A stretch of DNA of 64,000 nucleotides from NCBI GenBank assembly GCA_964497435.1, contig CAZCCD010000002.1:10050-74049 (forward strand). Reading direction: 5' to 3'. The translations under genes were made by a program, and so were the position numbers. The notes beneath the pieces were generated by a model. It searched no databases and was not told where the DNA came from. It worked only from the letters and a program-made list of their open reading frames with translations. Shown here piece by piece: positions 1-64,000 of this stretch. Source of the stretch: Candidatus Woesearchaeota archaeon. GTDB taxonomy: Archaea; Nanobdellota; Nanobdellia; Pacearchaeales; GW2011-AR1. Numbering within the stretch: position 1 is the first letter of the stretch; each line of letters opens with the position of its first letter.

Positions 1-267
1 TATTTAATTACAACATAGTCCTCGGAGGCAAATGCAAAAAACTTCTTCGGTTTAGGAGTAAGATTTATCGTTCCAATTTCGCCCACCTTAATAGTAGCAG
101 ATCTTTTATCATGAGAAGCATAATTTAGAACAGCTATTAGCAACTAATAAAGAAGTTATTAAAGTAGCCGCCAATGTTCTTTTCATAACCTATCAACTAT
201 AATTTAGTTTTTAACCATTTCTACCATTCATCACAACCTTTAAAACCCCTTTATTTCTCTCTAAATC

Positions 268-975
268 ATGACAGAATTAGAAGTCGGCGATGTTGTAATG
301 TGTACTGTAGAAAGAATAGTCGGAACAACTGTCTTCGTGAAAATAGATGGAAATGGCGAAGGTTCAATCATATTAAGTGAAATAGCCCCTGGAAGAATTA
401 GAAATTTAAGAGATTATGTTGTGCCAAAAAAAGTCATAATATGCAAAGTCTTAAGAATCTCAGGAGACAGAATAGACCTATCCCTAAGAAGAGTGACTCC
501 AAAAGAACAGAAAGAAATAAGAGAGAGATATAAACTTGAAAAAAGTTACAATAGCATTTTCAAAACAGTCCTTGGTGAAAAATCAGATGAAATTATAGAT
601 AAAATAAGAAAAGAATCGTCGTTGTATGATTTCGTAGAAGAATCAAAAGAAAACCCAATTATATTGGAAAATTTAATAGAAAAAGATAAAGCAAAAAAAA
701 TATTAGAGATATTAAAAACTCAAAAACAAAAAAGAGTCGTTATAAAAAAAGAATTCAGTATGACTAGTATAAAACCAAATGGCATTAAATTAATAAAGGA
801 AATTTTAACAAAAGAAAAAAATGTTCAGATTAATTATGTTGGTGCAGGCAGGTATACTATTAAAACAGAGGCTATTGACCCTAAAAAAGCAGACAATTTG
901 CTCACCGAAACTCTAAAAAGCATGGAAAAAGATGCTAAGAAACTCGGCCTGGAATTCGGTATTAAAGAAAAGTAG
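268..975 (+). CDS. translation initiation factor aIF2 alpha subunit (S1 domain at N-terminus)
   Basis: N-terminal S1/OB pattern (GDVVMCTV...G.FV.I...EG.I..SEI), basic helical middle, length typical of small aIF2-alpha; canonical archaeal neighbour of nop10. Confidence 0.7.
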   Translation: MTELEVGDVVMCTVERIVGTTVFVKIDGNGEGSIILSEIAPGRIRNLRDYVVPKKVIICKVLRISGDRIDLSLRRVTPKEQKEIRERYKLEKSYNSIFKTVLGEKSDEIIDKIRKESSLYDFVEESKENPIILENLIEKDKAKKILEILKTQKQKRVVIKKEFSMTSIKPNGIKLIKEILTKEKNVQINYVGAGRYTIKTEAIDPKKADNLLTETLKSMEKDAKKLGLEFGIKEK

Positions 976-1021
976 TTCTTAAAAATTAACAATATTTAAG
1001 AAGGGAAAATTTTATAAATAG

Positions 1022-1921
1022 GTGATTTATGGTTTTTTTATGGGAGAAAGTAAAAACAACATACATACCTCAAGAGTTCCTTATTTCCATTTTAGACAAG
1101 GAATAAATTTGTGCGGTCCAACCAAATTACAAATAGTTCTTTATGGAAGAGGTGCCCTATATGATCAAGAAGAACTTGCTGCATACATGGGAGTTTATGT
1201 AAGCATAGATCATAAAAATTCATATTCTCCAGTTCTTAGACATAGAGCTCTTCCAAAAGTAGATAAAATTGATCCAAGAACCGGAGAAGTTGTAAAAGAT
1301 TTAGGTGGAAATCCTGTAAAAGTTGATGATGCAAGAGTGGGCTTTAGTATTTGCAGATGGGAAAATAAAAGAGTTCAAGAGAAAATTAGATATTTAGGAT
1401 TAGAGGTATCGGTACATCGTCCAAGCGATTTAGGTTTAACTAGGTTAGTAAAAGATCCTAGTGAATACACGGAAGAGGAATTAAGAATAGCTTCAGAATT
1501 CATTGGTCCGGAAAATCTAGACCGAGGAAATGATGTGGGAATGAACTATAGATGGGACAAATTCAGAGGAACAGAAGATGGACACTATGTTTTAATTTCT
1601 TCTTTCAATGAAAAAAATTATTTAGTAACTGTTACAGATCCTTCGCCAACAAACCCCCCTAATTGGAGTGAGAATCTAAGAAAGTTTTTATTCGGCATGC
1701 AGCCAGTATTTAGAGAAGATGATAATAAGCAAAGAGAAAGAGGATTTTTGGTATTTAAAGGACCTAGAAAATTAAAAACCTATGATTTATCAGAATTATT
1801 AAATACATCTGGAGAAGCTCCAAAATATATTCCAGTAGCCTATGAGATGAAGCCAAAGGACATAGATCCTGAAAAATTTCCTAAACCAATTATGCCTGAA
1901 GAAAGGATGATTAAATCTTAA
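1022..1921 (+). CDS. hypothetical protein, possible papain-fold (C39-like) cysteine peptidase
   Basis: Cys in NLCGPT near N-terminus, His in DGHYVLISS followed ~18 aa later by VTVTDP (C39-like H-hydrophobic ... DP pattern); inference only. Confidence 0.3.
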   Translation: MIYGFFMGESKNNIHTSRVPYFHFRQGINLCGPTKLQIVLYGRGALYDQEELAAYMGVYVSIDHKNSYSPVLRHRALPKVDKIDPRTGEVVKDLGGNPVKVDDARVGFSICRWENKRVQEKIRYLGLEVSVHRPSDLGLTRLVKDPSEYTEEELRIASEFIGPENLDRGNDVGMNYRWDKFRGTEDGHYVLISSFNEKNYLVTVTDPSPTNPPNWSENLRKFLFGMQPVFREDDNKQRERGFLVFKGPRKLKTYDLSELLNTSGEAPKYIPVAYEMKPKDIDPEKFPKPIMPEERMIKS

Positions 1922-2039
1922 TGCTTATTTTTCCTAAAAATTTCTCCATTATCGAGAGGTAAATTTCATTTGAAAATCTTAACAATAGTTAATATAAAGA
2001 TTAGGATAAAAACGCAAAACTTAAATACTATTTTTTGGA

Positions 2040-2474
2040 TTGAATTATATGGCAAACAAGATGAGAATAAATGACGAATTCAACGTAATTCTTCTGGCTG
2101 TTATTTTTGATCCTGCAAAAAGAAAAATCCTAATAGGAAGGCAGGATGGCGACCCGAAACTAGGTAAAAAATTCACGTGGGGTTTTCCTGGGGCTTACCT
2201 AAAACATGGTGATGATATTGACAAAGTCCTAAAAGCAGATATTAAACTCAAAACAGGATATGATATAAAAAATCTCGGGACAATCTTCTCAAAAGTCTAT
2301 CCTGAAAATAAAAAGTTTTTTGCAGTATATTTCTTATGTGAAGTTTTCAGAGGGAAAATGTCTCCTGGAGGTTTCTTCAAAGAATTAGAGTGGGTCAGCC
2401 CAGAAGAACTAGAAAATTTGTTCACAACTTCCTTCCATCCAAGGTTGAGAGAGTATATATTAAATCTAAAGTAA
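2040..2474 (+). CDS. hypothetical protein (weak Nudix-like G...K...G pattern, not canonical)
   Basis: ORF only; GRQDGDPKLGKKFTWGFPGA... loosely Nudix-like, lacks REuxEE. Confidence 0.25.
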   Translation: MNYMANKMRINDEFNVILLAVIFDPAKRKILIGRQDGDPKLGKKFTWGFPGAYLKHGDDIDKVLKADIKLKTGYDIKNLGTIFSKVYPENKKFFAVYFLCEVFRGKMSPGGFFKELEWVSPEELENLFTTSFHPRLREYILNLK

Positions 2475-2476
2475 AA

Positions 2477-2596
2477 ATGAAGCTAAGAAAATGTTCTGCT
2501 TGCAATATTTACACTCTTAAATCTCTTTGCCCTAAATGCAATAAAGAAACAAAATCAGCACATTATAAGTTTATTAAAATGAAAAAACCTATTTAA
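2477..2596 (+). CDS. nop10: H/ACA ribonucleoprotein subunit Nop10
   Basis: MKLRKCSACNIYTLKSLCPKCNKETKSAHYKF matches the Nop10 zinc-ribbon pattern (RKC..C..YTL...CP.CG..T..AHP.RF). The 68-aa track ORF 2390..2596 is an in-frame upstream extension overlapping the previous gene; true start likely ATG ~2477. Confidence 0.7.
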   Translation: MKLRKCSACNIYTLKSLCPKCNKETKSAHYKFIKMKKPI

Positions 2597-2605
2597 GAAT
2601 AAAAA

Positions 2606-3799
2606 TTATCTTACATCAAATACCAATTCTTCTGGGCCTTTTTTGTATAATGTTTCATCTATCATATCTTTGTTAGTTTCTGGATTTAAAGCTCCCTCAT
2701 TTTTTATTTTTATAGAACGATTTCCTGTAACATAACCAATGTTTTTTGATTCAATACCATGAATCCTTGCAACATCAATAACTCTTTCAGGATATGGACT
2801 TACAATTACCATTCCTTGACCCATATTCCAAGTTCTGTATGCCTCTTCATCAGATACATTTCCTAATGCTTGAGTATATAACATAAAATCAGAAGGCTTA
2901 AAAGGATTATCTATCACTGCACCTAACTCAGAGGGCTTTAATATTCTTCCAAGTTTTCCAGGAATTCCCCCGCCAGTAATATGTGCAATCCCATGAATTT
3001 CTACTTTTGGCTCTCCATCAAATCCTCCAAACATATCAACAACAGCTTTAGAATAAATCCTAGAAGGAGTCAAAGCTAAACTTCCTAAAGTGTGTAGGCC
3101 CGTCTTCCAAGAAATATTGTGCCAGTTTTCTTTTTGGTGATAAGTCATTACTCTTCTAACAAGCGATAACCCATTTGATCTAAACCCGTCTTCTTTCAGT
3201 CCAACAAGAGCATCTCCTTCTTTAATTTCTCTTCCAGTAAACATTCTATCCTTCCTAGCAAACCAAACAACTCCAGCTCCCCAATTATAATTAAATGAAT
3301 CATATCCCCCTACTCTACTGCCTAATTCAGCAACCTCCCCATTAACAATTGCGACATTAGCGGCTTTGGCTGCTTCGATATATCCTTGAGCTAATTGTCT
3401 TACTTGATCAAGAAAAGGATTACCATTTTCATCTGATAAAGATCTAACATCTAAAATAGAGCCAACTAAAACAGGCTCTGCCCCTCTAACAACAGCATCA
3501 TCACACACCATTGCAAATAAATCATAAGCAATTGTTCTATGATTTCCAACTCTTTCTGCTAACTCCATTTTAGTTCCAACACCATCAAATCCAATATTCA
3601 TCAAAGTTCCATAAGGTAAATTCGAAACATCAATAGCTCTAACTCCAGAGAAATCGTCAAAAGGAACAATAACCTCTCCTAATCGTCCTTTTCTATTACC
3701 CCATGTTTGTTTTGCAGCATTATAAAGGATTTCAGAAACATTATCCCCTAAATCAATATTCACTCCAGAATCTGCATAAGTTGTTTGTTTTATGGACAT
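2606..3799 (-). CDS. purM: phosphoribosylformylglycinamidine cyclo-ligase (AIR synthase, PurM family)
   Basis: TYADSGVNIDLGD (cf. SYKDAGVDIDAGN), GFDGVGTKMELA, AMVCDDAVVRGAEP, AHITGGG and YRTWNMGQGMVIV all align to PurM; ~50 aa longer than bacterial PurM. Confidence 0.8.
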   Translation of the reverse strand: MSIKQTTYADSGVNIDLGDNVSEILYNAAKQTWGNRKGRLGEVIVPFDDFSGVRAIDVSNLPYGTLMNIGFDGVGTKMELAERVGNHRTIAYDLFAMVCDDAVVRGAEPVLVGSILDVRSLSDENGNPFLDQVRQLAQGYIEAAKAANVAIVNGEVAELGSRVGGYDSFNYNWGAGVVWFARKDRMFTGREIKEGDALVGLKEDGFRSNGLSLVRRVMTYHQKENWHNISWKTGLHTLGSLALTPSRIYSKAVVDMFGGFDGEPKVEIHGIAHITGGGIPGKLGRILKPSELGAVIDNPFKPSDFMLYTQALGNVSDEEAYRTWNMGQGMVIVSPYPERVIDVARIHGIESKNIGYVTGNRSIKIKNEGALNPETNKDMIDETLYKKGPEELVFDVR

Positions 3800-3866
3800 A
3801 AAGAGTTAATATAAAAAGGATTTAAATATTTTTATGTGAAATTTTCATCAAAGTAAAGTAGCAAGG

Positions 3867-6467
3867 TTAAAGCGTAGCTTGCTTCTCTCCTAACAAAGCC
3901 TGACCATACTTTCCATCAAAACCAGGCTTGACTCTTATTTTTCCTTCTCTATTTTTCAAAATCAAATCTATTAATTTTGCATCAACGTTATTTTTAATAA
4001 AATCAGTTTCAGGAACATTTAATAAAATATTAAACTCATTACCAAAATTTTGGATTAAAGAATTATATCTTTTCCAAACACTGACAGAATTCATATCGAC
4101 TCCAAAATGCAAGGCAATTAATTCATGCAAAGGAAGTAATTTATAAAAAGGTTTTGCATTAATTGGTTTATGTCCTAAAGGAAATTTAGCAATTTTGTCA
4201 ACCCTATTATCCACACCAATTGTCAACGGTTTTTTGCAAATAGGGCAAAGTCCATTGAGTTTTTTTGTTTCTTCTGGTGAACAAGAAAAATTACAGTTTC
4301 TATGTCCATCATAATGATATTTTCCATATTCAGGAGGAGTTTCTATTGTTGCCTTTAATCCTTGTCCTGTCCTTATTGCCTTCATAATATTTTCATAACT
4401 TAATTCTTTAAGCTCAAATATAGTTGCCTCTCTTCCAATCCTCCACGGCCAAAAAGAATTATGAACAACCAATTGATTAGCAAGATAATTCTTATAACCA
4501 GGAACAGAGATATCATAAAGATAATCAACATCTGACTTAACATTATTAACAGATTTAACTTCTGCAAGGATAAAATCACCCACTCTCTTCACTTTAGACA
4601 TCCTAAAAACCTTAAGATTATTAACATATTTATTTAACTTATTTCTTTTAATATTATGGTTAAATCCAATTTTCTCCCTAAACTTTCTCAAATTCTCCCC
4701 ATAGAGAATCAAATTATGACGATATTTCTGCTTTTTCTTCTCTAATAAATTTAAATAAACTGAACTAAAAATTTCAAACTTTTTTAATAAAGAATCAATT
4801 TGATATAATAACAACTTATTAGCTGAACATCCCTTAACACCATGATCATCTAAAGAACCTTCTGCATCAAAAAATCCTCTTAAAAATCCAGATATTTCAT
4901 TCAAGGGTGCGGAAAAAATCGAACGAGGTATTCTCCTTATTTTGCTTCTAAAAACAGACTCTGGAAAGTTTAACTCAAAGAATTTAGCTATTGCAGAAGG
5001 AATAACTAAACCGTAAGAATGTTGTTGAGAATACTTAAACAGCCTAGAGCTACAAGAAAATAGATTTTTAATTACATCTTGATAATATCTTAAAATATCC
5101 TTGTTCTTATCTGTTAAGATTAAACACTTCCCCCTATTTATCTTAGTCATACAACCATCTCCAATAAAATATCCCAATAGTTCAAAAAGTTTAATAGAAG
5201 AATAATTTGGAAAACTAACCATAGGACCCATATGTTTACAATAATTACCTGTAAATAAGTTATAATCTAAACTAAGAATTTCAACTATTTTTTTTAATAT
5301 TTTATCATTAATTTTTACAACTCCTTTCTCAATTTTCCAATAATGGTTTTTATCTATTCCTAAAAAATCAGCTAATTGTTTCTGTGTTAATTTCCTTTTA
5401 TTTCTTTTAGACCTTAAAAAAGAAAGTCCATCTCTGCTTAATGAAAAATATATATTAATATCTGGTTTCTTCATTAATATACTTCCTTCGTCATTATGGG
5501 AGATATATGCGGATCTAATTAACAGGTCTCCTTTTTTCAAATGAGAGGCAAACTTTTCTATTATAACCCCTTTCTCCCACACATAAAATCTATGTTTATC
5601 AGAGACTTTTATCTCACCTCCAGCATATTTGATTTCTTTCAGCATATTTGGAGATAGTATCTTAGAATACTGAGCTTTAACTCCATTTTTATAAGACATA
5701 TCTTTAAAATCGGCGTAAGCTACTATACCTTCATCTTTAATTTCAGAGATGGGAACAGTGTAACCATTCTCCAAGGTAATAAAAGTATCGGGATGCACAC
5801 AGTGAGCGTCTGAAAAACTAACAACATTAACATTACCTTCTCCAATCTCTCCTAATCTCCAGGCCATAGAAGGATCAGCGCTCATCCCTGATTCAATTGC
5901 ATAAATTTTATCTGTCTGATCTTGAAAACACTCTTTTAATGAATCAAATCCAGAATCACTCCCATATAAACCGAACCAAGGCGTGAATGCATGAGCAGGA
6001 ATAATTTCAATTTTGTCTTCAATTTCTTTTAAGTCTTTAACTAAATCTCTACATGTTATACCAAATATAGGCCTTCCATCATAATCCAATCTTCCTTTGC
6101 TTCCAAGATAGCTTGTTATTTTATCTGCGATTTCTCTGTTTGACGCAAAAACCAAAAGATGGACAGCCCTTCTCTTTCCTCCTTGAGAAAACATCAAGCT
6201 TACTTCTGTCTGCCATAAAAAAGGAAAACCATTGACAGTTCTTAAAATTCCTTTATCATCTTCTGTCAATTTTTCATCAATTTCTTTCCTATGCAATGGA
6301 TGCTGAAAATCCCCAACCCCCATCAAACCAAGACCTTTTACTCTCCCCCATTTCTCAAGATTATCAATGCTTAAATCCTTAGAAGTTGCCCTTGCATATT
6401 TGGAATGAATCTGTAAATCAGCAATAATAAAACTCTCGTTAATCATAATAATCAAGAAATAAAACAC
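3867..6467 (-). CDS. endonuclease Q (EndoQ, PHP-domain nuclease with C-terminal zinc ribbon) interrupted by a LAGLIDADG intein
   Basis: ADLQIHSKYARATS...MGVGD, VHLLVF, IPAHAFTPWFGLY, MSADPSMA, SFSDAH|[intein]|SFWPWRIGRE...CPICKKPL follow the Pyrococcus EndoQ order; host ~418 aa + intein 448 aa. Confidence 0.7.
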   Translation of the reverse strand: MFYFLIIMINESFIIADLQIHSKYARATSKDLSIDNLEKWGRVKGLGLMGVGDFQHPLHRKEIDEKLTEDDKGILRTVNGFPFLWQTEVSLMFSQGGKRRAVHLLVFASNREIADKITSYLGSKGRLDYDGRPIFGITCRDLVKDLKEIEDKIEIIPAHAFTPWFGLYGSDSGFDSLKECFQDQTDKIYAIESGMSADPSMAWRLGEIGEGNVNVVSFSDAHCVHPDTFITLENGYTVPISEIKDEGIVAYADFKDMSYKNGVKAQYSKILSPNMLKEIKYAGGEIKVSDKHRFYVWEKGVIIEKFASHLKKGDLLIRSAYISHNDEGSILMKKPDINIYFSLSRDGLSFLRSKRNKRKLTQKQLADFLGIDKNHYWKIEKGVVKINDKILKKIVEILSLDYNLFTGNYCKHMGPMVSFPNYSSIKLFELLGYFIGDGCMTKINRGKCLILTDKNKDILRYYQDVIKNLFSCSSRLFKYSQQHSYGLVIPSAIAKFFELNFPESVFRSKIRRIPRSIFSAPLNEISGFLRGFFDAEGSLDDHGVKGCSANKLLLYQIDSLLKKFEIFSSVYLNLLEKKKQKYRHNLILYGENLRKFREKIGFNHNIKRNKLNKYVNNLKVFRMSKVKRVGDFILAEVKSVNNVKSDVDYLYDISVPGYKNYLANQLVVHNSFWPWRIGREATIFELKELSYENIMKAIRTGQGLKATIETPPEYGKYHYDGHRNCNFSCSPEETKKLNGLCPICKKPLTIGVDNRVDKIAKFPLGHKPINAKPFYKLLPLHELIALHFGVDMNSVSVWKRYNSLIQNFGNEFNILLNVPETDFIKNNVDAKLIDLILKNREGKIRVKPGFDGKYGQALLGEKQATL
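4458..5801 (-). mobile_element. intein (448 aa) in EndoQ with LAGLIDADG homing endonuclease domain and an internal HTH
   Basis: Begins CVHPDTFITLENG right after the catalytic SDAH, ends VVHN followed by S; two dodecapeptide motifs LLGYFIGDGCMTK and FLRGFFDAEGSL; HTH-like LTQKQLADFLGIDKNHYWKIEKG. Confidence 0.8.
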
Positions 6468-6658
6468 TATATAATTATTTTGATAATATATAAGATGTAA
6501 TTTTTATAAGATAAATCAAATTTTTATTAACTTTAATTAGATATAACTATTAAAATAGGAGTCATATTTATGTTATTCATATAATTAGTTGGAGTTAAAT
6601 TAAATCGTCGTTAAAAATAGTTTTAATATACCTTTAATACAAATCATTTATGAAACTT

Positions 6659-9600
6659 TTATTGTCTCAACCTATATAAAATCACAATGACTACTGCTGC
6701 TATTAAAACAGCAACAATAGCCCAAAGCCACCAATAGCTTTTTCCTTCTTTAGTAACTTCCTCTGTTTCACTTACAGCTGCTCCTGTGATTGGAGATCCT
6801 GCTTCCTCTTCTTGTTCACTAGAAGGTGTGCTAGCAACAGGATCTGAAGTTGCAATAATTTTTATATTTGCTTTATTCGTTCCATTTGTAGCAGCTATAC
6901 TGTTAAGGGTCACAGCAACATCATAAAAGTTATCTCCTGTAACCTCAAATTTCTTTGTTTCTCCAATAGCAAAAGTAGATGTTTGAGGCGTGCTCGAAAC
7001 TTTAACAGTAGCTGCTGCTACTGTTACACCAGTAAGCTCAACAAAATGATACTCACTATTTAAAGTAAATCTAAGTTTATCATTAACATTTAAATCCCTT
7101 GAATATCCTGAATTAAATTGTGACTCACTGACATCGTGTATTGAACCTGCAGCACCTGCACCTCCATCACTTGAGGAACTAGAAGATGATGAGCTGCTTC
7201 CTGAAGAAGGCGCATTTCCAATAACATTTGGTGCAACCCCAGAGAAATGAGGCACTCTTATGTATATCATATTTGAAGTAGTATTAATATAACAATATTC
7301 TGTATTTGTAGTTCCATTGAGATTAGAATCTGTCTTACTACATGTTCTTCCAGCAGTTGTTAAAAAGTTTCTATAACCTGTTGAATTATAAGACCTATTA
7401 TTTGAATTTCCTAAATACTGGTCAATATCTGATGTTATATTAGAAGTTGTATGGCCTAAAGAAGCGTTCCAAACAACATTCCAGTTCTCGTCGTAAAGGA
7501 AAGGTATTGAGACATTCATGCTGCCTGCATCATTGATTACAGAATCAGAATAAGGCATCCCAATTACCACATAGTCATAAACTTCTGAAGGAACAAAACT
7601 TCCAAATTGCCAGACCTGATTTGCACTACTTCCACCACTTGATGCCTGATCATTTATGACACTCTCCATTGGGGGTTGTTTAGCCGAGAACATGTCAAAA
7701 TTATAGAAAGTTATTGTTGTATTTGATGAAATAAGTTTCATCTCCATATTTATCTTTCCGGCAACCAAGGCCTTCAAAGGATTAAATTCTGAATTATTCA
7801 TAGCTGTTAAAACGCAAGAAGAGCCTGGATTTATTCCATCACAAGTTGAAGTTGATCTTATGAACCTCATGTTTATTGGAAAAGCAGAGACATTCATTTC
7901 TTCAAGCTGTCCAGAAGAATTAACTTTTCTAAATCCTAAATCACCATCTCCTTCATTCATCTGAATTATAGTTATGTTATTTACGGCTTTGCTTAGATTA
8001 ATTGTTTTTTCAGTTGGGGGGGCTTGATTAGGGAACAATTTTATCTTTGCTATAACATTTCTAGGTATTGGCCAGACAAAACTTCCTTGAGAAATCTGAT
8101 TATCCTCAATTATATAGTGTAGTTCGCCAAAAGTACTATCATTTCTAAGATACAAATCTACATGGGGGGTATCATCTGTAATTAAACCACCAGTAGAATT
8201 CACAAAGTTAATTGTCACTTTTGTTGCATTTACGTCTCCACCAGTGGCATTATTATAAGCTCCAGCAAGAGGACCTAAAGTAACATTTTGAGTCGTTGTT
8301 GCAGAAAGGCTAACATTTTGTAACATTCCCACGTACTCTGCAACACCATCATGAGTTGAATTTGTTGTGTTTTTTGCATAAAACTCTAAAAGATAATTAG
8401 AATTCAGCAAGCTTATATTATACCACGCAAATTGGCCATTCATCGTACAAGGAGGATTAGATTGATTTAATTGTGAAGTCGATGATAAATTAAGCTCTCC
8501 TGTATCTTTCATTGGAGGAACAAAACCAGTCCAAGGCATCATTCTTGGGATTATTGATGTAACATTTCTTATTGGTGTTAAATTTCCAGAAACTCCGATA
8601 CATCCTGATAGATAAACTCTTGTAACAGTCAAATTAAGTTGAACATTTAATACCTGACCAGCCACTGTAGGAGTAACTGTTGAATTTGATCTTGGAGGTG
8701 CAGGACAGTGCGTCGCATTCATAAACTGACCATTGCATGTTGACCCATTTCCAAATGAGAATCCGCTAATTCCTGTGAATGGCTCTCTTAAAACCATAAT
8801 CGTATACTGTCTATTCAATGGAACATAAACTTGCTTAACACTTACATTTGTCCTAAAATTACTTTCAATTGGAAATCCTGCTTTTTGCTCCATTACTTCA
8901 TAGCCAAATAACTGCCACCCGCCTGCAGTCGTATTTATTGCACTAATATTAATAGTTGCAGCATCTTCAACATAGAAAGTTGTTCCATTAAGTGTTGGGG
9001 GTTTCATAAATTCATTCCCTTGAAAGTCATCAAAGTCAAAACTAGGCAATGGGTAATACATCATTGCAGGGAAAGGAGGTAATATAGTCCCAACTTTAAT
9101 CACAGAACCACTTGCATTTTCATGTGTTGAATTAGAACCTTGCCTATAATACATCTTTAACAAGAACAAGTCTGCAGAGCTATTAATATTTGACAAAGTA
9201 AAAGAACCATCATTACCACTTAAAGCACTAGCTACAAAAATCTCTTTTGGCGGGCCATTTGGTTGCTCAGCAAATTGATAAATAGAAACATTGGCTCCTG
9301 TTACATTATGACCTGTTTCATTTTTTATATAACCTGAAAAAGCAAAATTAGTTGTAGTTGATGATGTTGAGGCATTCCATCCTCCATTATCCCTTGTCAC
9401 ATTAAGGCTTATATTTACATTTTGGCCTTCTACTGAAGTAACATTAAATGCAAAATTCTTTGTTGTTCCCCATTTGAATCCTCCTGCTGTTAGATTCCAC
9501 CTTAAACTACTAGAAGTATTAATAAAAGATGACCATGTCGCATTTGTGGAATTTGAATTAGAAACAAATGTAACGCCCATAGGCAATGAAAACTCAACTA

Positions 9601-10234
9601 CAGTTACATTAGATGTATCGTCTGATTGCCCTGTTATTGAAAAATTAACTTGAGTATTTGCAGATCTATTTATAGAAGTTGGATTTTGAGAAACCGCAAA
9701 AGGGGTTATACCATTTATCCTTATACTTATTGTTGTAAAGTTTATGGGAGAGTGCGAAGAATTTGAGGTTGAAATATTTAAGGTGTATGTTCCGGGGATT
9801 GATGTTGTTGCATTAAACCAAAAGTATTGCAATCCATTAGACGCCCAAAGATTAACAAGACTATTCATTGATGCATTAGTCCAATTCAAAACAGTGCTGG
9901 TAGTCATACTTGAGTTTGATGTGACATTAAATGTATTTGCTACAATAACAGTGCCATTAGAAGTGCCGTTAGAAGTATCAGTAAAAATAAAACCGACAGG
10001 AAGTACAATACTAACTAGCGTTACATTCATCGTACCTGCAACAGTATCTGTGTTATTTATAGAAATGTTATATGTAAATTCTACATTTTCATTCACTGAA
10101 AAAGATGTTCCGCTAACAGGTCCTATTATATGCGCCGCAAAAACAAGATACAGAGAAAGAACTAAAATTGCACTTACAAATAAAAATAAACCTATCTTAA
10201 TCCTACCTCTTTTATCCATCTTCCCTTTTAACAT
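6659..10234 (-). CDS. large secreted surface (S-layer-like) glycoprotein, N-terminal signal/anchor, poly-Ser linker, conserved C-terminal module plus TM anchor
   Basis: 1191 aa; N-terminal hydrophobic segment; very many N-x-S/T sequons throughout; SSGSSSSSSSSSSDGG linker; C-terminal YWWLWAIVAVLIAAVVIVILYRLRQ. Confidence 0.6.
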   Translation of the reverse strand: MLKGKMDKRGRIKIGLFLFVSAILVLSLYLVFAAHIIGPVSGTSFSVNENVEFTYNISINNTDTVAGTMNVTLVSIVLPVGFIFTDTSNGTSNGTVIVANTFNVTSNSSMTTSTVLNWTNASMNSLVNLWASNGLQYFWFNATTSIPGTYTLNISTSNSSHSPINFTTISIRINGITPFAVSQNPTSINRSANTQVNFSITGQSDDTSNVTVVEFSLPMGVTFVSNSNSTNATWSSFINTSSSLRWNLTAGGFKWGTTKNFAFNVTSVEGQNVNISLNVTRDNGGWNASTSSTTTNFAFSGYIKNETGHNVTGANVSIYQFAEQPNGPPKEIFVASALSGNDGSFTLSNINSSADLFLLKMYYRQGSNSTHENASGSVIKVGTILPPFPAMMYYPLPSFDFDDFQGNEFMKPPTLNGTTFYVEDAATINISAINTTAGGWQLFGYEVMEQKAGFPIESNFRTNVSVKQVYVPLNRQYTIMVLREPFTGISGFSFGNGSTCNGQFMNATHCPAPPRSNSTVTPTVAGQVLNVQLNLTVTRVYLSGCIGVSGNLTPIRNVTSIIPRMMPWTGFVPPMKDTGELNLSSTSQLNQSNPPCTMNGQFAWYNISLLNSNYLLEFYAKNTTNSTHDGVAEYVGMLQNVSLSATTTQNVTLGPLAGAYNNATGGDVNATKVTINFVNSTGGLITDDTPHVDLYLRNDSTFGELHYIIEDNQISQGSFVWPIPRNVIAKIKLFPNQAPPTEKTINLSKAVNNITIIQMNEGDGDLGFRKVNSSGQLEEMNVSAFPINMRFIRSTSTCDGINPGSSCVLTAMNNSEFNPLKALVAGKINMEMKLISSNTTITFYNFDMFSAKQPPMESVINDQASSGGSSANQVWQFGSFVPSEVYDYVVIGMPYSDSVINDAGSMNVSIPFLYDENWNVVWNASLGHTTSNITSDIDQYLGNSNNRSYNSTGYRNFLTTAGRTCSKTDSNLNGTTNTEYCYINTTSNMIYIRVPHFSGVAPNVIGNAPSSGSSSSSSSSSSDGGAGAAGSIHDVSESQFNSGYSRDLNVNDKLRFTLNSEYHFVELTGVTVAAATVKVSSTPQTSTFAIGETKKFEVTGDNFYDVAVTLNSIAATNGTNKANIKIIATSDPVASTPSSEQEEEAGSPITGAAVSETEEVTKEGKSYWWLWAIVAVLIAAVVIVILYRLRQ

Positions 10235-10422
10235 TTAAAGAAGAGGTATTTATAAATTTATTCTTCTTGGGTTCTGTTAAATTAAAAGGTGATAAACACC
10301 TTCAAAACGAGGATTTACCGACGGTATTTGTGTGTTGTTAGTCATCTAAAAAAGAGGTGATTACTAAAACTCTAATTTTTAGGGTTTATAGATGCTAAAA
10401 TCATGAAATTTATCATCACCCG

Positions 10423-11001
10423 TTAGCTTAACGCAACCTCTTCTTGATATTCTCTATATTCTTTAGACTGCTGAATTCTATATATAATAAAGCCAATAAT
10501 TCCTATGATTATAGAAATTATACTCCCCCACAAAACAAAGCTATTTAATCTTCTAGGATTTGGGGGTTTTTCATTTATATCTAAGAATGTTTCATTAGGA
10601 TTTATTTGTTCATATAAGAGAATTATTTTCACATTGGCCCCAGATGTGACATTATTTGATAAGGTTATACCTAATAAAGTTATTTCTAAGTCATAATAAC
10701 CATCATTTTCGAAATCAAATTTCTTTGATTCAGAAACATTAAAGATAAAATTCTCGCCATTAATTCCAATAACAACAAAGCTTGAAGTCAAACCCGCAAG
10801 CTCAACAAAATATTCTTCTCCATTTAGTATAAATCTAAATCCATCATATAAGTTAAGGTCTTTAGAATATCCTAACTTAAGCTGCTCTCCACTAACATTA
10901 TGTGTAGCTCCAAAAGAACCAAAAGCTAGAAAAGTCTCATTAGCGTAAACATTTACAAAAAACAAAATCATTCCAATTATCAAAAAAATTTTATATATCA
11001 T
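10423..11001 (-). CDS. small secreted/anchored protein carrying the same C-terminal module as the large surface protein
   Basis: Signal peptide, then HNVSGEQLKLGYSKDLNLYDGFRFILNGEEYFVELAGLT...KKFDFENDGYYDLEITL...ANVKIIL aligns residue-by-residue with HDVSESQFNSGYSRDLNVNDKLRFTLNSEYHFVELTGVT...KKFEVTGDNFYDVAVTL...ANIKIIA of 6659..10234; C-terminal TM. Confidence 0.6.
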   Translation of the reverse strand: MIYKIFLIIGMILFFVNVYANETFLAFGSFGATHNVSGEQLKLGYSKDLNLYDGFRFILNGEEYFVELAGLTSSFVVIGINGENFIFNVSESKKFDFENDGYYDLEITLLGITLSNNVTSGANVKIILLYEQINPNETFLDINEKPPNPRRLNSFVLWGSIISIIIGIIGFIIYRIQQSKEYREYQEEVALS

Positions 11002-11080
11002 CTCTTTTAAAATATTAAGAAAATAATGTTTATAATACTTACCTGGAAAATTATATAAACAAAGTTCAACAAGTTAAAAA

Positions 11081-11527
11081 ATGGAAAGAACTCTTGTCTT
11101 GATAAAGCCTGATGCAATGGTAAAAAAACTAGCAGGGAATATTATTTCTGAATTGTATATCACTGGATTAAAAATGATAGGTTTAAAATTAGTAAATGTA
11201 AAAAGAGAGTTGGCAGAAAAACACTACAGAGAACATAAAAACAAGCCTTTTTTTGAAAAATTAGTCAACCATATAACAGGAAAATTTCACAATAATGAGA
11301 GTGTAATTGCAATAGTATATGAAGGTAAAAATGCCGTGAAAAAGATAAGAAATGCTGCTGGAGAAACCCATCCAGAAGAAGCTGATTTCAATTCTATTAG
11401 AGGAAAATATGGAAGAGTTCACACAAAAACAGATTGTTTTGAAAATGTGATTCATGCATCTGACTCTCCAGCAATTGCAGAAAAAGAAATAAAATTATGG
11501 TTTAAAGAAAGTGAGATGATAAAATAA
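11081..11527 (+). CDS. ndk: nucleoside diphosphate kinase
   Basis: ERTLVLIKPDA, YEGKNAVKKIR, NVIHASDS (active-site His) motifs. Confidence 0.9.
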   Translation: MERTLVLIKPDAMVKKLAGNIISELYITGLKMIGLKLVNVKRELAEKHYREHKNKPFFEKLVNHITGKFHNNESVIAIVYEGKNAVKKIRNAAGETHPEEADFNSIRGKYGRVHTKTDCFENVIHASDSPAIAEKEIKLWFKESEMIK

Positions 11528-11544
11528 AAATTTGAGATTGAAAT

Positions 11545-11859
11545 ATGAAACGTTATGAGATTATGGTTGTTGGAGGACCGACTATAATTGCTCTAAACTG
11601 GGTAGCCGGTTCCTACGTCTTTGTGATGTACCATGAAGAGATAGAGATAGAACATTTTAAAAAACTAAAAGATTCTGATTTAGTTATACTAACTGCACTA
11701 GAAAACGGAGAAATAACAGCAAAAAATCAATTAATGATGGTTAAAGAAATGTTTAGGGATTATGTTGGGAGAGATTATTTACCTCGGCCATGGAGTTTAA
11801 TTAATGTCCACGAAATTAATCATCCAAAAGAGATTAACTGGAACGATATTCTTGAATAA
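11545..11859 (+). CDS. hypothetical protein
   Basis: ORF co-directional 18 nt after ndk; no recognisable motif. Confidence 0.3.
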   Translation: MKRYEIMVVGGPTIIALNWVAGSYVFVMYHEEIEIEHFKKLKDSDLVILTALENGEITAKNQLMMVKEMFRDYVGRDYLPRPWSLINVHEINHPKEINWNDILE

Positions 11860-11860
11860 C

Positions 11861-12856
11861 TTAATCTCCCTTCCCTTCATCAACAACACCAGCATCAGTC
11901 ACGAAGAAGACACATTCATTATCTGGAAGATTTGGAGAGTCAATTAATTTCGCAACTCTCGAACCTTGCTTCCCTCTCCTTAAATACATTCTATAGGTTG
12001 AATTGTGTCCGACAATATTCCCACCAATAGCAGTAGTCGGATCTCCAAACATCTGTGCAGGGTTTGCCATTACTTGGTTAGTAACATAAACAGCAAGATT
12101 ATGTGTCTCTGCTAATTTCATTAGTTCGTGCATATATCTATTTAATTTCTGCTGTCTATCTGCTAATTGTCCTCTGCCTGTAAATTCTGCCCTAAAATGA
12201 GCAGTCAAAGAATCTATGATAATTAATTTAATTGGCTCTCCATTCTTTATCATTTCACTAACTTTCTCTAGTAATAAAATTTGGTGGTCTGAATTATAAG
12301 CACGGGCCACTAAAATATTTTTTAAGACTTTTTCAGGATTTGCTCCAAGACTTTCTGCTATTTGTTTTATTCTTGAAGGTCTAAAAGTACCTTCTGAATC
12401 AATAAAAACAGCCTTCCCATTTGCACCTCCTTGTTCAGGAGGTAGTTGAACGTTTACAGCCAAAGACAAACCCAGCTGTGTTTTCCCGCTACCATAAGCT
12501 CCGAATGCTTCTGTTATAGCCCTGCTTTCAATACCTCTCCCCCCAAGAAGTTCATTAAGATTTTTACTTCCTGTTGTTATATGATGGATATTTTTACGCC
12601 TCTCTGCAAATTCTGTCCCCTCTATAAAGCCCAGGTCTAACATTTCTCTTGCTGCCTGAATAGCTTTTCTTGCCACAGCAGAACTAACTCCAGCAGTATC
12701 AGCAAGAGTCGAAGGACTCATGACAGCTAAAGACATTAAATCAAAAACTCCTGCACCCTCAAGTTTAGCAGCAACAGCGGGCCCTATTCCTGGAAGATCT
12801 GTAAGGCCATGTTCTCTAGATTCTTTTTCCTTGCCTTCATCTTCTTTTTTAACCAT
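11861..12856 (-). CDS. radA: DNA repair and recombination protein RadA
   Basis: N-terminal HhH (LTDLPGIGPAVAAKL), Walker A GAYGSGKTQL, Walker B LIIIDSLTAHFR, RecA/Rad51 core. Confidence 0.9.
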   Translation of the reverse strand: MVKKEDEGKEKESREHGLTDLPGIGPAVAAKLEGAGVFDLMSLAVMSPSTLADTAGVSSAVARKAIQAAREMLDLGFIEGTEFAERRKNIHHITTGSKNLNELLGGRGIESRAITEAFGAYGSGKTQLGLSLAVNVQLPPEQGGANGKAVFIDSEGTFRPSRIKQIAESLGANPEKVLKNILVARAYNSDHQILLLEKVSEMIKNGEPIKLIIIDSLTAHFRAEFTGRGQLADRQQKLNRYMHELMKLAETHNLAVYVTNQVMANPAQMFGDPTTAIGGNIVGHNSTYRMYLRRGKQGSRVAKLIDSPNLPDNECVFFVTDAGVVDEGKGD

Positions 12857-12934
12857 TTTAAGTTTCTTTTTAAAATTTTACCATAAAAATTAAACATACT
12901 GAATTTAAAAGGATTTATGCAACGCTATATATAT

Positions 12935-13321
12935 TTAATCCCCTATCTCAAAAATAACAACTGCAGCAGAGTATTTTTTCTCGTGAGAAATACTAACTGA
13001 CATGCTTCTAACTTTAAGTTTATCAACGATTTCCTTGCTTCTTCCATGTAGGATAAGATAAGGTTTTCCAGATTCTTCATGTCTTGTCTCTATATCAATA
13101 AACCTAACTCCTTGCTTATTTCCAGTCCCTAAAGCCTTCATTATTGCTTCTTTAGCAGCCCAATATCCTGAATATCTTTGAAATCTCGCTCTTCCATTAC
13201 CATGCTCACATATTTCAATTTCATAATCTGTATAATTTCTTTTAGTAAATCTATCACCAAATTTGTTAATCAATCTTTCTATTCTTTCATTATCTACAAA
13301 TTCTAACCCAGGTTTTATCAT
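12935..13321 (-). CDS. acpS: holo-[acyl-carrier-protein] synthase (4'-phosphopantetheinyl transferase, AcpS type)
   Basis: Aligns over its full length to B. subtilis AcpS: ...WAAKEAIMKALGTG...FIDIETRHEESGKPYLIL...SVSISHEKKYSAAVVIFE. Confidence 0.65.
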   Translation of the reverse strand: MIKPGLEFVDNERIERLINKFGDRFTKRNYTDYEIEICEHGNGRARFQRYSGYWAAKEAIMKALGTGNKQGVRFIDIETRHEESGKPYLILHGRSKEIVDKLKVRSMSVSISHEKKYSAAVVIFEIGD

Positions 13322-13327
13322 CTTAAA

Positions 13328-13816
13328 TTAAAATAAACCAGAAGCTCTCTCAATTAGTAAAAAAACATCAGCAATAATTAATCCTACGAAAATCCCTCTT
13401 TCTAACATGCTTCCTGTCTTAATTTTCCCTGCTGATTTCTTTTTTAAAGGATAAAAAGGAATTATTCCTTGAATTGTAAAACTGTCTGCAAGCAAATGCA
13501 ACCCATACCCAAGAAAAAATCCAAAAGCAGCAACAGGAAATATTAAAACTAAAATAACTGTCAAGGAAATCAAAAACGTAAAAGTGTGAATCATTCCTCT
13601 ATGTTTTGTAAAAAAATTCAAAATCCTTACAATTGGCTTCTTGCCTATTGAAGAAAACCTTGAATCCATGTCAGGCAAAAAAGTCGCGATTAAAGCAACA
13701 GCAGAAAAAACTACCTTATTCTCCACAGCAGGGATAAACAATAAAATAAAAAATATTGTTATGGCTAGGTGTGTTTTTATGAGCATTTTATTATAAATAA
13801 TTCTCAAAATCTTCAA
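13328..13816 (-). CDS. membrane-bound metal-dependent hydrolase, YdjM/DUF457 family
   Basis: Polytopic; THLAIT...PDMDSR...HRGMIHT...HLLADSF His/Asp pattern typical of DUF457; start may be the internal Met 10 codons in. Confidence 0.5.
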   Translation of the reverse strand: MKILRIIYNKMLIKTHLAITIFFILLFIPAVENKVVFSAVALIATFLPDMDSRFSSIGKKPIVRILNFFTKHRGMIHTFTFLISLTVILVLIFPVAAFGFFLGYGLHLLADSFTIQGIIPFYPLKKKSAGKIKTGSMLERGIFVGLIIADVFLLIERASGLF

Positions 13817-13952
13817 CAGGAATTTTAGCTAATTTTAGAACACTTTTAAGAGTTCCAATTTTCAATTGTTTATGCATGGGCACAACAGTGCCAACCTTTA
13901 CACCTGAAATATTTTTAGAAAGTCTAATATGACTTCCAGACCTCCCACTTAC
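13794..13952 (-). pseudogene. hicA: hicA toxin remnant (HicA/YcfA domain disrupted by stop codon and +1 frameshift)
   Basis: Immediately after the hicB TAA stop the same frame reads VSGRSGSHIRL; the +1 frame continues SKNISGVKVGTVVPMHKQLKIGTLKSVLKLAKIPVEDFENYL = HicA consensus (KGSHrif..p.g...tVP.H.gkdl..GTLksILKqAgl..eeF). Coordinates approximate. Confidence 0.55.
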
Positions 13953-14192
13953 TTATGCCCTGAGACTTTTCTCAATTTTGGCATGCTTTAACACCTCAAA
14001 CAATGTGATAATAGGTTTTGTGTTATCTACAGAAACCGGAAATTCTTCTAAATACAATTCAGTGGCCTCTTTTAAATTTGCAACAGCTTCTTCTACTGTC
14101 TTTCCTTGACTAACTGTTCCTATCTCAGGACACTCTGCTATAAACATATCTTCTTCCTTTCTAAGAACCGCACTAAATGTTTGTTTTTCCAT
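13953..14192 (-). CDS. hicB: HicB-like antitoxin (UPF0150 domain) with C-terminal tail encoding the first helix of HicA
   Basis: FSAVLRKEEDMFIAECPEIGTVSQGKTVEEAVANLKEATELYLEE = HicB/UPF0150 signature; tail LFEVLKHAKIEKSLRA resembles the HicA N-terminal helix. Confidence 0.65.
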   Translation of the reverse strand: MEKQTFSAVLRKEEDMFIAECPEIGTVSQGKTVEEAVANLKEATELYLEEFPVSVDNTKPIITLFEVLKHAKIEKSLRA

Positions 14193-14282
14193 GATTAAAA
14201 AATAAGAAAGAAGTATTTAAATATTATGTGTTACTTTTTCCTAACTAAAAAATCTTCTTAAGCCAATTAATAAATTTTTTTA

Positions 14283-15236
14283 TTAAACTTTCTCTTTTTC
14301 AAGCCTTTCTATAACCTCATCAACATCAACTTCCTTAACTTCATCTAATATTAATTCTAAATTGTTAAAAAATTTGTTAGTTCTCACATTTCCTATAAAA
14401 ACCATTTCCTTACCAAGCAAAGAACTTCTCTGAGAAATTAGTTCATCAGGATCGTCTAAAGCTGTTATTCCTAAACCATTAAGAGTGTTGCTAAATGCCA
14501 CTGCCCTAATGCTTTCTGTCCCATCATCAATAACAAAATTTATCAAAGCTTTTTTTTCAGAAGCAACTTTTCCATGTTCAGAACATACAAACCCTTCTGC
14601 TCCAGAAACAACTTTTTTCCCGCATTCAGAACAAACATGAAAAAATCTAGGCTCAAAAGTCTGAACAATAAATGCCCTTGTCCTTGCTACGTCAGAAACT
14701 CTAAAATCAAAAATTTTTTTCTCTCTAATAACTCTTTCAGTAATGACTCTAGAAAAATCCTCGTTGCTAATTTTTAATTCTGAAAAACTTCCAAGATGTA
14801 TTTCATTATCTCTTACAGAGCCATTTTTAATTTCAATAACGCTTCCTTCTTTTAAATCCTCATTTTCAAGAAGAGAAATATGATTAGTATCCCACAAAAC
14901 AACCTTAATATTAGAAGTATCATCAGCAACAACAAAGTTTGCGACTTTTGATTCTTCTCCTTTTCTATTCACATAATTTCTAACTATAGGCTTGTTTATT
15001 ATTTTTCCAATAACATTAGCATTCCTCATTCCAGACAACAATTCCTCAATCTTAAGTTTTTCCTTTTCAAAAGAAATTCCTAACTCAGAGGCAACAACCT
15101 GGGCAGCTCCTTCTTTAGTTATTAATCCAGAAAGTCTTGAAATCTTAGCCTCAACTCTCCTTTCTATCTCGCTAATATCTAATCCAGAAGTTTTTGATAT
15201 TCTCTCTACTATCTTATCGTAATTTTTGTCTGTCAT
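14283..15236 (-). CDS. rpa: replication protein A (ssDNA-binding protein, OB fold plus C4 zinc ribbon)
   Basis: OB-fold region (VANFVVADDTSNIKVVLWD), zinc ribbon CSECGKK...CSEHGK, C-terminal OB; archaeal RPA architecture. Confidence 0.7.
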   Translation of the reverse strand: MTDKNYDKIVERISKTSGLDISEIERRVEAKISRLSGLITKEGAAQVVASELGISFEKEKLKIEELLSGMRNANVIGKIINKPIVRNYVNRKGEESKVANFVVADDTSNIKVVLWDTNHISLLENEDLKEGSVIEIKNGSVRDNEIHLGSFSELKISNEDFSRVITERVIREKKIFDFRVSDVARTRAFIVQTFEPRFFHVCSECGKKVVSGAEGFVCSEHGKVASEKKALINFVIDDGTESIRAVAFSNTLNGLGITALDDPDELISQRSSLLGKEMVFIGNVRTNKFFNNLELILDEVKEVDVDEVIERLEKEKV

Positions 15237-15331
15237 TTTATTAAATATAAAACCAATTTTTAAAAACTTAGATGAGAAAAAACCCTTATTTATAAGTATT
15301 ATTGTTAATTAAAGAATAATCCATAATGTCT

Positions 15332-15640
15332 CTAAGATTTAGGGGAAAATACAATAATCATCGCAATAAAAGAAAAGATAAGGGCTAAAAAAGAAAATAA
15401 TAAAGTCCACCAAAACCACCTTAATTTCTTATATCTGTCTTTCTTAAAAATCACAAAATAATAAATTAACGCTCCTAAAATCCCGAGAAAAATATTTGCT
15501 AAAATCCAGACTATTTTATCACTACCATTTTTAAACTTTCTTGTTAAATTATCGATTAACATTAGTATCCAAAAAACAATTAATAAGGCAACAACTAGTA
15601 TAAGAGATATTATAAAAAAAGCTCCAAATGCTAATACCAT
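15332..15640 (-). CDS. small membrane protein with PLD nuclease N-terminal (PLDc_N) domain
   Basis: FWILMLIDNLTRKF...KIVWILANIFLGILGALIYYFV matches the PLDc_N/cardiolipin synthase N-terminal signature. Confidence 0.5.
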   Translation of the reverse strand: MVLAFGAFFIISLILVVALLIVFWILMLIDNLTRKFKNGSDKIVWILANIFLGILGALIYYFVIFKKDRYKKLRWFWWTLLFSFLALIFSFIAMIIVFSPKS

Positions 15641-15852
15641 AAAGCCAAAAAGATAAAGTAATTTATAAATTTATTGAGGAAATTGTCTCACTAACATTCT
15701 AGATTAAAGATAGATAATATAAACTTATCTTAATAAATCATTAAAATTTAAAGGCTTTTATTTATCTCTTTCTATAAATTAATAAATAAATCTACGAATC
15801 AGCAATTTGAAATAAAAGTAATATTTATAACAAATAAAATCATTATATTAAA

Positions 15853-16080
15853 ATGAAAACTAAAGATCTCTTATTAATAAAAACATCGAAAATTGTATTA
15901 TTTTTTATTTTGCCACTATCTCTTTTATTTCTCTCATTAAGCTTTCCTTCTTTAACAGGTTTCTCAATTAATTCTGAAATAAAATTAGTAAGCGGAAGTT
16001 TGCTTGCAATAGCAGTTGTATTTTTTATTTTCCTGCTTTTTCTAATACAAATCAGACCAAAACCTTATAAATCATATTAA
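15853..16080 (+). CDS. small hydrophobic protein, hypothetical
   Basis: Two predicted TM helices; ORF only. Confidence 0.25.
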   Translation: MKTKDLLLIKTSKIVLFFILPLSLLFLSLSFPSLTGFSINSEIKLVSGSLLAIAVVFFIFLLFLIQIRPKPYKSY

Positions 16081-16092
16081 TCAAATTCATTA

Positions 16093-16368
16093 ATGAATCA
16101 TGGTATAATTGGAGTTAAAATCAAGATAATGCCAGTCTCTCCGGAAGTTAACTTAAAGGAAATAGAAAAAAAAGTCAAAGAATTAATAGAAAAAAATAAC
16201 GGAATAAATAGAAAATATGAAATAGAGCCAGTTGCTTTTGGGTTAAGAGCCTTAATAGCTTTCTTTGAATGGCCAGAGGAAAAAGAACTCGAGCCTCTTG
16301 AAGAAAAAGTGAAAAAAATAAAAGATGTTTCTTCTATCCAAATAATTGACATGAGGAAAATTGCTTAA
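16093..16368 (+). CDS. translation elongation factor aEF-1 beta
   Basis: IKIMPVSPEVNLKEIEKKVKELI...EPVAFGLRALIAFF...IQIIDMRKI matches the aEF-1beta pattern (KVMPESPD...IAFGLKAL...VVDVRRL). Confidence 0.8.
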   Translation: MNHGIIGVKIKIMPVSPEVNLKEIEKKVKELIEKNNGINRKYEIEPVAFGLRALIAFFEWPEEKELEPLEEKVKKIKDVSSIQIIDMRKIA

Positions 16369-16395
16369 CCTTACAAAAAATTATCAAAATGTACT

Positions 16396-16875
16396 ATGGA
16401 AAGCATTGATAAGATTATTGGAAAAATAGATGAATTGCAATTATATGCAGAACAAAAAGCAAGAAAAATGGGATTAAGGAAAGATATTAAAGTAGGTTTT
16501 AATCCAAGAATGTGGCCGGATGGAAGCATAACTTTTCCTAACACCGACGAAGGAGCTTATTTGATACTACTAAAAAAACTTAAAGAGCCGATAGTTGACC
16601 ATGAATTAGGGCATGCATACGTTCATGAAAATTTTCCAAGATTAGAAAGATTTTTTGATAAAATATCAAAACCAGGACATATTTTAAGTGCATTAACATT
16701 TAGGGGTTCTACAGAAATTTATGTGGGTCTTATGCTCACTCTTTCTTTTCTAAGTTTATTTGATGGTTATAAGAATCTAGCTCTAATCTCAATACCCGGC
16801 TCCTCTATTCTTTTACCATATCTCACAGAAGAAGCAATAGCAGAGCATATTGGCAGAAAATATAAAAATAATTGA
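16396..16875 (+). CDS. hypothetical protein with HExxH motif (possible zinc metallopeptidase)
   Basis: DHELGHAYVH; otherwise unrecognised. Confidence 0.3.
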   Translation: MESIDKIIGKIDELQLYAEQKARKMGLRKDIKVGFNPRMWPDGSITFPNTDEGAYLILLKKLKEPIVDHELGHAYVHENFPRLERFFDKISKPGHILSALTFRGSTEIYVGLMLTLSFLSLFDGYKNLALISIPGSSILLPYLTEEAIAEHIGRKYKNN

Positions 16876-17498
16876 ATACTTCTAATAAAATGATTACAAA
16901 AAAACAAGCAGAACAAATAAAAAAACAGCTCCTTGAACAAATAGATAAGTCAGATATTCCAAACAAAGAAGAATTAAAATCTTCTATTGAATCAATGTCT
17001 CCTCAAGAACTTGAAGAATTTTTAAAGAAAAATAAATTAATAAAATCTCAAGGTGAATGCATTTTTTGTTCTATAATAGATAACAAAATTCCTTCATATA
17101 AGTTGGCTGAAAATAAAGAAGCCATTGCTGTGCTTGAAATAAATCCTATTTCAAAAGGACATACATTAATAATTCCAAAAACTCATTCAGATAAAGCATC
17201 AAAAAACTCTTACGATCTCGCAGAAGAGATGGCTTTAATAATATCTAAAGCATTTACTCTTTCTAGAGTTGACATAATTCCCTCAATTTTATTTGACCAT
17301 GAAATAATAAATGTCCTTCCTGTATACAAAGACGAGAGTCTTAATTCAAAAAGGAAAAAACATAGCGAAAAAGAGCTTGAAGAAATCCAAAACCAAATGC
17401 TTAAAGTTAAAGAAGAAAAACATCAAGAAAAACCAAAAGAAAAGAAAATCCATGTTTTTACAGACAAAGATACGTGGCTACCAAAAAGAATTCCATAA
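16872..17498 (+). CDS. HIT-family protein with degenerate histidine triad, Lys/Glu-rich C-terminal extension
   Basis: CIFCSII...LEINPISKGHTLIIPKTH is the HIT N-terminal half; triad position reads LFDHEIINVLP (only the central His retained). Confidence 0.55.
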   Translation: MNTSNKMITKKQAEQIKKQLLEQIDKSDIPNKEELKSSIESMSPQELEEFLKKNKLIKSQGECIFCSIIDNKIPSYKLAENKEAIAVLEINPISKGHTLIIPKTHSDKASKNSYDLAEEMALIISKAFTLSRVDIIPSILFDHEIINVLPVYKDESLNSKRKKHSEKELEEIQNQMLKVKEEKHQEKPKEKKIHVFTDKDTWLPKRIP

Positions 17499-18314
17499 TC
17501 CAGTATTCCATAAATAAAATAATATTAAAAGCGATATTAAAAAAACAGGGACAAAGACTATACCTTGTTTAATCTTAATTTTTTTGTATTTTTTCCTTAT
17601 TAGTTTTATCTCCTCACGATTAAGGCCTTCCCAGTTTGGCTTAATAATCTTTTTTCCAACCTTAACACTTTTATACAACCAATCTCCTTCTGTCAAAACA
17701 TTTGTTTTTGTTTCCCTAATCATACAAATACCATCGACAGTCCTAGCATAAATATAAAGATAAGGCATAATCAAAAGTATAAAACCAACTATGAGGAAAA
17801 TGCTCTCTAAAAAACCAAACAATATTATTAACAAACTAAATATCATAACAATGAATATTTTATTTTTTTCTTTTTTTAAATTTGTTTTAAATGCTTTATT
17901 AAATTCTTTATATTTTCTAAAACTCAAATAAATGGCAGTTATAATGCCATAAAATGATCCTATAAAAAGGAAAAGGAAAATAAAAATGACAAAGATTCTC
18001 AAATTATAAGAGAAAATATCTGTAAAAGGCAGAACACTTCCTAAAGCAATCATTAATTTTGCATCTCCTCCTGCAAATATCCTCGAATAATAAAAAATAT
18101 TTCCTATAGCAAAGAAAATTAGCAAGCCTATTAATCCCTGATAAAAAAATCCAAAATCATCATTAAAAAGACTGAAAAAAAACCTAAATCCTAATGCAAA
18201 AATCACTAAAGAAAAACTTATCCAATTCGGGATTTCCCTAGTTTTTATATCAGTAATGCTGGCAAAAACAATCCATATTAAAGCTAATAAAAAAAGTATT
18301 ATCACCTCTATCAT
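17478..18314 (-). CDS. archaeal prepilin/preflagellin peptidase (A24 family, PibD/FlaK/EppA-like)
   Basis: Polytopic; first Asp in ASITDIKTREIPNW, second in the FAGGDAKLMIALG (GGDxKL) motif. Confidence 0.7.
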   Translation of the reverse strand: MIEVIILFLLALIWIVFASITDIKTREIPNWISFSLVIFALGFRFFFSLFNDDFGFFYQGLIGLLIFFAIGNIFYYSRIFAGGDAKLMIALGSVLPFTDIFSYNLRIFVIFIFLFLFIGSFYGIITAIYLSFRKYKEFNKAFKTNLKKEKNKIFIVMIFSLLIILFGFLESIFLIVGFILLIMPYLYIYARTVDGICMIRETKTNVLTEGDWLYKSVKVGKKIIKPNWEGLNREEIKLIRKKYKKIKIKQGIVFVPVFLISLLILFYLWNTGLWNSFW

Positions 18315-18517
18315 GTTTTAAATAAAGAAAAAGTGTTTATAATTATTTTGCATAAAGGTTTCTTAATAAGTTAGGAATTCTTAAGTTTATTTAGATTAGT
18401 ATTAGTGATATAAAGAATTAATTATAGTGAGAAGTTTTCTATGTTAACAATTAAATAAATCTGCGAACAGAGTGAGACTAAATAATTTCTTGGGTTTTTA
18501 GTAAAAAATATCTTCAA

Positions 18518-18634
18518 TCACCTTCTAAAAACATCTAGACTTCGTTTTCCGCCGCCTTTTCTATAAGGATGTTTCTTCTTTTCCCTGAACTTACTCTTTT
18601 TCTTGTTTCTTTTTTCACTAAATCCATAATCCAT
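18518..18634 (-). CDS. candidate small basic protein (38 aa, Lys/Arg-rich)
   Basis: Hand-translated: MDYGFSEKRNKKKSKFREKKKHPYRKGGGKRSLDVFRR; below the 60-aa track threshold; coordinates approximate. Confidence 0.25.
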   Translation of the reverse strand: MDYGFSEKRNKKKSKFREKKKHPYRKGGGKRSLDVFRR

Positions 18635-18655
18635 ATTAATCAATTAAGCCTCTTT

Positions 18656-19348
18656 TTAACTTTTAAATGCTTCTTTTAAATTATCTACAAAAGCATGCAA
18701 GACACCTCTTTCAGACCTCTCCCTCATTCTTTCAAAGTCTTCTTTTTTATTCTTAGAGAAAATCCCTAGTTGTCCAATTACCTTATACACAATAACCATA
18801 AAAATAATCACTACAAAGAAAAGAAGTAATGACCAAAACCACGCATCTGTCAAAAAAACAATCCAAACAAAAGATTCTGCTATTGCTCTTAATATTCCGA
18901 TTTGAGCGAGGGCTATTGTCAAACCTAGTGATATTATAAAAGAAGTTCCTAATGAAAAAGAAAGAAAAACTGAAAATATCTCTTTAAACTTAAACACAAA
19001 AAAAATCCATAAAATAATGACAAAAAATAATGCAAGAGATAATGAATATGGCTCTCCAAAAAGAACTAAGAAAACAGGGCTTATGGCTGTAAAAAAATAA
19101 TTAAAACCATTAATAACAGGATTTTTAAGCAAAATCCTTCTTAACTCCTCCCCAATATATCCTGCATTGCTGTCAGCTATTTCTCCTTGAATATCTTCAA
19201 TTTTGTCAACTCCTTCTGTTAATTGCTCGTTAGTTTTTTCAAGATCTTGAATCTCATCTAAACCATCCTGAACTGCATTGACAAATACAAAAGAAAATGT
19301 AAATACCAATGCAAAGAATATAACAAACAAAAACCTATTTTTCCCCAT
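18656..19348 (-). CDS. membrane protein, hypothetical (N-terminal signal, acidic coiled segment, 4-5 TM)
   Basis: ORF plus hydrophobicity pattern; lies between prepilin peptidase and pilin genes. Confidence 0.4.
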   Translation of the reverse strand: MGKNRFLFVIFFALVFTFSFVFVNAVQDGLDEIQDLEKTNEQLTEGVDKIEDIQGEIADSNAGYIGEELRRILLKNPVINGFNYFFTAISPVFLVLFGEPYSLSLALFFVIILWIFFVFKFKEIFSVFLSFSLGTSFIISLGLTIALAQIGILRAIAESFVWIVFLTDAWFWSLLLFFVVIIFMVIVYKVIGQLGIFSKNKKEDFERMRERSERGVLHAFVDNLKEAFKS

Positions 19349-19383
19349 TAAAATAATAATTAATAGAAATTTTTAAACCTTGG

Positions 19384-19968
19384 CTATGGTCCTCTCCTTC
19401 GCCTTCCCCTAAAACTTCTCTGTATCTTTCTTAATCCAGTTATTGCGGCAGCAGCTTCATCAGCAGATTCAATTGCCTTAATCTCCTCAACCTGACCCTT
19501 CCTTTTTGCAGCCCATCTAGCAATCATATTGCTTCCAAGAGTCAATCCAATAAATATGATCAAAGCAACTATTAGAGCTAAAAATATTCCAATAGCTCCT
19601 AAGGCTGCTGTAATAGAAAGCATGAAAATAGCAATCTTATTAACCACCCCTATAATAGAAACAGCAATTCCAATTCCTGCGGCAATTGTATATTGTACCC
19701 ATGGAGTCCGAAAAAACATCATTAATTGCAAAATGTCATACATTCCTGCAAAAATAATAGCCATAACTATTACTCCCAAAATAACTTCTTTCCATGATCC
19801 ACCCAGGTTAAAAAAAGAAACAGCCCCTGAATACCATCTTCCAGACTCAATAGAATTATCTATAAAGACATTAACCTCTGCACTTACCAATCCTACGAAA
19901 GATAAAAAAATCCCTAGCAACAATAACAAACTAAAAAATCTTCTCTTCCTATCCTCTTTTTTATTCAT
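19384..19968 (-). CDS. membrane protein, hypothetical (signal peptide, 4 TM, Arg-rich C-terminus)
   Basis: ORF plus hydrophobicity pattern. Confidence 0.4.
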   Translation of the reverse strand: MNKKEDRKRRFFSLLLLLGIFLSFVGLVSAEVNVFIDNSIESGRWYSGAVSFFNLGGSWKEVILGVIVMAIIFAGMYDILQLMMFFRTPWVQYTIAAGIGIAVSIIGVVNKIAIFMLSITAALGAIGIFLALIVALIIFIGLTLGSNMIARWAAKRKGQVEEIKAIESADEAAAAITGLRKIQRSFRGRRRRGP

Positions 19969-20224
19969 AAATAAAATAAACTCTTAATGTTTATAAACAT
20001 TTCTTTAGAAAAATAGCAGCTCGCAATCTCGCTGATTGTATTATAAATAAGACTGATTAATAAAGAGAGAGTAAGTTAGCAAATCTTAGATATGACTATC
20101 TACAAATTTATTCATTAAAGTTAAATTAAGCATAATAATCTTGGGCATCTAAATCTAAAAAATTAATGCTCAGAAAAGATCGTAGTTATTGTTAAGCTAT
20201 AAACTTGATTAAATACATCTACAT

Positions 20225-20665
20225 CTAACTCTGAGTGTATAAATCAGGATTAAGAATCTTGCAAGTCTCTCCATTAACCTTATCGTCTTCTTTTAAGTTC
20301 TCATTATCACAAAGCTGTTCAGCTAAATTCCTAACAGTGTTAGCAGTATCGCTGCAAGAATCTTCAGGGAGCAGATGTGTGAATGTAGCATATTGTTCAA
20401 GATAATCACAATTTACAAACTGCTTCTTCCCAGCTATCTTGACTTCCTTAAACTCATTGCAATAACTAGTTTTAAGATTATTACTTCCTGAAACATCACA
20501 TGCCTTGGCAGCTACTTCTAAATCTCCTGGAAGAATTCCAATTTTTCCAAATATAAAATCCCATCCTTTAATAAATCCGACAGCAACAACAACTAATACA
20601 ATAATTCCCAGTATAAGCAATATTAAAGTTGAAATAGGCAGTCCTTGAGCCTTTTTATTAAACAT
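20225..20665 (-). CDS. type IV pilin-like protein with archaeal class III signal peptide
   Basis: From the internal Met: MFNKKAQG|LPISTLILLILGIIVLVVVAVGF (basic N-region, Gly before a hydrophobic stretch); Cys-rich globular part. The upstream 29 codons of the track ORF are probably not translated. Confidence 0.6.
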   Translation of the reverse strand: MFNKKAQGLPISTLILLILGIIVLVVVAVGFIKGWDFIFGKIGILPGDLEVAAKACDVSGSNNLKTSYCNEFKEVKIAGKKQFVNCDYLEQYATFTHLLPEDSCSDTANTVRNLAEQLCDNENLKEDDKVNGETCKILNPDLYTQS

Positions 20666-20734
20666 CTTAAGCCTCTCTTTCATATATAGGAATAACAAAC
20701 AAGTGTTTATAAATATTTTTAATCTGTTTGACTC

Positions 20735-20880
20735 ACTCGTAAACTCGCTCATCCATTAGTATTACTTTGAATCAGATTTCATTGTTTACTTTTATTGGAT
20801 ATAATCAATCATCAAATTGTTTTTTATCAACAATCATATAAATTTATGAGCGAAGCGAACTTATTCATTGATTGACGTTT
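20735..20880 (+). repeat. inverted repeat pair (ctcgctcat ... atgagcgaagcg) about 100 bp apart at the 5' end of pilin gene 20225..20665
   Basis: gactcactcgtaaactcgctcatcc ... tatgagcgaagcgaac; GC-rich islands in an AT-rich spacer. Confidence 0.35.
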
Positions 20881-20886
20881 GATTTC

Positions 20887-21288
20887 TTATTCTTCATTAC
20901 TCTTTAATTTATACTCAACACGAAAAATACTCTTTTCTTCTTTCCAGAATAAAAAGCCAGACGAATCCTTTAATTCTTGGTACAAAATTATTTCTCCATT
21001 TTCATCCATCTTATAATCAACCCTGCTTAAATCTTTATGAAACGAATAATCTTCTATTTGTAAATTGATTTTCTCCATCCATTCAAGACTCTCAAATACC
21101 TTGCCTATCTTACTATCAGACACTATAAAACTGAATAAAGCCAAGGCACAAACTAATACAACACCTATAACCAAAATACCTATACTTATGTCTCCTCTCT
21201 TGGTTTTTTTCAAAAACCAAGGATAAAAAAATTTCTTATTTTTTTCTTTAGATTTTATTTTGCTTTGAAATAACTTATCCATTTTCAT
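20887..21288 (-). CDS. pilin-like protein (class III signal KKTKRG|DISIGILVIGVV)
   Basis: A TTG at ~21213 gives (M)KKTKRG|DISIGILVIGVVLVCALALF, a textbook prepilin leader; the track ATG start adds a 26-aa extension. Confidence 0.5.
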   Translation of the reverse strand: MKMDKLFQSKIKSKEKNKKFFYPWFLKKTKRGDISIGILVIGVVLVCALALFSFIVSDSKIGKVFESLEWMEKINLQIEDYSFHKDLSRVDYKMDENGEIILYQELKDSSGFLFWKEEKSIFRVEYKLKSNEE

Positions 21289-21604
21289 TCACCCACTCCT
21301 TTATTTTATCTTTATTTTTGTCATTTAATTCAAAAGCCAGTAATGTTTTAAGATTAATAGAGCTTTCAGGAATATCTTGGGAATCTTCACCAAATGTTTT
21401 TAAAGAAACTCCAACATCTTTCAGTTTTCCAAGAAGAGATGAAGCATAAATAAAAAGAAACAAAGTCACAATAATAACTATTGTAGCTATAATCCAGACA
21501 ATTCCTTCACTCGCCTGTGCTTTTTTATCCAGGCTTGACCCTAACTTAAAGGAGATGTCATAAGAAGAACCTTGGTTCTTTTTATTACTTAGCATTTTTA
21601 TCAA
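21275..21604 (-). CDS. pilin-like small protein (KKAQA followed by TM helix)
   Basis: LDKKAQASEGIVWIIATIVIIVTLFLFIYA; shares the KKAQ[GA] motif with 20225..20665. Confidence 0.45.
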   Translation of the reverse strand: MIKMLSNKKNQGSSYDISFKLGSSLDKKAQASEGIVWIIATIVIIVTLFLFIYASSLLGKLKDVGVSLKTFGEDSQDIPESSINLKTLLAFELNDKNKDKIKEWVNENG

Positions 21605-22088
21605 CTTTTCTCACCCCTGTCAAAATTTTAATTAAATATTGTTTATCATCTTTTAAAGAATAAAATCTTCTTTCAACGCACTTTGATAATTTCTCGTATT
21701 CTTTATCCCTTTGAATTTCACATTCAGAAGCAATATTCAAATTTCCATCTTCTATAGAAAAAACATTTTTGTTTAAATCTTCAACACCAAAAAAATCAGC
21801 CTTAATATAATACTCTTGATAATCTATTGTTTCTTCAGGTTCAAAGTTCAAATTACATTCTTCAAGAAAATTTCTTTTAAATTCGTCATTAAAACTCTCA
21901 TTCTTAAATAATTCTTGATTTAATTCTCCTTTAAAAGAAAAACAATCAGCAACATTGTTAGCTAAAATAGATGCCTCAACCTCTCTAACATCATAAGGAT
22001 ATCCATAGTAATTGCTAACCATATAAACTATTGCTGTAGCTGTAAAAGCCAGTATAAAAAATAAATATACTGAAATGATTTTATCCAT
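21585..22088 (-). CDS. pilus-locus secreted/anchored protein, hypothetical
   Basis: N-terminal signal anchor, acidic Cys-containing globular part; operon position. Confidence 0.4.
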   Translation of the reverse strand: MDKIISVYLFFILAFTATAIVYMVSNYYGYPYDVREVEASILANNVADCFSFKGELNQELFKNESFNDEFKRNFLEECNLNFEPEETIDYQEYYIKADFFGVEDLNKNVFSIEDGNLNIASECEIQRDKEYEKLSKCVERRFYSLKDDKQYLIKILTGVRKVDKNAK

Positions 22089-22515
22089 TTTTTTCCCTCA
22101 CTATAATATAAACTTTACCTTCAGGAGAAACATCAATTCCTGGGTTAACATCATTAAAGAAAGTGTAAGAATACCCTCCCTTCTCTGTAAGCTTCACATT
22201 AACAACATTTCCATCAATTCTTACAGCATTATTATAATTATCTTTAAACCATTCTTCATCAGCCTTAGTTCCATCCTGTAAATCAAGAGTTATCTCCATT
22301 CCTGGCTTAGAGGCATCAATAAGCAAGGCAATATCTTTTGCATAATTTTCCTCTAAAGATTTTCCATTTGCCTGTTGCTTCCATAAAAATAAAACCAAGA
22401 TGCTTAAAAAAGCAACAATCAAAACAAGAAATAAAACATTTTCTGCCAGCAAGTTTCCTTTAGTTCGACCAAACATGTATGAAGTAGTTAATCTTTTGCC
22501 TCTTTTTTTATCCAT
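22081..22515 (-). CDS. pilin-like protein (MFGRTKG|NLLAENVLFLVLIV...)
   Basis: Basic N-region then Gly then a long hydrophobic helix; overlaps neighbours by a few nt. Confidence 0.45.
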   Translation of the reverse strand: MDKKRGKRLTTSYMFGRTKGNLLAENVLFLVLIVAFLSILVLFLWKQQANGKSLEENYAKDIALLIDASKPGMEITLDLQDGTKADEEWFKDNYNNAVRIDGNVVNVKLTEKGGYSYTFFNDVNPGIDVSPEGKVYIIVREKNG

Positions 22516-22545
22516 TTCTATAAAAGAGATAGCTAATTAATAAAT

Positions 22546-23508
22546 CTAACTAAGAGTGACTATTTTCTCACAATTCAAAGCCTCAAATTTTTTAGAATCA
22601 ACTTCAAGAACAGTAGGAGCTGTGAACTGGTTTTCAACTCCTCTTCCTTGAACTTGTATTGCAGCTATTTCTGGTTCAAAACTATTTGCAATCTTTTGAG
22701 ACACAGTATCCCCTATTATAGCTCCACCAATGGCGGATACTCCTATAACGACCGCTCCACCAATCAATCCTACGGGTCCTAAAAATGCAGTAATTGCTCC
22801 AGCTACAAACCCTCCGCCAGAACCTATTAAAGACCATAGAAAACCACTAGTCTCACTAGTTATTCCCATAACAACAAAATACTTCTTCCCTGTGTTTATC
22901 TTCCCAAAAGTTCCTTCTATCTTATATTGATCAGATGCACTTTGTTTGAGGGAATCTAAGTTATTTGTCCCAAAAATATATTCTGAATATGTTATTTCTT
23001 TTCCAGGAGCTTTTACATTGCTTAAATAATCATACAACCCATCCTTGCTTATGTTTCCGTCAACAACTCCTTCAAGTTCTTTCAAGCTGCCATCAAAATA
23101 AATTTCATCGCACAAAGAGCAATAATTACTTTTGATTGCCTCTTTTCCTATGTAATCAACTCTTCCTTCTCCAAACATCCACCAGCAAGAAGCCATTTCA
23201 TCAGCAAGGATTTCGTAGACTTCATTTACATTTTTTACTTTCTTTACATCTGGCTTTGAGAGCCCTTCACAACTTCCGTCCTTTGTAATACAAATATATT
23301 CTCTCCTGCAGTCTAAGTCAACTCCCTGTCTTATAACTCCAGAGCTTCCCCTTAAAATAACAGAATTATGGCATAACTCTTCAGCACTAACATCACTAGG
23401 ATTTAATATAAAAATAAAACCTAAAATAACCAAAAGACTAAAAATTACTATAACAATGCCAACAATTTGTGCCGAAGTTAACTCACCAAGTTTTTTTTTG
23501 ACTATCAT
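22546..23508 (-). CDS. large pilin-like/pilus-tip candidate with class III-like leader and C-terminal Gly-zipper TM
   Basis: MIVKKKLG|ELTSAQIVGIVIVIF...; C-terminal GFLWSLIGSGGGFVAGAITAFLGPVGLIGGAVVIGVSAIGGAIIG. Confidence 0.45.
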   Translation of the reverse strand: MIVKKKLGELTSAQIVGIVIVIFSLLVILGFIFILNPSDVSAEELCHNSVILRGSSGVIRQGVDLDCRREYICITKDGSCEGLSKPDVKKVKNVNEVYEILADEMASCWWMFGEGRVDYIGKEAIKSNYCSLCDEIYFDGSLKELEGVVDGNISKDGLYDYLSNVKAPGKEITYSEYIFGTNNLDSLKQSASDQYKIEGTFGKINTGKKYFVVMGITSETSGFLWSLIGSGGGFVAGAITAFLGPVGLIGGAVVIGVSAIGGAIIGDTVSQKIANSFEPEIAAIQVQGRGVENQFTAPTVLEVDSKKFEALNCEKIVTLS

Positions 23509-23603
23509 TTAAGCAGCTCCTAATTTTTTTAACAAAAGATACATTCCTATGAATAAAAGCAAAAATAATGCAATCCACATTATATATTTTCCAAGATTTT
23601 CTG

Positions 23604-24053
23604 TCATGCCTTACTTATTATTATTTTTCCTCCTTCTTTCTTAATTAATATGTTTGTTAAAGAATCTTCAACATCTTCGATCTTTATTTTATTAAAATCT
23701 TGAAGATTTTCAAAAATACTACAGGTTCCTTTTTCATCACATTTATTTTCATCTTGGCATATGCACAAACAATTTTTTTGCAGGCAAGAAAGGGGTTTCT
23801 CTTCATCTCCAATAAAGCCAACAACATACCATCCTTCAGGAGTTATTCCAGAAACAACCTCGCTTCCATTACTACTTTTTATAACATCTTTAAGTCTTTC
23901 TAATGTAGCTTCTGCTTGTTTATATTCATCAGAATAAATCTTGGCGTAATAAAGGCGGAATGCAAAATAAACTAAAAAAATCAAAACAATTACTGCAATA
24001 ACCATTTTTGAGCTTTCCTCAGGAAGCCAGACAGATCCTCTTTTGTTTTTCAT
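23604..24053 (-). CDS. pilin-like Cys-rich protein (MKNKRGS|VWLPEESSKMVIAVIVL...)
   Basis: Basic N-region, Gly, Glu near +5/+6, TM helix; CLQKNCLCICQDENKCDEKGTC cluster. Confidence 0.4.
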   Translation of the reverse strand: MKNKRGSVWLPEESSKMVIAVIVLIFLVYFAFRLYYAKIYSDEYKQAEATLERLKDVIKSSNGSEVVSGITPEGWYVVGFIGDEEKPLSCLQKNCLCICQDENKCDEKGTCSIFENLQDFNKIKIEDVEDSLTNILIKKEGGKIIISKA

Positions 24054-24202
24054 CTTAAAAATGGAATAAATACCTCTCCAGCAACGTTTCTAAAAAAAGG
24101 ATTTATGTAATCTTTAAAGGCAAAATAAAGTCCTAATATGACTGTCCCAGCCACTAAAATCCCAAGAATGATCTTAATCAATGTGCTAATCTCAAAATCC
24201 AT
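24050..24202 (-). CDS. candidate 50-aa membrane mini-protein (stop overlaps next gene start, ATGA)
   Basis: Hand-translated MDFEISTLIKIILGILVAGTVILGLYFAFKDY...; coordinates approximate. Confidence 0.3.
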   Translation of the reverse strand: MDFEISTLIKIILGILVAGTVILGLYFAFKDYINPFFRNVAGEVFIPFLR

Positions 24203-24203
24203 T

Positions 24204-24359
24204 TTACCATCCCCTGAATATATCTTTAATTTTATCGATTAATGAAATGCCTTTTCCTTTAAGCAAAAATATATTAATAAGAACTATGACTAAGACAGCG
24301 GCAGCTATTATCCACCATATTAAATAATCAACAGCAACCCCCTTTTTTTTATTATCCAT
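24204..24359 (-). CDS. candidate 51-aa membrane mini-protein
   Basis: Hand-translated MDNKKKGVAVDYLIWWIIAAAVLVIVLINIFLLKGKGISLIDKIKDIFRGW; coordinates approximate. Confidence 0.3.
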   Translation of the reverse strand: MDNKKKGVAVDYLIWWIIAAAVLVIVLINIFLLKGKGISLIDKIKDIFRGW

Positions 24360-24424
24360 ATAAAAATTAAATAAAGATAGTTAATAAAATTATCCTTAAC
24401 AAGATAAATAAAAAACTTAATTGC

Positions 24425-26590
24425 TTATCCGCTAAGAACGACTGCAGACAGAATAAATAAGATTATTGACGCAAGCAAAGCTGTTACAAAATAAAGAACA
24501 ATTCCCATCTGTAAATTTATTCCTGTCTTGTTTATCCTCTCTAACTTGTCTTCTCCAGAATCAACAACAGCCAATGTCCTAGTCAATATAAAAACAATCT
24601 GTATTAAATAAATTCCAACAGCTATTTGTAAGAAATAAGGAGGTATCATTTCCTTAACATCAAATAAATCAAGAATCTGTTGCAGATTAAATCCAGCACC
24701 AGCTTCTGGCAATGTCACAGATAAATTCAGCCTTGATAAAATAGAAGTTATCATTGCAGCTAATCCAACAACAATTCCTGAAAGCAATGGTGCAAGGAAA
24801 GTCATATTGCTTTTCATGTCAGAAGCTATTTCGGCAAGTAAATCTTTAAGTCTCTGAGTTATTTTTTGTATATTTTTTACATATTGGGAAATACTTACTA
24901 GGCTTGAGGCAGCAATCTTAAGCCCTTTTTTCGCAGATTCAACAAGAATCTTCATGCTAGTAGATATTAATTCTGAAGGATAATAGATTATGGCTCCCCT
25001 CTTATTGTCAAAAATAGCCCTATCAACATCCATCCCCATTTGGCTTACATTGTAGTTAACTCTCCTAAAAAAATCCTCTGTCCTTAATCCTTTCGAAGAT
25101 TCAGCTACTTTCCCAAAAGCAAGCTCTGGAGGAACACCATTCCCTATTCTATTTCCGAGCTGGAATAATGAATTATTAAACTCTTCTTCAAGCTCTCTAG
25201 TGTTCCTTCTTTCAACTATCAAAGAACTTGTCTTGTCTCTGTAAGCAATAGAAAAAAACAAGGCTAATCCCAAAGGAAAAAACATCCCTAAAATTAGTGA
25301 ACCTATCCCAAAAGGCCCTCTTCCATCATCTGTAAATCCAAAAAACTTCTCATCTCCAAAAAAACTCAATCCAAGCTCTGTAAATGTGTAATCTTTTTGC
25401 AGTCCAAGAGAATTAGGTAAAGACGTAAACTGAAATATTAAAGGCAAAAGCCCTATTAAAAAAAACGGCAGGCATAGTATAAATGCATTGATAAAGTGTT
25501 TCTTGCTTTTGTATTCATTATAATATGGGTTTCTTTCAAGCAAACTTGACTCTCCATAACCTCCTGGCCTCAAAAATATTATTTTATCTGTAAGATAATA
25601 GACAAAAAAAGGCACTAATAAATTGAATATAACAAATATATGATACCATTTTACAAGCCCCCCAAGGAGTGCAGATGCTAAAGGAAGTAATGCTAATCCT
25701 AGAGTCGGAAGAACAACTCCAAGCATATAGACATTTGTTAAAGGACTTCTTACAGAATGAGTAAACTTCAACATCTTATCATAAACCCCATCTAAAATAA
25801 CTTGAAGAGAACTCTCAAGCAAATCAACTCTTCTTGCATCATTAGGCTCAAATAAACTGCTCTCAATCAAATGAAAAGCTTCTATAAACTCTGATGAATA
25901 ATCTCTCCAGCTCTCAAGATAATAATCAAGGCTTTCTTTTATGGTCGAAAATTTTCCAACTTCAACATTATAAAAAATCTTCTTGAAATCGAGGGCTAGA
26001 GGGGGTTGTAAATTCTCTGCTGCAAAAGCTATTGCCTTTTCGAGATTAGGAGTGTGCCTCATGTAAACAACAACATAAAGAACAGCAGGAACCATCTGGC
26101 TAGAGGCTTTGAGTCTCCATTTATTTGCAAGCCTTGCAGGATACGCCTTTACAAAATAAAATAAGAATGTTGCTAAAATCAACATCAAAAAGAAAAACAA
26201 AAATGGAAAGGCAGTCAAAATGCTGTCGAAATCTCCACCTTCACTATTAAGCAAGGCTATGACAATAGAAATAAAAAATCCTACAATAAAAACACCAACA
26301 AAAGACATTACAGCTAAAGAAATCGCCTCTCTAGGATCAACATCTAAATGAGCTGTATCTAAATGTTTCTTAATTTCTTCTTCGTCTTTTTTTGAGCCCT
26401 TTATTCTTATAACATTTCCTAGAGATTTGCATAGTCTTTCATACCTTGTTAATTCAGGAGCTAATTCTTCTTTAAAATCTATATATTCTTTGCTATAATC
26501 AACATTACCTATATTAGAGGTTCTTATTTTTCCTTCTATCTTAGCACCATATTTTCTAAGAATATCCTCGACTTTCGGATTCACAACCAT
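24425..26590 (-). CDS. polytopic membrane protein, probable pilus platform protein (FlaJ/TadC/PilC-like)
   Basis: 721 aa, about 9+ TM helices in two clusters separated by cytoplasmic domains; lies directly between the secretion ATPase and the pilins. Confidence 0.45.
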   Translation of the reverse strand: MVVNPKVEDILRKYGAKIEGKIRTSNIGNVDYSKEYIDFKEELAPELTRYERLCKSLGNVIRIKGSKKDEEEIKKHLDTAHLDVDPREAISLAVMSFVGVFIVGFFISIVIALLNSEGGDFDSILTAFPFLFFFLMLILATFLFYFVKAYPARLANKWRLKASSQMVPAVLYVVVYMRHTPNLEKAIAFAAENLQPPLALDFKKIFYNVEVGKFSTIKESLDYYLESWRDYSSEFIEAFHLIESSLFEPNDARRVDLLESSLQVILDGVYDKMLKFTHSVRSPLTNVYMLGVVLPTLGLALLPLASALLGGLVKWYHIFVIFNLLVPFFVYYLTDKIIFLRPGGYGESSLLERNPYYNEYKSKKHFINAFILCLPFFLIGLLPLIFQFTSLPNSLGLQKDYTFTELGLSFFGDEKFFGFTDDGRGPFGIGSLILGMFFPLGLALFFSIAYRDKTSSLIVERRNTRELEEEFNNSLFQLGNRIGNGVPPELAFGKVAESSKGLRTEDFFRRVNYNVSQMGMDVDRAIFDNKRGAIIYYPSELISTSMKILVESAKKGLKIAASSLVSISQYVKNIQKITQRLKDLLAEIASDMKSNMTFLAPLLSGIVVGLAAMITSILSRLNLSVTLPEAGAGFNLQQILDLFDVKEMIPPYFLQIAVGIYLIQIVFILTRTLAVVDSGEDKLERINKTGINLQMGIVLYFVTALLASIILFILSAVVLSG

Positions 26591-26654
26591 TTTTCCACTC
26601 TTTTAAAAATTATCTTTTAAAAAATAAGGAAGATTAATTAATAAATGTTTAGAA

Positions 26655-27677
26655 TCAAGACTCTTTAATGACTCTCCTGATATACCATAAACTCAAAGCG
26701 CCGACAGGGAAACTAAAGAAATAATAAATGATCCTTGTCAAAAAAGCAACAAGCAGCGCTATTGGTTTAATCACCCCCATTGCAGAATAAAGCAATGTCA
26801 TGGTTACTTCAGTGGCTGCAATTCCTCCAGGAAGAATAGTTAAAGCACCTATAATATTTCCAAGCGTCACAACAATGATTATAGAAAGAAAGTTAACATG
26901 AAAACCAAATGCCAAAAATAAGAAATAAGCTGTTAAATAATTAAATAACCAGAATAAAAAAGCCAAGAAAAAAGCACCAATCATTGTTTTTTTGTTTTTT
27001 ACTGATTTCCTGAAAGTATCGGCAAAAATTCTTATTTCTTTATTAATAAAATGCTCAAAATCTTCTGGCTTCTTAAACCTGCCATTCACAAAGCTAAAGA
27101 AATGCAACCTCTTAAAAAAGGCTCCTATGTTAAAATGCATTTTTCTTAATGTAAAATACAAAGTGAATCCTACAGAAATCAAAACAAAGGTTAACAATCC
27201 TTCAAGTATTAATTTAAGAGTGTTTGATATCTCGACATAAATCAAAATAAAAAATATAGAAAAGATAGCAAAAAAAGCCAAAATCATTAATTGATAAAAT
27301 TTATCAGCAATAACATATGCTAACATAGATGTTTTAGATTTTTTAAATTTTTTTGCAAGGAAATGGGCTCTGAAAGGCTCTCCGCCTATTCCTGCACCCG
27401 GAGTTATTGAATTAAAAAAAGCGCCTGCCAAAAGAACATTTAACAAAAACCAAAAATTTCCTTTGAATAGTTTAGTATATAAAAAATTCCATCTTAGATT
27501 CCACACAATAAAAGTCATAAATGTTGATAAAACAGCTAGTGATAACCATAAAAGATCTCCATTAGAAAAAATCAGGTAGAGTTCATAAAAATCAATTCCT
27601 TTTAATATCAAATACAAAATACCAATAAAGGCTAAAATAACAATAAGACTTATTACTCTTTTAGCAGTTTTCTTCAT
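26655..27677 (-). CDS. UPF0104/LPG-synthase-TM (flippase-like) family membrane protein
   Basis: Polytopic; NSITPGAGIGGEPFRA matches the family's conserved P..G.GG.E loop. Confidence 0.45.
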   Translation of the reverse strand: MKKTAKRVISLIVILAFIGILYLILKGIDFYELYLIFSNGDLLWLSLAVLSTFMTFIVWNLRWNFLYTKLFKGNFWFLLNVLLAGAFFNSITPGAGIGGEPFRAHFLAKKFKKSKTSMLAYVIADKFYQLMILAFFAIFSIFFILIYVEISNTLKLILEGLLTFVLISVGFTLYFTLRKMHFNIGAFFKRLHFFSFVNGRFKKPEDFEHFINKEIRIFADTFRKSVKNKKTMIGAFFLAFLFWLFNYLTAYFLFLAFGFHVNFLSIIIVVTLGNIIGALTILPGGIAATEVTMTLLYSAMGVIKPIALLVAFLTRIIYYFFSFPVGALSLWYIRRVIKES

Positions 27678-27708
27678 CTAGCCTAAAAGTAAAAATTATT
27701 TATAAATC

Positions 27709-30048
27709 TTATATTTTCTTCTTTTTAAGCTGTTCCCTAAGCCAGAGCTGCCATAATGGAAAAACCCTCTCTGAAACAGGCAACCCAACTTCTTCTCTAA
27801 CTTCTTCTGAAATTTTATGAAATGCGTCATTAGACAAAACATTAAACTTAGCTTCTAAAATTCTTGAGTTTTTTGTTTTATTTGAAATATCAACTAATTC
27901 CTTTTTTATCTTAGCCCTAAGGAGTATATTATCATAAACAGCGTCCCAATTTCCGGCCCACCCCTTCACATTAGATGCAATATCTTTTATGACTTCAGAA
28001 TCTCCGTTAATCAAATCTTCAGAAATCTCTAATTCATCTTTATCTACATTATATTTAAGTAAATCAACAAATCCTTTCTCTTCTAAGGGATCATTCTTCC
28101 AATGCTTCCTTACTTCTGAAACTTGAATTAAGCGTCGCCATGAATGTAAACCATCAGGACTTTTAATTGGATTCGCCACAGCTATTACATCTGTTGCCTT
28201 AAAACTAGTTGCCGGAACTTCGAGGTCATTTACGACTCTATCAAAAACAGCATAAGGACTTGCTCCGTGAATTGTTCCTGCAACAACATTAGCCAAAGCT
28301 CCAATCCTCATTGCTTCATAAAGGGCTTTTGCTTCTACTGACCTAATTTCTCCTATAATTAAGCAACTATCTCCTAATCTTAAGCTAGTCCTTATACCAT
28401 CATCTGCAGAAACTTCTGCCCCTGTCTTTAAAAGGGCTGATCTTACTTTCATCCTTAATATATCATAATTAATCTTTCTTAGAGAATCAACAGGCAATTC
28501 TAAAGTATCTTCCAATACAATAATCCTATATTTAGGGATAATCTCTAGCATTAAGCTTCCAAGAAAACTCGTTTTTCCAGATCCTCTTGTTCCTGCAATT
28601 AATATTGTCCTTGCTCCATCAATAAGGAAACTAAAAATGCCTGCAGCAATCGGATTAATCATCTTATTCTGTATAAATAATGGCAATGTCCATGGCTCAT
28701 CTCTATGTCTTCTAATAGAATATGCTAAACCTCTTGGAGAAAGTGGCTCTTGGATTATTGCAACCCTAGCATTGATGTTCTCTATATTTAATTGAGTGTC
28801 TAATATAGGATTAGCTTCATCAAGAGGCCTTCCTGAAATCATCCTAAATTTGGCAGCCCATGAATTAACATCTTCCTGACTTGGAATAATATTTGTAATA
28901 CACTCATCAAATTTTTGATGTCTTATAAATATTGGATTTAAAGATACAGGAGCATTTAAGGAGATGTCTTGAAGATTTTCATCCTGAAGAAGGACCTCTA
29001 AAATTCCAAATCCAATTGTATGCCTTACGAGTATAGATGATAATTTATTTAAGTCAGAGTAACTCATTCTTATTCCTTGAGCCTGTGATAAATCTCTTAA
29101 AAGATCTCTTGAAATGTTTAAAAAAACCTGTCTTACTCTTTCAGTATCAATAAACTCTTCTGCCTTTGGTTGGTGCTCCATTAAAACACCCTTAGCAAGA
29201 TTCAACAACATGTTATGATCTTCGCTTAGAGAATTTTCAGGAGGTAATAAATGATAGATAAACTTAGATTCACCTTCTCTTCTCAAAATGGTTACAATAG
29301 ATTCATCAAAACCCCCTTCCCTAACTTTATATTGTCCTATAATCTCTGCTCCTTTAGGCAAGTCAGAAACAAGCCTCGTGAAAGTGTAATTCGGAATTGT
29401 ATCTGGCCTAAATATTTTATTATAAATTTCCCTTGATCCTAACTTATATTCATTAAGATAAGGCAATGCACTTTGTATTATCTTTGTGTTTTTAATCCTG
29501 TTAAATACTCTTTCCAAAAGATGCACGTAGCTTTGTTGGCTTGGCTGGTATAGTTTTTGTTTCTCAAGCAAAGCCCTCGCCTCGAATAAAAATCTCCTTA
29601 TCTCTGAGTAAGCAGCAACAGGATCTCTTTTTAATAAAAAAAGAAAATTAAAAATATCATTATATCTTTTAGAGGATTCCTGAGAAGAGTTTAATGAGAG
29701 TCTGTCTTGTGAAAGAATCCTTTCCTGGCTTGAAAAATAAACATAAAGATTAGCTATTTCCATCAACATCTCTACCTCATTAAAATCATAATTATAATTC
29801 TTCTGTTGAACAAGGACAATCCTTGAAACATTTGGATTTTTAATTAAAGAATCTATGACTCTTTCCATTACATCAGGATAGTCGGCAATACTTGGAACAA
29901 AAGGCACACCAAGATAATTAATATATAATACATCCTCACCCCCTTCCCTATTCACTTCAAATGCATACAAAGGTGTCTCTTTATTAAATTTCATGAATAT
30001 AAAAAGTAGAAAGGGTTTAATAATTTTTACAAGATGTAAAGTAATCAT
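27709..30048 (-). CDS. type II/IV secretion-system ATPase (FlaI/PilB/TadA/VirB11 superfamily) with N- and C-terminal extensions
   Basis: Walker A IAGTRGSGKTSFLGS, Walker B RIIVLEDTLE, Asp box, His box GTIHGASPYAVFDR. Confidence 0.85.
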   Translation of the reverse strand: MITLHLVKIIKPFLLFIFMKFNKETPLYAFEVNREGGEDVLYINYLGVPFVPSIADYPDVMERVIDSLIKNPNVSRIVLVQQKNYNYDFNEVEMLMEIANLYVYFSSQERILSQDRLSLNSSQESSKRYNDIFNFLFLLKRDPVAAYSEIRRFLFEARALLEKQKLYQPSQQSYVHLLERVFNRIKNTKIIQSALPYLNEYKLGSREIYNKIFRPDTIPNYTFTRLVSDLPKGAEIIGQYKVREGGFDESIVTILRREGESKFIYHLLPPENSLSEDHNMLLNLAKGVLMEHQPKAEEFIDTERVRQVFLNISRDLLRDLSQAQGIRMSYSDLNKLSSILVRHTIGFGILEVLLQDENLQDISLNAPVSLNPIFIRHQKFDECITNIIPSQEDVNSWAAKFRMISGRPLDEANPILDTQLNIENINARVAIIQEPLSPRGLAYSIRRHRDEPWTLPLFIQNKMINPIAAGIFSFLIDGARTILIAGTRGSGKTSFLGSLMLEIIPKYRIIVLEDTLELPVDSLRKINYDILRMKVRSALLKTGAEVSADDGIRTSLRLGDSCLIIGEIRSVEAKALYEAMRIGALANVVAGTIHGASPYAVFDRVVNDLEVPATSFKATDVIAVANPIKSPDGLHSWRRLIQVSEVRKHWKNDPLEEKGFVDLLKYNVDKDELEISEDLINGDSEVIKDIASNVKGWAGNWDAVYDNILLRAKIKKELVDISNKTKNSRILEAKFNVLSNDAFHKISEEVREEVGLPVSERVFPLWQLWLREQLKKKKI

Positions 30049-30274
30049 CTAATTTATAAAAATCATGCTGATATTAATATTAAGTCTAAAGATAATATAA
30101 TAAATTTATCTACTAATTATAATGAATAGTAATAATAAGTTTGAATCTAATCAATTAATATATAAATTGAAGGAATTATTTATATTAAATTATAAATGGT
30201 TTGATGTAATATTAAATAAGGTCAAAAAATAATCCTATAACAAAGAATTTAAACTTCACTTTCCTTGCCATTAA

Positions 30275-30598
30275 ATGAATGAAGAGTATGATTATTCTTC
30301 CTATTATAGTGAAATAGCAACAAGAATAAGAGATTTAGAAGAAAGACAAAGGAATTTAAGAGACAGGATTATTCTTATTGGAGAAAATTTGATAGAAGCA
30401 AGAGAAAAATTTTCAAGAGAAACAATAGACCTAAAAAAAGAAATTCAAGAAATAAAACAAACACTAGAAAGATTAAAATCATTTATCGAAAATGCTTCTT
30501 CAGAATTTACAAAATTCGCAAGAAAAGAAGACGTAGAAATACTGGCAAAGCAAGCAAAAATGTTTCAACCTTTAGGAAGCATTAAAAAACAATTGTAA
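30275..30598 (+). CDS. coiled-coil protein, hypothetical
   Basis: Heptad-rich; C-terminal part resembles the coiled coil of 30876..31592. Confidence 0.35.
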   Translation: MNEEYDYSSYYSEIATRIRDLEERQRNLRDRIILIGENLIEAREKFSRETIDLKKEIQEIKQTLERLKSFIENASSEFTKFARKEDVEILAKQAKMFQPLGSIKKQL

Positions 30599-30646
30599 GA
30601 AAAATTAAAAAGGCATTAATATTTAAAATAATAAATAAATGAAAAG

Positions 30647-30891
30647 ATCCGACAATTGTTAGAATAATCTGAGGTTTTGGCTCAAATCAACCAGAGGCGG
30701 CAAGAAGATTCGGCGGTTGTTGGATTAATCCGAGGTTTTTTGTCAGGTCTCTTCGGAGGCAACAAGAAGATTCGGCAATTGTTGGAATAATTCGGGTTTT
30801 TTACTCGGATTCATCAGAGGCAATGGAAAAATCCGATAGGATGCTGGAATCTAAAAACCCGCAGGAGGTTTTTATATGGGAGTCTTAGAAT
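30647..30891 (+). repeat. tandem direct repeat, ~3.8 copies of a ~61-bp unit, ending in the RBS and start codon of 30876..31592
   Basis: Units start ~30647, 30708, 30770, 30831: atccgacaattgttagaataatctgaggtttt... / attcggcggttgttggattaatccgaggtttttt... / attcggcaattgttggaataattcgggtttttt... / atccgataggatgctggaatctaaaaacccgcaggaggttttt. Confidence 0.8.
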
Positions 30892-31592
30892 TAGTAACAA
30901 AGATGAAAAGTCAGGGAAAAGGAGAATTTGAAATAATTAAAGCACTCCAGAATCAAGGAGTGCCTCCAAAAGAAATTCAAGATGCAATAAGCCAGGCACA
31001 AATAAAAGAAGCTGTGGCAGGAGAAACATCTGAAATGCAGCAATCAATGATGGACCAAGAACAAGATAATTACACTAATTATAATCCAGAAGAATATGTC
31101 CCTCAACCTCAAATGCCAATGGATGTTGTTCCTCAGGCACCTTATCAAGAGCAATACCCCCAAGACACATCCATGCAATCATATGGATATCAACAACCCC
31201 TACCCCAATATCAATACCCTACTCAAGGTCCTCCTCAAGGCCAAGAATATTACCCTCAAGAATACCCTGAACAATATATGCCTGAAACCTATTCTGGTGA
31301 TTCAGAATCATTAATAGATGTAGCAGAGCAGGTATTTAGTGATAAATCAAAAAAAATGCAAGATTCCCTTGAAACTCTCGAGGAGTTTAAAGCCCTAACA
31401 GAAAACCAGGTCAAGAGTTTTGAAGAGAGATTGAGGAGAATAGAAGAAATAATAGACAGGCTTCAAATCTCTATATTAGAAAAAATAGGTTCATATGGAG
31501 AAAATCTTTCTAACATTAAAAAAGAAATGTCAATGATGCAAGATTCTTTCAGGAAAATAGTTGGCAGTGATAGGCCGTTAAGAAAACCATAA
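30876..31592 (+). CDS. low-complexity Gln/Pro/Tyr-rich protein with N-terminal helical domain and C-terminal coiled coil
   Basis: QYQYPTQGPPQGQEYYPQEYPEQYMPETY central region; strong SD ggaggt 7 nt upstream. Confidence 0.5.
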   Translation: MGVLELVTKMKSQGKGEFEIIKALQNQGVPPKEIQDAISQAQIKEAVAGETSEMQQSMMDQEQDNYTNYNPEEYVPQPQMPMDVVPQAPYQEQYPQDTSMQSYGYQQPLPQYQYPTQGPPQGQEYYPQEYPEQYMPETYSGDSESLIDVAEQVFSDKSKKMQDSLETLEEFKALTENQVKSFEERLRRIEEIIDRLQISILEKIGSYGENLSNIKKEMSMMQDSFRKIVGSDRPLRKP

Positions 31593-31596
31593 AAAA

Positions 31597-32157
31597 TTAA
31601 GATGGTTTCTCTCTAAACATATAAGATTTATAATCTGATGTTGTTGGAGGTTTTGTTGATCCTATAATCAATCCAACTATTACCAAAAAAACAACAATTC
31701 CAAGAATCATATCCCAATTCTGGCGCCACCAATATCCTGTGCTCCATCCAACTGATTCTCCTGTATTGACCAAGACAACAATAACAATGACTACCCCTAT
31801 AACCAAAAGAGTATACATTATAAATTTCTTTTCAGGGTCAATAAACAAGCCAGTCAATATCAATAAGACAAGGATAATTGCCAGACCAACACCCATCCTG
31901 GGAAATATTTCAGAGAAGAAAACAGGGACAAAATCAAACTGAAGAGACATCAATGCAACCATTAAAGCAATTATAGAATTAACTCCTTTACTTCCTTTAA
32001 ACATGTTCATCTGATGTAAAATACCGAATACAAGGGCAAAAATTATCAAGAAAGGAATCACATAACTAAAAACACCTATTTGCTCCCATTTAGCCAACAA
32101 GTTTCCAACAGCCCCCCCATAATAACCAGCATATTGTAAAAATAAAGTCTTTATCAT
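31597..32157 (-). CDS. membrane protein, hypothetical (about 5 TM)
   Basis: ORF plus hydrophobicity. Confidence 0.4.
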   Translation of the reverse strand: MIKTLFLQYAGYYGGAVGNLLAKWEQIGVFSYVIPFLIIFALVFGILHQMNMFKGSKGVNSIIALMVALMSLQFDFVPVFFSEIFPRMGVGLAIILVLLILTGLFIDPEKKFIMYTLLVIGVVIVIVVLVNTGESVGWSTGYWWRQNWDMILGIVVFLVIVGLIIGSTKPPTTSDYKSYMFREKPS

Positions 32158-32320
32158 TTTTGTAAAAATTTGAAATTAATGCTCCTCCTTTAATATGCTA
32201 AAAATAAGAAGAATCATTTTAAATATGTTTCGAAATCGTTATGTTTGTTTAATTTAACTTTGGTTCAACATATTTATGCGGATGTTGATAAATAATTTGT
32301 TAAGAATTATTAAAATGAAT

Positions 32321-32818
32321 TTATCCTTTGCTTGCCTTTGTTCCGAGAAGAATTGCCGCCAAAGCCCCTGCAATTACAACTATAAAAATTATATTTGTCC
32401 ATAAATCAGAGCTCCAACTCTGCTCAAATAAAATTTCAGTGACATCGTCCCAAACACCTGTTATCAAAAAAAGAGCTATAACAACAGCAATTAATACAAT
32501 AATGCCTGCTATAATTTTAAGAGGTTTAGAATCAAACTTCGCTTCCCCACCAGTTACAAACCCCCAAAGCAAAAGAACAACAAATACAACAACAATTGCA
32601 ACACTTAAGAATAAAATTAAGTTTCCTACAACTAACTTTGGCGAAATAGCAGTAGTAAAAATAAGGCCTATAACAAAGGCTATAAAAGCATTAAGCTGTT
32701 TCTTTTCCTTTCCAAAAATATTTGTCTTTTCCAGGACTGCAAATATTATAAAAAATATTAACAAAAATGGATATACAAATTTAACTAGAAGTTCTGACTG
32801 CAGGATGTTCTCTGCCAT
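32321..32818 (-). CDS. membrane protein, hypothetical (about 5 TM)
   Basis: Minus-strand frame gives clean TM helices; the fully overlapping plus-strand ORF 32328..32828 is Thr-rich low complexity and judged an artefact. Confidence 0.45.
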   Translation of the reverse strand: MAENILQSELLVKFVYPFLLIFFIIFAVLEKTNIFGKEKKQLNAFIAFVIGLIFTTAISPKLVVGNLILFLSVAIVVVFVVLLLWGFVTGGEAKFDSKPLKIIAGIIVLIAVVIALFLITGVWDDVTEILFEQSWSSDLWTNIIFIVVIAGALAAILLGTKASKG

Positions 32819-32819
32819 T

Positions 32820-33101
32820 CTATATTAAGTTTTCTGGTACCTCTTCTATTCCCTGTACTTCAGGATTTGGTAAGGCTGATTTATTTATTATGAAAACATC
32901 GCTTATAGCCTTCACAAACTGATGCGGGATTATAACCCCTCTTGCCCCCCCAATCAAAGACATAACATTACCCCCAACTTTTATACGCCAACCATCAATT
33001 TTATTTTCATGAAGGTTGGCCTCTTCTATCTCTCCAAAGTAATCTCCAGAGTCAGTGAAAACCTTCAATCCAACGACCTCGCTTACTTTTCTGATTCTCA
33101 T
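32820..33101 (-). CDS. PRC-barrel domain protein
   Basis: EVVGLKVFTDSGDYFGEIEEANLHENKIDGWRIKVGG... matches PRC-barrel topology (~90 aa). Confidence 0.5.
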   Translation of the reverse strand: MRIRKVSEVVGLKVFTDSGDYFGEIEEANLHENKIDGWRIKVGGNVMSLIGGARGVIIPHQFVKAISDVFIINKSALPNPEVQGIEEVPENLI

Positions 33102-33197
33102 AGAAAAAGTTATAATTCGTTATTTAAATACTTTTCCGTAATCTATTATAAACTATTGTATAACAAAATTTATAAGAATCCATTTACTGTATTTTCT

Positions 33198-33827
33198 ATG
33201 TTTAAGGCAAAAGAATTAACAATAATTATTGCTGTCTCTATAGTCATTGCATTTGCTTTAGTATTAAAATCTTTCTCTCTAAATAATTATTTAATTTCTC
33301 TATTATTAATTTTTCTTGTAATAATTGTAAATATTTTTGCTAAAAAAATTGCTTCTTTTTTCCTTGATTCTGAGATAGAAGTCAAATTATGGGAAATGAA
33401 AAGATGGGGTTTCAAATCTCATCATCACTTTAAAAAGCCTGTTCCAACTGGAGTCATATTTCCTGTCGTGATAACAGTCATAACAGCGGGTTTTCTTTAT
33501 TGGATGGCTTCTCTTGTTTTTGAAGTAAAGGCAAAGGTCTACAGGGCGGCAAGAAGATGGGGCTTATATTCTTTTTCTGAAATGACTGAATGGCATATAG
33601 GATTAATTGCTGCATGGGGCATTATAGCAAATCTTCTGTTCGCTGTTCTTGGTTATATCACAGGTTTTTCAGAGTTTGCTAAGCTCAACATATACTATGC
33701 TTTCTTTAATATAATACCTTTCTCTGATTTAGATGGAAACAAGTTGTTTTTTGGAAGCATAATACTTTGGGTATTTTTAACAACTCTTGTTTTAATAGCA
33801 TTAGGCTATGTTTTCCTATTAGTGTAA
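33198..33827 (+). CDS. membrane protein, hypothetical (weakly S2P/M50-like C-terminal PFSDLDG, no HExxH)
   Basis: Start moved to the internal Met at ~33198 because the track ORF 5' end overlaps the PRC-barrel gene; 5-6 TM. Confidence 0.4.
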   Translation: MFKAKELTIIIAVSIVIAFALVLKSFSLNNYLISLLLIFLVIIVNIFAKKIASFFLDSEIEVKLWEMKRWGFKSHHHFKKPVPTGVIFPVVITVITAGFLYWMASLVFEVKAKVYRAARRWGLYSFSEMTEWHIGLIAAWGIIANLLFAVLGYITGFSEFAKLNIYYAFFNIIPFSDLDGNKLFFGSIILWVFLTTLVLIALGYVFLLV

Positions 33828-33858
33828 AATATTTAAATGCATAAAACATAAAAATATA

Positions 33859-34095
33859 ATGGTTGAAGGAAAAAAATCATTTTTTTTAAGGAAAAAAACA
33901 ACCCTAATAATTGGAGTCATAGCCCTTATTTTTGGATTTGTCTTTTTAAATGAAGGAATTTTTACAGGAAGAGTCACAGGAAATGCCGTCGTTAGTGAGT
34001 ATAATCCTATTTTTAGTGCATTATCAATAATAGGAATACTCCTTGTTCTTTGTGCAGGAATCTTAATTATTTACTCTATGATTAAAGAGGAATAA
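33859..34095 (+). CDS. small membrane protein, hypothetical
   Basis: Two TM helices. Confidence 0.3.
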   Translation: MVEGKKSFFLRKKTTLIIGVIALIFGFVFLNEGIFTGRVTGNAVVSEYNPIFSALSIIGILLVLCAGILIIYSMIKEE

Positions 34096-34253
34096 AATGT
34101 TTAATATAGACAACCTTTCAACTTAAAATTTAATACGGTCTAATACAAAGGTTAATGTTAATAAGATAGAATAAATTTAAACATATCATAATTAGATTAT
34201 CCTTTAAAATAAATTTAACAAAAATATTTATACTATCTTTTTTTATTTTAAAA

Positions 34254-35807
34254 ATGTTTTCCAAGTTTTTACAAAACATAACTCCAAGGGAATATCAACA
34301 AAAAATATTTGAAACATGTGTTGAAAAAAATTGTCTAGTTGTTCTTCCTACTGGAATCGGAAAAACCCTAATAGCCCTTATGCTTGCAATTGAAAGAATG
34401 AAAAAATATCCAAAAGAAAAAATTGTTTTTTTAGCTCCTACAAAACCCTTAGCAGAACAGCATTTAAATTATTTTAAAAAACATCTTTCAGAATTGTTTG
34501 CAGACATTCAGCTTTTCACAGGTTCTGTAAAACCAGAAGAAAGGAAAAAAATATGGCAGATAGCAGATATAATATTTTCCACTCCTCAATGCATTGCGAA
34601 TGATTTAAGGAATAATTTGTATGATTTAAAAGAGGTCTGCCTTCTTATTGAAGATGAAGCACACAGATGCATAAAGAATTATGATTATAATTTTGTTTCA
34701 AAAAAATATAAAGAACAAGCATTAAATCAGAGAATTATTGGATTAACAGCCTCTCCAGGATCTGAGGCTTCTAAAATAAAAGAAATATGCAAAAATCTTT
34801 CAATAGAAGCAGTTGAACTAAGAACCAGAGAGAGTGATGATGTCAAAAACTATCTCCAAGAATTAAAATTTGAAAAAATAATTGTCGAATTTCCTAACGA
34901 GCTTGGAGAGATAAGACATGTGCTTAAAAAAATCTTCAATGAATATGTAGAAGAATTAAAAAATAGAAAGGTTCTATTTGGTCCAGCAACAAAGACGGGT
35001 CTCATAGAACTGCAAAAGAAAATTTCAGGATCTATTTCAAGAGGGAACAATAATTTTAATTTTCTTCGTGCAGCAAGTGCGTGTGCGCAGGCAATAAAAA
35101 TACAGCATGCACTTGAACTACTTGAAACACAAAATCTTCAAATCTTTAACAAATATCTTAAAGAACTTCTTAATCAGGCATCTAAAAAACAAAGCAGAGG
35201 TGTAATAAAGTTAGTTTCTAAGCCAGAATTTAATTTTGCTTTTACAAGAACAAATGAATTGCTTTCAAAAAACTTTGAGCATCCTAAATTAAATATACTA
35301 AAAGAAATAATAGAAAAAGAAATAAATGAAAATAAAAATGTAAAAATAATAATATTCGCACAATTTAGAGATACTGCATCTTTGTTATCCAAAAAATTAA
35401 GTGTAATTCCCGAAGTTAAATCAAAAGTCTTTGTCGGACAGGCAAAAAAATTAGACACTGGTTTAAGTCAGAAAGAGCAAAAGGAAATAATAAATGAATT
35501 TGAATCAGGAGGAGTAAATATTCTTGTTGCCACCGCAATTGGCGAAGAGGGTTTAGACATTCCAGAGGTTAATGCAGTCATTTTTTACGAGCCTGTTCCA
35601 AGTGCAATAAGGGCTATTCAAAGAGCAGGAAGAACAGCAAGATTAATGAAAGGGAAATTAATCATCTTAATAACAAAAGGAACAAGGGATGAAGCATTTT
35701 ATTATGTTTCTAGAGCAAAAGAAAAGAAAATGCATAAAAATATAGAAATAATAAAAGACAATTTAAATAACAAAAACAGATTTGAAAAGCAGGAAAAATT
35801 AGCATGA
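34254..35807 (+). CDS. hef: Hef/FANCM-type SF2 helicase (helicase half of a split Hef)
   Basis: Motif I VLPTGIGKTLIA, motif II LLIEDEAHRC, motif VI QRAGRTAR; insertion domain between the RecA lobes as in Hef. Confidence 0.85.
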   Translation: MFSKFLQNITPREYQQKIFETCVEKNCLVVLPTGIGKTLIALMLAIERMKKYPKEKIVFLAPTKPLAEQHLNYFKKHLSELFADIQLFTGSVKPEERKKIWQIADIIFSTPQCIANDLRNNLYDLKEVCLLIEDEAHRCIKNYDYNFVSKKYKEQALNQRIIGLTASPGSEASKIKEICKNLSIEAVELRTRESDDVKNYLQELKFEKIIVEFPNELGEIRHVLKKIFNEYVEELKNRKVLFGPATKTGLIELQKKISGSISRGNNNFNFLRAASACAQAIKIQHALELLETQNLQIFNKYLKELLNQASKKQSRGVIKLVSKPEFNFAFTRTNELLSKNFEHPKLNILKEIIEKEINENKNVKIIIFAQFRDTASLLSKKLSVIPEVKSKVFVGQAKKLDTGLSQKEQKEIINEFESGGVNILVATAIGEEGLDIPEVNAVIFYEPVPSAIRAIQRAGRTARLMKGKLIILITKGTRDEAFYYVSRAKEKKMHKNIEIIKDNLNNKNRFEKQEKLA

Positions 35808-36481
35808 CAAAATTTTATGAAATATTTTCAAAAAGGCCTTCTAAAATTATTAAAGAAAAGTCAAAAATCATAATCGATTATAGGGAAAAAAATTCTTTAG
35901 TTCCATCAATGCTTGTTAAGTTAGGGTATGACCTAGAATTTAAAGAGTTAAAAATAGCGGACTATCTTGTTAATGGGGTCGCTATCGAAAGGAAAACAAT
36001 TTCTGACTTTATATCTTCTATGATAAATAAAAGATTGTTAAAACAAATTGAAGAATTAAAACAATATCAAGATAAACTCTTAATTATTGAAGGATATGAG
36101 GAACAAGAGTTTTATAATGATGAGCCAGGAGGAATTAGTGGAAATGCGATTAGAGGATTTTTACTTTCAATAACATTAAAACACGGCATTCCAATAGTAT
36201 TTTCAAAAAATGCAAATGACACCGCAAAATTTATAGAAGTAATTGCCAAAAAAAAGAAAGAAGAAGATATATCACTTAAAGCCAAAAAAAGAGCTCTCTC
36301 AAAAAAAGAGCAACTACAATTTATTCTTGAAGGATTTCCAGGAATAGGGCCGAAAACAGCAAAAAAACTCTTGAAAAAATTCAAAACCCTTAAATCAATT
36401 TTTAATGTAAACGAAGAAGAATTAAAAAAACTTGTAGGAAAAAAAGCAGAAATATTTAAGCTTCTTAAAGAAAAATATTAA
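35804..36481 (+). CDS. ERCC4/XPF-type nuclease with HhH2 (nuclease half of a split Hef)
   Basis: IADYLVNGVAIERKTISDF (ERK catalytic motif), C-terminal GFPGIGPKTAKKLL HhH; start ATG overlaps the helicase stop (ATGA). Confidence 0.8.
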   Translation: MTKFYEIFSKRPSKIIKEKSKIIIDYREKNSLVPSMLVKLGYDLEFKELKIADYLVNGVAIERKTISDFISSMINKRLLKQIEELKQYQDKLLIIEGYEEQEFYNDEPGGISGNAIRGFLLSITLKHGIPIVFSKNANDTAKFIEVIAKKKKEEDISLKAKKRALSKKEQLQFILEGFPGIGPKTAKKLLKKFKTLKSIFNVNEEELKKLVGKKAEIFKLLKEKY

Positions 36482-36714
36482 ATCCTAATCCATATTTTAT
36501 ATTGCTTTTGACAATAGTGTTAAATTCAATTTATATTCTAATATAAAACTTTGATTAATCTTATATATTAACTACTCAAATTGTATCGAGAATATTTATT
36601 ATAAATAATTAATGAATAAATCCATTATTAACGATTTGTCTTATTACTATCAATATTTACCTTAGAGCGTAAAGCAAATTAAATGTTAAGATAAAGGATT
36701 TACTTTATATAATG

Positions 36715-37236
36715 TTAAAGCAAAGGATACTCTTCTAAAATATCATAAGATGGTCCGCTACTAGATAATGTAGATCTTTTTAATCTAAAATTATTGGTAT
36801 TAAAATTAATTTTAGGAATTTTAATGCTGTTTAATTCACTTAAAAATTTTTTCCTGTCTTTGATATTTTTAACCCTTGCTATAGTTAAATGTCCCATAAA
36901 TCTCTCTTCTTTCCCAAAAACCCATTCTAAGGCATTGTCAATCTTTTTTTGCAAATCTTCAGCACCTTTTAAATAAAGCCAGATAATTCTTATAAAATTA
37001 GGAGAAAAAACACCAATAGAATCTATTTCAATTTCAAAAGAATTAAATTTTACCATTCTAAGTCTTCTTTTAACTTCTTCAACTTTTTCTCTGTCCATCT
37101 CCCCTAAAAATTTCATGGTTAAATGTAAATTATTAGGTTCTGTTTTTTTCCCGATAAATTCAGGCAACTCATCCTGTATCTCTCTTATTCTTTCTCTTAT
37201 TTCTTCAGGCATATCAATTGAAATAAAACATCTCAT
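36715..37236 (-). CDS. thpR: RNA 2',3'-cyclic phosphodiesterase / 2'-5' RNA ligase (ThpR/LigT, 2H family)
   Basis: Two H-x-T-x motifs: NLHLTMKFLG and MGHLTIARV. Confidence 0.7.
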   Translation of the reverse strand: MRCFISIDMPEEIRERIREIQDELPEFIGKKTEPNNLHLTMKFLGEMDREKVEEVKRRLRMVKFNSFEIEIDSIGVFSPNFIRIIWLYLKGAEDLQKKIDNALEWVFGKEERFMGHLTIARVKNIKDRKKFLSELNSIKIPKINFNTNNFRLKRSTLSSSGPSYDILEEYPLL

Positions 37237-37237
37237 A

Positions 37238-37651
37238 TTAGTAATTGTCTAAAAGATAATGGCTATCTCTTACTTTAAACCCAAATTTTTTTAATAAATT
37301 AATTGAAGATAAATTTTCTTTCCTAACATGCGCATAAATCCATGGAACATCTCTTTTCTTAAACTCTTCTAAAACTTTTTTTGTTAGTAGCTGTGCAACT
37401 CCCTTTCCCCTAAAATCTTTTCTAACAATAATCTTATAAATATATCCATAATATCCGCCATCATCATTAGCAAATATGCTCCCGACAGTTAAATTATTTA
37501 CTATTGCAACAAAATAATAACCTCTATTCTTCCTTAGCATTCCTAAAAATCTTTTTTTTGTAAATTTATCAAAAACCATGTCTTCAAACTTTAATAGATT
37601 ATAAATTTCTTCATAATTACTTAGTTGTGTTTTTCTTATTTTTATATCCAT
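37238..37651 (-). CDS. GNAT family N-acetyltransferase
   Basis: VRKDFRGKGVAQLL acetyl-CoA binding motif A. Confidence 0.7.
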   Translation of the reverse strand: MDIKIRKTQLSNYEEIYNLLKFEDMVFDKFTKKRFLGMLRKNRGYYFVAIVNNLTVGSIFANDDGGYYGYIYKIIVRKDFRGKGVAQLLTKKVLEEFKKRDVPWIYAHVRKENLSSINLLKKFGFKVRDSHYLLDNY

Positions 37652-37657
37652 ATTGAA

Positions 37658-38467
37658 TTACAAAAATTCGCATAATATTTTAACTCCTAATTTAAGAGTC
37701 ATATTATCATGATTCTTATCTTTTTCTGGATTAATTTCTACAATATCAATGGCTTTGAGGTTTTTAACTTTATTAAGCCTTTGAATTAAATAAATTAATT
37801 CTCTGGAAGTTAATCCTCCTGGCTCTTTATATCCTGTCGCAGGAGCAAAAATAGGGTCTACAACATCTATGTCAATAGAAAGATAAAGCTCTTTCTTGTT
37901 AGAAAATTCCATTATACTATCACAGGCATCTTCTATATTTAAAAGCAAATTATTAATATCCATTCTTTTAACCTCCTTCTCTTTCATATATTTAATTTCT
38001 TCAACATCAGAATTTCTTAATCCGACTAACATTACATTTTCAGCAGGAAATCCGTAATCTATAAGGCCTCTTAACCATTCTTCATGAGTCGGAAAATTCT
38101 TATCAACAGGTTTCATGCAATCAGGATGAGCGTCAAAAACAATTAAACAGGGTTCTTTGTTATTTGCATTAGAATGTTTTAAAAAAGCCCTTATTGTTGA
38201 AAAACTAATAGAATGGTCTCCTCCTAAAAAAATAACCTTATCTTTGTTTAAAGATTCTAAAGAATTTTTGTAAATTAACTTATTTGTCAACTCTAAATTA
38301 TTATTGTCTAAATGTATTTCCTCTAAATCCAACAACTTAATGTCTATTGGTTTTCCTTGTTCATTGCTGTAAATCTCTTTCAAGGCCTCGAGTATTGCAT
38401 TTCCTGCTCTTTCACATCCATTTGTCTTTCCTAAACCATTTATACCTGGAACCTTAATAATTTGCAT
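37658..38467 (-). CDS. arginase/agmatinase family ureohydrolase
   Basis: GGDHSIS, VFDAHPD and SIDIDVVDP manganese-binding motifs. Confidence 0.75.
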   Translation of the reverse strand: MQIIKVPGINGLGKTNGCERAGNAILEALKEIYSNEQGKPIDIKLLDLEEIHLDNNNLELTNKLIYKNSLESLNKDKVIFLGGDHSISFSTIRAFLKHSNANNKEPCLIVFDAHPDCMKPVDKNFPTHEEWLRGLIDYGFPAENVMLVGLRNSDVEEIKYMKEKEVKRMDINNLLLNIEDACDSIMEFSNKKELYLSIDIDVVDPIFAPATGYKEPGGLTSRELIYLIQRLNKVKNLKAIDIVEINPEKDKNHDNMTLKLGVKILCEFL

Positions 38468-38528
38468 GAAATTAGAGGTAAAATATAGTTTTTAAGGTTA
38501 ATTAAATAAATCAATTATCAGTTTTATA

Positions 38529-39650
38529 TCATGTTCTTCTTGGGAATAATCTTCTTATATTAGGTCCTCTCATTGCCATGGGTCCTCTAGGAAACGGTGT
38601 CCTAATAAAAGGGCTTGAAATTGGGCTTTTCATATTAAGCAAAGAAGCTGGTTTTTGGGATGTTTTTTTAGGTTTAGAAAAAGAACCTCTTAACCTCTTT
38701 ACAATAAAAAAACTTACAACACCTATTCCTGAAAAAAGAACAAAGACAATTATGTAAAAAAGCCACATATAACTCTTATTAACCTTTTCCTTACAATCTG
38801 CAGGGCATAAAAAAGAGCTTTCATCTAAATCACAAGTATTATCTCCACAATAAGAGGACATCACAACAGGACAATATCCGCAATCGTTTACACAACTAGA
38901 GCAATCTTCATTTTCATCGCAAAAGCCATCACCACAAACCCTTTCTTGAGATGATAAGTCAACTCTAAAGGAAACTTCTTCACCATAAGAATTAGAAAAA
39001 GAGGAATATTTACTGGCATAAACATTTAGTGTATTTAATCCAACTGCTGAATTTATACTAGTATTGGGTGTGAAATCAACAAGAGAGCCTGAATTTAATG
39101 AATACTTCCAAAATCTTGCGTTTCTTTTTGTATCAATAACTCTCAAAGGTATGTTTGTTGAGCTATAAACCATTCCATCTTGAGGAGAAAAAAAGATTAT
39201 TTTTATAGAACCAGAACCTCCTCCCCCATTTTCGCCATCTTCACTTCCAAGTGGAACTCCACATATTCCTGGAATCTCGCCTTTTTCTTCCCATGCCTTT
39301 CCACTTCCACAAAGATAGGCTGTGTTTCCTTGGCAAAAATATCCAATATCAATTTCAGGATCACATTCTTCTCCAGTAAAAAATTCCCAAATTTCTCCTA
39401 ATTTATCTCCACCTTTAATTAGCTTTTCAGCAGATTCAAATCTCTGGCTACAAATTCCTTCTACACAAGATTCTCCAACACATTCATAATCATTAATACA
39501 TTGAGCTCCTCCAGTCTTAAGAGTTTTAAACTGGCCATCTACATCACAATACTTTCCATTACTCAAACTTCCTGCAATTTCACAAGTTTGAGAAGAAATA
39601 AAATTTATAAAAACTAAAAAAATAATTCCTAGAAAGTATTTTGAAGCCAT
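38529..39650 (-). CDS. Cys-rich secreted protein with C-terminal TM anchor and Pro/Arg-rich cytoplasmic tail
   Basis: Signal peptide; many Cys in CxxC/CGDG spacing; ENGGGGSGS linker; TM near C-terminus. Confidence 0.45.
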   Translation of the reverse strand: MASKYFLGIIFLVFINFISSQTCEIAGSLSNGKYCDVDGQFKTLKTGGAQCINDYECVGESCVEGICSQRFESAEKLIKGGDKLGEIWEFFTGEECDPEIDIGYFCQGNTAYLCGSGKAWEEKGEIPGICGVPLGSEDGENGGGGSGSIKIIFFSPQDGMVYSSTNIPLRVIDTKRNARFWKYSLNSGSLVDFTPNTSINSAVGLNTLNVYASKYSSFSNSYGEEVSFRVDLSSQERVCGDGFCDENEDCSSCVNDCGYCPVVMSSYCGDNTCDLDESSFLCPADCKEKVNKSYMWLFYIIVFVLFSGIGVVSFFIVKRLRGSFSKPKKTSQKPASLLNMKSPISSPFIRTPFPRGPMAMRGPNIRRLFPRRT

Positions 39651-39655
39651 CGTAG

Positions 39656-41509
39656 CTAATTGGTTGACCTCGAAGCACTATTGTCTACCTCATTGCCTCC
39701 AGTATTTCCTTGATCATCACTAGCTATACATCCTAAATAACCATTATTAGAAGCTGTCTGTCCTGCATCATCTCTGCTGAAAACATCTACAGGATGTATA
39801 ATTGCACACCAAATTTTTTGTAATAAACCAGCTTGTTTTTCTAGCTCTTGTTTAAGCAAGGTGCATTTTCCTTCTATACATACATTACTCTTACATTGAT
39901 AATCCTCGACACAACTCTGTCCTTCGTTCTTAGCACTCTCATATTTTAAAGTAAAAGGACTGCAATATTTTAACACCCCTCCAATTTCTGCCCTTGTTTT
40001 TGGAGAAATTCTAGGCCCTCCTTCAACAACAGGCTCGCAACTAATACCTCCTTCTTCTTCAGGAACTATACAGGCTCCTTTTTCACATCCATCATCACAT
40101 CTAATTATCTCTTCTTTTAACTCGCCAGACTCACAGTATAATTCCTTTAAATATGATCCTTTTTCTAAATCAGGACCTGTAAGAGAATCTCTACAAGAAT
40201 CTTGATAAATATCCTGTCCATTGACTAATGTAAATGCCCATTCATAATAGTTCTTTCCAAAATCACCGTCAGCGCAAGTTATCTCATCTTTTATGTCAAG
40301 AGGAACAGGAGCAGGACCAGTAGGAGAAATATAAGAAATTAAATAAACAATATCAGAGCTCTTAACTTCCCAGTCACCATTTACATCACCTATCCATAAA
40401 GGACTAGGAGCTGCTCCTCCTTTAAAAACATAATTTACAAGGTAATTAACATCTAGCTGATTAATACTCCCGTCTTTAGTTAAATCTCCTCTTTCCTTGA
40501 GAACAGGAGCTGGAGCATTTTTATTTAGATAATTTTCAAGATAAGTTATATCAGATGTTTTTACCTGACTATCACCATTTACATCACCTATCCATAAAGG
40601 ACTAGGAGCTACTCCTCCTTGAAGGACATAGCTTATTAATAGATTTAAGTCAGAAAAATCAATTTTATTATTTTTATCTAAATCTCCTACAACATAAGAA
40701 ACAGGGGCTGAGGCTCCGGTTGCACCATTTAAGTAATTTTGAAGGTAGAGTATATCAGCATTGCTTACATCACCATTTCCATTTACATCTCCTATCCATT
40801 CTGGAGATGGGGGAGTACCTGCCCTTAAAATGTAATCTGTTAAAAGATCAAGGTCTGCATTATTTATAATCTTGTTTTTGTCTAAATCTCCTATAAGATA
40901 TGATACAGGATCTGGAGCATCAACATTGCGACTTAAATAATTTTCTAAATAAGTTATATCTCCAACACTAACATCATTGTTTCCATTAACATCTCCTAAT
41001 TCAATAGGATCAGGAGCAGGGCCTGCTCTTAAAATGTAATCTGTTAACAAGTCAAGATCATCACTATCTATTACTCCATCTTTGTTTATATCGCCTGTTT
41101 GAAGAGGAACTGGTTTAGGACCCCTCGGAGAAATGTAAGAAATCAAATAAGTTATGTCTGCATTATTTACTATTTTGTCACCATTTACATCTCCTAATTC
41201 AATAGGATCAGGAGCTACTCCTCCTTTAAGAACATATTCTATTAAAAAATAAACATCTTCTATATCAATCTTCCCATCAATATTAACATCTCCTCTCTTT
41301 AATTCTATTTCAACATTTGTTTTAGAATCAATCCTCGTGAGATCTTGGCTTTCATTGATAGCAAAACCAACAATCCCTATTCCTGCAATTAGTATAGCAA
41401 GAGAAATAACAATTGAAATAACAATTACATACCTCTTTTTTCTGGCTCTATTTTGACCAGAGGTAGAGGCTTTGCCTCTTTTTTCCATGATATGTATAAC
41501 AAAAAACAC
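39656..41509 (-). CDS. membrane-anchored surface protein built from ~10 tandem dockerin-type (EF-hand-like Ca-binding) repeats plus C-terminal Cys-rich domain
   Basis: N-terminal TM; repeated ~33-aa units GDVN.DG.V...DI.YL..Y...GG.AP.P (e.g. GDVNIDGKIDIEDVYFLIEYVLKGGVAPDPIEL). Confidence 0.55.
   Translation of the reverse strand: MFFVIHIMEKRGKASTSGQNRARKKRYVIVISIVISLAILIAGIGIVGFAINESQDLTRIDSKTNVEIELKRGDVNIDGKIDIEDVYFLIEYVLKGGVAPDPIELGDVNGDKIVNNADITYLISYISPRGPKPVPLQTGDINKDGVIDSDDLDLLTDYILRAGPAPDPIELGDVNGNNDVSVGDITYLENYLSRNVDAPDPVSYLIGDLDKNKIINNADLDLLTDYILRAGTPPSPEWIGDVNGNGDVSNADILYLQNYLNGATGASAPVSYVVGDLDKNNKIDFSDLNLLISYVLQGGVAPSPLWIGDVNGDSQVKTSDITYLENYLNKNAPAPVLKERGDLTKDGSINQLDVNYLVNYVFKGGAAPSPLWIGDVNGDWEVKSSDIVYLISYISPTGPAPVPLDIKDEITCADGDFGKNYYEWAFTLVNGQDIYQDSCRDSLTGPDLEKGSYLKELYCESGELKEEIIRCDDGCEKGACIVPEEEGGISCEPVVEGGPRISPKTRAEIGGVLKYCSPFTLKYESAKNEGQSCVEDYQCKSNVCIEGKCTLLKQELEKQAGLLQKIWCAIIHPVDVFSRDDAGQTASNNGYLGCIASDDQGNTGGNEVDNSASRSTN
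40298..41296 (-). repeat. coding tandem array of ~10 dockerin-like 33-aa repeats inside 39656..41509
   Basis: Periodic GDVNG/GDLDK ... YL.NY ... AP.P units read from the translation; coordinates approximate. Confidence 0.6.
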
Positions 41510-41797
41510 TTTATAATTCTTTTTATATAATAAGATAAATATTTAATTTAAGTTTAGTTTAATAAAATATTTTTATTGATGTAAATATAACAATAAATTA
41601 CTAAAGTTTGATGCGACTCATAATAAATTTTCCATTTAAAATTAATAAATAAGATTCTTAACAGAATCAGAATTAGACAAATAATACCGAGGTAAGCATA
41701 TTTATCTTAAACTCAAATATACATAAAAAACAAAAACTATTTAAAATGCCTTTCCCTTATAAAAATACGACAAAGAGGTTGAAAGGAGGTAGATAAA

Positions 41798-41950
41798 ATG
41801 AACAAGCTAATTGGATGGATTTTCATCATAATTGGTGTCATAATGCTATTACCATTGCTAAACCTAACATTCTTAGGTACAGCAGGAGACTGGCTAGTTA
41901 TGCTAGGATACTTAGTAATCGGTATAATGTGGCTAATGCATACTAAATAA
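41798..41950 (+). CDS. candidate 50-aa two-TM mini-protein with strong Shine-Dalgarno
   Basis: aaaggaggtagataaaATG; MNKLIGWIFIIIGVIMLLPLLNLTFLGTAGDWLVMLGYLVIGIMWLMHTK; the antisense 72-aa track ORF is rejected in its favour. Confidence 0.45.
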   Translation: MNKLIGWIFIIIGVIMLLPLLNLTFLGTAGDWLVMLGYLVIGIMWLMHTK

Positions 41951-42035
41951 AACATTTATTTTTATTTATTTTTTATAATTTATTAGTTTTTACTAATTCT
42001 TGATTTAATTTATAGATTTAGAAATGTCTGTATAT

Positions 42036-44654
42036 TTAATTACTATAACTGTAACGTGCATCACAAGGAGCAGAGGGTTCGCAGAGATTATATGAATCTG
42101 AATCTTCAGGGTAACAACCAACACTCCCTGTACATGATACAACCATTGCTTCTGGCTCACCTGAAACTGAATTTGAAGTAGCCCTGCAGCCAGCATATTT
42201 AGTGCCTCCACAACCTGAAGAACATCTACCATAACATGTAACTAAAACTTTTGTTTTTGATTCTGTTGTCTTATCCCCTTTTATTATAACTTGGTTGCTG
42301 GACTCGGATTCTGCTGTCTTAGCATTTAAGACTAAAAATGAGCTATCACTAATTCTAATAGCTTGAGGGTTAGTTTTACTCTTCAATCCAAAAATTCTTC
42401 TAAATAAAGATGGTTTTGATTCTTTTTGAGTCTGTGAAAAATAACTTTCAACACCTTTCAAAGCTTCTTCTTTGTTTTCAGGGATAAGCTGAGGCGTACC
42501 TCCACTCCCACTAGAAACACAATTACATTGCGGAACAGGACCTGCCTTGAATATATAGTTAGTTAAATAAATAATATCCCCAGAATTTATTCCTGCGGAA
42601 TTATCAACATCTCCAATACATGATGGATTTGGAGCAGGCCCTCCTTTAAATACATAATTGATTAAATAAACAATATCTCCGGCAGTAACTCTGCCGTCAT
42701 TATTAACATTTCCGCAAATGTAATGAGGAATGTCTTCGGGCACACAGGCTCCATCAACACAGCCATATACACATTCGTCTGAAACAACTTGTGGTTCTGT
42801 TCCACTGCAGTAATATTCATTTAAGACATTAGAGTGTGAAATTAGTTGAATCTGTGCATTTACTCCTCCGCCAACAGGTCCTTCATTAGCATTCAACAAA
42901 TTAACAATAACTCCAAGAATCTCTTTAGAGGTTCCTTCTATTATTTCTTTAGTCTCAGATGCTCCTAGACTATTAGTTACCTTAATCGTGGCAGAAGTAT
43001 CTGTAGCACTTATTAATTCAAAAGTGTAATACTCTCCTTCATAATCTGCACCAACACTGGCTCCTATCGATAGTGTAAAAGAACTAAGACTTTCTCCACA
43101 CAGATCTTGTTTTGAATAAGATTTTCCATAACTATCATACCCATAAACACTTCCAACAGTAAACCACATTATTCCTCCATCTGTATCTGTGCAGGAAGCC
43201 GTCGTTATGCCTGAGCACTCACTAAATTTAATATAAGCTCCATTTGTATTGTCATAAGATTCAAAAATAAAATGTAATTTATCAAAAACAGGGTTTGTCC
43301 ATGTCTGTCCTAATTTAATCTCGTCATTATCTGAATCAGAAGCGAAGAAAGAGACAATAAATCCTGTAGTAGAAGCCCAACTCGCACCACTTCTTGTTAC
43401 TAAAGTTCCATCTACAGGTATTCCATCAGATCCACGAATTACTTCAGAACCATGAGTTAGTTTTAATACGTCAGAACCAACAAATAACTGTGCTCTAATA
43501 ACTCCAAAAGAGTCTTCATCAACAACAACAAGAGAAACAACTACGCCTTGTATTTCTTTAAAAGAGTATTCACTTATTTCTTTTATTTCAGATGCTCCAT
43601 TTGAATCAGTGACTTTAATAGTTGCAGAAGTGTCTGATCCTGAAATCAATTCAATTGTATAAGTCACTCCATTAATTAATGTTTCTACTTTTGAAGGTTC
43701 AGATCCTCCAAGAGATACATCTACTTTTCCAACAGGCCCTGTTCCCATTCCCAACAAATATAAATCACTAGCCGTAGTTCCAGCTCCAACAATATATTCT
43801 TTATCAGATAAAGATATTGGTTCTCCAATAGAATCAAGATGAGTAAAATCTACAGCTCTATTAAAGATTATATTATACCTATAAAGAGGTCTAGAACTAA
43901 TTGTACTCATCTGAACATGAACATAACCTGTGTCATTTTCAAGAGTGTTGTTTCCAATAGTTAAAGTCTGCACAAAATTTGCACCAACGTTTCCTTCGAA
44001 AATTCCATCAGCTAAAATAGTTGGAATATCTGATTTAGTCAGAACGGTCTTTACTTTGTTAATAGGATCTCCAATAAACAATTTAGAACTAGGAGTATGT
44101 AAATAAGCACTCTCGCATGTTGGCTGAACACATCCTTCATCAATGCCTAAAGCACAATTGTCATCAATTCCATTGCAAACCTCTGCCATGCCAGGATTTA
44201 TATTTGGATTATTATCGTTGCAGTCTTGAGGGTCGCAACTATCTCCAACCCCATACCCATCATTATCATTGTCTACACATGTTGAAGGTATACAAATCCC
44301 ATTACTGCATCCACCAGGACATGGTGTACAAATTCCTTCAGTCCAGGTTTGTGTGCAGTTTCCAGTTATATTATTGCATTGAAAATAAATAGTTGAGGTG
44401 CAGGCGTCGTTTCCAGAACAATACTGTGTTGTTATAGGAGGACAATCAGAATTTGTCGTGCATGACGCAGTTCCACTAGTCACAGACGAAACATATCCTT
44501 GAACACCTTGAGCATAGCTTGATTCTTCAATTTCAAGCACAGGAGATTTTCTTACAGCTTCGCCTGTTGGAGATTTTCCTATGTTTGCAATAAGAATAAC
44601 TATAACAAGAACTAAAGCTACCAAACCCAAAAACATCACCCTCTTTTGATCCAT
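42036..44654 (-). CDS. large secreted Cys-rich surface protein with internal duplicated domain and one dockerin-type repeat pair
   Basis: Signal/TM at N-terminus; duplicated ~45-aa segment (TYTIELISGSDTSATIKVTDSNGASEIKEI vs YYTFELISATDTSATIKVTNSLGASETKEI); GNVNNDGRVTAGDIVYLINYVFKGGPAPNP/GDVDNSAGINSGDIIYLTNYIFKAGPVP. Confidence 0.5.
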   Translation of the reverse strand: MDQKRVMFLGLVALVLVIVILIANIGKSPTGEAVRKSPVLEIEESSYAQGVQGYVSSVTSGTASCTTNSDCPPITTQYCSGNDACTSTIYFQCNNITGNCTQTWTEGICTPCPGGCSNGICIPSTCVDNDNDGYGVGDSCDPQDCNDNNPNINPGMAEVCNGIDDNCALGIDEGCVQPTCESAYLHTPSSKLFIGDPINKVKTVLTKSDIPTILADGIFEGNVGANFVQTLTIGNNTLENDTGYVHVQMSTISSRPLYRYNIIFNRAVDFTHLDSIGEPISLSDKEYIVGAGTTASDLYLLGMGTGPVGKVDVSLGGSEPSKVETLINGVTYTIELISGSDTSATIKVTDSNGASEIKEISEYSFKEIQGVVVSLVVVDEDSFGVIRAQLFVGSDVLKLTHGSEVIRGSDGIPVDGTLVTRSGASWASTTGFIVSFFASDSDNDEIKLGQTWTNPVFDKLHFIFESYDNTNGAYIKFSECSGITTASCTDTDGGIMWFTVGSVYGYDSYGKSYSKQDLCGESLSSFTLSIGASVGADYEGEYYTFELISATDTSATIKVTNSLGASETKEIIEGTSKEILGVIVNLLNANEGPVGGGVNAQIQLISHSNVLNEYYCSGTEPQVVSDECVYGCVDGACVPEDIPHYICGNVNNDGRVTAGDIVYLINYVFKGGPAPNPSCIGDVDNSAGINSGDIIYLTNYIFKAGPVPQCNCVSSGSGGTPQLIPENKEEALKGVESYFSQTQKESKPSLFRRIFGLKSKTNPQAIRISDSSFLVLNAKTAESESSNQVIIKGDKTTESKTKVLVTCYGRCSSGCGGTKYAGCRATSNSVSGEPEAMVVSCTGSVGCYPEDSDSYNLCEPSAPCDARYSYSN

Positions 44655-44740
44655 TAATTTTCTTAAGAATATTAAGTTTATAAATGTTTTTTTTGAAAGT
44701 GGTGATTTTGTTAATTTTAAAGAAAAAAAATAAGAATAGA

Positions 44741-44800
44741 ACCGCTCGCTTCGCCCGCTCTAAAATTGCTAGTTCGCAAAACTCACTAGTTATTTAATAA
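44741..44800 (+). repeat. intergenic copy of a short GC-rich palindromic repeat family
   Basis: accgctcgcttcgcccgctctaaaattgctagttcgcaaaactcactagtta; related words at 49101..49160 and partially at ~20010..20045, 20735..20765, 20845..20880. Confidence 0.45.
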
Positions 44801-44953
44801 AGTTTAATGGTAAAATGTCTTGAGGTTATAAAGTACATCTAGATTTGATAGACTAATTAAATTTTTATTACAACTTAAATATTTCATGTGGAGAATCATA
44901 CAGAATACTGATTCAGAACAAATAAATCATCTCAAAATAGTAATTTCATAAAA

Positions 44954-46153
44954 TCACTCAGGCACCAACGCAAAAAAACTATAATTCTTTACTTTAGCCA
45001 GCTCTTTTACATCTTCTAATTTTACTGCCTTTATCTTTTCCTCAAACTCATAAAATTCTCCTGCATTCCCTGACATTTCATACAATAGCAAAGACATCAT
45101 CTGATCTTGGGAATCTTCTATAGCTATCTGATAATTTCCAAGAAGCTGGTCTTTTACTTCATTCAGCTCTTTTTCAGTTAAATCCTTAGAAACTTTTTCA
45201 AGCTCTTCTATTATCAGGCTTTTTACTTTCTCAACATTTTCTTTAGTTGTCCCAACATAAACAAATGTGTAAGAAAAATCTTTTTCTATATTTGCCTGTG
45301 CCCTGACAGAATAAGCAAGATTTCTTTTCTCTCTTATCTCTGAAAACAATCTTGAAGACATGCCTCCTCCAAGAATGCATGAAAGGACTCTTGATGCATA
45401 ACTAAGCTTATCATTTTTAAGAGGAGTATGCCATGCAAAAACCAAATTAGCCTGATCCAATCCTTTTCTTTTTTCAATTCCTTCATGATTTTTTGTCTTA
45501 ACTTCAAACCTTGGAATTTTTCCTTTTTCATTTCCAAAGGTTTTCTCTGCGAAATTAATAAGTTTGTCAAGATCAGTATTTCCAACAACACACAAAACCA
45601 TGTTATTTGGCTTGTAGACTTCTTTAAATTTAGCAATAATTTTCTTCCTGTCTATAGAAGACATTGTTTTTTCAGTTCCTATTAAATCCAAGCCAAGAGG
45701 AGCTTCATAAAGATAATTCTGTATCTTATCAAAAACATAAACAACCGGATTGTCTTTCCTCATCTTAATTTCCTCAAAAATGACTTTTCTTTCTTTGTCC
45801 ATTTCTTTTTCGTCAAACAAAGAATTTTTAACCATGTCAGAAAGAACAGCTAAAGCAACATCTAAATGTCTGCTAGGCATCTTGCACCAGTAAGCTGTTA
45901 TTGACTCATCAGTAAAGCCATTAAGAATTCCTCCATTTCTTTCAATTTCTTCAGCAATCTTCTTGGCATTTCTTGTTGGGGTTCCTTTATACAACATATG
46001 TTCTATAAAATGCGAGATTCCTTTTTCACTAACATGCTCATTCATTCCTCCATTTCTGACCGCGATTGCAACACTGACAATAGGCAAATCCCTTTTTTCA
46101 AATATTATTGTCATGCCATTTTTTAAGACTTTTCTGAAAAATTTTGGTTTCAT
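44954..46153 (-). CDS. M16 family zinc metallopeptidase (pitrilysin-like)
   Basis: Inverted zinc motif HFIEH, downstream NGFTDESITAY glutamate region. Confidence 0.85.
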   Translation of the reverse strand: MKPKFFRKVLKNGMTIIFEKRDLPIVSVAIAVRNGGMNEHVSEKGISHFIEHMLYKGTPTRNAKKIAEEIERNGGILNGFTDESITAYWCKMPSRHLDVALAVLSDMVKNSLFDEKEMDKERKVIFEEIKMRKDNPVVYVFDKIQNYLYEAPLGLDLIGTEKTMSSIDRKKIIAKFKEVYKPNNMVLCVVGNTDLDKLINFAEKTFGNEKGKIPRFEVKTKNHEGIEKRKGLDQANLVFAWHTPLKNDKLSYASRVLSCILGGGMSSRLFSEIREKRNLAYSVRAQANIEKDFSYTFVYVGTTKENVEKVKSLIIEELEKVSKDLTEKELNEVKDQLLGNYQIAIEDSQDQMMSLLLYEMSGNAGEFYEFEEKIKAVKLEDVKELAKVKNYSFFALVPE

Positions 46154-46195
46154 AAAACAGAAAAATAGGAAGGGTATTTAAATTTTGTTTTAAAA

Positions 46196-46498
46196 TTATT
46201 TTTTCCTTAGAAATTGATAAAGCATGCCAATCAAAGCCCCGATTATAAAAGCCTCAATAATTAAAGATGTGAAAAGTAAAAAGTTGTTGCAAACTCCAGA
46301 ACCACCAACATCAAAACACCCATTGCCAAAAGCTTCTGTAAAAAATAAGCTAAGAATAAAATATAATGCAAGCAAAAAGAAGAAAGATATCCCGGAAAAA
46401 ATATTAATTTTAGAAAATAATAAGCCAACAAGAATAAGAGCTATTAATCCAAAAATAATTCCTCCCTTTAGCCAATAAGGCCATGTTTTCCAACTCAT
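46196..46498 (-). CDS. small membrane protein, hypothetical
   Basis: 3 TM helices. Confidence 0.35.
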   Translation of the reverse strand: MSWKTWPYWLKGGIIFGLIALILVGLLFSKINIFSGISFFFLLALYFILSLFFTEAFGNGCFDVGGSGVCNNFLLFTSLIIEAFIIGALIGMLYQFLRKK

Positions 46499-46512
46499 AA
46501 TTAAAAAAAGAA

Positions 46513-47289
46513 TTAAGTCTTTTTAAAATTTTTGTTAAAAACCAAATACCTTTCACCCCCTAACTCAAAATCATCCAGCAAATTAAAACTGTCTTTTATG
46601 AAATCAGTGATCCAATTTCTAGAAACTTTAAATTTCCTTTTTTTAATCATGCTTCTAGTTGCAAAGCTAACAACTACTTTATCAACTAAAGGAACAATCT
46701 CACTTAATAATTTCTTAGAATAATCATGTTTTAACATTTCAAGAGAATCCAAAGTCTTAAACAAAAAAATAATTTTATATCCTTTAACACTCTTAATTAA
46801 TTCTTTTACTTTAGATAAATCAAATAATGAAAAATGATAAGCCTTTCCGCTAATTTTATTTTTCTTAAAATAATCATTAGTTAGATCAACTAACTGTCCG
46901 ATAGAATCAATTCCGATATAATTTACATTTCCCATAAATTTATAACTAAATCCATTAACACCTGCTCCGAGATCAATTATGGTTATCACCTCTTTTTTAG
47001 ATTCATTTCCAAGAATCCTCCCATACAATTCCTTATAAAATTCTAAGCGTTCTCTTGTCGACAAATGTTTCCTTAAAATCCACTCTTCATCCTTATTTTT
47101 ATGGCTCAATAATTTCCCACTAGTAAAGCTAGAAAAAACCTTATGTAGGAGTTCTCTGGTCAATCTAATTTTTTCTTCATCAGAAACTTGCCTTTTTTTA
47201 AAGTGGCTGAAAGCCATTTCAATGTCTTCTCTTGGCAATTTTGAAAATTCTTTCTTTTTTGTTATTTGTTTATAAATTTTTATGTTCAT
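46513..47289 (-). CDS. class I SAM-dependent methyltransferase
   Basis: Motif I ITIIDLGAGVNGF, motif II-like IGIDS, Rossmann pattern. Confidence 0.5.
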   Translation of the reverse strand: MNIKIYKQITKKKEFSKLPREDIEMAFSHFKKRQVSDEEKIRLTRELLHKVFSSFTSGKLLSHKNKDEEWILRKHLSTRERLEFYKELYGRILGNESKKEVITIIDLGAGVNGFSYKFMGNVNYIGIDSIGQLVDLTNDYFKKNKISGKAYHFSLFDLSKVKELIKSVKGYKIIFLFKTLDSLEMLKHDYSKKLLSEIVPLVDKVVVSFATRSMIKKRKFKVSRNWITDFIKDSFNLLDDFELGGERYLVFNKNFKKT

Positions 47290-47822
47290 TTTCTACTAAT
47301 AAATTTATTACCTTTAATGTAAAACCTTAAATTTTCATTAAGATCTTTTTTAACACCGATTCTTTTAGAAGATATTATTTTATATTTATTTTTTTCCTTA
47401 ATATTTTCTAACCATAATTCTTTATTATTAATTATATCTTTTTTATGAAATCTTTTATTAATTTTTAAGGTTCTTGTTAAAAGTCCTGGGCCAGAAGTTT
47501 TCGCTTCAAAATTCAACGGCTCTATAGCCCTTATCAAAACAGCTTCTGCTTTTCCTTTTTTTCCCGTAACAATATTAAAAAGCCATTGATTATGCACCCC
47601 ATAAACTAAAATTGTATCTGGTTTCATTAACATTGTATCTCTTAAATCTCCATTTTTAACAGCCCTAGAAGCAGGATCTTCACTTCCAAAATAAGCTTCT
47701 GTTTCTACAATTTTTGCTTTTAAAATTTCATTATTAATGTTTCTAACAAGAATTTTTCCTAATAAATCTCTTGCAACTATCCTGACATTTCGCAAAAAAA
47801 AGTTTTTGTTGAGTTTCATTTT
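47286..47822 (-). CDS. DNA-3-methyladenine glycosylase (AAG/MPG family)
   Basis: IVETEAYFGSEDPASRA, LVYGVHNQWLFNIV, AVLIRAIEP; start placed at the Met beginning MKLNKNFFLR so it abuts rather than overlaps 47821..48363. Confidence 0.75.
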   Translation of the reverse strand, partial: KMKLNKNFFLRNVRIVARDLLGKILVRNINNEILKAKIVETEAYFGSEDPASRAVKNGDLRDTMLMKPDTILVYGVHNQWLFNIVTGKKGKAEAVLIRAIEPLNFEAKTSGPGLLTRTLKINKRFHKKDIINNKELWLENIKEKNKYKIISSKRIGVKKDLNENLRFYIKGNKFISRK

Positions 47823-48363
47823 ATTTAACAATTTCAATATTTTGTTCTTTACAAAAACTATCAAAATCTTTGAAGTAAATATCTCCTTTGAAAAAAATAT
47901 ATTCTTCAGGCGAGTCTTCAAATATGACTTTTTTAGAAAGTTTATAAGAAGCAGTTTCTGTAGTTTTCCTTACCCTGATTAATCTCCTTATCATATCGCT
48001 ATTTCCTAATTCCGGATATTTAGATAATTCATCAAAAAAGAATAATGCTGGCCACATTTTTACAGATAAATCAAAAATTTCTTCATCAGATTCTACCACC
48101 TCAATACTATTAATTAATTCATAAAAATTATCACATACTTTATTGAAAAAATCTTCTGTAAATTTTTCTTTAAACCATTCGTCAAAAATTTCTGCTTCCT
48201 CTAAATCATAATAAAGCGTCATAAAACCATTTTTACAGACAAATAAATGATTGAAATAGCCTATTCCCGCTAGCTTTTTTAACTCCTCAGATTCACCTTT
48301 ATACCAAGCTTTAACGTCAAATAAAGAACATTCACGAGTTAGGGCTTTCTTATACTTTTTCAT
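47821..48363 (-). CDS. hypothetical protein (acidic, Phe-rich)
   Basis: ORF only. Confidence 0.35.
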   Translation of the reverse strand: MKKYKKALTRECSLFDVKAWYKGESEELKKLAGIGYFNHLFVCKNGFMTLYYDLEEAEIFDEWFKEKFTEDFFNKVCDNFYELINSIEVVESDEEIFDLSVKMWPALFFFDELSKYPELGNSDMIRRLIRVRKTTETASYKLSKKVIFEDSPEEYIFFKGDIYFKDFDSFCKEQNIEIVK

Positions 48364-48403
48364 AAAATATTTAATAAAGGTTTATTTAAAAATTATAGTC
48401 AAA

Positions 48404-49438
48404 ATGAGTAGCACAAACCAATCACCCCAATATTTAAAGGCTCAGGCAAGATTTTTACAGGCTCAAACAGATACAGAAAAACTTCTTGCCTTAGAAGAAA
48501 TGATTAGAGAATGTCCTAAACATAAATCTAGTGAATCAATGCTTGCCAATCTAAAAACCAGAAGAAAAAAACTCCTGGAAAAAATTGAAAAAAGAAGTAG
48601 AAAAAGCAAATCTTCAAAGCATGGAATAAAAAAAGAGTCTATGCAGACAGTAATAATTGGAAAAACAAATTCTGGAAAATCAACTTTAATGTCTTTATTG
48701 ACAAACACAAAGCCCGAAATTTCTCCATATGGCTTTACAACAAAAAATCCTGTTGTGGGAATGATAGATTATTCTGGAACACAAATACAATTAATTGAAA
48801 ACCCCGCAATAGAATCAGAATATTATGACAAAGGATTAACACATTCCACAGATACGTTATTGATAGTTGTTAATAAATTAGAAGAGGTTAACGAAATTCT
48901 TGAGCTTTTAAGAAATATGGATAAAAAAAAGATAATTATATTCAACATCAAAGAAGATTTAGACGAAAGGAAGCTTGATGCAACACTAAAGAGTAAGAAG
49001 CTAAATTATTTTATTATTAATCTAAAAGAAAAAATTGATATAAAAAATGAAGATAATATAATTGAAGAGGTTAATATCAATTATTATAGGGCGGGTGGTG
49101 AGCAATTTCGCGAGACAAAATTGCAAAACTCACAACTAGCGGAGTTGCGAATTAGGGGGGTTGGGGGCGGGGTAGAACTTCTTAAAGAAAAAATATTTCA
49201 AAGCTTTAGCAAAATTCGTGTCTTCACAAAAGAGCCGGGAAAGCCAAAATCAGAGAGGCCCGTTATTCTTGACCCTGAAAGCAAGATAAAAGATTTAGCC
49301 GAAAAATTACATAAGAAATTCATAGAGCAATTTAAATTTTCAAGGGTTTGGGGTCCTAGTGCAAAATTTGGAGGAATGGTGTGCGGGCTAAATCATGTAC
49401 TAAAAGATAATGATATAGTAGAGTTACATACTTCTTAA
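48404..49438 (+). CDS. DRG/Obg-class GTPase with C-terminal TGS domain, atypical G3/G4 motifs and an inserted GC-rich segment
   Basis: DRG-like N-terminal helix, G1 GKTNSGKST, G2 FTT, G3 reads LIENPAI (DxxG -> ExxA), G4 reads NKLE, TGS domain (VWGPSAKFGGMVCGLNHVL.DNDIVEL). Confidence 0.6.
   Translation: MSSTNQSPQYLKAQARFLQAQTDTEKLLALEEMIRECPKHKSSESMLANLKTRRKKLLEKIEKRSRKSKSSKHGIKKESMQTVIIGKTNSGKSTLMSLLTNTKPEISPYGFTTKNPVVGMIDYSGTQIQLIENPAIESEYYDKGLTHSTDTLLIVVNKLEEVNEILELLRNMDKKKIIIFNIKEDLDERKLDATLKSKKLNYFIINLKEKIDIKNEDNIIEEVNINYYRAGGEQFRETKLQNSQLAELRIRGVGGGVELLKEKIFQSFSKIRVFTKEPGKPKSERPVILDPESKIKDLAEKLHKKFIEQFKFSRVWGPSAKFGGMVCGLNHVLKDNDIVELHTS
49101..49180 (+). repeat. GC-rich nested palindromic element in-frame inside the GTPase gene, followed by a G-tract run
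   Basis: gcaattt cgcgagac aaaattgc ... caact agcgg agttg ...; outer ttcgc...gcgaa; then ggggggttgggggcgggg; shares aaaattgc / aaaactcac / ctag / ttcgcaa words with 44741..44800. Confidence 0.5.
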
Positions 49439-50518
49439 GTTATTTTTAATGTGGTTAATTATTGGTTCTTTTGATGATACCTTAAGTAATTTTTTTAGGG
49501 TTTCATCATTATCCAGAGAGGTTGCAATATATTTCAGGAGTTGATTTTTACTAAAGCCCTTATAATTTTTTGAGTTGCTTATTTTTCCTTCTTCAATGAA
49601 TTTTATTTCTCTAAAAAATCTTTTTATATCTTCTTTACGATTCAGGTTGATGTTATTTTCGTCGTTAATTGGCCTATATCCAAGAGATTCTAAAATAAAA
49701 AGGGTGTCTTTCATAATTCCTGGATTAAAAACAGCCAAAGAAATACGCGGTTCTATTTTCCATCTTTCTTTACTTTTCCTATAAGACAGAGAATGGAATA
49801 CGCTTCCATCACCAGCGTAAAACCCCCTTAAAAAGCTATTTTTAACTTCTTTTTCAGCATTCAAAAGATCGTCAGATAATTTCTTTTTATTGAATAGGAA
49901 CCTATTTACTAAAGAAACAAAATGAATGGAATAGACACTTATTTCATACACACCGCTTTCTTTAATTCTTTTTAAAAATTTTAGTCCCCAAGAATTCATT
50001 AAATTTTCATAATAAGAGAGCAAAGAAGGATCTTTATTATAAAAATCAACATTATACTTCCCGATATATCCATCCGATAATATTAGTCCAAGAAATTCAT
50101 AAAAATATCGGTCTAACCCAATGTCTATTTCTTTAATTCTTCTGTGTTTGATCTTATTAGTTTTCCTCAAAAGATTTATTCTGGAAAAAATAGTTGAATC
50201 TGTTAAATCCAAATTTAATTTTCTTCTCAGTTCATCCTTTATCTGAGTATTATTAAATTTATTTTTACTTAATTTTAAGATTATCTCTCTCGACTTAATT
50301 ATTTTTAAATCAAAATCAATCCGGGATCTTCCTCTTCCGTTTAAAATATACCTTCCTAAAGAAACTCTTTTAAGATAACCTTTCTTCCAAAACTTCTTGA
50401 AATAATTATTTCTAACTTGATTATAGGTTAAATTAATTAATTTAGAAATTTCCTTGGTGTTGTGCTCTTCAGACCAAAGTTCTAAAATGGTTCTAGATTT
50501 GTCCAGTAAAACTCTCAT
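49424..50518 (-). CDS. free-standing LAGLIDADG homing endonuclease (double-motif, N-terminal wHTH)
   Basis: FLGLILSDGYIG and FLRGFYAGDGSV dodecapeptides ~100 aa apart; no Hint/splicing blocks, so not an intein; 3' end overlaps the GTPase gene by 15 nt, convergent. Confidence 0.7.
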   Translation of the reverse strand: MRVLLDKSRTILELWSEEHNTKEISKLINLTYNQVRNNYFKKFWKKGYLKRVSLGRYILNGRGRSRIDFDLKIIKSREIILKLSKNKFNNTQIKDELRRKLNLDLTDSTIFSRINLLRKTNKIKHRRIKEIDIGLDRYFYEFLGLILSDGYIGKYNVDFYNKDPSLLSYYENLMNSWGLKFLKRIKESGVYEISVYSIHFVSLVNRFLFNKKKLSDDLLNAEKEVKNSFLRGFYAGDGSVFHSLSYRKSKERWKIEPRISLAVFNPGIMKDTLFILESLGYRPINDENNINLNRKEDIKRFFREIKFIEEGKISNSKNYKGFSKNQLLKYIATSLDNDETLKKLLKVSSKEPIINHIKNNLRSM

Positions 50519-50594
50519 AAATACCCCAATAATCTAAAATATATAAATCTTCCTATATGCTTAAAGATCTCGATGTTGTTGAGTTTAAGACGAG

Positions 50595-50846
50595 ATGAAA
50601 ACAGAATATAGAAAAGAATTTATTAGATTTGTAAAGACAGGAATAGCAAGCCCTGAAGCAGTCATGTATTTGATTAATGATAAAAGTGTCATGGAAGCAT
50701 ATTTTAGAAATGTTGAATCAAGAAATAGATATATTGTCGGAAGAATAAAAAACATGGCTGAACAAGTAAGAAATGATTTAGAAGAAAGTGAAAAGATTTT
50801 AAGAAAATTACTAGATGATTTAAGAGGCTTAGAAGGAGTGTTTTAA
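50595..50846 (+). CDS. hypothetical small helical protein
   Basis: ORF only. Confidence 0.3.
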   Translation: MKTEYRKEFIRFVKTGIASPEAVMYLINDKSVMEAYFRNVESRNRYIVGRIKNMAEQVRNDLEESEKILRKLLDDLRGLEGVF

Positions 50847-50856
50847 AATAATATGA

Positions 50857-51108
50857 TTATTTAAGATTTTTTATTTTGTTAGAAATTCCCTTCAATCTTT
50901 CACCAATATTTTGGTAAATAATGTAAATAATCACTACTCCTAAAATTATCACAAAAGTATAAACCATAACTCTTTCTGGATTTAAAATCAAGGCGCCAAC
51001 ATAAGCAAATAATGCACCAAAACCAGTAATTAAGATAATATTTAATAGTTGAAGATATCTTTTGTAAGATAGATCCAATACGTTTTTCTCCAAATCAATT
51101 TTATTCAT
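50857..51108 (-). CDS. small membrane protein, hypothetical
   Basis: Two TM helices. Confidence 0.35.
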   Translation of the reverse strand: MNKIDLEKNVLDLSYKRYLQLLNIILITGFGALFAYVGALILNPERVMVYTFVIILGVVIIYIIYQNIGERLKGISNKIKNLK

Positions 51109-51109
51109 T

Positions 51110-51262
51110 TTAATTTGAAGCTATTAAGGAGATTCCAAAAGCAGCAATGGCTATTCCAACAATAACCTCTACAAAATTTCCTTTAGAATTTAAAGATATA
51201 TAGGCTCCAAGTAAAGTTGCTCCTACTCCAATACCTATCTTCCAGGGGTTTGGTTTAGACAT
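51110..51262 (-). CDS. candidate 50-aa membrane mini-protein
   Basis: Hand-translated MSKPNPWKIGIGVGATLLGAYISLNSKGNFVEVIVGIAIAAFGISLIASN; 1 nt upstream of 50857..51108; coordinates approximate. Confidence 0.3.
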   Translation of the reverse strand: MSKPNPWKIGIGVGATLLGAYISLNSKGNFVEVIVGIAIAAFGISLIASN

Positions 51263-51354
51263 ACTAAAAAAAAGAATTAAAAGTTTTTAAATTTAACATA
51301 TTAAACTTTTTCGTAAATTCACTAAAACACATATTTCATTTAAAACCAAAAATT

Positions 51355-51804
51355 TCACTTAAAAATCCAGTTTAACCTTAAAACAATTCTTTCGTCATTA
51401 TAATCACAAACTGCTTTAAATTTCTGACTTTTTCTATTCAATAATGAAGTTCCTAAACCCAAGGCATCAGAAATTAAGTCTTTATAACTAAACCCCTCTC
51501 TGTAAGCATCAAAAATCTCTTTAGTTACGCCTAAACCAATGACTACTGGATTAGAAACTAATTCTTCTTTAGTTATGGCATAAACACTGGATTCAGCAAC
51601 ATAACTCCCATAAAAGTGAGAAGCTTTATCTGGCATTTTCAATTCCCAATCAGAACCAACATAAAGCCAAGGATCTTTCCTTTGCATTTTAAACTCGCCA
51701 TTTGAGGGATGAGAAAATAATGGGTTTCCCGCATTAACACTCTCTGCCTGAGCTAATAAAACCAAAGCAGTTCCTATGCCAGCTATTTTTTTGTTCAACA
51801 TCAA
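51355..51804 (-). CDS. secreted protein, hypothetical
   Basis: Signal peptide MMLNKKIAGIGTALVLLAQAESVNA. Confidence 0.4.
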   Translation of the reverse strand: MMLNKKIAGIGTALVLLAQAESVNAGNPLFSHPSNGEFKMQRKDPWLYVGSDWELKMPDKASHFYGSYVAESSVYAITKEELVSNPVVIGLGVTKEIFDAYREGFSYKDLISDALGLGTSLLNRKSQKFKAVCDYNDERIVLRLNWIFK

Positions 51805-51993
51805 AAAACAGAAGATGATTTATTTAAATAGTTTATCATTAAAAAATTCACCTCAACTTCTTCCTTATAGACTCTATTAACATATCTAAGTATTCTGCAA
51901 CAGCGTTTTTCAAATCCATTGCAGGAAAAATGTCTAATATAGTAAATTTTATATACTTCAAAACCATAAATTAGTTATGTTAGTTAAAGTAAA

Positions 51994-53040
51994 TTATACG
52001 TAAGCATCTTCATAATATTTCTGAAGTAATTTGTCCTCTCTAATGGGTTTTAAAAGTTTATTAACTTCCTTAGCCATGGTATTTTTCAAATCTAATGGAT
52101 GTATCTTTTTCTCAACAAAATCTTTTTCTAAATCCCTATAAGATTTGTAAATTAAATTTCCGCCATATTTTTCTGGTCTTTCAATAACAAGAGCTTCTTT
52201 TCTATCTCCTTTCAAAATGAAAACAAGATATCTCAATAAGTCCATCAACCCATTATTTGGATTTCCTGAAACACAATCTGCATTATTTATTTTTCTTTTG
52301 ACACTTTCTTCATCATCCAAAAGATCTATTTTTGAGGAAGTCACGCTTGAGCTCATCTTTTCACCAACAAGACCTCTTATCATAGGCGTCATTATTTCTA
52401 TTCTCCTTTTATATCCTATTTTCGGAAGGTATTCCCTAGCAAAAACTAATATTTTTCTTTGATCAAGGCCGGCAAATTGGGCATCAACCTTCAAATATTC
52501 CTCATCAAGAGCTTGCATAAGAGGGTAAACAAGTCCTGAAAGTTTTACATTTTCTCCGCTTGCACTTTTAACAGCTTCTGAAGCAGAATGCTTTGCGGCG
52601 TTAACATTTGTAAATGTGCTTAGTTTCAACAAATCTTCAAAATAATTTTTATTTAATTGAATGTTGCTTCCCTTAACAAATTCTAGTTTTTTTAAGTCCA
52701 CATTTAAAGTTTTGAGGATCAGTGTTATCGATCTTTCATAATATTTCGTTCTCTTTTCTAAAATATCCCATGGAACACCATCAAGCGCGGCATGTAAATC
52801 TGCTAAAAGAATTTTTACCTTAATCCCCACTCTCAAAAAATCGGAGATTTTTAACATGGGGAAAAAATAAGCAAAAGAAACACTTCCCGTGGGCATGGTG
52901 CCCCAATAAACAGAAAGTTTACTACTACTTTTTAACTTTTTCAATAATTCTTCCTCACCAATTATTTCAGCGCAATTTCTCTTTATCAATGCTATTTTTT
53001 CTTCGTCTTTTAATTTCATAAAAACAAGAATCTCTTCCAA
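51994..53040 (-). CDS. tyrS: tyrosyl-tRNA synthetase (archaeal type) with non-canonical HIGH region
   Basis: Colinear with M. jannaschii TyrRS: IKRN.AEII.EEEL..., YPLMQALDEEYL, QRKILVFAREYLPK, KMSSS, IERPEKYGGNLIYKSY. The position of EPSGKIHLGH reads MPTGSVSFAY. Confidence 0.8.
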   Translation of the reverse strand: MEEILVFMKLKDEEKIALIKRNCAEIIGEEELLKKLKSSSKLSVYWGTMPTGSVSFAYFFPMLKISDFLRVGIKVKILLADLHAALDGVPWDILEKRTKYYERSITLILKTLNVDLKKLEFVKGSNIQLNKNYFEDLLKLSTFTNVNAAKHSASEAVKSASGENVKLSGLVYPLMQALDEEYLKVDAQFAGLDQRKILVFAREYLPKIGYKRRIEIMTPMIRGLVGEKMSSSVTSSKIDLLDDEESVKRKINNADCVSGNPNNGLMDLLRYLVFILKGDRKEALVIERPEKYGGNLIYKSYRDLEKDFVEKKIHPLDLKNTMAKEVNKLLKPIREDKLLQKYYEDAYV

Positions 53041-53093
53041 TTATTAAACCTTGCTATGGAAACAATTATAAATTTATTTTACTCATTTAACTC

Positions 53094-53900
53094 ATGTTCA
53101 AATTAATCTTCAATCCGCAAAAAGCAAAAAGGCATCCTTTTGAAACAATGTTCTTGGGTTTCTTTTACTCATCATTGTCAATACTCTTTAGCCTCTGGAT
53201 ATTTCCAGAATATTCTTCGATAGCAATGATTTTTTTAACTGTCTTCTCATGCCTATACCTAATTCAAAGTGCAATAAAGATAGAAGAAGAGAAAGAGAAA
53301 GAAAGCAAAGAAGAAAAATGGCTCCTAAAAGAGCATTCCAAGCTATTATATCTTCTTTTATCTATATTCATAGGTTTCACTATTTCTTTCACTTTATGGT
53401 CTTTCGTGTTGCCTTCTGAAAAGGTCTCAGAAATTTTTAATTTTCAAAAAATAATTGTAGAAGGAATCCAAACAGCTATCTCTACAGGAAGTTTCTCTAA
53501 TTCAGGAGCATTTATATCTATAATGACAAACAACATTAAAGTATTGGTTATATCTTTAATTTTCGCGTTTTTCTATGGTGCAGGGGCAATATATGTCTTA
53601 GTATGGAACGCAAGCGTAATGGGTTTTGTAATAGGCAACCTAGCAAAAAATACATTCGGAATAGCTGCATTACCTATAGCTTTCACAAAATATTTTATAC
53701 ACGGAATACCGGAAATGATTGCTTATCTAACTGTCGCTGTCGCAGGAGGAATAATTTATGTTGCATTCTGGAAAGGAGATTTCTCAAAAAAAGGAAAAAA
53801 GAAAAAAATATTTCTTGACGTATTAATTCTTATTGGAGCAGCCCTAATATTATTAATGATTGCAGGACTTATAGAAGTATTCGTTTCTCCTTACCTATAG
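53094..53900 (+). CDS. SpoIIM/DUF95-like membrane protein
   Basis: 6 TM; YFIHGIPEMIAYLTVAVAGG resembles the DUF95 HG.PE motif. Confidence 0.45.
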   Translation: MFKLIFNPQKAKRHPFETMFLGFFYSSLSILFSLWIFPEYSSIAMIFLTVFSCLYLIQSAIKIEEEKEKESKEEKWLLKEHSKLLYLLLSIFIGFTISFTLWSFVLPSEKVSEIFNFQKIIVEGIQTAISTGSFSNSGAFISIMTNNIKVLVISLIFAFFYGAGAIYVLVWNASVMGFVIGNLAKNTFGIAALPIAFTKYFIHGIPEMIAYLTVAVAGGIIYVAFWKGDFSKKGKKKKIFLDVLILIGAALILLMIAGLIEVFVSPYL

Positions 53901-53934
53901 TGAGGTTTTTATACACAAAACTCCTTAATATAAA

Positions 53935-54813
53935 ATGAAAAAAATAGTAATAGGTTGTATATTTAAAGGTAAAAAATTTGGAGGGGACGAAAAAATTTTT
54001 GAGAAACTAGCTAAGAAAAAAAATGTAGAAATAGTTTTTTTGGATTTCTTAAGAGACCTCGACAAAAAAGAATTAGAGGAAAAAATAAAAAAATGTGATA
54101 TAATATACAACAATAGTGCAGAGGATTTTTCAATTGAGTTTGAAAAAACAATCGAAGAGCTTGGAAAAAGAGTCATAGATACGACAAAAACATATTATTA
54201 TTACGAAGACAAATGGATGTTTTATTTAAAATGCAAAGAACATGGAATTCCAACTCCCGATACAATCATTCTTTCAGAAAATTTAAATATCGTAAAAAGA
54301 GAACTAAAGGATTTTAATAAATGGCCCTTAGTAATAAAAAGAGTCGAGGGAACATGTGGAGAGTATGTTGAGAGGGCTAAAACACAAAAAGAAGCCCTAA
54401 AAATAATAAAAAAATGGAGAAAGAAAAATCCTCTAATTCCAATAATAGCCCAGGAATTCATAAATTCTCCAAGCTATAGAGTGACATTAGTAGGCAATAA
54501 AATAATCCAGACAGCCTTAAAAAGAAGCAAGAGATGGAAGGCAACAGGGGTATATGCTAAAAAAATTAAAAAATTTGAAATAGATAGAAATCTGAAAAAA
54601 ATAATCAAAAAAATAAACAATCTTTCAAAAATAAAAGTTTGTGGAGTTGATTTCCTAAAAAAAGACAGTCAATGGCTTGCGTTAGAGATTAATTCTTCAC
54701 CAGGATTCGATTTCTTTGAATCAGAAAGAGAAATGGTAATCAGTAGAGTGATAGACTTACTTAAAAAAGAAGCAAAAAAAATTAAACATCATAAATCTCC
54801 TCAAATTTCTTAA
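53935..54813 (+). CDS. ATP-grasp ligase, RimK/LysX/CofF-like
   Basis: DKWMFY..GIPTPDT, PLVIKRVEGTCGEYV, IIAQEFI, YRVTLVGNKI, GVDFL...LEINSSPGF. Confidence 0.6.
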   Translation: MKKIVIGCIFKGKKFGGDEKIFEKLAKKKNVEIVFLDFLRDLDKKELEEKIKKCDIIYNNSAEDFSIEFEKTIEELGKRVIDTTKTYYYYEDKWMFYLKCKEHGIPTPDTIILSENLNIVKRELKDFNKWPLVIKRVEGTCGEYVERAKTQKEALKIIKKWRKKNPLIPIIAQEFINSPSYRVTLVGNKIIQTALKRSKRWKATGVYAKKIKKFEIDRNLKKIIKKINNLSKIKVCGVDFLKKDSQWLALEINSSPGFDFFESEREMVISRVIDLLKKEAKKIKHHKSPQIS

Positions 54814-55531
54814 TTTCATTTAAATTTATCTTAGAAACTATCATTCCTTCTTTCCCAATTATTTTTTTTAAGACTTTGTGAGGACTAACTATTGTTGAAT
54901 AAGATACAAGGTATTTTGAATCGACAACAGGATTACATAAAGCCACAAAATAAAGATTCTCAAAAGCCCTCGCCATTGCAAGAGATTCTAAGAGTTTTAT
55001 CTCTCTTTCTTTATGTTTTTCTTTATGCGCCTTAGTTTCATATTCCCATTGAGAAGGACAAAAAACAATTTCTGCTCCTGCTTCTTTGAGTCTTTTAAAC
55101 AAAGCAGGAAAAGCTAAATCCCAACATATAACTATACCTATTTTTGCGAAATCTGTCTTAAATATCCTAACCCTAGATCCAGGATCTACTTCATCACCAT
55201 AAAGATGTATCTTCTTATAATTCCCTTTTATATTTCCTTCCCTATCTATCAAAACTGCAGTGTTATATCTTCTCTTCCTTATCTCTAAATCTTCTGTTAT
55301 TATACACCATATAGAATTTTTCCTGCATTCCTCTCTTATCTCTTTAATTAGAGAGTCATTAAAATAAAGGGTTTCTGTTTTATGGACACATGATTCTGGA
55401 AAACAAACAATGTCTGCCCCCAACTTTCTTGCCTTTCTTATGTATTTTTTAATCTTCTCGACATTATTCCTTCTAGAAATATCAAAGTATTTTATTTGTG
55501 CTAGGGCAATTTTAGGCATTTGTTTTTTCAT
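54782..55531 (-). CDS. carbon-nitrogen hydrolase (nitrilase superfamily)
   Basis: Catalytic triad: Glu in VCFPESCV, Lys in NYKKIHL, Cys in GIVICWDLAFP. Confidence 0.8.
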   Translation of the reverse strand: MKKQMPKIALAQIKYFDISRRNNVEKIKKYIRKARKLGADIVCFPESCVHKTETLYFNDSLIKEIREECRKNSIWCIITEDLEIRKRRYNTAVLIDREGNIKGNYKKIHLYGDEVDPGSRVRIFKTDFAKIGIVICWDLAFPALFKRLKEAGAEIVFCPSQWEYETKAHKEKHKEREIKLLESLAMARAFENLYFVALCNPVVDSKYLVSYSTIVSPHKVLKKIIGKEGMIVSKINLNEIKKFEEIYDV

Positions 55532-55652
55532 TTTAACACTAAGTTAAGTAAGTTTTTAATTCTAGTGTCGGTAGGTGAAATGCTTTTTATAAACTTAACT
55601 GTTGACAAAATATTAAATATATCCTTATAAAATATAAAAAATAGGGATTTAA

Positions 55653-56852
55653 ATGCTTATAGAAATACTGCTTTTTCTCTTGCTTGGGATAATTGCAGGC
55701 ATATTTACAGGCCTTCTTCCAGGAATCCATATAAACCTTATAGGGGTCTTCCTCATAACAATTCTTCCAACATCTCTAGGTTTCATAGATCCTGTTTATC
55801 TCATAATTTTTGTAGTTAGCATGGCAATAACAAATACTTTTGTTGACTTTATACCTAGCATTTTTCTCGGCTGCCCTGATGAAGATGCAGAGCTCTCTGT
55901 TCTGCCTGGGCATGAATTATTAATAAAAGGACATGGTTATGAAGCAATACTCTTAACAGCTTATGGTGGTCTAATTGCAATATTTATATTAATTTTAATA
56001 GTTTCTCCAATAATAATTATATTTTCAAAAATTCAAAATTTCCTTCCTATTATTATACCCTGGCTTTTAATTCTCACAGCAATATTCATGATTTCGACAG
56101 AAAAAAATTTCCTGAAAGCAATATTAATTTTCTTATTAACTGGTTTTCTTGGATTATTTGTCTTAAATATAAATTTTGTAAAAGAGCCTCTTCTACCTCT
56201 CTTAACTGGTTTGTTTGGAATTTCATCAATGTTAATAAGCATAAAAACCAAGACAAAAATTCCGGATCAGGAAATAACTAGTCTAAGCGAAAAAAGAATT
56301 AAACCTTTTTTTGGTTCTGTAATTGCTTCTTTGTTGTGTGGATTTCTTCCAGGAGTTGGAGGAGGACAGGCAGCAATTGTAGGAAATTCTATAACAAAAA
56401 CAGATAGAAAAGGATTTTTAGTATTATTAGGTTCTACAAATGTGTTAGTCATGAGCCTCTCATTTATTGCTCTTTATACAATCTCTAAATCAAGAACAGG
56501 TGCAGCAGCAACTATAAACAACATAATAAAAAATAATCTCGGATCTTTTTCAGACAAGTTATTAATCTTAATATTAATAATTATATTACTTTCGGGCATA
56601 ATTTCTTTCTTTATCACAAAATTCCTTGCAAGAACAATTTCATTAAGAATTTCTAAAATAAATTACAATAAACTATCAATTATAATCATAATTTTTATAG
56701 GAATCTTAGTGCTTATTATATCTGGAATAATTGGATTTTTAGTTTTAATTATTTCAACCCTTGTAGGAGTCTATTCAATAAATCAAAAAGTCAAAAGGAC
56801 TTTGATGATGGGCTGTTTAATGATTCCGACGATTGTGGTTTATTTGTTTTAA
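55653..56852 (+). CDS. polytopic membrane protein, TctA/DUF112-like putative transporter
   Basis: Internal duplication of G...G.LPG motifs (GIFTGLLPGIHIN and CGFLPGVGGGQAAIVG), 10+ TM. Confidence 0.45.
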   Translation: MLIEILLFLLLGIIAGIFTGLLPGIHINLIGVFLITILPTSLGFIDPVYLIIFVVSMAITNTFVDFIPSIFLGCPDEDAELSVLPGHELLIKGHGYEAILLTAYGGLIAIFILILIVSPIIIIFSKIQNFLPIIIPWLLILTAIFMISTEKNFLKAILIFLLTGFLGLFVLNINFVKEPLLPLLTGLFGISSMLISIKTKTKIPDQEITSLSEKRIKPFFGSVIASLLCGFLPGVGGGQAAIVGNSITKTDRKGFLVLLGSTNVLVMSLSFIALYTISKSRTGAAATINNIIKNNLGSFSDKLLILILIIILLSGIISFFITKFLARTISLRISKINYNKLSIIIIIFIGILVLIISGIIGFLVLIISTLVGVYSINQKVKRTLMMGCLMIPTIVVYLF

Positions 56853-56890
56853 GGAGAAAAATTTATAAACAGATAATTTATAGCAGAAAT

Positions 56891-57646
56891 ATGGGCATTG
56901 AAAAAATATTGAGTAAAACAAAAAATATTGGAAGAAGATTTTTAGTTGGAATTGCTTTAACCAGCGCTCTTTCATTTAACGGATGCCAGCAAAAAGTAGA
57001 TATCACAACTCCGGACGATATAACTGTAGACCCAAAACATGTTGGGATGATTGAAGGAAGAGCATTTTCTGCAAGCATATCAACAAAAAACCAGATAGTT
57101 TTTTCAGGATACGAAGGAGCAGAAATTAGGGTGTTAAAGCCCAACTACGAATACACTGATTTTAAGACGACAAGCATATCTGAGGGAGTATATGCTATCG
57201 ATAATATACCAACAGGTAGCTACAATATAATGGGTTGTGGCCCGGGAACAGGATGGGTCGGAGACCCTCCTTGTGATTATGAGCCAGCTGTAGTATCAAG
57301 CCAACAATCCTATAAAGTATCTGATTTAGTTGTTACAATTGATAAAGCTGATAAAGACGCCATATTTTACGGAACCCTTTTTGAAAACAACCAACCATCA
57401 GTAGGGAGAAAATTGGAACTATGGCTCAATGATATAGAAAAAAGAGGCGAGACAACAACATCCTCTACAGGAGATTTTGCTTTCTATATTGATATTACTA
57501 ACGGCTCGCACTACTTGAGAAGTCCTGGGGGGGCCATAAAAATTGATGGCTGGCCCAGTAATGGATTTATAAATTTTGCAAATGTTAAAGACGAAGAGTT
57601 TGAGGGCCCTTTATTTAGAAAAAACGCCACATTCACGCCAAATTAA
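56891..57646 (+). CDS. secreted (lipo)protein, hypothetical
   Basis: Signal peptide ending ...LSFNGCQQ (lipobox-like). Confidence 0.4.
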   Translation: MGIEKILSKTKNIGRRFLVGIALTSALSFNGCQQKVDITTPDDITVDPKHVGMIEGRAFSASISTKNQIVFSGYEGAEIRVLKPNYEYTDFKTTSISEGVYAIDNIPTGSYNIMGCGPGTGWVGDPPCDYEPAVVSSQQSYKVSDLVVTIDKADKDAIFYGTLFENNQPSVGRKLELWLNDIEKRGETTTSSTGDFAFYIDITNGSHYLRSPGGAIKIDGWPSNGFINFANVKDEEFEGPLFRKNATFTPN

Positions 57647-57648
57647 TT

Positions 57649-60600
57649 CTAAAACCACTTCTTCAAAGCTTCTTGCTTTTCTTCTTCCTTGCCAAATATG
57701 CTATCAATATATCTTTTGACTAACTCCAAATTCTGATTTATATATGGAGAGAGATTATATTTCTTAGCCAATTCTAATGCTGGCTCCAGATATTTTTTTA
57801 TACCTCCTTCATGAACTGTGAAGATTATCTTTCCGTTACATTCAGGACAAACGCCTTTCAAAGGAGGCCTTCTCATAATATTATTGCAGGCAACACATCT
57901 GAAGTCTTGTATTGAAAAATTTCTGAGATTTCCTTTCATATCCCTAATAAAGTGTCTTTCAATTATTAGTCTAGCAGTATCTGAAGTATCGGCTGCCCTT
58001 AATTTTTCAACAAGCCTCATTTGATGTTTCACTTTATCTTGCATTGTTGCCAGGGTTTTATAGCTCGAACATAAAACACCTTCATTAAAATTAGAAGTAT
58101 CGTGAGTAAAATTAATATTCAAAAAAGGATCTTTTCCTTCTTCTAAAATATCTCTAACCATGTAGACTTTAACTTTTGAAGAATGCTCTCCTCTTTCAGC
58201 TGCCTCGTAAAGTTCTAAAGGATACTCTTTAACAACCTCGAAATCTAGAATTTGTTCATCAACCTCTCCTGCATCTATCTTAGCATTTAAAACAAGAGGA
58301 GCATCTTGGGTTCCACCCCTATGGCTTGGTAAAAATTTTCTTGAAAAATTCAAGAGGACGTCAGACAAAAGCATAATAGCTGCCTCATCACCATCGCATC
58401 TCGTATTGATTATCTGTTCCCCCCACAAAACATTCCTATCCTCTTTTTCTTTCCATTCTATTTCTAAACAATAAGAGTTTTTTTCTTCTTTAATTACTTC
58501 AACTTTTTTAACATAATCTTCTACATAATCACTTTTAGCAACTAAAGGAATTTGTTTACCATTATACTTTAAAAATCTTTTTTCTGCAGGATGTAAAAAT
58601 TTAATTTTTTCGGACTTTTGAGAATTAATAACATTCAAAATTTTACCCAATTTAAAAGAATCGTAAACTCCTAAAACCAAATGATTTAAAATATGTTTTT
58701 TGGGAATTTTACCTAATTTTTCATACTTATCCAAAACCCTCTTCCCAGGAAGTCTTAAATCCGTTCTGAAATATCTTCCAAAAACTCTAAACTTTGATAA
58801 AAGTAAAGTTACGTCATCGAGTAATTCTCTTGAAACAGAGTAAAAGACTATATTTTTTCCTTTGATAATACTTCCATCACCATCAAAATAAGCAGAGATA
58901 TACTCTTTAACTAAATCCTTATTCAAACCAAAAAAAAATCTAGGGACTCTTTTATCATATGCTCCTTCGCCACACCCGATAAACTTAATAAAATAATAAA
59001 CCAATTTACTACAAACCATTATTTTTGTATTATCCTCTCCTAAACTTGCTTTCATTCCAAAAACTTCTCCTATTAATTTGATAAGATGGTCTTGCATATC
59101 TTTATTACAAATTCTAAAACTAACTTGTGAAACCCATTTGTTGGTTCTTGAATAGCCTTCTGCAGCATAATAACCTAAAAATCTAATCAGATTTTCATTA
59201 ATAGGAATAATTGCGGGGATTTTATGATCAGAAGAGACATATTTTAATTTTATATCGTGATAACTAATTTCCTTATTAAAAGTTTTTTCCTTATAGAAAT
59301 CAGACAAATTTATTTTTTTCCCATCAATAAAAACAAAAATTTTTTTCTTTTCTTTTTCTGAAAGTTTTTCTTTAAAAAGTTCAATTAAATTAACTTCTTT
59401 AATATCCAATTCAAAATTAAAATTTTCCAATACAGGAAGTTTATCATCAATTTTTAATTCCTTAGCTTCTTTAAATTTGAATTGCTCATCTTCTATATAC
59501 ATAAATTTATGGGTGGGCGTCATAATATACTCCCTATTTGTTGCTGTTGTAACCTTTATCCACTCCCGGGTTATTGGACCTTTTATAAAATATTTAATTT
59601 TCTTTTTCTTTAGTTCATGAGTAACTGGATCGATTCCTAATGCGTAAATATTTTTATTGTTTTCAACTGAAATGGTTCCAAAAGAATCAATCTTTTCTGT
59701 TTTTGCCCCTTTTTTTATTAAATTTTCAACATAATTTCCTATATCATCATAAAATATTTCATCATTATTCTCATTATAAAAAAATATTTTGGTTGTCGGA
59801 TAAACACAGTCTCGTCTAATTGCAGCATGCATGAAAGGACTTGCTAAAAGCCCAAGAGTGTTTGAAAATCCAATAAACCTACAAATTACTCCGGCACAAT
59901 TATGAGGAGCCATGCAAACACCTAATTGTCCTATAAGATCTTCTCTTTTCCTCACATTATGGATTGGCTTTAAACCATAAATTCTTTCTAACATTTCATC
60001 GATAAACAAAGATATTCTCATGAAAACATTATCCGCCCCTTCTTCAGGTGAAGAGGCGTAACCAGGAAGCAAGATATCATGGGGTTTTAATTCTAATATC
60101 TGATCATCTTTTTCCAAAGGCATTCCATAAATGTCCTCATTATAACCTAACTCTTTTAATTTTTGAACACCCACAAAAATTTCTTTTGGTTTAAACGCTG
60201 TTAAAGGTATTTCAGTAACATCATATCTTATAGTTCCATCTTTATTAACCTGTAAATCATATTTTGCCCTTAAAATTCCTTTAGAAAGATTTTCAATAGT
60301 CTTATCTTCTGAAGACAATCCTCTAACACCCTTCACTAAAAGAGGTATCTCTTCTTTATTCAAACCAAGTTTTTCAATACTTTTGTTAAAATAATAACCA
60401 ATATCTATAATTCTATTATAATAAGGCACTCCTTTACTATTTTCTAATTCTCTCTTAAAACTTAATTGTTTTTTTTCAAAAAAATAAAATTGTTTTTTTG
60501 TCTTCTTCTCACATTTTTCACATAAAGGATAGATTGTCTCTATTTTACATTCTTCACAATAAAAAGTTGGAAAAGAGCCCCTTACCTTTCCAACTTCACA

Positions 60601-62541
60601 TGCTTCTTGAACACTCCTAAACCTTCCTCCCTCATTTCCTACAGGGAATAAAACATTTGGGCTTCCAGTTAATTTTCTAAGTTTTGCCTTTTCGGGCCTA
60701 CCCATTCTTGATCCTATAAATTCTCCAGCCTTGTCTTTAATATTCACTTCACAAACACTGTTAATTATATCTAAAGGATTACTACCTTTAAACTTTTCAA
60801 AGTCAACAATATCTTTTAGTAAAACATTTTCATTCACAGAATCAAAATTTATTCCAAGATTAAACAAAAAAGCCCTACTATTCTCTTCGTTAAGAACAAC
60901 GTTTTCAATAGTAACGTCGTGTTCAATACCTAACAATTCTAAAGCCCTTTTTCCTACTTTAAATTTTTCTTGTTCGATTTTAGTATATGGAAAAATAAGT
61001 TTATTATCCACTTTCGCTCTTTTTAACCATTCGATCAATCCGCCAAATTCTTCTTTAGAAATTTCTGTCCAATAAAATATAAATTTGGGGTGAAGAGGTA
61101 TCATGAATTTTCTACTTAGAGATAGTGCGTCTTTAAAAGAAATATTAAAAAAATCTATGGTTTCTTCAGCTTCTTTACTTTTCTTTCTTAAATCAAGAGC
61201 CCACCACTCTTCAACGTATCCTGGCTTGACTAAAAAAGCATTTCTATTTGATAAATCTCCAAAAGGAAATAACATATCCCCAAGATAAATTATTTCTTCC
61301 ACATCAAGATTATATTTTTTTGCTTCTTCTTTTGATTTAATTTTTTTTACAGAACCATTAAACAATTTTATTATTGGTCCATCAATCATATCACAACTCG
61401 TCACTATACATCCTTTAGTCGGTTTCTCTAGTTTTAGTTGAGTGCCTGTCGCAATAAAACCATCTGTTATTTCCATTGTAGCTGGATGAATCGATGTCGC
61501 ACTAAATCCTGAAATCCTACTCCTCCCATACCTAAATCTAAAGCCTCCTGAATTTCCTGGATGCCCAAAAACAGGCCTTCCTGCAACTAAATCCTTAATA
61601 TAGACTGGAGAAAAATCTCCTTTTTCTTTACCTCTTTTTCCATGAATCTTAATATACTCTTCTAAAAAATCCCAGTCAGTTAATTTGAATCCTTTTTTTC
61701 TTAGAGAATAAATATATTTCTGAATTTTTGCGGCTTTTTGTGCTAAGCCTTCTCCAATCACAAGACAGAAACCGCTCCTAAGCATATTTGTATCTATTCT
61801 CTCTAGATTTTTATAATTAGAAACCTCAAATTTTTCTGACGGCTCTCCAGAAATTTGTAGAGGAATATTTTTAGCTAAAAACAAAGCTTCTTCTTCGGTA
61901 GGCATGTACTGTAGATTTGTTATTCTCTCATGGTAGTCGGTTAATTCTATAAACGTTCTTTTTGCTTCTTCTTCTGTTGGATCGTATTTTTCATATCCAA
62001 ATATCTCTCTTAAATGATCAATTATTACTAAAGAAAAAGCGGCTCCTGTTCCTCCTGCACTCCTTACCGGTCCAGAAAAATAAGGACAAAGATATTCTTT
62101 TCCTTCTCTTGTTTTCATGATTTTAATTTCTGTCAATCCTTCTATAGGAGAAGACACGACTCCAAGAGTCATATACGCAAAACCAATTCTTGCACCAGCT
62201 TCTATGGCCTCAAGAATATTTCTAAACTTACAGAATTTTTGTTTTGCGACCTCTTCTGCAATTTGAATGCTTACAGCAGGATCGAGTTTCCCGTATTTTT
62301 TTTCTAACTCAAGAATCCTCTTATCTATACTAGAGTTTTCCATTTGAGGATATAAAGTAGAAATGAGGCCAACAACTTTTTCTGCCATTGACATGGCAAG
62401 AGGAATCTCAACTTTATCTACAGGATCAAAACCCCTAGCCCTAGCTTCTTCGGCAACATTGTAGACTTTCATGACCTCTTCTTTAAATGATTGAAAATAT
62501 TGTTTTGTATTCATTTTAATTTTTTTAAAACCTCTTGCCAA
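57649..62541 (-). CDS. DNA polymerase II (PolD) large subunit DP2, interrupted by a LAGLIDADG intein
   Basis: N-terminal DP2 signature (ARGFDP...VEIPLA), Zn fingers CEECK...CEKCEK, catalytic region ...MHAAIRRD|[intein]|TRCDGDEAAIMLLSDVLLNFS; 1630 aa minus ~468-aa intein is about 1160 aa. Confidence 0.9.
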   Translation of the reverse strand: MARGFKKIKMNTKQYFQSFKEEVMKVYNVAEEARARGFDPVDKVEIPLAMSMAEKVVGLISTLYPQMENSSIDKRILELEKKYGKLDPAVSIQIAEEVAKQKFCKFRNILEAIEAGARIGFAYMTLGVVSSPIEGLTEIKIMKTREGKEYLCPYFSGPVRSAGGTGAAFSLVIIDHLREIFGYEKYDPTEEEAKRTFIELTDYHERITNLQYMPTEEEALFLAKNIPLQISGEPSEKFEVSNYKNLERIDTNMLRSGFCLVIGEGLAQKAAKIQKYIYSLRKKGFKLTDWDFLEEYIKIHGKRGKEKGDFSPVYIKDLVAGRPVFGHPGNSGGFRFRYGRSRISGFSATSIHPATMEITDGFIATGTQLKLEKPTKGCIVTSCDMIDGPIIKLFNGSVKKIKSKEEAKKYNLDVEEIIYLGDMLFPFGDLSNRNAFLVKPGYVEEWWALDLRKKSKEAEETIDFFNISFKDALSLSRKFMIPLHPKFIFYWTEISKEEFGGLIEWLKRAKVDNKLIFPYTKIEQEKFKVGKRALELLGIEHDVTIENVVLNEENSRAFLFNLGINFDSVNENVLLKDIVDFEKFKGSNPLDIINSVCEVNIKDKAGEFIGSRMGRPEKAKLRKLTGSPNVLFPVGNEGGRFRSVQEACEVGKVRGSFPTFYCEECKIETIYPLCEKCEKKTKKQFYFFEKKQLSFKRELENSKGVPYYNRIIDIGYYFNKSIEKLGLNKEEIPLLVKGVRGLSSEDKTIENLSKGILRAKYDLQVNKDGTIRYDVTEIPLTAFKPKEIFVGVQKLKELGYNEDIYGMPLEKDDQILELKPHDILLPGYASSPEEGADNVFMRISLFIDEMLERIYGLKPIHNVRKREDLIGQLGVCMAPHNCAGVICRFIGFSNTLGLLASPFMHAAIRRDCVYPTTKIFFYNENNDEIFYDDIGNYVENLIKKGAKTEKIDSFGTISVENNKNIYALGIDPVTHELKKKKIKYFIKGPITREWIKVTTATNREYIMTPTHKFMYIEDEQFKFKEAKELKIDDKLPVLENFNFELDIKEVNLIELFKEKLSEKEKKKIFVFIDGKKINLSDFYKEKTFNKEISYHDIKLKYVSSDHKIPAIIPINENLIRFLGYYAAEGYSRTNKWVSQVSFRICNKDMQDHLIKLIGEVFGMKASLGEDNTKIMVCSKLVYYFIKFIGCGEGAYDKRVPRFFFGLNKDLVKEYISAYFDGDGSIIKGKNIVFYSVSRELLDDVTLLLSKFRVFGRYFRTDLRLPGKRVLDKYEKLGKIPKKHILNHLVLGVYDSFKLGKILNVINSQKSEKIKFLHPAEKRFLKYNGKQIPLVAKSDYVEDYVKKVEVIKEEKNSYCLEIEWKEKEDRNVLWGEQIINTRCDGDEAAIMLLSDVLLNFSRKFLPSHRGGTQDAPLVLNAKIDAGEVDEQILDFEVVKEYPLELYEAAERGEHSSKVKVYMVRDILEEGKDPFLNINFTHDTSNFNEGVLCSSYKTLATMQDKVKHQMRLVEKLRAADTSDTARLIIERHFIRDMKGNLRNFSIQDFRCVACNNIMRRPPLKGVCPECNGKIIFTVHEGGIKKYLEPALELAKKYNLSPYINQNLELVKRYIDSIFGKEEEKQEALKKWF
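58405..59808 (-). mobile_element. intein (~468 aa) in PolD DP2 with LAGLIDADG endonuclease; C-terminal IIN|T rather than HN|C
   Basis: Starts CVYPTTKIFF after RRD; motifs FLGYYAAEGYSR and YISAYFDGDGSI; ends ...NVLWGEQIIN then TRCDGDE (penultimate Ile, +1 Thr). Confidence 0.75.
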
Positions 62542-63080
62542 TTTCTTACCCTTATAATATTCTCATGTTCAGTGCCTTTGTTCCAGGGCTTATCGAATAA
62601 AAAAACCTTAACACCATTATTCGCACAATCCAGCGCTGCAGGAGCATGATCTTCTAAGATAACATTCACGCCTAGACTATTACATGCTTTAGCCTTACTT
62701 TTATTAGGAAATTCTCTAGCATAAAAGATTTCAAAAGAGTGGTTTGGAAAAATCTTTTCAATAAAATTTTTTGTTTTTTCTTTTAAATGCATTGGTCTAA
62801 AAGTAATAAAAATTATATCATGTTGTTTAGATAATTCAATAACAGATTCTCTTGCCCCTTCTATTAATTTAAGGTTATCAAAAATTTCTGAATTAATAAA
62901 AAGACTATTTAGCTTATCAGATTCTTCCTTAGATATTCCTAAAGATTCATTAAAATTATAAGAAGAGATATTTTCAAAATTAGCAGCCTTTCCATATTCT
63001 CTCTGAAAAATTTCCAAATAACCTTCGGCATACTTCGCGACTACCTCATCAATATCTATTCCAATTTTCATTTTACTCAA
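62511..63080 (-). CDS. HAD-superfamily 5'(3')-deoxyribonucleotidase-like protein
   Basis: N-terminal IGIDIDEVV (DxDxV), length and pattern of the NT5C family; sits between the DP1 and DP2 genes with short overlaps. Confidence 0.55.
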   Translation of the reverse strand: MSKMKIGIDIDEVVAKYAEGYLEIFQREYGKAANFENISSYNFNESLGISKEESDKLNSLFINSEIFDNLKLIEGARESVIELSKQHDIIFITFRPMHLKEKTKNFIEKIFPNHSFEIFYAREFPNKSKAKACNSLGVNVILEDHAPAALDCANNGVKVFLFDKPWNKGTEHENIIRVRNWQEVLKKLK

Positions 63081-64000
63081 AATCCAAAATTTTTAATGCC
63101 CTTGTTTTAAGATTAAGCATAGGCACTTTACAGTGATCGGGAATATTTCCAAATTTTTCTTGATAAGGAGTAAGCTCTTCCCAGGTAGAACCAGAAACAA
63201 TGAGGATGTTGTTAAAGTAAGATACCCCGCTTTTATGTGTATGGCCCGAGACAAAAATATCAGGAATTTCTTTTATCAAGTGAGAATCATTATTTCCTGG
63301 AAAATATTGAACAGAACCGTGAGTCGGAGCAAGATGCCTAAGCTTCAAAAGATATTCCATAATTTTCTCTGGTGAATTCATTGCCTTTATCCTCATTAAC
63401 TTAGGTACATTATCTGCAAAAAAAGGGTAGGAAAATCCATGATAGGTTAAGACATTAAATCCTGAAAAATCTCTCATAGCCCCAATATTAACTAAAGCAG
63501 GGTTCCCTGAGAGGACTACGTTCTCTAATTCGTAAAGAGGCCATGCATATTTTTCATCAAAAATAGGCTGGGGCTCCATTAATCTAACACCATCGTGGTT
63601 TCCAGGGGAAATAATTATTTTTATGTCTTTTCTTATCTTTGAAAGAAGATTAGCAACTCTAAGATATTGGTCTTCCAAATCAACAATTTCTAAATCTCTT
63701 TCGTGATCAGGATAAACCCCTACCCCACTCACTAAATCCCCGACTATGAAAAGGTATTTTATTTTGTCTGTTTCTTGAACATTTCCAATTCCTCCATTAA
63801 GATAATTGATAAATTTTAGGAAATTTTCTCTCATAAATTTCTTACTTCCATACTGTAAATCTCCTAAAAAAAGAGCATATTCTTCTATAGGAGATCTCTT
63901 TCTTTCAAATAACCTTGCTTCAGGAAAAACTATTTCTTGTGCAAAAAGAATTTCCCTATTTCCGAAACATTTAAACCCGATAACAGAATCCAAAGCTAAA
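63073..64000 (-). CDS. DNA polymerase II (PolD) small subunit DP1, C-terminal phosphodiesterase domain (5' part of gene beyond window)
   Basis: YLFIVGDLVSGVGVYP, SPGNHDG, LRHLAPT, GHTH, SGSTWE align to the Pyrococcus DP1 PDE domain. The track M at 63993 is a TTG and the frame is still open at the window edge. Confidence 0.85.
   Translation of the reverse strand, partial: LALDSVIGFKCFGNREILFAQEIVFPEARLFERKRSPIEEYALFLGDLQYGSKKFMRENFLKFINYLNGGIGNVQETDKIKYLFIVGDLVSGVGVYPDHERDLEIVDLEDQYLRVANLLSKIRKDIKIIISPGNHDGVRLMEPQPIFDEKYAWPLYELENVVLSGNPALVNIGAMRDFSGFNVLTYHGFSYPFFADNVPKLMRIKAMNSPEKIMEYLLKLRHLAPTHGSVQYFPGNNDSHLIKEIPDIFVSGHTHKSGVSYFNNILIVSGSTWEELTPYQEKFGNIPDHCKVPMLNLKTRALKILDFE

Follow-up and report, generated by a model that had tools for sequence, protein, structure and literature searches.

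Accessory domains, some of them HTH-like, are already known from endonuclease-bearing inteins: they modulate DNA cleavage, those of TliVMA and PI-TkoII have been called HTH-like and compared with the 434 repressor, and one hypothesis has such domains captured from transcription factors (PMC8966425). PI-TkoII (2cw7), TliVMA (7qss/7qsu) and PI-PfuI (1dq3) have in common a split HINT fold, in which a two-motif LAGLIDADG domain is nested, and an additional module for DNA binding. TliVMA, PhoVMA and PI-PfuI carry their accessory domain behind an endonuclease that starts near residue 140, and the position before the endonuclease is occupied in solved inteins by a dispensable loop of 28-32 residues away from the DNA interface (PMC8966425). 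PI-TkoII differs in having approximately 170 extra residues before an endonuclease that starts near chain residue 275, some 135 residues later than in the other solved inteins. These residues may correspond to its 'domain IV', for which a literature search found no accessible description of the fold. The DRR of PI-SceI (the yeast VMA1 intein) is likewise an accessory DNA-binding region that lies N-terminal to the endonuclease and extends the target contacts, and it is the only such region shown in a complex with DNA (1lws; PMC8966425). However, it interrupts the HINT fold as an insert and does not belong to the Cro/C1 type of HTH. The combination of a LAGLIDADG fold with an HTH is also found in WhiA, but this protein is without HINT, its LAGLIDADG has no catalytic activity, and its HTH, which is of a different type, sits at the C-terminus. 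As for the host, the EndoQ of Pyrococcus furiosus (5zb8, 7k30-33) is colinear with the protein described below but without an intein, and a survey from 2015 found no EndoQ-like protein in Nanoarchaeota (PMC4357722).

The locus described here lies on the minus strand of a 64,000-nucleotide stretch of contig CAZCCD010000002.1 (hereafter the window) from a Candidatus Woesearchaeota archaeon, and all features below are on that strand. The open frame spans 3867..6467 and encodes 866 aa when counted from the GTG at 6467 (ORF list). The endoQ-like gene, including its intein, is probably 3867..6446 (859 codons plus stop, translation checked) with the ATG at 6446 as its true start, because a database protein of 859 aa and 100% identity (P0008) begins with MINESF at this ATG and a TATA-like AT-rich stretch is found approximately 25 nt upstream of it. 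A frameshift or misassembly was ruled out by the single uninterrupted frame and by the presence of the same architecture in 15 independent assemblies. Scans of the window found no tRNA and no Rfam family. A PolD gene in the window, together with the nearest relatives, points to a DPANN-type archaeon.

Joined together, the exteins match P. furiosus EndoQ (5zb8) from end to end (query 8-406, chain 4-384, E=1.1e-51), and the alignment runs contiguously over the PHP, Zn-binding and C-terminal helical domains without a break at the junction, bearing out the colinearity with Pyrococcus EndoQ that the initial annotation had proposed. The outcome that this annotation had named as refuting, exteins that fail to align contiguously, did not occur. 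By this alignment, the N-extein (5802..6446) holds most of the PHP domain and ends in VVSFSDAH, whilst the C-extein (3870..4457) holds the rest of the PHP domain (SFWPWRIGRE...), followed by the Zn-binding domain, and ends in QATL. The N-extein keeps the equivalents of Pfu His10, Glu76, His84, Arg114, His139, Asp193 and His195, all of them in invariant alignment columns. Seven of the eight metal-binding or essential residues of EndoQ are conserved, the exception being a Gln at the equivalent of Pfu His8. This Gln is also present in 7 of 16 aligned relatives, and the H8A variant of Pfu EndoQ is still about half as active as the wild type (PMC5961232). The Zn site reads H-x2-C...C-x2-C, with a His in place of Pfu Cys249, and does not vary within the clade (His715, Cys718, Cys734 and Cys737 in the homologue alignment). 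Database copies of the host protein are annotated with PF27218. The NCBIfam equivalog model for EndoQ, TIGR00375, gives 197.6 bits, below its cut-off of 326.6, so the resemblance to EndoQ is one of family level, judged by sequence, and function is not certified by this model. The host gene is referred to as an EndoQ-family gene of a DPANN-type archaeon, encoding a putative lesion-specific nuclease.

The gene is interrupted by a class-1 intein of 448 aa (4458..5801; CVHPDT...QLVVHN, then Ser+1), inserted between SDAH and SFWPW at a point that falls inside the Pfu motif NSDAHSPNP. The junctions, SDAH/C and VVHN/S (slashes mark the splice points), are exact in translation and lie where they had first been placed. 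The intein matches Pfam Intein_splicing (71 bits, E=1e-19) and, above their cut-offs, two NCBIfam models (TIGR01443 intein_Cterm, 24.1 against 15.6; TIGR01445 intein_Nterm, 26.0 against 24.5). Removal of the insert restores a contiguous host protein, and in relatives whose site is empty the joined sequence is the same. The N-terminal splicing (HINT) lobe (5451..5801) contains Cys1, a block B of S-D-K-H and beta strands over residues 7-121 of the AF2 model, and the C-terminal splicing lobe (4458..4589) contains block F (YLYDISV) and block G (VVHN) and has a profile match to the C-terminus of the Pho CDC21 intein. Cys1, His70, Asp430, His447, Asn448 and Ser+1 are invariant across 17 homologues. 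Block B has a Ser instead of the usual Thr, which is found in two distant homologues. The residue that precedes the insertion had been described as an active-site His. This holds insofar as it is the equivalent of Pfu His195, mutation of which nearly abolishes activity, but the six Zn ligands of 5zb8 do not include it (PMC5961232). A foreign origin based on base composition was considered and rejected: the intein has 28% GC and the exteins 31-36%, but GC3 is similar (0.22 and 0.20-0.25, respectively) and the lower GC of the intein therefore reflects its amino-acid composition.

Within the intein, a two-motif LAGLIDADG homing-endonuclease domain occupies 4614..5195 (Pfam LAGLIDADG_3, 4e-21, 75 bits, in two stretches). 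Both of the dodecapeptide motifs reported at the outset were located, LLGYFIGDG at 5154..5180 and LRGFFDAEG at 4857..4883. Both acidic residues are intact in this intein and in 15 of 17 homologues; two homologues have lost the Asp of motif 1 and kept the HTH. Mean pairwise identity is 0.63 for the endonuclease and C-terminal splicing lobe compared with 0.54-0.59 for the exteins. The AF2 model of the intein (pLDDT 91.9, pTM 0.89) was matched by Foldseek to I-DmoI (target-normalised TM of approximately 0.7) and to intein endonucleases. The best structural matches were PI-TkoII, TliVMA and PI-PfuI (E 6e-20 to 4e-15), to which sequence identity is 14-16%, whereas the fold match to PI-SceI was weaker (TM of approximately 0.4).

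The EndoQ intein differs from these inteins in carrying a Pfam-recognisable Cro/C1 domain before the endonuclease and no domain after it. This Cro/C1 (XRE) HTH domain comprises intein residues 122-188 (5238..5438), with LTQKQLADFLGIDKNHYWKIEKG at window positions 5322..5390, N-terminal to both LAGLIDADG motifs. It matches Pfam HTH_3 with E=7.5e-10 and 39.1 bits (gathering score 23), which rules out a chance match; HTH_19 (29.0 against 30.2) and HTH_31 fall just under their cut-offs. In the AF2 model the domain forms a five-helix fold (helices at 123-135, 140-147, 151-158, 166-175 and 180-187) with pLDDT 90-93. Its profile matches are to XRE regulators, namely 9sf2, 3mlf, C.BclI, SinR, 434 repressor/Cro and HipB, and the presumed recognition helix is NHYWKIEKG. 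An XRE-type HTH ahead of the endonuclease core had been proposed from the letters of the sequence, and profile and model agree with it.

We read the locus, with a probability of roughly 70%, as a class-1 homing intein in an EndoQ-like gene that is self-splicing, has an active endonuclease and uses the HTH as an accessory DNA-binding domain. Splicing, endonuclease activity and above all the target of the HTH are what we infer here; domain identities, junctions, the inventory of catalytic residues, how far the module is conserved and where it recurs were observed directly. With 448 residues parting the Asp/His from the rest of the PHP barrel, the precursor is expected to lack catalytic competence. 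Splicing would start with an N-S acyl shift at Cys1 and transesterification to Ser+1, followed by cyclisation of the terminal Asn, helped by the penultimate His, and an O-N shift. Excision would thereby rebuild ...SFSDAH-SFWPWR..., as found in empty-site relatives. The freed intein would be a single-chain LAGLIDADG endonuclease with intein-less endoQ alleles as its substrate, which it would cut at the point of insertion, the predicted target being a sequence of the type ...TCTGATGCTCAT/TCT..., and recombinational repair would then copy the intein into the cut allele (homing). The HTH would add contacts beside the core target, leading to higher affinity or a shaped choice of site, a role modelled on the PI-SceI DRR and on the accessory domains of Thermococcales inteins. 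Several observations count against such a targeting role. The corresponding loop of solved inteins lies away from the DNA interface, and an HTH in that position is therefore not obviously placed for target contact. The HTH is less conserved than the endonuclease, and recognition helices that are specific to the host could mirror no more than common descent of the inteins at a given site. Cro/C1 domains usually bind palindromes as dimers, and nothing in this intein suggests dimerisation. Moreover, the two homologues without the motif-1 Asp (P0014 and P0016) keep the HTH, which fits a role independent of cleavage.

The same architecture was found in 14 database clusters at 52-65% identity, those with names being Woesearchaeota or Nanoarchaeota, and more distant relatives hold inteins at the same EndoQ site (site b). 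The idea of an 'orphan intein' arose from a word-indexed search with the intein only, which gave 7 weak matches, none of them with an HTH. A full-length query and an exhaustive search of representatives exposed this as an artefact of sensitivity. The HTH is conserved in all 17 aligned site-b EndoQ inteins (Pfam HTH_3 E<=1e-3 in 16 of them).

One could suppose that the HTH is a structural spacer or a decaying passenger without nucleic-acid function, kept in a permissive loop between splicing lobe and endonuclease. It is indeed the least conserved folded domain (mean identity 0.47, compared with 0.63 for the endonuclease), the solved inteins have their dispensable loop at this very place, and many related inteins have only a link of 0-40 residues where the HTH would sit. 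However, in the close clade the presumed recognition helix, (D/N)HYWKIE(K/N)G, hardly changes, whilst the linker after the HTH varies freely and is only 0.35 identical. Homologues whose overall identity is as low as 33-38% (P0029, P0032) still have the domain, as do inteins of many hosts; its fold is confidently modelled, and its positive charge is conserved (net +8 here, mean +7.6). We therefore consider a passenger improbable.

An HTH at the same position before the endonuclease is also present in related inteins of at least seven further host proteins (aRF1, FttA, MCM, GlmS, dCMP deaminase, a DHH protein and a metallo-beta-lactamase), which points to a function that belongs to the intein and not to EndoQ. 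The suggestion that the HTH is not a standard intein block is correct in that it lies outside blocks A-G, with the refinement that it is no peculiarity of this locus. The presumed recognition helix varies by host, for example TQxAISKxELG in the aRF1 inteins. As a test of whether the HTH-bearing inteins have a common origin, inteins were compared by endonuclease-domain identity alone: nearest neighbours usually agree in HTH status (39 of 46 cases), but several HTH-less inteins are as close to the EndoQ intein as are the HTH-bearing inteins of aRF1. A search of the literature on inteins and HTH found no paper that describes a repressor-type HTH before the endonuclease.

A second insertion site, site a, is occupied in most related EndoQ genes by a different intein directly behind the equivalent of Pfu His139 (...IIPAH/CLLPD...VHN/CWTPWFG). 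Inteins at site a share host gene and lineages with those at site b and likewise sit right behind a catalytic His, but they are inserted approximately 60 residues upstream and have Cys at +1. The 120 best EndoQ hits include at least 54 site-a inteins compared with 17 at site b, and the precomputed annotations hold no Pfam HTH_3 match in any site-a EndoQ intein. One relative (P0137) carries inteins at both sites, and another (P0023) has an empty site b, reading VVSFSDAHSFWPWRLGREAT. Site-a, site-b, double and empty alleles are patchily distributed among close relatives, which is the signature of a mobile element. From these sequences, EndoQ occurs in archaea annotated as Woesearchaeota, Pacearchaeota and Nanoarchaeota and is usually intein-invaded at one of the two sites. 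Literature searches on MJ0043 and on EndoQ together with intein found nothing usable; presumably the TIGR00375 protein of M. jannaschii, MJ0043, hosts the 'Mja hyp-1' intein, in which case EndoQ would be a long-known intein host.

This distribution also bears on the view that the excised intein is a transcription regulator, either a domesticated protein like WhiA or an autorepressor of endoQ or of other genes, kept for a function in the host. HTH_3 is the classic repressor domain and its matches include SinR, the 434 repressor, C.BclI and HipB; transcription factors that combine LAGLIDADG and HTH exist (WhiA, with 8dy9 among the fold matches); the intein is conserved as much as its host; and the two relatives with a damaged LAGLIDADG motif 1 retain the HTH. 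However, unlike WhiA, this intein and most of its relatives keep both catalytic acidic residues, the module occurs, with differing recognition helices, in inteins of many unrelated hosts, and the patchy alleles are those of a mobile element, so that we regard a regulator as unlikely. Least probable of all is that the HTH is a DNA sensor making splicing conditional, such that binding of (perhaps damaged) DNA triggers or blocks excision and so switches the repair nuclease on, comparable to the ssDNA-stimulated RadA intein: an intein in the catalytic centre of a DNA-repair enzyme would gate nuclease activity by its splicing, the HTH is the immediate neighbour of the N-terminal splicing lobe, and conditional splicing is documented for inteins of DNA-metabolism proteins (PMC8987985, citing Lennon 2016), but the same module is present in inteins of aRF1 (translation termination), GlmS and dCMP deaminase, where DNA sensing has no obvious logic, and the sequence offers nothing to tell a sensor from a targeting domain.

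Returning to the homing intein with an accessory DNA-binding domain, the significance of the EndoQ locus alone is small. As the HTH is shared by inteins of at least eight host genes, the locus is a rather ordinary representative of an intein class that has been poorly described. Its annotation should give a spliced EndoQ of 411 aa and a homing endonuclease of 448 aa instead of one 'hypothetical protein', and the two intein sites in EndoQ provide a natural system for competition between neighbouring inteins. The class itself, in which a repressor-type HTH recognisable by sequence precedes the endonuclease in inteins of at least eight host families, could, like these two sites, interest specialists in inteins and in archaeal repair. 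LAGLIDADG meganucleases could be retargeted with the HTH as a natural template, since this domain is small and autonomous with a host-specific recognition helix; an artificial precedent has been attempted by grafting the 434 repressor into an intein (PMC8966425). A more speculative extension, which we hold to be possible and well short of probable, is that the pre-endonuclease HTH is a portable module for targeting in a large and mostly DPANN lineage of inteins, undescribed so far, in which retuning of the recognition helix lets one scaffold colonise new host genes. If true, this would be natural evidence for inteins escaping extinction by capturing the DNA-binding domains of transcription factors.

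The open reading frame at 3867..6467 on the minus strand, in which the initial annotation had recognised an EndoQ gene interrupted by a LAGLIDADG intein, is real and comprises 866 codons if counted from GTG. An identical protein of 859 aa in the public collection (P0008) begins at the ATG at 6446, and a TATA-like AT-rich stretch lies ~25 nt upstream of this ATG; on these two grounds the gene is taken as probably 3867..6446(-). Directly upstream, 6659..10234(-) encodes a protein of 1191 aa that is rich in Asn, Ser and Thr and bears a membrane anchor at its C-terminus. This is one of the large secreted or surface-type proteins in the window, others being encoded at 39656..41509(-) and 42036..44654(-); the latter two contain dockerin type I repeats and one also has a MopE-like metal-binding motif.

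Removal of the intein leaves a 411-aa extein, which was aligned to P. furiosus EndoQ (PfuEndoQ, structure 5zb8) as a single unbroken stretch (query 8-406, chain 4-384, E = 1.1e-51), with the splice junction mapping within Pfu 'NSDAHSPNP'. The proposed colinearity with Pyrococcus EndoQ therefore stands, a non-contiguous extein having been named beforehand as the result that would count against it. In PfuEndoQ, two Zn ions are held by His8, His10, Glu76, His84, His139 and Asp193 (PMC5961232). The key PfuEndoQ residues, Arg114 and His195 included, are kept in the window protein with the sole exception of the His8 equivalent, the first His of PHP motif I, which is Gln (ADLQIH codons, 6402..6419(-)). 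This Gln is shared by 7 of 16 aligned relatives, the rest keeping His, and the Pfu H8A mutant retained about half of wild-type activity (PMC5961232). The intein had been placed at an 'active-site His'; it does directly follow the His195 equivalent, and the wording can stand with the qualification that the six Zn ligands exclude His195. The Zn finger of the C-extein (about 4290..4360(-)) is H-x2-C...C-x2-C and invariant in the clade, an invariant His occupying the position of Pfu Cys249, whereas PfuEndoQ has a C4 site. In relatives, the C-terminus is a conserved Q-x-x-L-(x-x)-F motif similar to a PCNA-interacting peptide, while the window protein ends QATL (3867..3890(-)), without the aromatic residue. 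PCNA binding by Thermococcales EndoQ is reportedly the subject of a published study. The TIGR00375 score (198 bits) falls under the NCBI equivalog cut-off, so 'EndoQ-like' should be read as a family assignment and not as a certified function.

The intein has a length of exactly 448 aa, and both junctions are as initially described (slashes mark splice sites): VVSFSDAH/CVHPDT, with Cys1 at 5799..5801(-), and QLVVHN/SFWPWR, with Asn448 at 4458..4460(-). Its LAGLIDADG motifs are LLGYFIGDG (5154..5180(-)) and LRGFFDAEG (4857..4883(-)), and the HTH string LTQKQLADFLGIDKNHYWKIEKG lies at 5322..5390(-). Pfam returned LAGLIDADG_3 (4e-21, two stretches), Intein_splicing (1e-19) and HTH_3 (7.5e-10, 39.1 bits against a gathering score of 23). 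Both the N- and C-terminal intein models of NCBIfam were over cut-off, and several archaeal equivalog models that include an intein also matched over that part. By several independent measures, the extein alignment included, the intein, endonuclease and HTH matches exceed chance. An AlphaFold2 model built on an alignment of 17 inteins (mean pLDDT 91.9, pTM 0.89) comprises an N-terminal splicing lobe of beta-strands (intein residues 7-121), five helices forming the HTH domain (123-187), a two-fold alpha/beta endonuclease (203-395) and the strands of the C-terminal splicing lobe (410-447), bearing out the XRE-like HTH proposed N-terminal to the endonuclease core. Foldseek searches of the PDB placed endonuclease-bearing inteins at the top (PI-TkoII 6e-20, TliVMA 3e-18, PI-PfuI 4e-15), followed by PhoVMA and PI-SceI and then I-DmoI. 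The profile of the five-helix segment, whose net charge is +8, matched XRE regulators (9sf2, 3mlf, C.BclI, MBF1, HipB, SinR, and 434 repressor and Cro).

With the full-length query, 14 further 90%-identity clusters were found to share the full architecture at 52-65% identity, those with names being Woesearchaeota or Nanoarchaeota. Homologous inteins after SDAH (site b), each with a recognisable HTH, were also present in P0029 and P0032 (35-38% identity) and, from the exhaustive search, in P0132-P0137 and P0141; most of these carry an additional insert after the endonuclease. Cys1, block-B His70 (S/T-x-x-H), block-F Asp430, His447, Asn448 and Ser+1 are invariant in 17 site-b inteins. Among 15 close proteins, mean pairwise identity was 0.63 in both the endonuclease and the C-terminal splicing lobe, 0.59 in the N-extein, 0.54 in the C-extein, 0.53 in the N-terminal splicing lobe, 0.47 in the HTH and 0.35 in the linker after it. 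The presumed recognition helix of the HTH, (D/N)HYWKIE(K/N)G, is nearly invariant. The motif-1 Asp is gone in two relatives (GGG in P0014, a deletion in P0016), consistent with the decay that usually forms part of the homing cycle.

In most related EndoQ proteins of 770-870 aa, SDAHS is uninterrupted and a different intein lies ~60 residues upstream (site a; IIPAH/CLLPD...VHN/CWTPWFG), directly after the equivalent of the Zn ligand His139. By regular expressions, 54 of the best 120 hits have site a and 17 site b; the other 49 divide into 33 of intein size (all four inspected show the site-a N-junction) and 16 intein-free proteins of 473-542 aa. P0137 (1331 aa) combines a site-a and a site-b intein, following the His139 and His195 equivalents respectively, and could be used to see in a natural setting whether adjacent inteins interfere with each other. 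This patchwork of site-a, site-b, double and empty alleles is what a mobile element produces.

An exhaustive HMMER search with the intein only yielded 2023 proteins at E<=1e-3, and about a third of the best 150 match the HTH profile in the segment that links the N-terminal splicing lobe to the endonuclease. Their hosts, according to Pfam scans and classification of the exteins, are aRF1 (27 representative clusters), FttA/aCPSF1, a metallo-beta-lactamase RNase-like protein, a DHH/DHHA1 protein, MCM, GlmS and dCMP deaminase. The spacing between lobe and endonuclease is bimodal (0-40 or 80-120 residues), and the recognition helix is host-dependent, TQxAISKxELG in aRF1 inteins versus DHYWKIEKG in EndoQ inteins. 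In species-representative genomes, HTH-bearing relatives are mostly from Woesearchaeota, Aenigmatarchaeota and Micrarchaeota. A Thermococcaceae MAG (L026, contig DUII01000091.1, 493-7467(+)) encodes an MCM whose single 2325-aa frame contains three inteins; Pfam places HTH_3 after the endonuclease of intein 1 (residues 707-754), and in intein 2 an XRE-like segment, matching C.BclI at E = 0.008, precedes the endonuclease. Related LAGLIDADG inteins also occur in GlmS from contigs binned as Candidatus Omnitrophota (L004, L012, L016, L018) and in P0181. All have a ~90-residue gap before the endonuclease, in which Pfam detected HTH_31/HTH_3 in P0181 and no HTH in L004. Within the window, a 1630-aa DNA polymerase D large subunit (DP2; 57649..62541(-)) contains a second intein-like insert (Pfam Intein_splicing at residues 967-1362, LAGLIDADG_3 at 1210-1267) in which an HTH was not detected; its C-terminal junction, EQIIN/TRCDGDE, looks non-canonical, the penultimate His being absent.

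Accessory domains of endonuclease-bearing inteins are known, usually after the endonuclease, and alter cleavage behaviour (PMC8966425). Those of TliVMA and PI-TkoII were termed HTH-like and likened to 434 repressor, which has itself been grafted into an intein, and transcription factors have been hypothesised as the source from which DNA-binding domains were captured (PMC8966425). In VMA inteins, the N-terminal splicing lobe is joined to the endonuclease by a loop of 28-32 residues that lies far away from the DNA interface (PMC8966425). The PI-TkoII endonuclease starts near residue 275, compared with about 140 in other solved inteins, so an insert precedes the endonuclease in PI-TkoII too, which may be its 'domain IV'. 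Our literature searches on inteins and HTH domains found no description of a Cro/C1 domain at this position, of EndoQ inteins or of inteins from DPANN archaea.

On the best-supported reading, the window intein belongs to the conventional class-1 homing inteins and its HTH is a putative accessory DNA-binding domain. Recurrence in inteins of unrelated hosts implies that the HTH serves the intein and not EndoQ. That the excised intein acts as a regulator is improbable, and splicing gated by DNA is similarly unlikely. The recognition helix is constrained, the fold retained and the charge conserved, from which it follows that the HTH is functional; an inert passenger is accordingly a poor prospect. 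The finding is real and was rightly interpreted in the initial annotation; the intein belongs to a fairly large family whose members are already in public databases, mostly without names. Interest attaches mainly to the HTH module before the endonuclease, which is recurrent and under-described, and to the invasion of EndoQ at two sites.

What the first reader, a model, noticed from the sequence alone, without database searches (positions are those of the whole stretch)
13794..14192. hicB-hicA locus in which the HicA toxin domain is split by a stop codon and a +1 frameshift
The 79-aa ORF is a clear HicB/UPF0150 antitoxin, but its last ~20 residues (LFEVLKHAKIEKSLRA) already look like the first helix of HicA. 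Right after its TAA the same frame encodes VSGRSGSHIRL, the GSH motif region of HicA. The next frame then encodes SKNISGVKVGTVVPMHKQLKIGTLKSVLKLAKIPVEDFENYL, the rest of the HicA fold including the conserved His. So an ancestral HicB-HicA fusion or overlapping pair has had its toxin inactivated while the antitoxin domain stays intact. This may instead reflect sequencing errors in A-rich runs.
Basis: seen in the sequence. Interest (0 to 1): 0.55.

Follow-up and report, generated by a model that had tools for sequence, protein, structure and literature searches.

The report
Decayed hicBA toxin-antitoxin cassette
This is an ordinary two-gene toxin-antitoxin cassette in a low-GC archaeon: a 37-base deletion has killed the toxin gene (hicA), while the antitoxin gene (hicB) beside it is intact.

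Summary
On the minus strand, 14192..13953 encodes an intact 79-aa small HicB. The TAA at 13955..13953 is its native stop, at the same position as in hundreds of ~78-aa relatives. The HicB tail is not a HicA helix. It is conserved because hicA's start (ATG 13984, MPKLRKVSGHK) overlaps it in another frame.

The closest intact relative (Tara marine contig, HicB 84% identical) has a 76-aa hicA overlapping hicB by 32 nt. Against it, the window lacks 37 nt: hicA codons 12-23 (helix alpha1) plus one base. As a result hicA stops after 11 codons (TAA 13951..13949). Codons 24-76 (13952..13794, GSH motif included) survive as one uninterrupted stretch that now lies, by accident, in hicB's frame. There is no frameshift between GSHIRL and the rest.

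Three per-run assemblies are 100% identical here, so this is not a sequencing error. Decay of this kind is common in the family: 19-21 of 78 hicB-anchored loci have a broken hicA, but only 1 of 77 hicA-anchored loci lacks hicB.

Verdict: a pseudogenised Class 2 hicBA module with an orphan antitoxin. This is a known phenomenon of low interest.

The parts
14214..14221 (-). TATA-like box TTTAAATA, 21 nt upstream of the hicB ATG. It is the putative archaeal promoter of the cassette, giving a leaderless or near-leaderless transcript.
   Evidence: Read from the sequence. Comparable TATA-like boxes lie 20-32 nt upstream of hicB in archaeal relatives L004, L008, L007, L009, L013, L021, L032, L045. The motif occurs only 26 times on both strands of the 64-kb window. 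Its function is inferred, not shown.
13953..14192 (-). hicB: an intact 79-aa small antitoxin without a DNA-binding domain (native stop TAA at 13955..13953).
   Evidence: ORF. It is 84% identical to P0004, which sits next to an intact hicA. Family alignment A2. The profile hits PDB 2yzt (E 1e-4) and HicB 6g1c/6g1n (E 0.014-0.022). AlphaFold2 gives a beta-beta-beta-alpha core with pLDDT above 90 for residues 11-50 and a low-confidence tail. Foldseek matches 2yzt, HicB 6g1n (rmsd 1.2 A over 45 columns, prob 1.00) and 3k6q. Pfam UPF0150/HicB_lk matches are below threshold (21 bits against 27).
13949..13984 (-). hicA 5' stub: ATG 13984..13982, 11 codons (MPKLRKVSGHK), then a premature TAA at 13951..13949. 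It overlaps the 3' end of hicB in another frame.
   Evidence: (frame 0). It matches the N-terminus MPKLRKISGHK of the intact HicA of L004 and the family consensus MPxLRKxSG.
13949..13955 (-). Deletion junction. 37 nt present in the intact relative are missing here (hicA codons 12-23, VIKILCNKFDFT, i.e. helix alpha1 and the loop to beta1, plus 1 nt). The exact breakpoint is ambiguous within these few bases.
   Evidence: DNA alignment A1 and the codon-level comparison with 13 intact relatives. The lesion could be one 37-nt deletion, or a 36-nt deletion between GTA(A) repeats at codons 12 and 24 followed by a 1-nt loss.
13794..13952 (-). hicA remnant: 53 codons equivalent to residues 24-76 (beta1 with the G-S-H motif, beta2, beta3, alpha2). 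It has no start codon and now lies in hicB's frame. Double stop TAATAA at 13793..13788.
   Evidence: Pfam HicA_toxin 36.7 bits. tblastn 68% identity to L004 HicA residues 24-76, E 1.8e-20. Alignment A3 shows that all 11 invariant residues are kept, while the near-invariant G41 is replaced by V.
13328..13786 (-). Flanking gene ydjM (152 aa). Its ATG lies 1 nt after the remnant's double stop (TAATAA 13793..13788, A 13787, ATG 13786). It is context, not part of the cassette.
   Evidence: Pfam YdjM 68.7 bits; gene calls in L001-L003.
14283..15236 (-). Flanking gene for an OB-fold (RPA-like) protein, followed by a T6 run at 14252..14247 (putative archaeal terminator). It is context, not part of the cassette.
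   Evidence: Pfam OB-fold matches; T-run read. The terminator role is inferred.

Best explanation
The locus is a decaying type II toxin-antitoxin cassette of the compact 'Class 2 hicBA' type: a small HicB without a DNA-binding domain lies upstream, and hicA overlaps its 3' end. It sits between housekeeping genes of a low-GC (about 30%) archaeon.

Shown:
- hicB is intact.
- hicA has lost 37 nt. This removes the 12 codons of helix alpha1 of its alpha-beta-beta-beta-alpha RNA-binding fold and shifts the frame.
- Translation from hicA's own ATG therefore ends after 11 codons.
- The remaining 53 codons have no start codon.
- The TAA between 'HicB' and the 'GSH region' is simply hicB's normal stop. 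The remnant lies in hicB's frame only because of the length of the deletion.

Inferred:
- No active HicA RNase can be made by any reading. The native start gives an 11-aa peptide. An internal GTG/ATG start gives 30 aa without the catalytic His. Readthrough of the TAA gives HicB fused to a HicA that lacks alpha1.
- hicB is still transcribed from the cassette's own TATA-box promoter, as an orphan antitoxin.
- Toxin-first decay is the only viable order of loss, because losing the antitoxin first would free the toxin.
- The orphan HicB is most likely a neutral leftover. At most it gives cross-protection against incoming related hicBA cassettes.
For: 1. Homology of both parts.
2. The closest relative with an intact pair (L004/L005): hicB 78 aa, hicA 76 aa, 32-nt overlap.
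3. The 37-nt gap in alignment A1 and the codon-level view.
4. The single reading frame and the position of the stops.
5. TAA is the main stop codon of this genome (36 of 53 long frames), and hicB ends where its relatives end.
6. The window is 100% identical to three per-run assemblies.
7. Family surveys. Of 78 informative hicB-anchored loci from species-representative genomes, 19 have a clearly broken or missing hicA and 2 are unclear. Of 77 hicA-anchored metagenome loci, 76 have a full hicB. Fisher p about 6e-6.
8. Mild signs of relaxed constraint in the remnant. It is 68% identical to L004, against 86% for HicB, whereas intact pairs of this subfamily show roughly equal values. pN is 0.195 against a median of 0.141. 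G41 is replaced by V.
9. Literature. The Class 2 hicBA definition is in PMC10865869. The HicA fold, its catalytic His, and RNA binding by alpha1 and alpha2 are in PMC6159526. Abundant orphan antitoxins are in PMC7192599.
Against: - No expression or read-level data were available, so activity of the promoter and of HicB is inferred.
- The nearest intact relative is only about 80% identical in DNA, so the ancestral sequence and the exact breakpoint are reconstructed, not observed.
- Apart from the deletion, the remnant has no further stop or frameshift over 159 nt. That fits a recent event, but it would also fit some residual constraint.
- The three Logan assemblies come from runs with neighbouring accession numbers, probably one study. 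They are probably the data behind the MAG as well, so they exclude an assembler error but not a population-specific allele.
- Pfam matches of HicB itself are below the gathering threshold.
Confidence: 0.9

Rival explanations
1. Sequencing or assembly artefact: the real genome carries an intact hicA, and the lesion is an indel error in an A-rich run.
For: The region is AT-rich, and the junction lies next to a short A run (CATAA|GTAA). MAG assemblies do contain frameshift errors.
Against: The lesion is 37 nt long, not a homopolymer slip. Contigs assembled separately from three sequencing runs (SRR12113383, SRR12113430, SRR12113384) are 100% identical to the window over 1448-2389 nt, including the lesion.
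Confidence: 0.03
2. A naturally fused HicB-HicA protein (Class 12 type) interrupted by a nonsense mutation, or still produced at a low level by readthrough of the TAA. This would give a single-chain antitoxin-toxin or a HicB-HicA' chimera with a function of its own.
For: The remnant is in frame with hicB. Fused small-HicB/HicA proteins exist (Class 12, PMC10865869; P0002). In-frame HicB::HicA-C-terminal chimeras made by other deletions recur in databases (P0003, P0054/P0121, P0065/P0090, P0120, P0076). The remnant has no second lesion.
Against: The TAA is at the position where intact 78-aa HicBs of bicistronic loci stop. hicA's own ATG and its first 11 codons are still visible in the other frame, which shows a bicistronic ancestor. 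A readthrough product would lack helix alpha1 of the dsRBD fold. TAA is the commonest stop in this genome.
Confidence: 0.04
3. A functional split or recoded toxin: programmed frameshifting, or two-piece complementation, restores an active HicA from the stub and the remnant.
For: The catalytic G-S-H motif and all 11 invariant residues of positions 24-76 are retained. The stub and the remnant are adjacent.
Against: Twelve codons (VIKILCNKFDFT equivalent), highly conserved in all 20 intact relatives aligned (xxIKILCNKxGF), are absent from every frame. No frameshift can recreate them. The stub is only 11 residues long.
Confidence: 0.01

Closest known systems
Class 2 hicBA modules (classification of Gerdes 2024, mBio, PMC10865869)
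   Same: The gene order is hicB then hicA. HicB is small (79 aa, within the 63-103 codon range) and has no recognisable DNA-binding domain. The genes overlap, and the class is frequent in archaea (loci).
   Different: Here hicA is a pseudogene (37-nt deletion, alpha1 lost, frame shifted), so the module is no longer a toxin-antitoxin pair.
Class 12 fused HicBA (same paper) and database fusions such as P0002
   Same: A small HicB domain is followed in the same frame by HicA sequence.
   Different: The window has hicB's native stop between the two parts and lacks HicA alpha1. The in-frame relation is a by-product of the deletion, not a designed fusion.
Streptococcus pneumoniae HicBA (PMC6159526) and other solved HicAB complexes (6g1n/6g1c B. 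pseudomallei HicB; 1whz T. thermophilus HicA-like)
   Same: The toxin has the same fold (alpha-beta-beta-beta-alpha with a catalytic His in G-S-H). The N-terminal HicB domain is the same one that blocks the toxin's active site.
   Different: Those HicBs carry a C-terminal RHH or HTH DNA-binding domain, and their toxins are intact. The window's HicB has only the N-terminal domain plus a tail that AlphaFold2 models with low confidence and no secondary structure (pLDDT about 60).
Orphan antitoxins / degrading TA loci (e.g. Klebsiella survey, Horesh et al. 2020, PMC7192599)
   Same: An antitoxin gene is retained next to a degraded toxin. A proposed role is as an anti-addiction element.
   Different: The host is archaeal and the module is a HicB-type antitoxin. 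No evidence was obtained here for or against any retained role.
TTHA1756 (PDB 2yzt), a UPF0150-family small protein of Thermus thermophilus
   Same: It is the best sequence-profile and structural match of the window's HicB, and it is a similar single-domain protein of 67 aa.
   Different: Its function is uncharacterised, and identity is only about 24%.

Membership tests
HicA toxin (Pfam PF07927) | Sequence matches the family HMM above the curated threshold | tested here: met
   The remnant scores 36.7 bits against the gathering score of 27, E 4.5e-9. Only profile positions 17-58 of 58 are matched (13-58 when the upstream sequence is included).
HicA toxin (Pfam PF07927) | Complete alpha1-beta1-beta2-beta3-alpha2 dsRBD-like fold | tested here: not met
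   The 12 codons that encode alpha1 and the loop to beta1 in intact relatives are deleted and absent from all frames. The fold definition is from PMC6159526.
HicA toxin (Pfam PF07927) | Conserved catalytic His in the G-S-H motif | tested here: met
   GSH is present in the remnant (RSGSHIRL). G29 and H31 are invariant and S30 is nearly invariant (>=90%) in alignment A3, and all three are retained.
HicA toxin (Pfam PF07927) | Translatable full-length ORF (start codon, about 60-85 aa) | tested here: not met
   The native ATG leads to a stop after 11 codons. The remnant has no start codon, and the longest internal ORF is 30 aa without the His.
HicA toxin (Pfam PF07927) | RNase activity / growth arrest neutralised by HicB | not testable with these tools
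   This needs expression assays.
HicB antitoxin, small DBD-less type (Class 2) | N-terminal HicB / UPF0150 fold (three strands packed against a helix) | tested here: met
   The AlphaFold2 model has strands at 9-13, 16-21 and 26-30 and a helix at 33-50, with core pLDDT above 90. Foldseek matches 2yzt, 6g1n HicB (rmsd 1.2 A over 45 columns, prob 1.00) and 3k6q. The Foldseek E-values are weak (0.015-0.35) because the domain is small.
HicB antitoxin, small DBD-less type (Class 2) | Sequence matches the HicB-type HMMs above the curated threshold | tested here: inconclusive
   PF21748 scores 21.1 bits and PF15919 scores 19.6 bits, against cut-offs of about 27. NCBIfam gives nothing relevant. Close homologues carry precomputed PF15919/PF21748/PF24113 hits and source names 'HicB family antitoxin'. 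The family profile against PDB gives 2yzt at E 1e-4 and HicB 6g1c at E 0.014.
HicB antitoxin, small DBD-less type (Class 2) | Encoded directly next to a hicA gene | tested here: met
   The hicA stub and remnant are adjacent in the window. Homologous hicB genes are followed by a full-length hicA in about 57 of 78 informative loci and precede hicA in 76 of 77 loci.
HicB antitoxin, small DBD-less type (Class 2) | Size of 63-103 codons and no DNA-binding domain | tested here: met
   The protein is 79 aa and has no HTH, RHH or Phd Pfam match at E <= 0.01 (the one Phd-type match, PF12910 PHD_like, has E 0.047, 14.1 bits against a cut-off of 27). Residues 51-79 are modelled without secondary structure at pLDDT about 60.
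Class 2 hicBA operon (Gerdes 2024) | Bicistronic order hicB then hicA, closely linked or overlapping | tested here: met
   The hicA ATG at 13984 lies 32 nt inside hicB, as in L004.
Class 12 fused HicBA | HicB and HicA domains in one uninterrupted ORF | tested here: not met
   A TAA at 13955..13953 separates them. It is hicB's family-typical stop.

The most novel reading that the evidence does not exclude
HicB::HicA-C-terminal chimeras may be more than debris. The window's arrangement (HicB, a TAA, then an in-frame HicA lacking alpha1) and the deletion-made in-frame chimeras seen elsewhere could represent repeated domestication of the toxin's HicB-binding C-terminal part. One example is the 87-aa Methanothrix protein P0121, found on 152 contigs. 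Such a chimera might act as a self-contained decoy that titrates or senses related HicA/HicB proteins. In the window it would be produced through low-level stop-codon readthrough.
Probability: 0.04. Interest if true: 0.45.

Novelty: new member of a known kind. Interest (0 to 1): 0.14.

Why it matters
It matters little on its own. It is one more example of the expected toxin-first decay of a mobile toxin-antitoxin cassette, here in an uncultured low-GC archaeon.

It has three practical uses:
- Annotation. The 79-aa ORF should be called hicB and the downstream stretch a hicA pseudogene. Neither a fusion nor a recoding event should be annotated.
- The conserved tail of this HicB family is a dual-coding overlap with hicA's N-terminus. 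It should not be read as a protein motif.
- The surveys give a rough figure for how often this cassette type is found half-dead: about a quarter of hicB-bearing loci, against about 1% for the reverse case.

Tried and rejected
1. NCBIfam scan of HicB, the remnant and the readthrough product: only noise.
2. Sequence search of the intact relative's HicA against PDB: one weak hit, 1whz at E 0.037. It is useful only as orientation.
3. dN/dS of the remnant against nine intact relatives: synonymous sites are saturated (pS 0.55-0.90), so the ratio says nothing about the time since the deletion. Only the modest excess of pN is reported.
Rfam found no RNA gene in the 64 kb. The archaeal assignment rests on RadA/Rad51 with an HHH domain and on the relatives' taxonomy.
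5. Stop-codon reassignment of TAA: rejected, because TAA closes 36 of 53 long frames and hicB relatives stop at the same place.
6. A second hicA or hicB copy in the window that the orphan HicB might serve: none found (tblastn).
7. A compositional anomaly marking an island: none. GC is 0.28-0.36 across the locus, like its flanks.
8. The automatic 'intact' classification of hicA over-called L008 and L081, which have internal stops. It was corrected by eye.

Full report
**What is in the sequence**

All features lie on the minus strand.
- The ORF at 14192..13953 encodes 79 aa (MEKQTF...EKSLRA) and ends in TAA at 13955..13953.
- Reading on in the same frame gives VSGRSGSHIRLSKNISGVKVGTVVPMHKQLKIGTLKSVLKLAKIPVEDFENYL, followed by TAATAA (13793..13788). 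From the ATG to the final stop there is one frame with a single internal TAA (frame 2).
This stretch overlaps the last 30 nt of the 79-aa ORF.

**Are the homologies real?**

They are.
- The 53-residue stretch scores 36.7 bits against Pfam HicA_toxin (gathering score 27, E 4.5e-9). It covers only profile positions 17-58 of 58.
- The 79-aa protein matches UPF0150 and HicB_lk_antitox only below threshold (about 20 bits). Other evidence for its identity is strong:
  - It has 1874 database relatives. Most are 74-82 aa, and many are named HicB family antitoxin by their sources.
  - A profile of 28 of them hits PDB 2yzt (E 1e-4) and HicB structures 6g1c and 6g1n (E 0.014-0.022).
  - The AlphaFold2 model has a confident beta-beta-beta-alpha core (residues 9-50, pLDDT above 90) and a low-confidence tail.
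  - Foldseek places the core on 2yzt, on B. pseudomallei HicB 6g1n (rmsd 1.2 A over 45 columns, probability 1.00) and on 3k6q.

**What the intact state looks like**

- The closest relative of the 79-aa protein outside this population is P0004 (84% identical). It comes from a Tara marine metagenome contig (L004; L005 is a second copy of the locus).
- There, hicB (78 aa) is followed by a 76-aa hicA that starts 32 nt before hicB's stop, in the next frame. Its product is MPKLRKISGHKVIKILCNKFDFTTSGRSGSHVRLSKKTPEGKIGTVVPLHKELKIGTLKNILKLAKISTEEFSEYL.
- This is the 'Class 2 hicBA' arrangement of Gerdes 2024: a small HicB of 63-103 codons without a DNA-binding domain lies upstream of hicA, and the genes often overlap. 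The class is common in archaea (PMC10865869).
- The conserved tail of these HicBs (HAKIEKSLRA and variants) is the other-frame reading of hicA's conserved N-terminus MPxLRKxSG. It is not a relic of a HicA helix.

**The lesion**

- In the DNA alignment with L004/L005, the window matches from upstream of hicB to the end of hicA, except for a single 37-nt gap right after ...TCAGGGCATA.
- The missing bases are hicA codons 12-23 (VIKILCNKFDFT) plus one base. In 20 intact relatives this segment is the highly conserved xxIKILCNKxGF block.
- By position, the block corresponds to helix alpha1 and the loop before beta1 of the alpha-beta-beta-beta-alpha dsRBD-like fold. In that fold alpha1 and alpha2 make the RNA contacts, and the His of G-S-H is essential for RNase activity (PMC6159526).
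- Because 37 is not a multiple of three, hicA's frame runs into TAA two codons past the junction. Codons 24-76 fall, by accident, into hicB's frame.
- The breakpoint is ambiguous within 13949..13955. The event may have been one 37-nt deletion. Alternatively it was a 36-nt deletion between GTA(A) repeats at codons 12 and 24 (both are Val-GTA in several relatives) followed by a 1-nt loss.
- TAA is also the main stop codon of this genome (36 of 53 long frames), so recoding is not an issue.

**Is it an artefact?**

- Contigs assembled independently from three sequencing runs (Logan: SRR12113383, SRR12113430, SRR12113384) carry the same locus. They are 100% identical to the window over 2389, 1953 and 1448 nt, lesion included.
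- A 37-nt gap is also not a homopolymer error.
- The runs probably come from one study, so this shows that the allele is real in that population, not that it is universal.

**Consequences (inferred)**

No reading yields a HicA with a complete fold:
- The native start gives 11 residues.
- The longest internal ORF (GTG 13883) gives 30 residues without the catalytic His.
- Readthrough of hicB's TAA would give HicB fused to a HicA without alpha1.

hicB keeps what looks like the cassette's own promoter:
- A TTTAAATA box lies at 14221..14214, 21 nt before the ATG.
- It is preceded by a T6 run (14252..14247) after the upstream gene's stop.
- TATA-like boxes 20-32 nt upstream of hicB recur in archaeal relatives.

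The remnant ends 1 nt before the ATG of ydjM (13786): the double stop TAATAA occupies 13793..13788 and a single A (13787) follows. Transcription from the hicB promoter may therefore now run into ydjM, acpS and radA, all on the same strand.

**How recent is the event?**

- The remnant has no further stop or frameshift in 159 nt and keeps all 11 invariant positions of residues 24-76. The near-invariant G41 is replaced by V.
- The remnant is 68% identical to L004, against 86% for the HicB core. In intact pairs of this subfamily the two values are about equal.
- The proportion of non-synonymous differences is 0.195, against a median of 0.141 in intact pairs. Synonymous sites are saturated, so a proper dN/dS is not informative.
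- Together this suggests an event that is recent relative to the split from the nearest known relative, with mild subsequent drift.

**How ordinary is it?**

1. The hicB-anchored survey used 80 loci from species-representative genomes (Woesearchaeota, Nanoarchaeia, Aenigmatarchaeota, Methanomicrobia, and also Chloroflexota, Acidobacteriota and others).
   - Of these, 78 have enough downstream sequence to judge.
   - About 57 carry a full-length hicA overlapping hicB by 8-41 nt.
   - Nineteen have a clearly broken or missing hicA:
     - frameshifts: L020, L027, L032, L035, L066, L085;
     - nonsense mutations: L008, L081;
     - truncations or deletions: L011, L036, L037, L042, L048, L052, L058, L059, L071, L075, L084.
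   - Two loci are unclear (L070, L079).
   - Some frameshifts may be MAG errors. The eleven truncations and deletions are not typical assembly errors.
2. The reciprocal survey used 80 metagenome loci anchored on HicA. It found a full hicB upstream in 76 of 77 informative loci.
3. The asymmetry (Fisher p about 6e-6) is what the biology of type II systems predicts, because a cell can lose the toxin first but not the antitoxin.

Orphan antitoxins and degrading TA pairs are well documented in bacteria (PMC7192599).

**Verdict**

The anatomy is corrected: there is no internal frameshift in the GSH-to-C-terminus part, the stop is native, and the real lesion is a 37-nt deletion of alpha1 that also shifts the frame relative to hicA's start.
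- The interpretation 'overlapping pair with inactivated toxin and intact antitoxin' stands. The 'fusion', 'HicB tail equals HicA helix' and 'sequencing error' readings do not.
- This is a pseudogenised member of a known class. Interest is low.

Noticed in passing
Database proteins P0003, P0120, P0054/P0121, P0065/P0090, P0076: Several different deletions have produced in-frame chimeras of the HicB N-terminal domain with C-terminal pieces of HicA. Examples are ...LYLEEF|VVSGQTGSHVRMSK......EEFPLKI|TGTVVPMHDELKPGTL... and ...EEFP|LHGELKIGTL.... The 87-aa version is annotated as a MULTISPECIES Methanothrix protein and was seen on 152 contigs. It could be inherited debris or a domesticated protein.
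   Followed up: partly
window 13953..13984, and the same region in L004 and about 57 other loci: The conserved C-terminal tail of the 78-aa HicB subfamily (HAKIEKSLRA) is dual-coding. It is the alternative-frame reading of hicA's conserved N-terminus MPKLRKVSG, within an overlap of up to 32-41 nt. Other subfamilies overlap by only 8, 14 or 17 nt, and their HicBs end earlier (...YA*, ...AKA*).
   Followed up: partly
L119:1201-1428 (metagenome contig Ga0247842_10001876): This is the only one of 77 hicA-anchored loci with no recognisable hicB upstream. A full-length hicA (LPGLRNFSGEETVKILCNKFGF...) is preceded by unrelated GC-rich sequence. It may be an orphan toxin or may have a different antitoxin.
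   Followed up: no
L082:737-931 and 1102-1284; L056:111-254; L074:2939-3112; L010:1118-1234 (minus): Some loci carry extra HicB-like or HicA-like matches within about 1 kb of the main cassette (tandem hicB paralogues, a second hicA, an opposite-strand hicA fragment). This suggests local clustering or repeated insertion of hicBA cassettes.
   Followed up: no
L063 (Methanoperedens), L026, L027: Otherwise full-length HicAs have changes in the catalytic motif: G-N-H in L063 and L027, and G-G-H in L026. These may be further routes to toxin attenuation.
   Followed up: no
locus list: Near-identical cassette architecture, with 57-76% HicB identity, occurs across domains: DPANN archaea, methanogens, Thermoplasmata, Chloroflexota, Acidobacteriota, Bacteroidota, Planctomycetota and Desulfobacterota. 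This indicates extensive horizontal transfer of this Class 2 hicBA subfamily.
   Followed up: no
window 6659..10234 (-), 10423..11001 (-), 16396..16875 (+): A 1191-aa ORF and two smaller ORFs near the locus have no Pfam match at E <= 0.001. A 1630-aa ORF at 57649..62541 (-) was not examined.
   Followed up: no
window 1..64000: No Rfam family reaches its gathering score anywhere in the 64 kb on either strand. No tRNA, rRNA or other known RNA was found.
   Followed up: no

Follow-up and report, generated by a model that had tools for sequence, protein, structure and literature searches.

The described systems closest to the locus analyzed here are the Epd pilus of Methanococcus maripaludis (EpdA-L, EppA), i.e. 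the archaeal TFF "system 1", and the bacterial Tad/Flp pilus (TadA/CpaF, TadB+TadC, Flp, TadE/TadF, TadV/CpaA). System 1 has been reported in some DPANN (10.64898/2026.04.22.720090; PMC4390842). A single cluster there combines the ATPase, the platform, many pilins with class III signals and a dedicated peptidase. The main pilin of this system is of very small size and devoid of a globular domain, some substrates carry Gln at +1, and the filament is non-motile and adhesive. Pilins without a globular domain are known both in archaeal Epd and in bacterial Tad pili (preprint 10.64898/2026.04.22.720090). The Tad/Flp system likewise comprises an ATPase and a platform, together with a pilin about 45 aa long, pseudopilins of larger size, and a peptidase that lacks a methyltransferase domain. 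The Flp pilin motif is G/xxxxEY, where the slash marks the cleavage site. A third relative is the archaellum (FlaB, FlaF-J, FlaK), with homologous ATPase, platform, and peptidase.

The window, i.e. the whole analyzed stretch of 64,000 nucleotides, contains a chromosomal cluster on the minus strand (17478-30048), at the two ends of which lie the genes for a secretion ATPase and an A24 prepilin peptidase; within it are encoded a polytopic membrane protein of 721 aa and nine small proteins with hydrophobic N-termini (Table 1). We consider it likely that this is a type IV filament (pilus) gene cluster of a Pacearchaeota/Woesearchaeota-type DPANN archaeon, specifying an adhesive surface pilus. The predicted products provide the four defining parts of a type IV filament, namely a hexameric-type ATPase, a fused T2SSF platform, an A24 peptidase, and substrates; the predicted gene set for a thin type IV pilus is complete and strongly conserved in Pacearchaeota. 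The features listed above for Epd recur here, with s51 as the candidate for the very small main pilin, and with the non-motile, adhesive character read from the genes alone. The composition listed for Tad/Flp recurs as well, while TadZ, secretin and TadD, which one would not expect in an archaeon, are absent.

The open reading frames of the original prediction are all present at their coordinates on the minus strand, with tight or overlapping packing. Most parts of the cluster are annotated as "hypothetical". For comparison we used 80 related loci drawn from GTDB species representatives, in which orthologs were detected by tblastn, and a subset of 31 long loci for gene-order counts. Gene order is conserved in the 80 related genomes: the platform follows the ATPase, then come the small proteins, and the peptidase is last.

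Table 1. Features of the cluster, from the ATPase to the peptidase. A slash marks the predicted cleavage site; fractions give the related loci with an ortholog.
Feature	Coordinates	Strand	Basis or occurrence
Secretion ATPase, PilB/GspE/TadA/FlaI superfamily (from its probable start)	27709..29994	-	T2SSE, NCBIfam, PDB matches
UPF0104 / LPG_synthase_TM flippase-like membrane protein, 340 aa	26655..27677	-	Pfam E 4e-50
Putative platform, divergent fused two-domain T2SSF (PilC/TadC/FlaJ) superfamily member	24425..26590	-	Family-level T2SSF match
s51, 51-aa prepilin-like protein, MDNKKKG/VAVDYLIWW...	24204..24359	-	Ortholog leaders
s50, 50-aa hydrophobic-helix protein without basic leader	24050..24202	-	25/80
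p149, minor pilin-like, leader MKNKRG/	23604..24053	-	58/80
p320, largest pilin-like, MIVKKKLG/ELTSAQIV...	22546..23508	-	60/80
p144, minor pilin-like, ..GRTKG/NLLAENVLF..., Glu at +5	22081..22515	-	56/80
p167, pilin-like, window copy leaderless (MDKIISVYLFF...)	21585..22088	-	49/80
p109, pilin-like, ..LDKKA/QASEGIVWII..., Gln at +1	21275..21604	-	19/80
p133, pilin-like, ..FLKKTKRG/DISIGILVIG...	20887..21288	-	38/80
p175, pilin-like, MFNKKA/QGLPISTL..., Gln at +1	20225..20665	-	20/80
Two membrane proteins, 194 aa and 230 aa, Sec-type N-termini	18656..19968	-	Between pilin block and peptidase
A24 prepilin (class III signal) peptidase with C-terminal domain, 278 aa	17478..18314	-	Peptidase_A24

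The ATPase matches Pfam T2SSE with an E-value of 2.4e-13, and its Walker A motif reads GTRGSGKTS in the sequence. The NCBIfam models of FlaI and TadA both match it at about 1e-36 and both far under their cut-offs (FlaI: score 125.7, cut-off 550; TadA: E 4.7e-36, score 124.7, cut-off 373). Among the PDB structures it aligns, from residue 230 onwards, to GspE (2oap, 2.6e-30), CpaF (5.6e-23) and FlaI (1.7e-16). The bindosome BasE model matches it weakly (1.6e-18). In difference to Epd, it carries about 200 additional N-terminal residues of its own. Orthologs are present in 68 of the 80 loci, with a median identity of 71%. The original reading frame 27709..30048 exists, but its start is probably not at 30048: the orthologs begin MQFKEG.PLYS and point to M19 (29994).

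For the 721-aa protein itself no direct match was found in Pfam (T2SSF included), NCBIfam or PDB structures, and AF2 modeled it poorly (pLDDT 54). The T2SSF similarity expected of a FlaJ/TadC-like protein was found at the family level: PF00482 is matched by 19 of 45 diverse family members, in their N and C halves, with a best E-value of 3.2e-10 and one member exceeding the Pfam gathering score. The family profile aligns with the GspF cytoplasmic domain (2vmb, E 0.027), hhalign superimposes the N half on the C half in register (E 2.5e-4), and a TM scan predicts about 9 transmembrane segments around two soluble domains (about 150-283 and 450-595). Median identity over the 80 loci is 68%, and relatives were found in 534 GTDB species. 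The single fused protein contrasts with the two platform genes described for system 1 (10.64898/2026.04.22.720090) and with the Tad platform split into TadB and TadC.

In the 278-aa protein Peptidase_A24 was recognized with an E-value of 4.7e-14 and, weakly, Arc_PepC (0.035); the FlaK model gives 1.3e-10 and a score of 41.2 against a cut-off of 330. Unlike in Epd, it resembles EppA only weakly and only in its C-terminal part (E 0.0088). Both aspartate motifs are present (TDIKTREIP and AGGDAKL) and are kept among orthologs as QD[LI][KR].RE and AGGDAKL, which agrees with its recognition as an A24 peptidase with GGDxKL. It is not "detached" as originally thought, however, but a conserved terminal gene of the cluster, located downstream of the pilin block in 31/31 long loci.

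Two other parts of the locus are variable inserts and not core components. The UPF0104 protein, whose family assignment is confirmed by the profile match in Table 1 and by TIGR00374 (E 3.9e-43), occurs sporadically, in 9-10 of the 80 loci (10 by tblastn) and in 2/31 long loci; it is, as surmised before, no standard pilus component, and it is not conserved either. The genes of ATPase and platform are separated by 45 bp to 6.8 kb, with gene content that differs between loci. The 194-aa and 230-aa proteins gave no match in a Pfam search, and tblastn matches in only 2 and 5 of the 80 loci, respectively. In L005 and L018 both genes separate the pilin-like genes from the peptidase, and in L024 the 230-aa gene alone does so.

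Among the small proteins, s51 has a predicted mature form of about 44 aa, i.e. a hydrophobic helix with a short amphipathic tail, of Flp-pilin size. Its orthologs (63/80 loci; [KR][GA] in 59/63) have the consensus NKKG/IISEYLPWLL and a median mature length of 44 aa, and the mature start xxS[ED]Y is similar to the Flp motif; in difference to Tad/Flp, there is no Flp Pfam match and no match among solved pilins, those of Tad included. Judged by its size, position and conservation, s51 is a candidate major pilin. The orthologs of its neighbor s50 begin MAELTINQLIKIILG and none has [KR][GA]; the ELT start is similar to the mature N-terminus of p320, and s50 may have an accessory role or be a pilin-like subunit without a leader. 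In p149 the motif is present in 49/58 orthologs (consensus NKKG/FLLAEETLKI, Glu at +5) and the C-terminal domain is Cys-rich; p320 has a Cys-rich globular region, to which the window copy adds a Gly-rich second hydrophobic segment (residues 247-265, TM scan), and the consensus NKKG/ELTTQQIV, with KKLG in the window copy. Pfam searches with p149 and p320 gave no match; we regard p320 as a candidate tip or adhesin subunit. The AF2 model of p144 (consensus NKKG/NILTENIIFI; pLDDT 80.5) shows a disordered leader, a long helix from residue 21, the predicted +1, and then a beta-sheet, and p144 has no significant match among solved pilins. Of the p167 orthologs, 40/49 have NKKG/(T)DKIISVYWF, while the leaderless ones, including the window copy, start with M and the predicted +1 residue. 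The consensus is NKKA/QIGETITW in p109 and NKRG/DIPITILVIG in p133, whose leader comprises 32 aa with the ATG start or 7 aa with the TTG at 21213. Finally, p175 has a Cys-rich C-terminal domain and the motif in 20/20 orthologs (consensus NKRG/QGLSTNAIIL); its reading frame reaches 20752, and the orthologs favor a start at or near 20665. The KKAQ[GA] motif noted earlier in p175 and p109 is present as KKAQG and KKAQA.

In about 14 of the 80 related loci SLT or Amidase_2 domains are fused to p133, p144, p167 or p109-like orthologs, e.g. SLT on five p133 orthologs, a C-terminal SLT on four p144 orthologs, and an inserted Amidase_2 (E 2e-26) in two p167 orthologs. Bacteria are known to have modular minor pilins, and the grafting of a module onto a small pilin moiety in the related Pacearchaeota loci resembles PilB (vWA) and PilC (lectin) of Streptococcus sanguinis (PMC8179133). 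The modules differ, however, in being peptidoglycan hydrolases, and their carrier is an archaeon, which itself has no murein that they could remodel; such modules are missing from the window copies, and no recognizable adhesin or hydrolase module was found among the cluster genes there. These fusions imply extracellular exposure and a reach to the wall of another cell, which argues against the reading that the same machine builds a short pseudopilus or a device for DNA or nutrient uptake (as in Com pili, type II secretion or the archaeal bindosome). Since every type IV filament system has these core parts, the sequence by itself is silent on the output; the BasE match, the many minor-pilin-like genes beside a single ATPase, which look like pseudopilus systems, and the nucleotide scavenging ascribed to Pacearchaeota (PMC8204110) would suit this reading. 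We nevertheless consider it unlikely, as the cluster has no substrate-binding domains and no ComEC/DprA-like or secreted-enzyme genes, whereas a Flp-sized subunit and an ATPase nearer to GspE2 and CpaF fit surface pili of the Epd/Tad type.

In eight families of the small proteins the short basic leader ends in N-K-[KR]-[GA], with constant spacing to the conserved hydrophobic N-terminus that follows directly. Across the 80 loci [KR][GA] stands at this position in 82-100% of the orthologs versus 24-38% in composition-matched shuffles, i.e. 2.5 to 4 times the expectation. A crude class III scan of the 219 window ORFs of at least 40 aa gave 13 matches, 7 of them inside 20225-24359 (hypergeometric P about 1e-4). 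The class III-type signals foreseen in the original prediction are thus conserved, and the basic leader ending in Gly is real, but "five of seven" candidates was an undercount: the pilin-like set exceeds seven, and the eight leader-bearing families include the 51-aa mini-ORF (24204-24359). The small proteins could instead be ordinary signal-anchored membrane proteins, with [KR]-G a by-product of the positive-inside rule and the ATPase and peptidase serving other substrates. Basic residues are common ahead of N-terminal TM helices, and the searches gave no pilin family or fold, with 0 matches of pilin Pfam families to 60 pilin-family members, in difference to Epd, whose class III-signal families are likewise not matched here. 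Such a coincidence is very improbable given the enrichment and fixed position, one and the same ending in eight otherwise unrelated families, the Glu at +4/+5 (conserved at +5) or conserved +1 Gln in several of them, leaderless variants that begin at +1, and strict synteny with ATPase, platform, and peptidase. EppA, a euryarchaeal peptidase, requires Gln at +1 (PMC4390842), and we count this agreement in favor of prepilins.

Least likely of all is an archaellum (motility) operon, as often implied by automatic FlaI/FlaJ/FlaK-type annotations of DPANN and by papers that count flaI, flaJ and flaK as motility genes: FlaI and FlaK do give the best NCBIfam E-values for the ATPase and peptidase, but far under their equivalog cut-offs, TadA scores the ATPase the same as FlaI, GspE2 and CpaF rank above FlaI in the PDB, and archaellin, FlaF, FlaG, FlaH, FlaC/D/E and FlaX are absent from the cluster genes and the 60 pilin-family members, in line with the earlier exclusion of an archaellum.

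In the adhesive pilus that we favor, prepilins would enter the membrane and the peptidase would cut the leader after Gly or Ala, whereupon the ATPase docked on the platform would lift mature subunits from the membrane and add them to a helical filament. The likely bulk subunit would be s51, all helix like the Flp and Epd pilins, while p149, p320, p144, p167, p109, p133, and p175 would serve as minor or tip subunits, with roles in priming assembly and in binding. The filament would be adhesive, possibly retractile, and would most likely attach to surfaces or host cells. The lack of archaellum accessory genes in the locus suggests an adhesive pilus and not a motor, from which we infer a role in adhesion or host attachment; as the window locus has no hydrolase or adhesin module, the host-attachment role is extrapolated here from the relatives. 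There, peptidoglycan-cutting modules sit on the same minor-pilin families, so the target of the filament is probably bacterial cells, and the modules lend indirect support to attachment of these archaea to bacterial hosts.

All fifteen ORFs of the cluster lie on the minus strand and run from 30048 down to 17478, in the order 779 aa, 340 aa, 721 aa, 51 and 50 aa, seven of 109-320 aa with overlapping or near-contiguous packing, 194 and 230 aa, and 278 aa. The window has a G+C content of about 31% and carries archaeal chromosomal genes, e.g. that of the PolD large subunit DP2, which contains an intein and a LAGLIDADG endonuclease; a tRNA scan detected no tRNA genes in it. Intein splicing, LAGLIDADG and HTH domains are also found in an 866-aa ORF, and two large proteins possess dockerin type I repeats, in one case in four stretches and in the other together with a MopE-like metal-binding motif. 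Both probably belong to the cell surface or take part in interactions between cells. The positions of these and other features are collected in the table.

Sequence comparisons identify the 779-aa protein as a secretion ATPase of the GspE/PilB/TadA/FlaI family: it matches T2SSE (PF00437, E 2.4e-13, 49.9 bits, cut-off 24.9) and its Walker A motif reads GTRGSGKTS. Among proteins of known structure, GspE2 and CpaF resemble it more closely than FlaI does (Archaeoglobus GspE, 2oap, E 2.6e-30; CpaF, 5.6e-23; FlaI, 1.7e-16). The NCBIfam models of FlaI and TadA both match with E of about 1e-36, at scores far under their cut-offs (125.7 bits against 550 for the FlaI equivalog NF058587, 124.7 bits against 373 for TadA). 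The orthologs begin at the residue corresponding to M19, so that M19 (29994) is probably the real start and the 18 codons ahead of it in the listed ORF are probably not translated. Counted from there, the protein has an N-terminal extension of about 200 aa, which fits the rule reported for archaeal TFF ATPases, namely that they have subsystem-specific N-terminal domains. Upstream of this start the in-frame translation T-K-Y-F-K-L is kept in many loci; it corresponds to an A/T-rich, AAATATTTTAAA-like box (aaaaattattaaa in the window) about 25-30 nt ahead of the ATG, probably the TATA box of the promoter that drives the operon.

An archaellum can be rejected, as archaellum-specific genes are lacking and the ATPase falls far short of the FlaI cut-off. 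None of the fifteen cluster proteins matched the Pfam families of archaellin, FlaF/G/H, FlaC/D/E or FlaX at E up to 1, and neither archaellin nor archaellum accessory families were matched at E up to 0.01 by 60 orthologous small proteins. The original prediction that the cluster does not encode a motility apparatus is supported.

The 721-aa protein was more difficult to assign. As a single sequence it matches nothing in Pfam (E up to 1), NCBIfam or the PDB sequences, and a shallow profile of its close homologues gave no match either. Its conservation is nevertheless extreme: identity to the top 120 homologues of the protein collection is 67-76%, and almost all of these are unnamed or "hypothetical"; a few JGI entries bear the name "Flp pilus assembly protein TadB". 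When 1.84 billion cluster representatives were searched with a profile, 1170 family members emerged, the more distant ones labelled Woesearchaeota or Aenigmarchaeota and likewise annotated as hypothetical proteins. When 45 diverse members, sharing 24-42% identity with the window protein, were aligned and each was scanned against Pfam, 19 matched T2SSF (PF00482, best E 3.2e-10), in the N- or the C-terminal half; one member exceeded the gathering score, in two stretches. The family profile also matches the cytoplasmic domain of GspF (2vmb, E 0.027) through the motif FQLGNR..G.P.E.A in the second half, and an hhalign comparison of the N half with the C half (E 2.5e-4, probability 43%) pairs the segments comprising a TM helix plus the start of a soluble domain. 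The hydropathy scan shows two soluble domains with about nine TM segments surrounding them; the AF2 model from 24 close homologues (pLDDT 54) was too poor for a fold search. We conclude from these comparisons that the protein is probably a platform of the PilC/TadC/FlaJ superfamily, divergent in sequence and made of two fused domains. The FlaJ/TadC-like character proposed in the original prediction thus holds for the family, in both halves, but not as a direct match of the window protein, and an objection based on missing T2SSF similarity fails, although that similarity is visible only at the family level.

The 278-aa protein is, by its sequence, an A24 prepilin peptidase (PF01478, E 4.7e-14, 53.2 bits, cut-off 26.5) with about six predicted TM segments. 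Its catalytic Asp motifs, D22 (TDIKTREIP) and D84 (AGGDAKL), are both kept in the orthologs, and the EppA model matches only its C-terminus (E 0.0088).

With each GTDB species represented by one genome, a scan detected platform relatives in 534 species, and the fifteen window proteins were run by tblastn against the best 80 of these loci. The small pilin-like proteins, named here by their length, occur in a fixed order: ATPase, variable gap, platform, s51, (s50), p149, p320, p144, p167, (p109), p133, (p175), variable gap, peptidase. Thirty-one of the loci span 20 kb or more. Every one of them has the ATPase and the peptidase; p320 and p144 occur in 29 each, p149 in 28, and s51 and p167 in 27 each. 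Since the peptidase lies downstream of the pilin block throughout these 31, it is a terminal core member and not "detached", as had been assumed.

The 340-aa protein clearly belongs to UPF0104 (LPG_synthase_TM, PF03706, E 4e-50, 171.4 bits, cut-off 33.4) and was found in two of the 31 long loci and in about 9-10 of all 80, which agrees with the earlier view that it is not a standard pilus component. The 194-aa and 230-aa membrane proteins, devoid of known domains, were found by tblastn in two and five of the 80 loci, respectively. All three are ruled out as core parts, being unconserved in the cluster, and their rarity among related loci marks them as variable cargo. The gap between ATPase and platform is a hotspot of variable gene insertion, ranging from 45 bp to 6.8 kb; it contains a family of 159-aa soluble proteins in 13 loci (e.g. 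L006, L017, L018 and L021), UPF0104 in nine, UvrA/B/C in two (L051 and L061) and large surface proteins in some. The 194-aa and 230-aa pair recurs in two related loci, in the stretch that separates the peptidase from the pilin-like genes, and a third locus has only the homologue of the 230-aa protein there.

Positions of features in the window and in related loci (L numbers), with consensus leader and mature start of the small-protein families; a slash marks the predicted cleavage site
Feature	Sequence	Position (strand)	Remarks
Intein-containing ORF	window	3867-6467 (-)	866 aa
Large ORF	window	6659-10234 (-)	1191 aa
Peptidase	window	17478-18314 (-)	278 aa
194/230-aa pair	window	18656-19968
194/230-aa pair	L005	17404-18428
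194/230-aa pair	L018	16261-17391
230-aa homologue	L024	19876-20373
Platform	window	24425-26590 (-)	721 aa
ATPase-platform gap	window	26591-27708
UPF0104	window	26655-27677 (-)	340 aa
ATPase	window	27709-30048 (-)	listed ORF
Upstream of ATPase start	window	29994-30048	T-K-Y-F-K-L, to about 30030
Dockerin protein	window	39656-41509 (-)	four stretches
Dockerin protein	window	42036-44654 (-)	MopE-like motif
PolD DP2	window	57649-62541 (-)	intein
s51 family			NKKG/IISEYLPW
p149 family			NKKG/FLLAEETLK, Glu at +5
p320 family	window	22546-23508	NKKG/ELTTQQIV
p144 family			NKKG/NILTENIIF, Glu at +5
p167 family			NKKG/(T)DKIISVYWF
p109 family			NKKA/QIGETITW, Gln at +1
p133 family			NKRG/DIPITILV
p175 family			NKRG/QGLSTNAI, Gln at +1
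p133 long leader	window	21193-21288
p109 long leader	window	21518-21604
p144 long leader	window	22456-22515
SLT, p133 ortholog	L018	15254-16096
SLT, p133 ortholog	L023	15292-16122
SLT, p133 ortholog	L048	15606-16469
SLT, p133 ortholog	L049	15249-16070
SLT, p133 ortholog	L050	16320-17054
SLT, p144 ortholog	L016	10588-11628
SLT, p144 ortholog	L019	7756-8796
SLT, p144 ortholog	L034	11084-12088
SLT, p144 ortholog	L041	14333-15292
SLT, further pilin-like ORF	L022	12337-13125
SLT, further pilin-like ORF	L070	7221-8078
Amidase_2, p167 ortholog	L006	14525-15655
Amidase_2, p167 ortholog	L017	16711-17901
Amidase_2, p109-like ORF	L024	16473-17738

When the N-termini of orthologous ORFs from the related loci were aligned, eight families proved to share a short basic leader with N-K-[KR]-[GA] at its end, followed directly by a conserved mature N-terminus. 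This motif occurs in 82-100% of the orthologs, compared with 24-38% when the same 17 residues are shuffled, and within any one family it lies at a constant distance from the hydrophobic core. The class III signals proposed for the small ORFs are supported as a family-wide feature. A crude class III filter passed 13 ORFs of the window, seven of them within 20225-24359 (P about 1e-4). Five signal-bearing proteins out of seven had been counted originally; the number is eight families, including one mini-ORF, plus the leaderless s50. The latter never has a basic leader and begins with MAELTINQLIK, similar to the mature N-terminus of p320. About one fifth of the p167 orthologs, including the window copy (MDKIISVYLFF), are leaderless, with Met placed directly on the predicted +1 residue, and provide a natural control for the predicted site. 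The euryarchaeal pilin peptidase EppA is known to require Gln at +1 (PMC4390842), the residue found there in two of the families.

In about 12% of the orthologs the nearest in-frame ATG lies at least 14 aa upstream. The resulting long leaders, found in three window proteins and in L023, L039, L043, L048, L050 and others, show a common two-part pattern, M-x-[KR][KR]G ... F[FL]PKN[KR][KR]G/, across different pilin families, which suggests a real extended or duplicated leader instead of mis-called starts. For p133 this pattern argues, though not decisively, against the TTG start proposed previously. Family HMMs found no paralogues of the pilin families elsewhere in the window. The N-terminus of the 1191-aa ORF is class III-like (MLKGKMDKRG/RIKIGLFLFVSAIL). 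This ORF lacks a Pfam domain and may encode a large protein of the cell surface that the peptidase of the cluster processes.

The small proteins of the window match nothing in Pfam, 60 members of the nine small families matched no pilin family there (the only module found being SLT), and profiles of p144 and s51 retrieved no pilin among solved structures. For p144, 1635 homologues were gathered, all of them hypothetical; the confident AF2 model (pLDDT 80.5) comprises a disordered leader, a long helix from residue 21, i.e. the predicted +1 position, to residue 68, and a five- to six-stranded sheet. Only the predicted class III signal and the overall architecture, as judged from the sequences and the model, appear to tie these proteins to pilins; membership in a known pilin family is not established, because no pilin family of Pfam and no solved pilin is matched. 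In p320, residues 247-265 form a Gly-rich second hydrophobic segment near the C-terminus, unusual for a pilin and present in part of the orthologs only: those with it end in ..TLS, those without it in ..ITKA.

In type IV filaments prepilins enter the membrane, a peptidase cuts them, and an ATPase acting on the platform powers polymerisation. By analogy with this established biology, the prepilins of the cluster would insert into the membrane, the A24 peptidase would cut behind Gly or Ala, and subunit extraction and polymerisation would be driven by the ATPase on the platform, with s51 as the putative bulk subunit and the larger small proteins as minor or tip subunits. Mature s51 has about 44 aa, a hydrophobic helix with a short amphipathic tail, and in this resembles the Epd and Tad/Flp pilins, which lack a globular domain. 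Its likeness to Flp is one of size and motif only, without detectable homology: it has no Flp_Fap match in Pfam and its profile finds no solved Tad pilin. The archaeal TFF system 1 (Epd-like) has two separate platform genes and an EppA-type peptidase with nine TM segments (preprint 10.64898/2026.04.22.720090), whereas the cluster has a single fused platform and a peptidase with about six.

In about 14 of the 80 related loci, pilin-like proteins with a class III signal carry a peptidoglycan hydrolase domain, in at least four pilin families, an unexpected hint at the target of the pilus. SLT lytic transglycosylase domains (E down to 1.3e-15 on p133 orthologs) and N-acetylmuramoyl-L-alanine amidase domains (E 2e-26; on two p167 orthologs and one p109-like ORF) are both represented. 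Grafting of functional modules on minor pilins is established in bacteria (PMC8179133), and large extracellular SLT proteins of Pacearchaeota and Woesearchaeota have been taken as a hint of bacterial hosts in studies that do not mention pili (PMC8204110, PMC9723730, PMC11537232). The literature searched turned up no account of pilins fused to hydrolases. Neither the window's own locus nor the rest of the window contains an SLT or amidase ORF, so a bacterial host for the window genome is an extrapolation.

Archaeal type IV pilus loci are well known, and members from DPANN have already been reported. The novelty lies in a cluster that extends across Pacearchaeota and Woesearchaeota, with a platform that is fused and highly divergent, unannotated pilin families of which one is Flp-sized, a peptidase as the terminal gene, and murein hydrolase domains on the relatives' pilin-like subunits. 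One study described type IV pilus components as "missing in DPANN genomes" and on that basis assigned piliated ultra-small cells seen by cryo-TEM to CPR bacteria (10.1101/2020.05.14.094862). The platform protein and every pilin of the cluster are annotated as "hypothetical" and lack a Pfam signature; this annotation gap probably explains the published statement, and it is also the reason why other studies read such genes as archaellum or motility genes.

Pacearchaeota and Woesearchaeota are abundant and uncultured, with tiny genomes. The conserved locus, the predicted cleavage sites and the candidate 44-aa major pilin offer targets for metaproteomics, antibodies and cryo-ET, and the hydrolase-pilin fusions of relatives connect the pilus with the speculative idea of a life of these archaea on bacteria (PMC8204110, PMC9723730, PMC11537232). 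It is conceivable, albeit rather unlikely, that the cluster, widespread in both groups, builds a pilus to grapple and breach bacterial cells, its tip minor pilins making the host contact, as murein hydrolases (SLT, amidase) in about one sixth of related species and as unrecognised Cys-rich modules (p320, p149 and p175) here. If so, the cluster would provide the means of attachment and entry in an archaeon-on-bacterium episymbiosis or predation, and pili on ultra-small cells would be no ground for calling them CPR bacteria.
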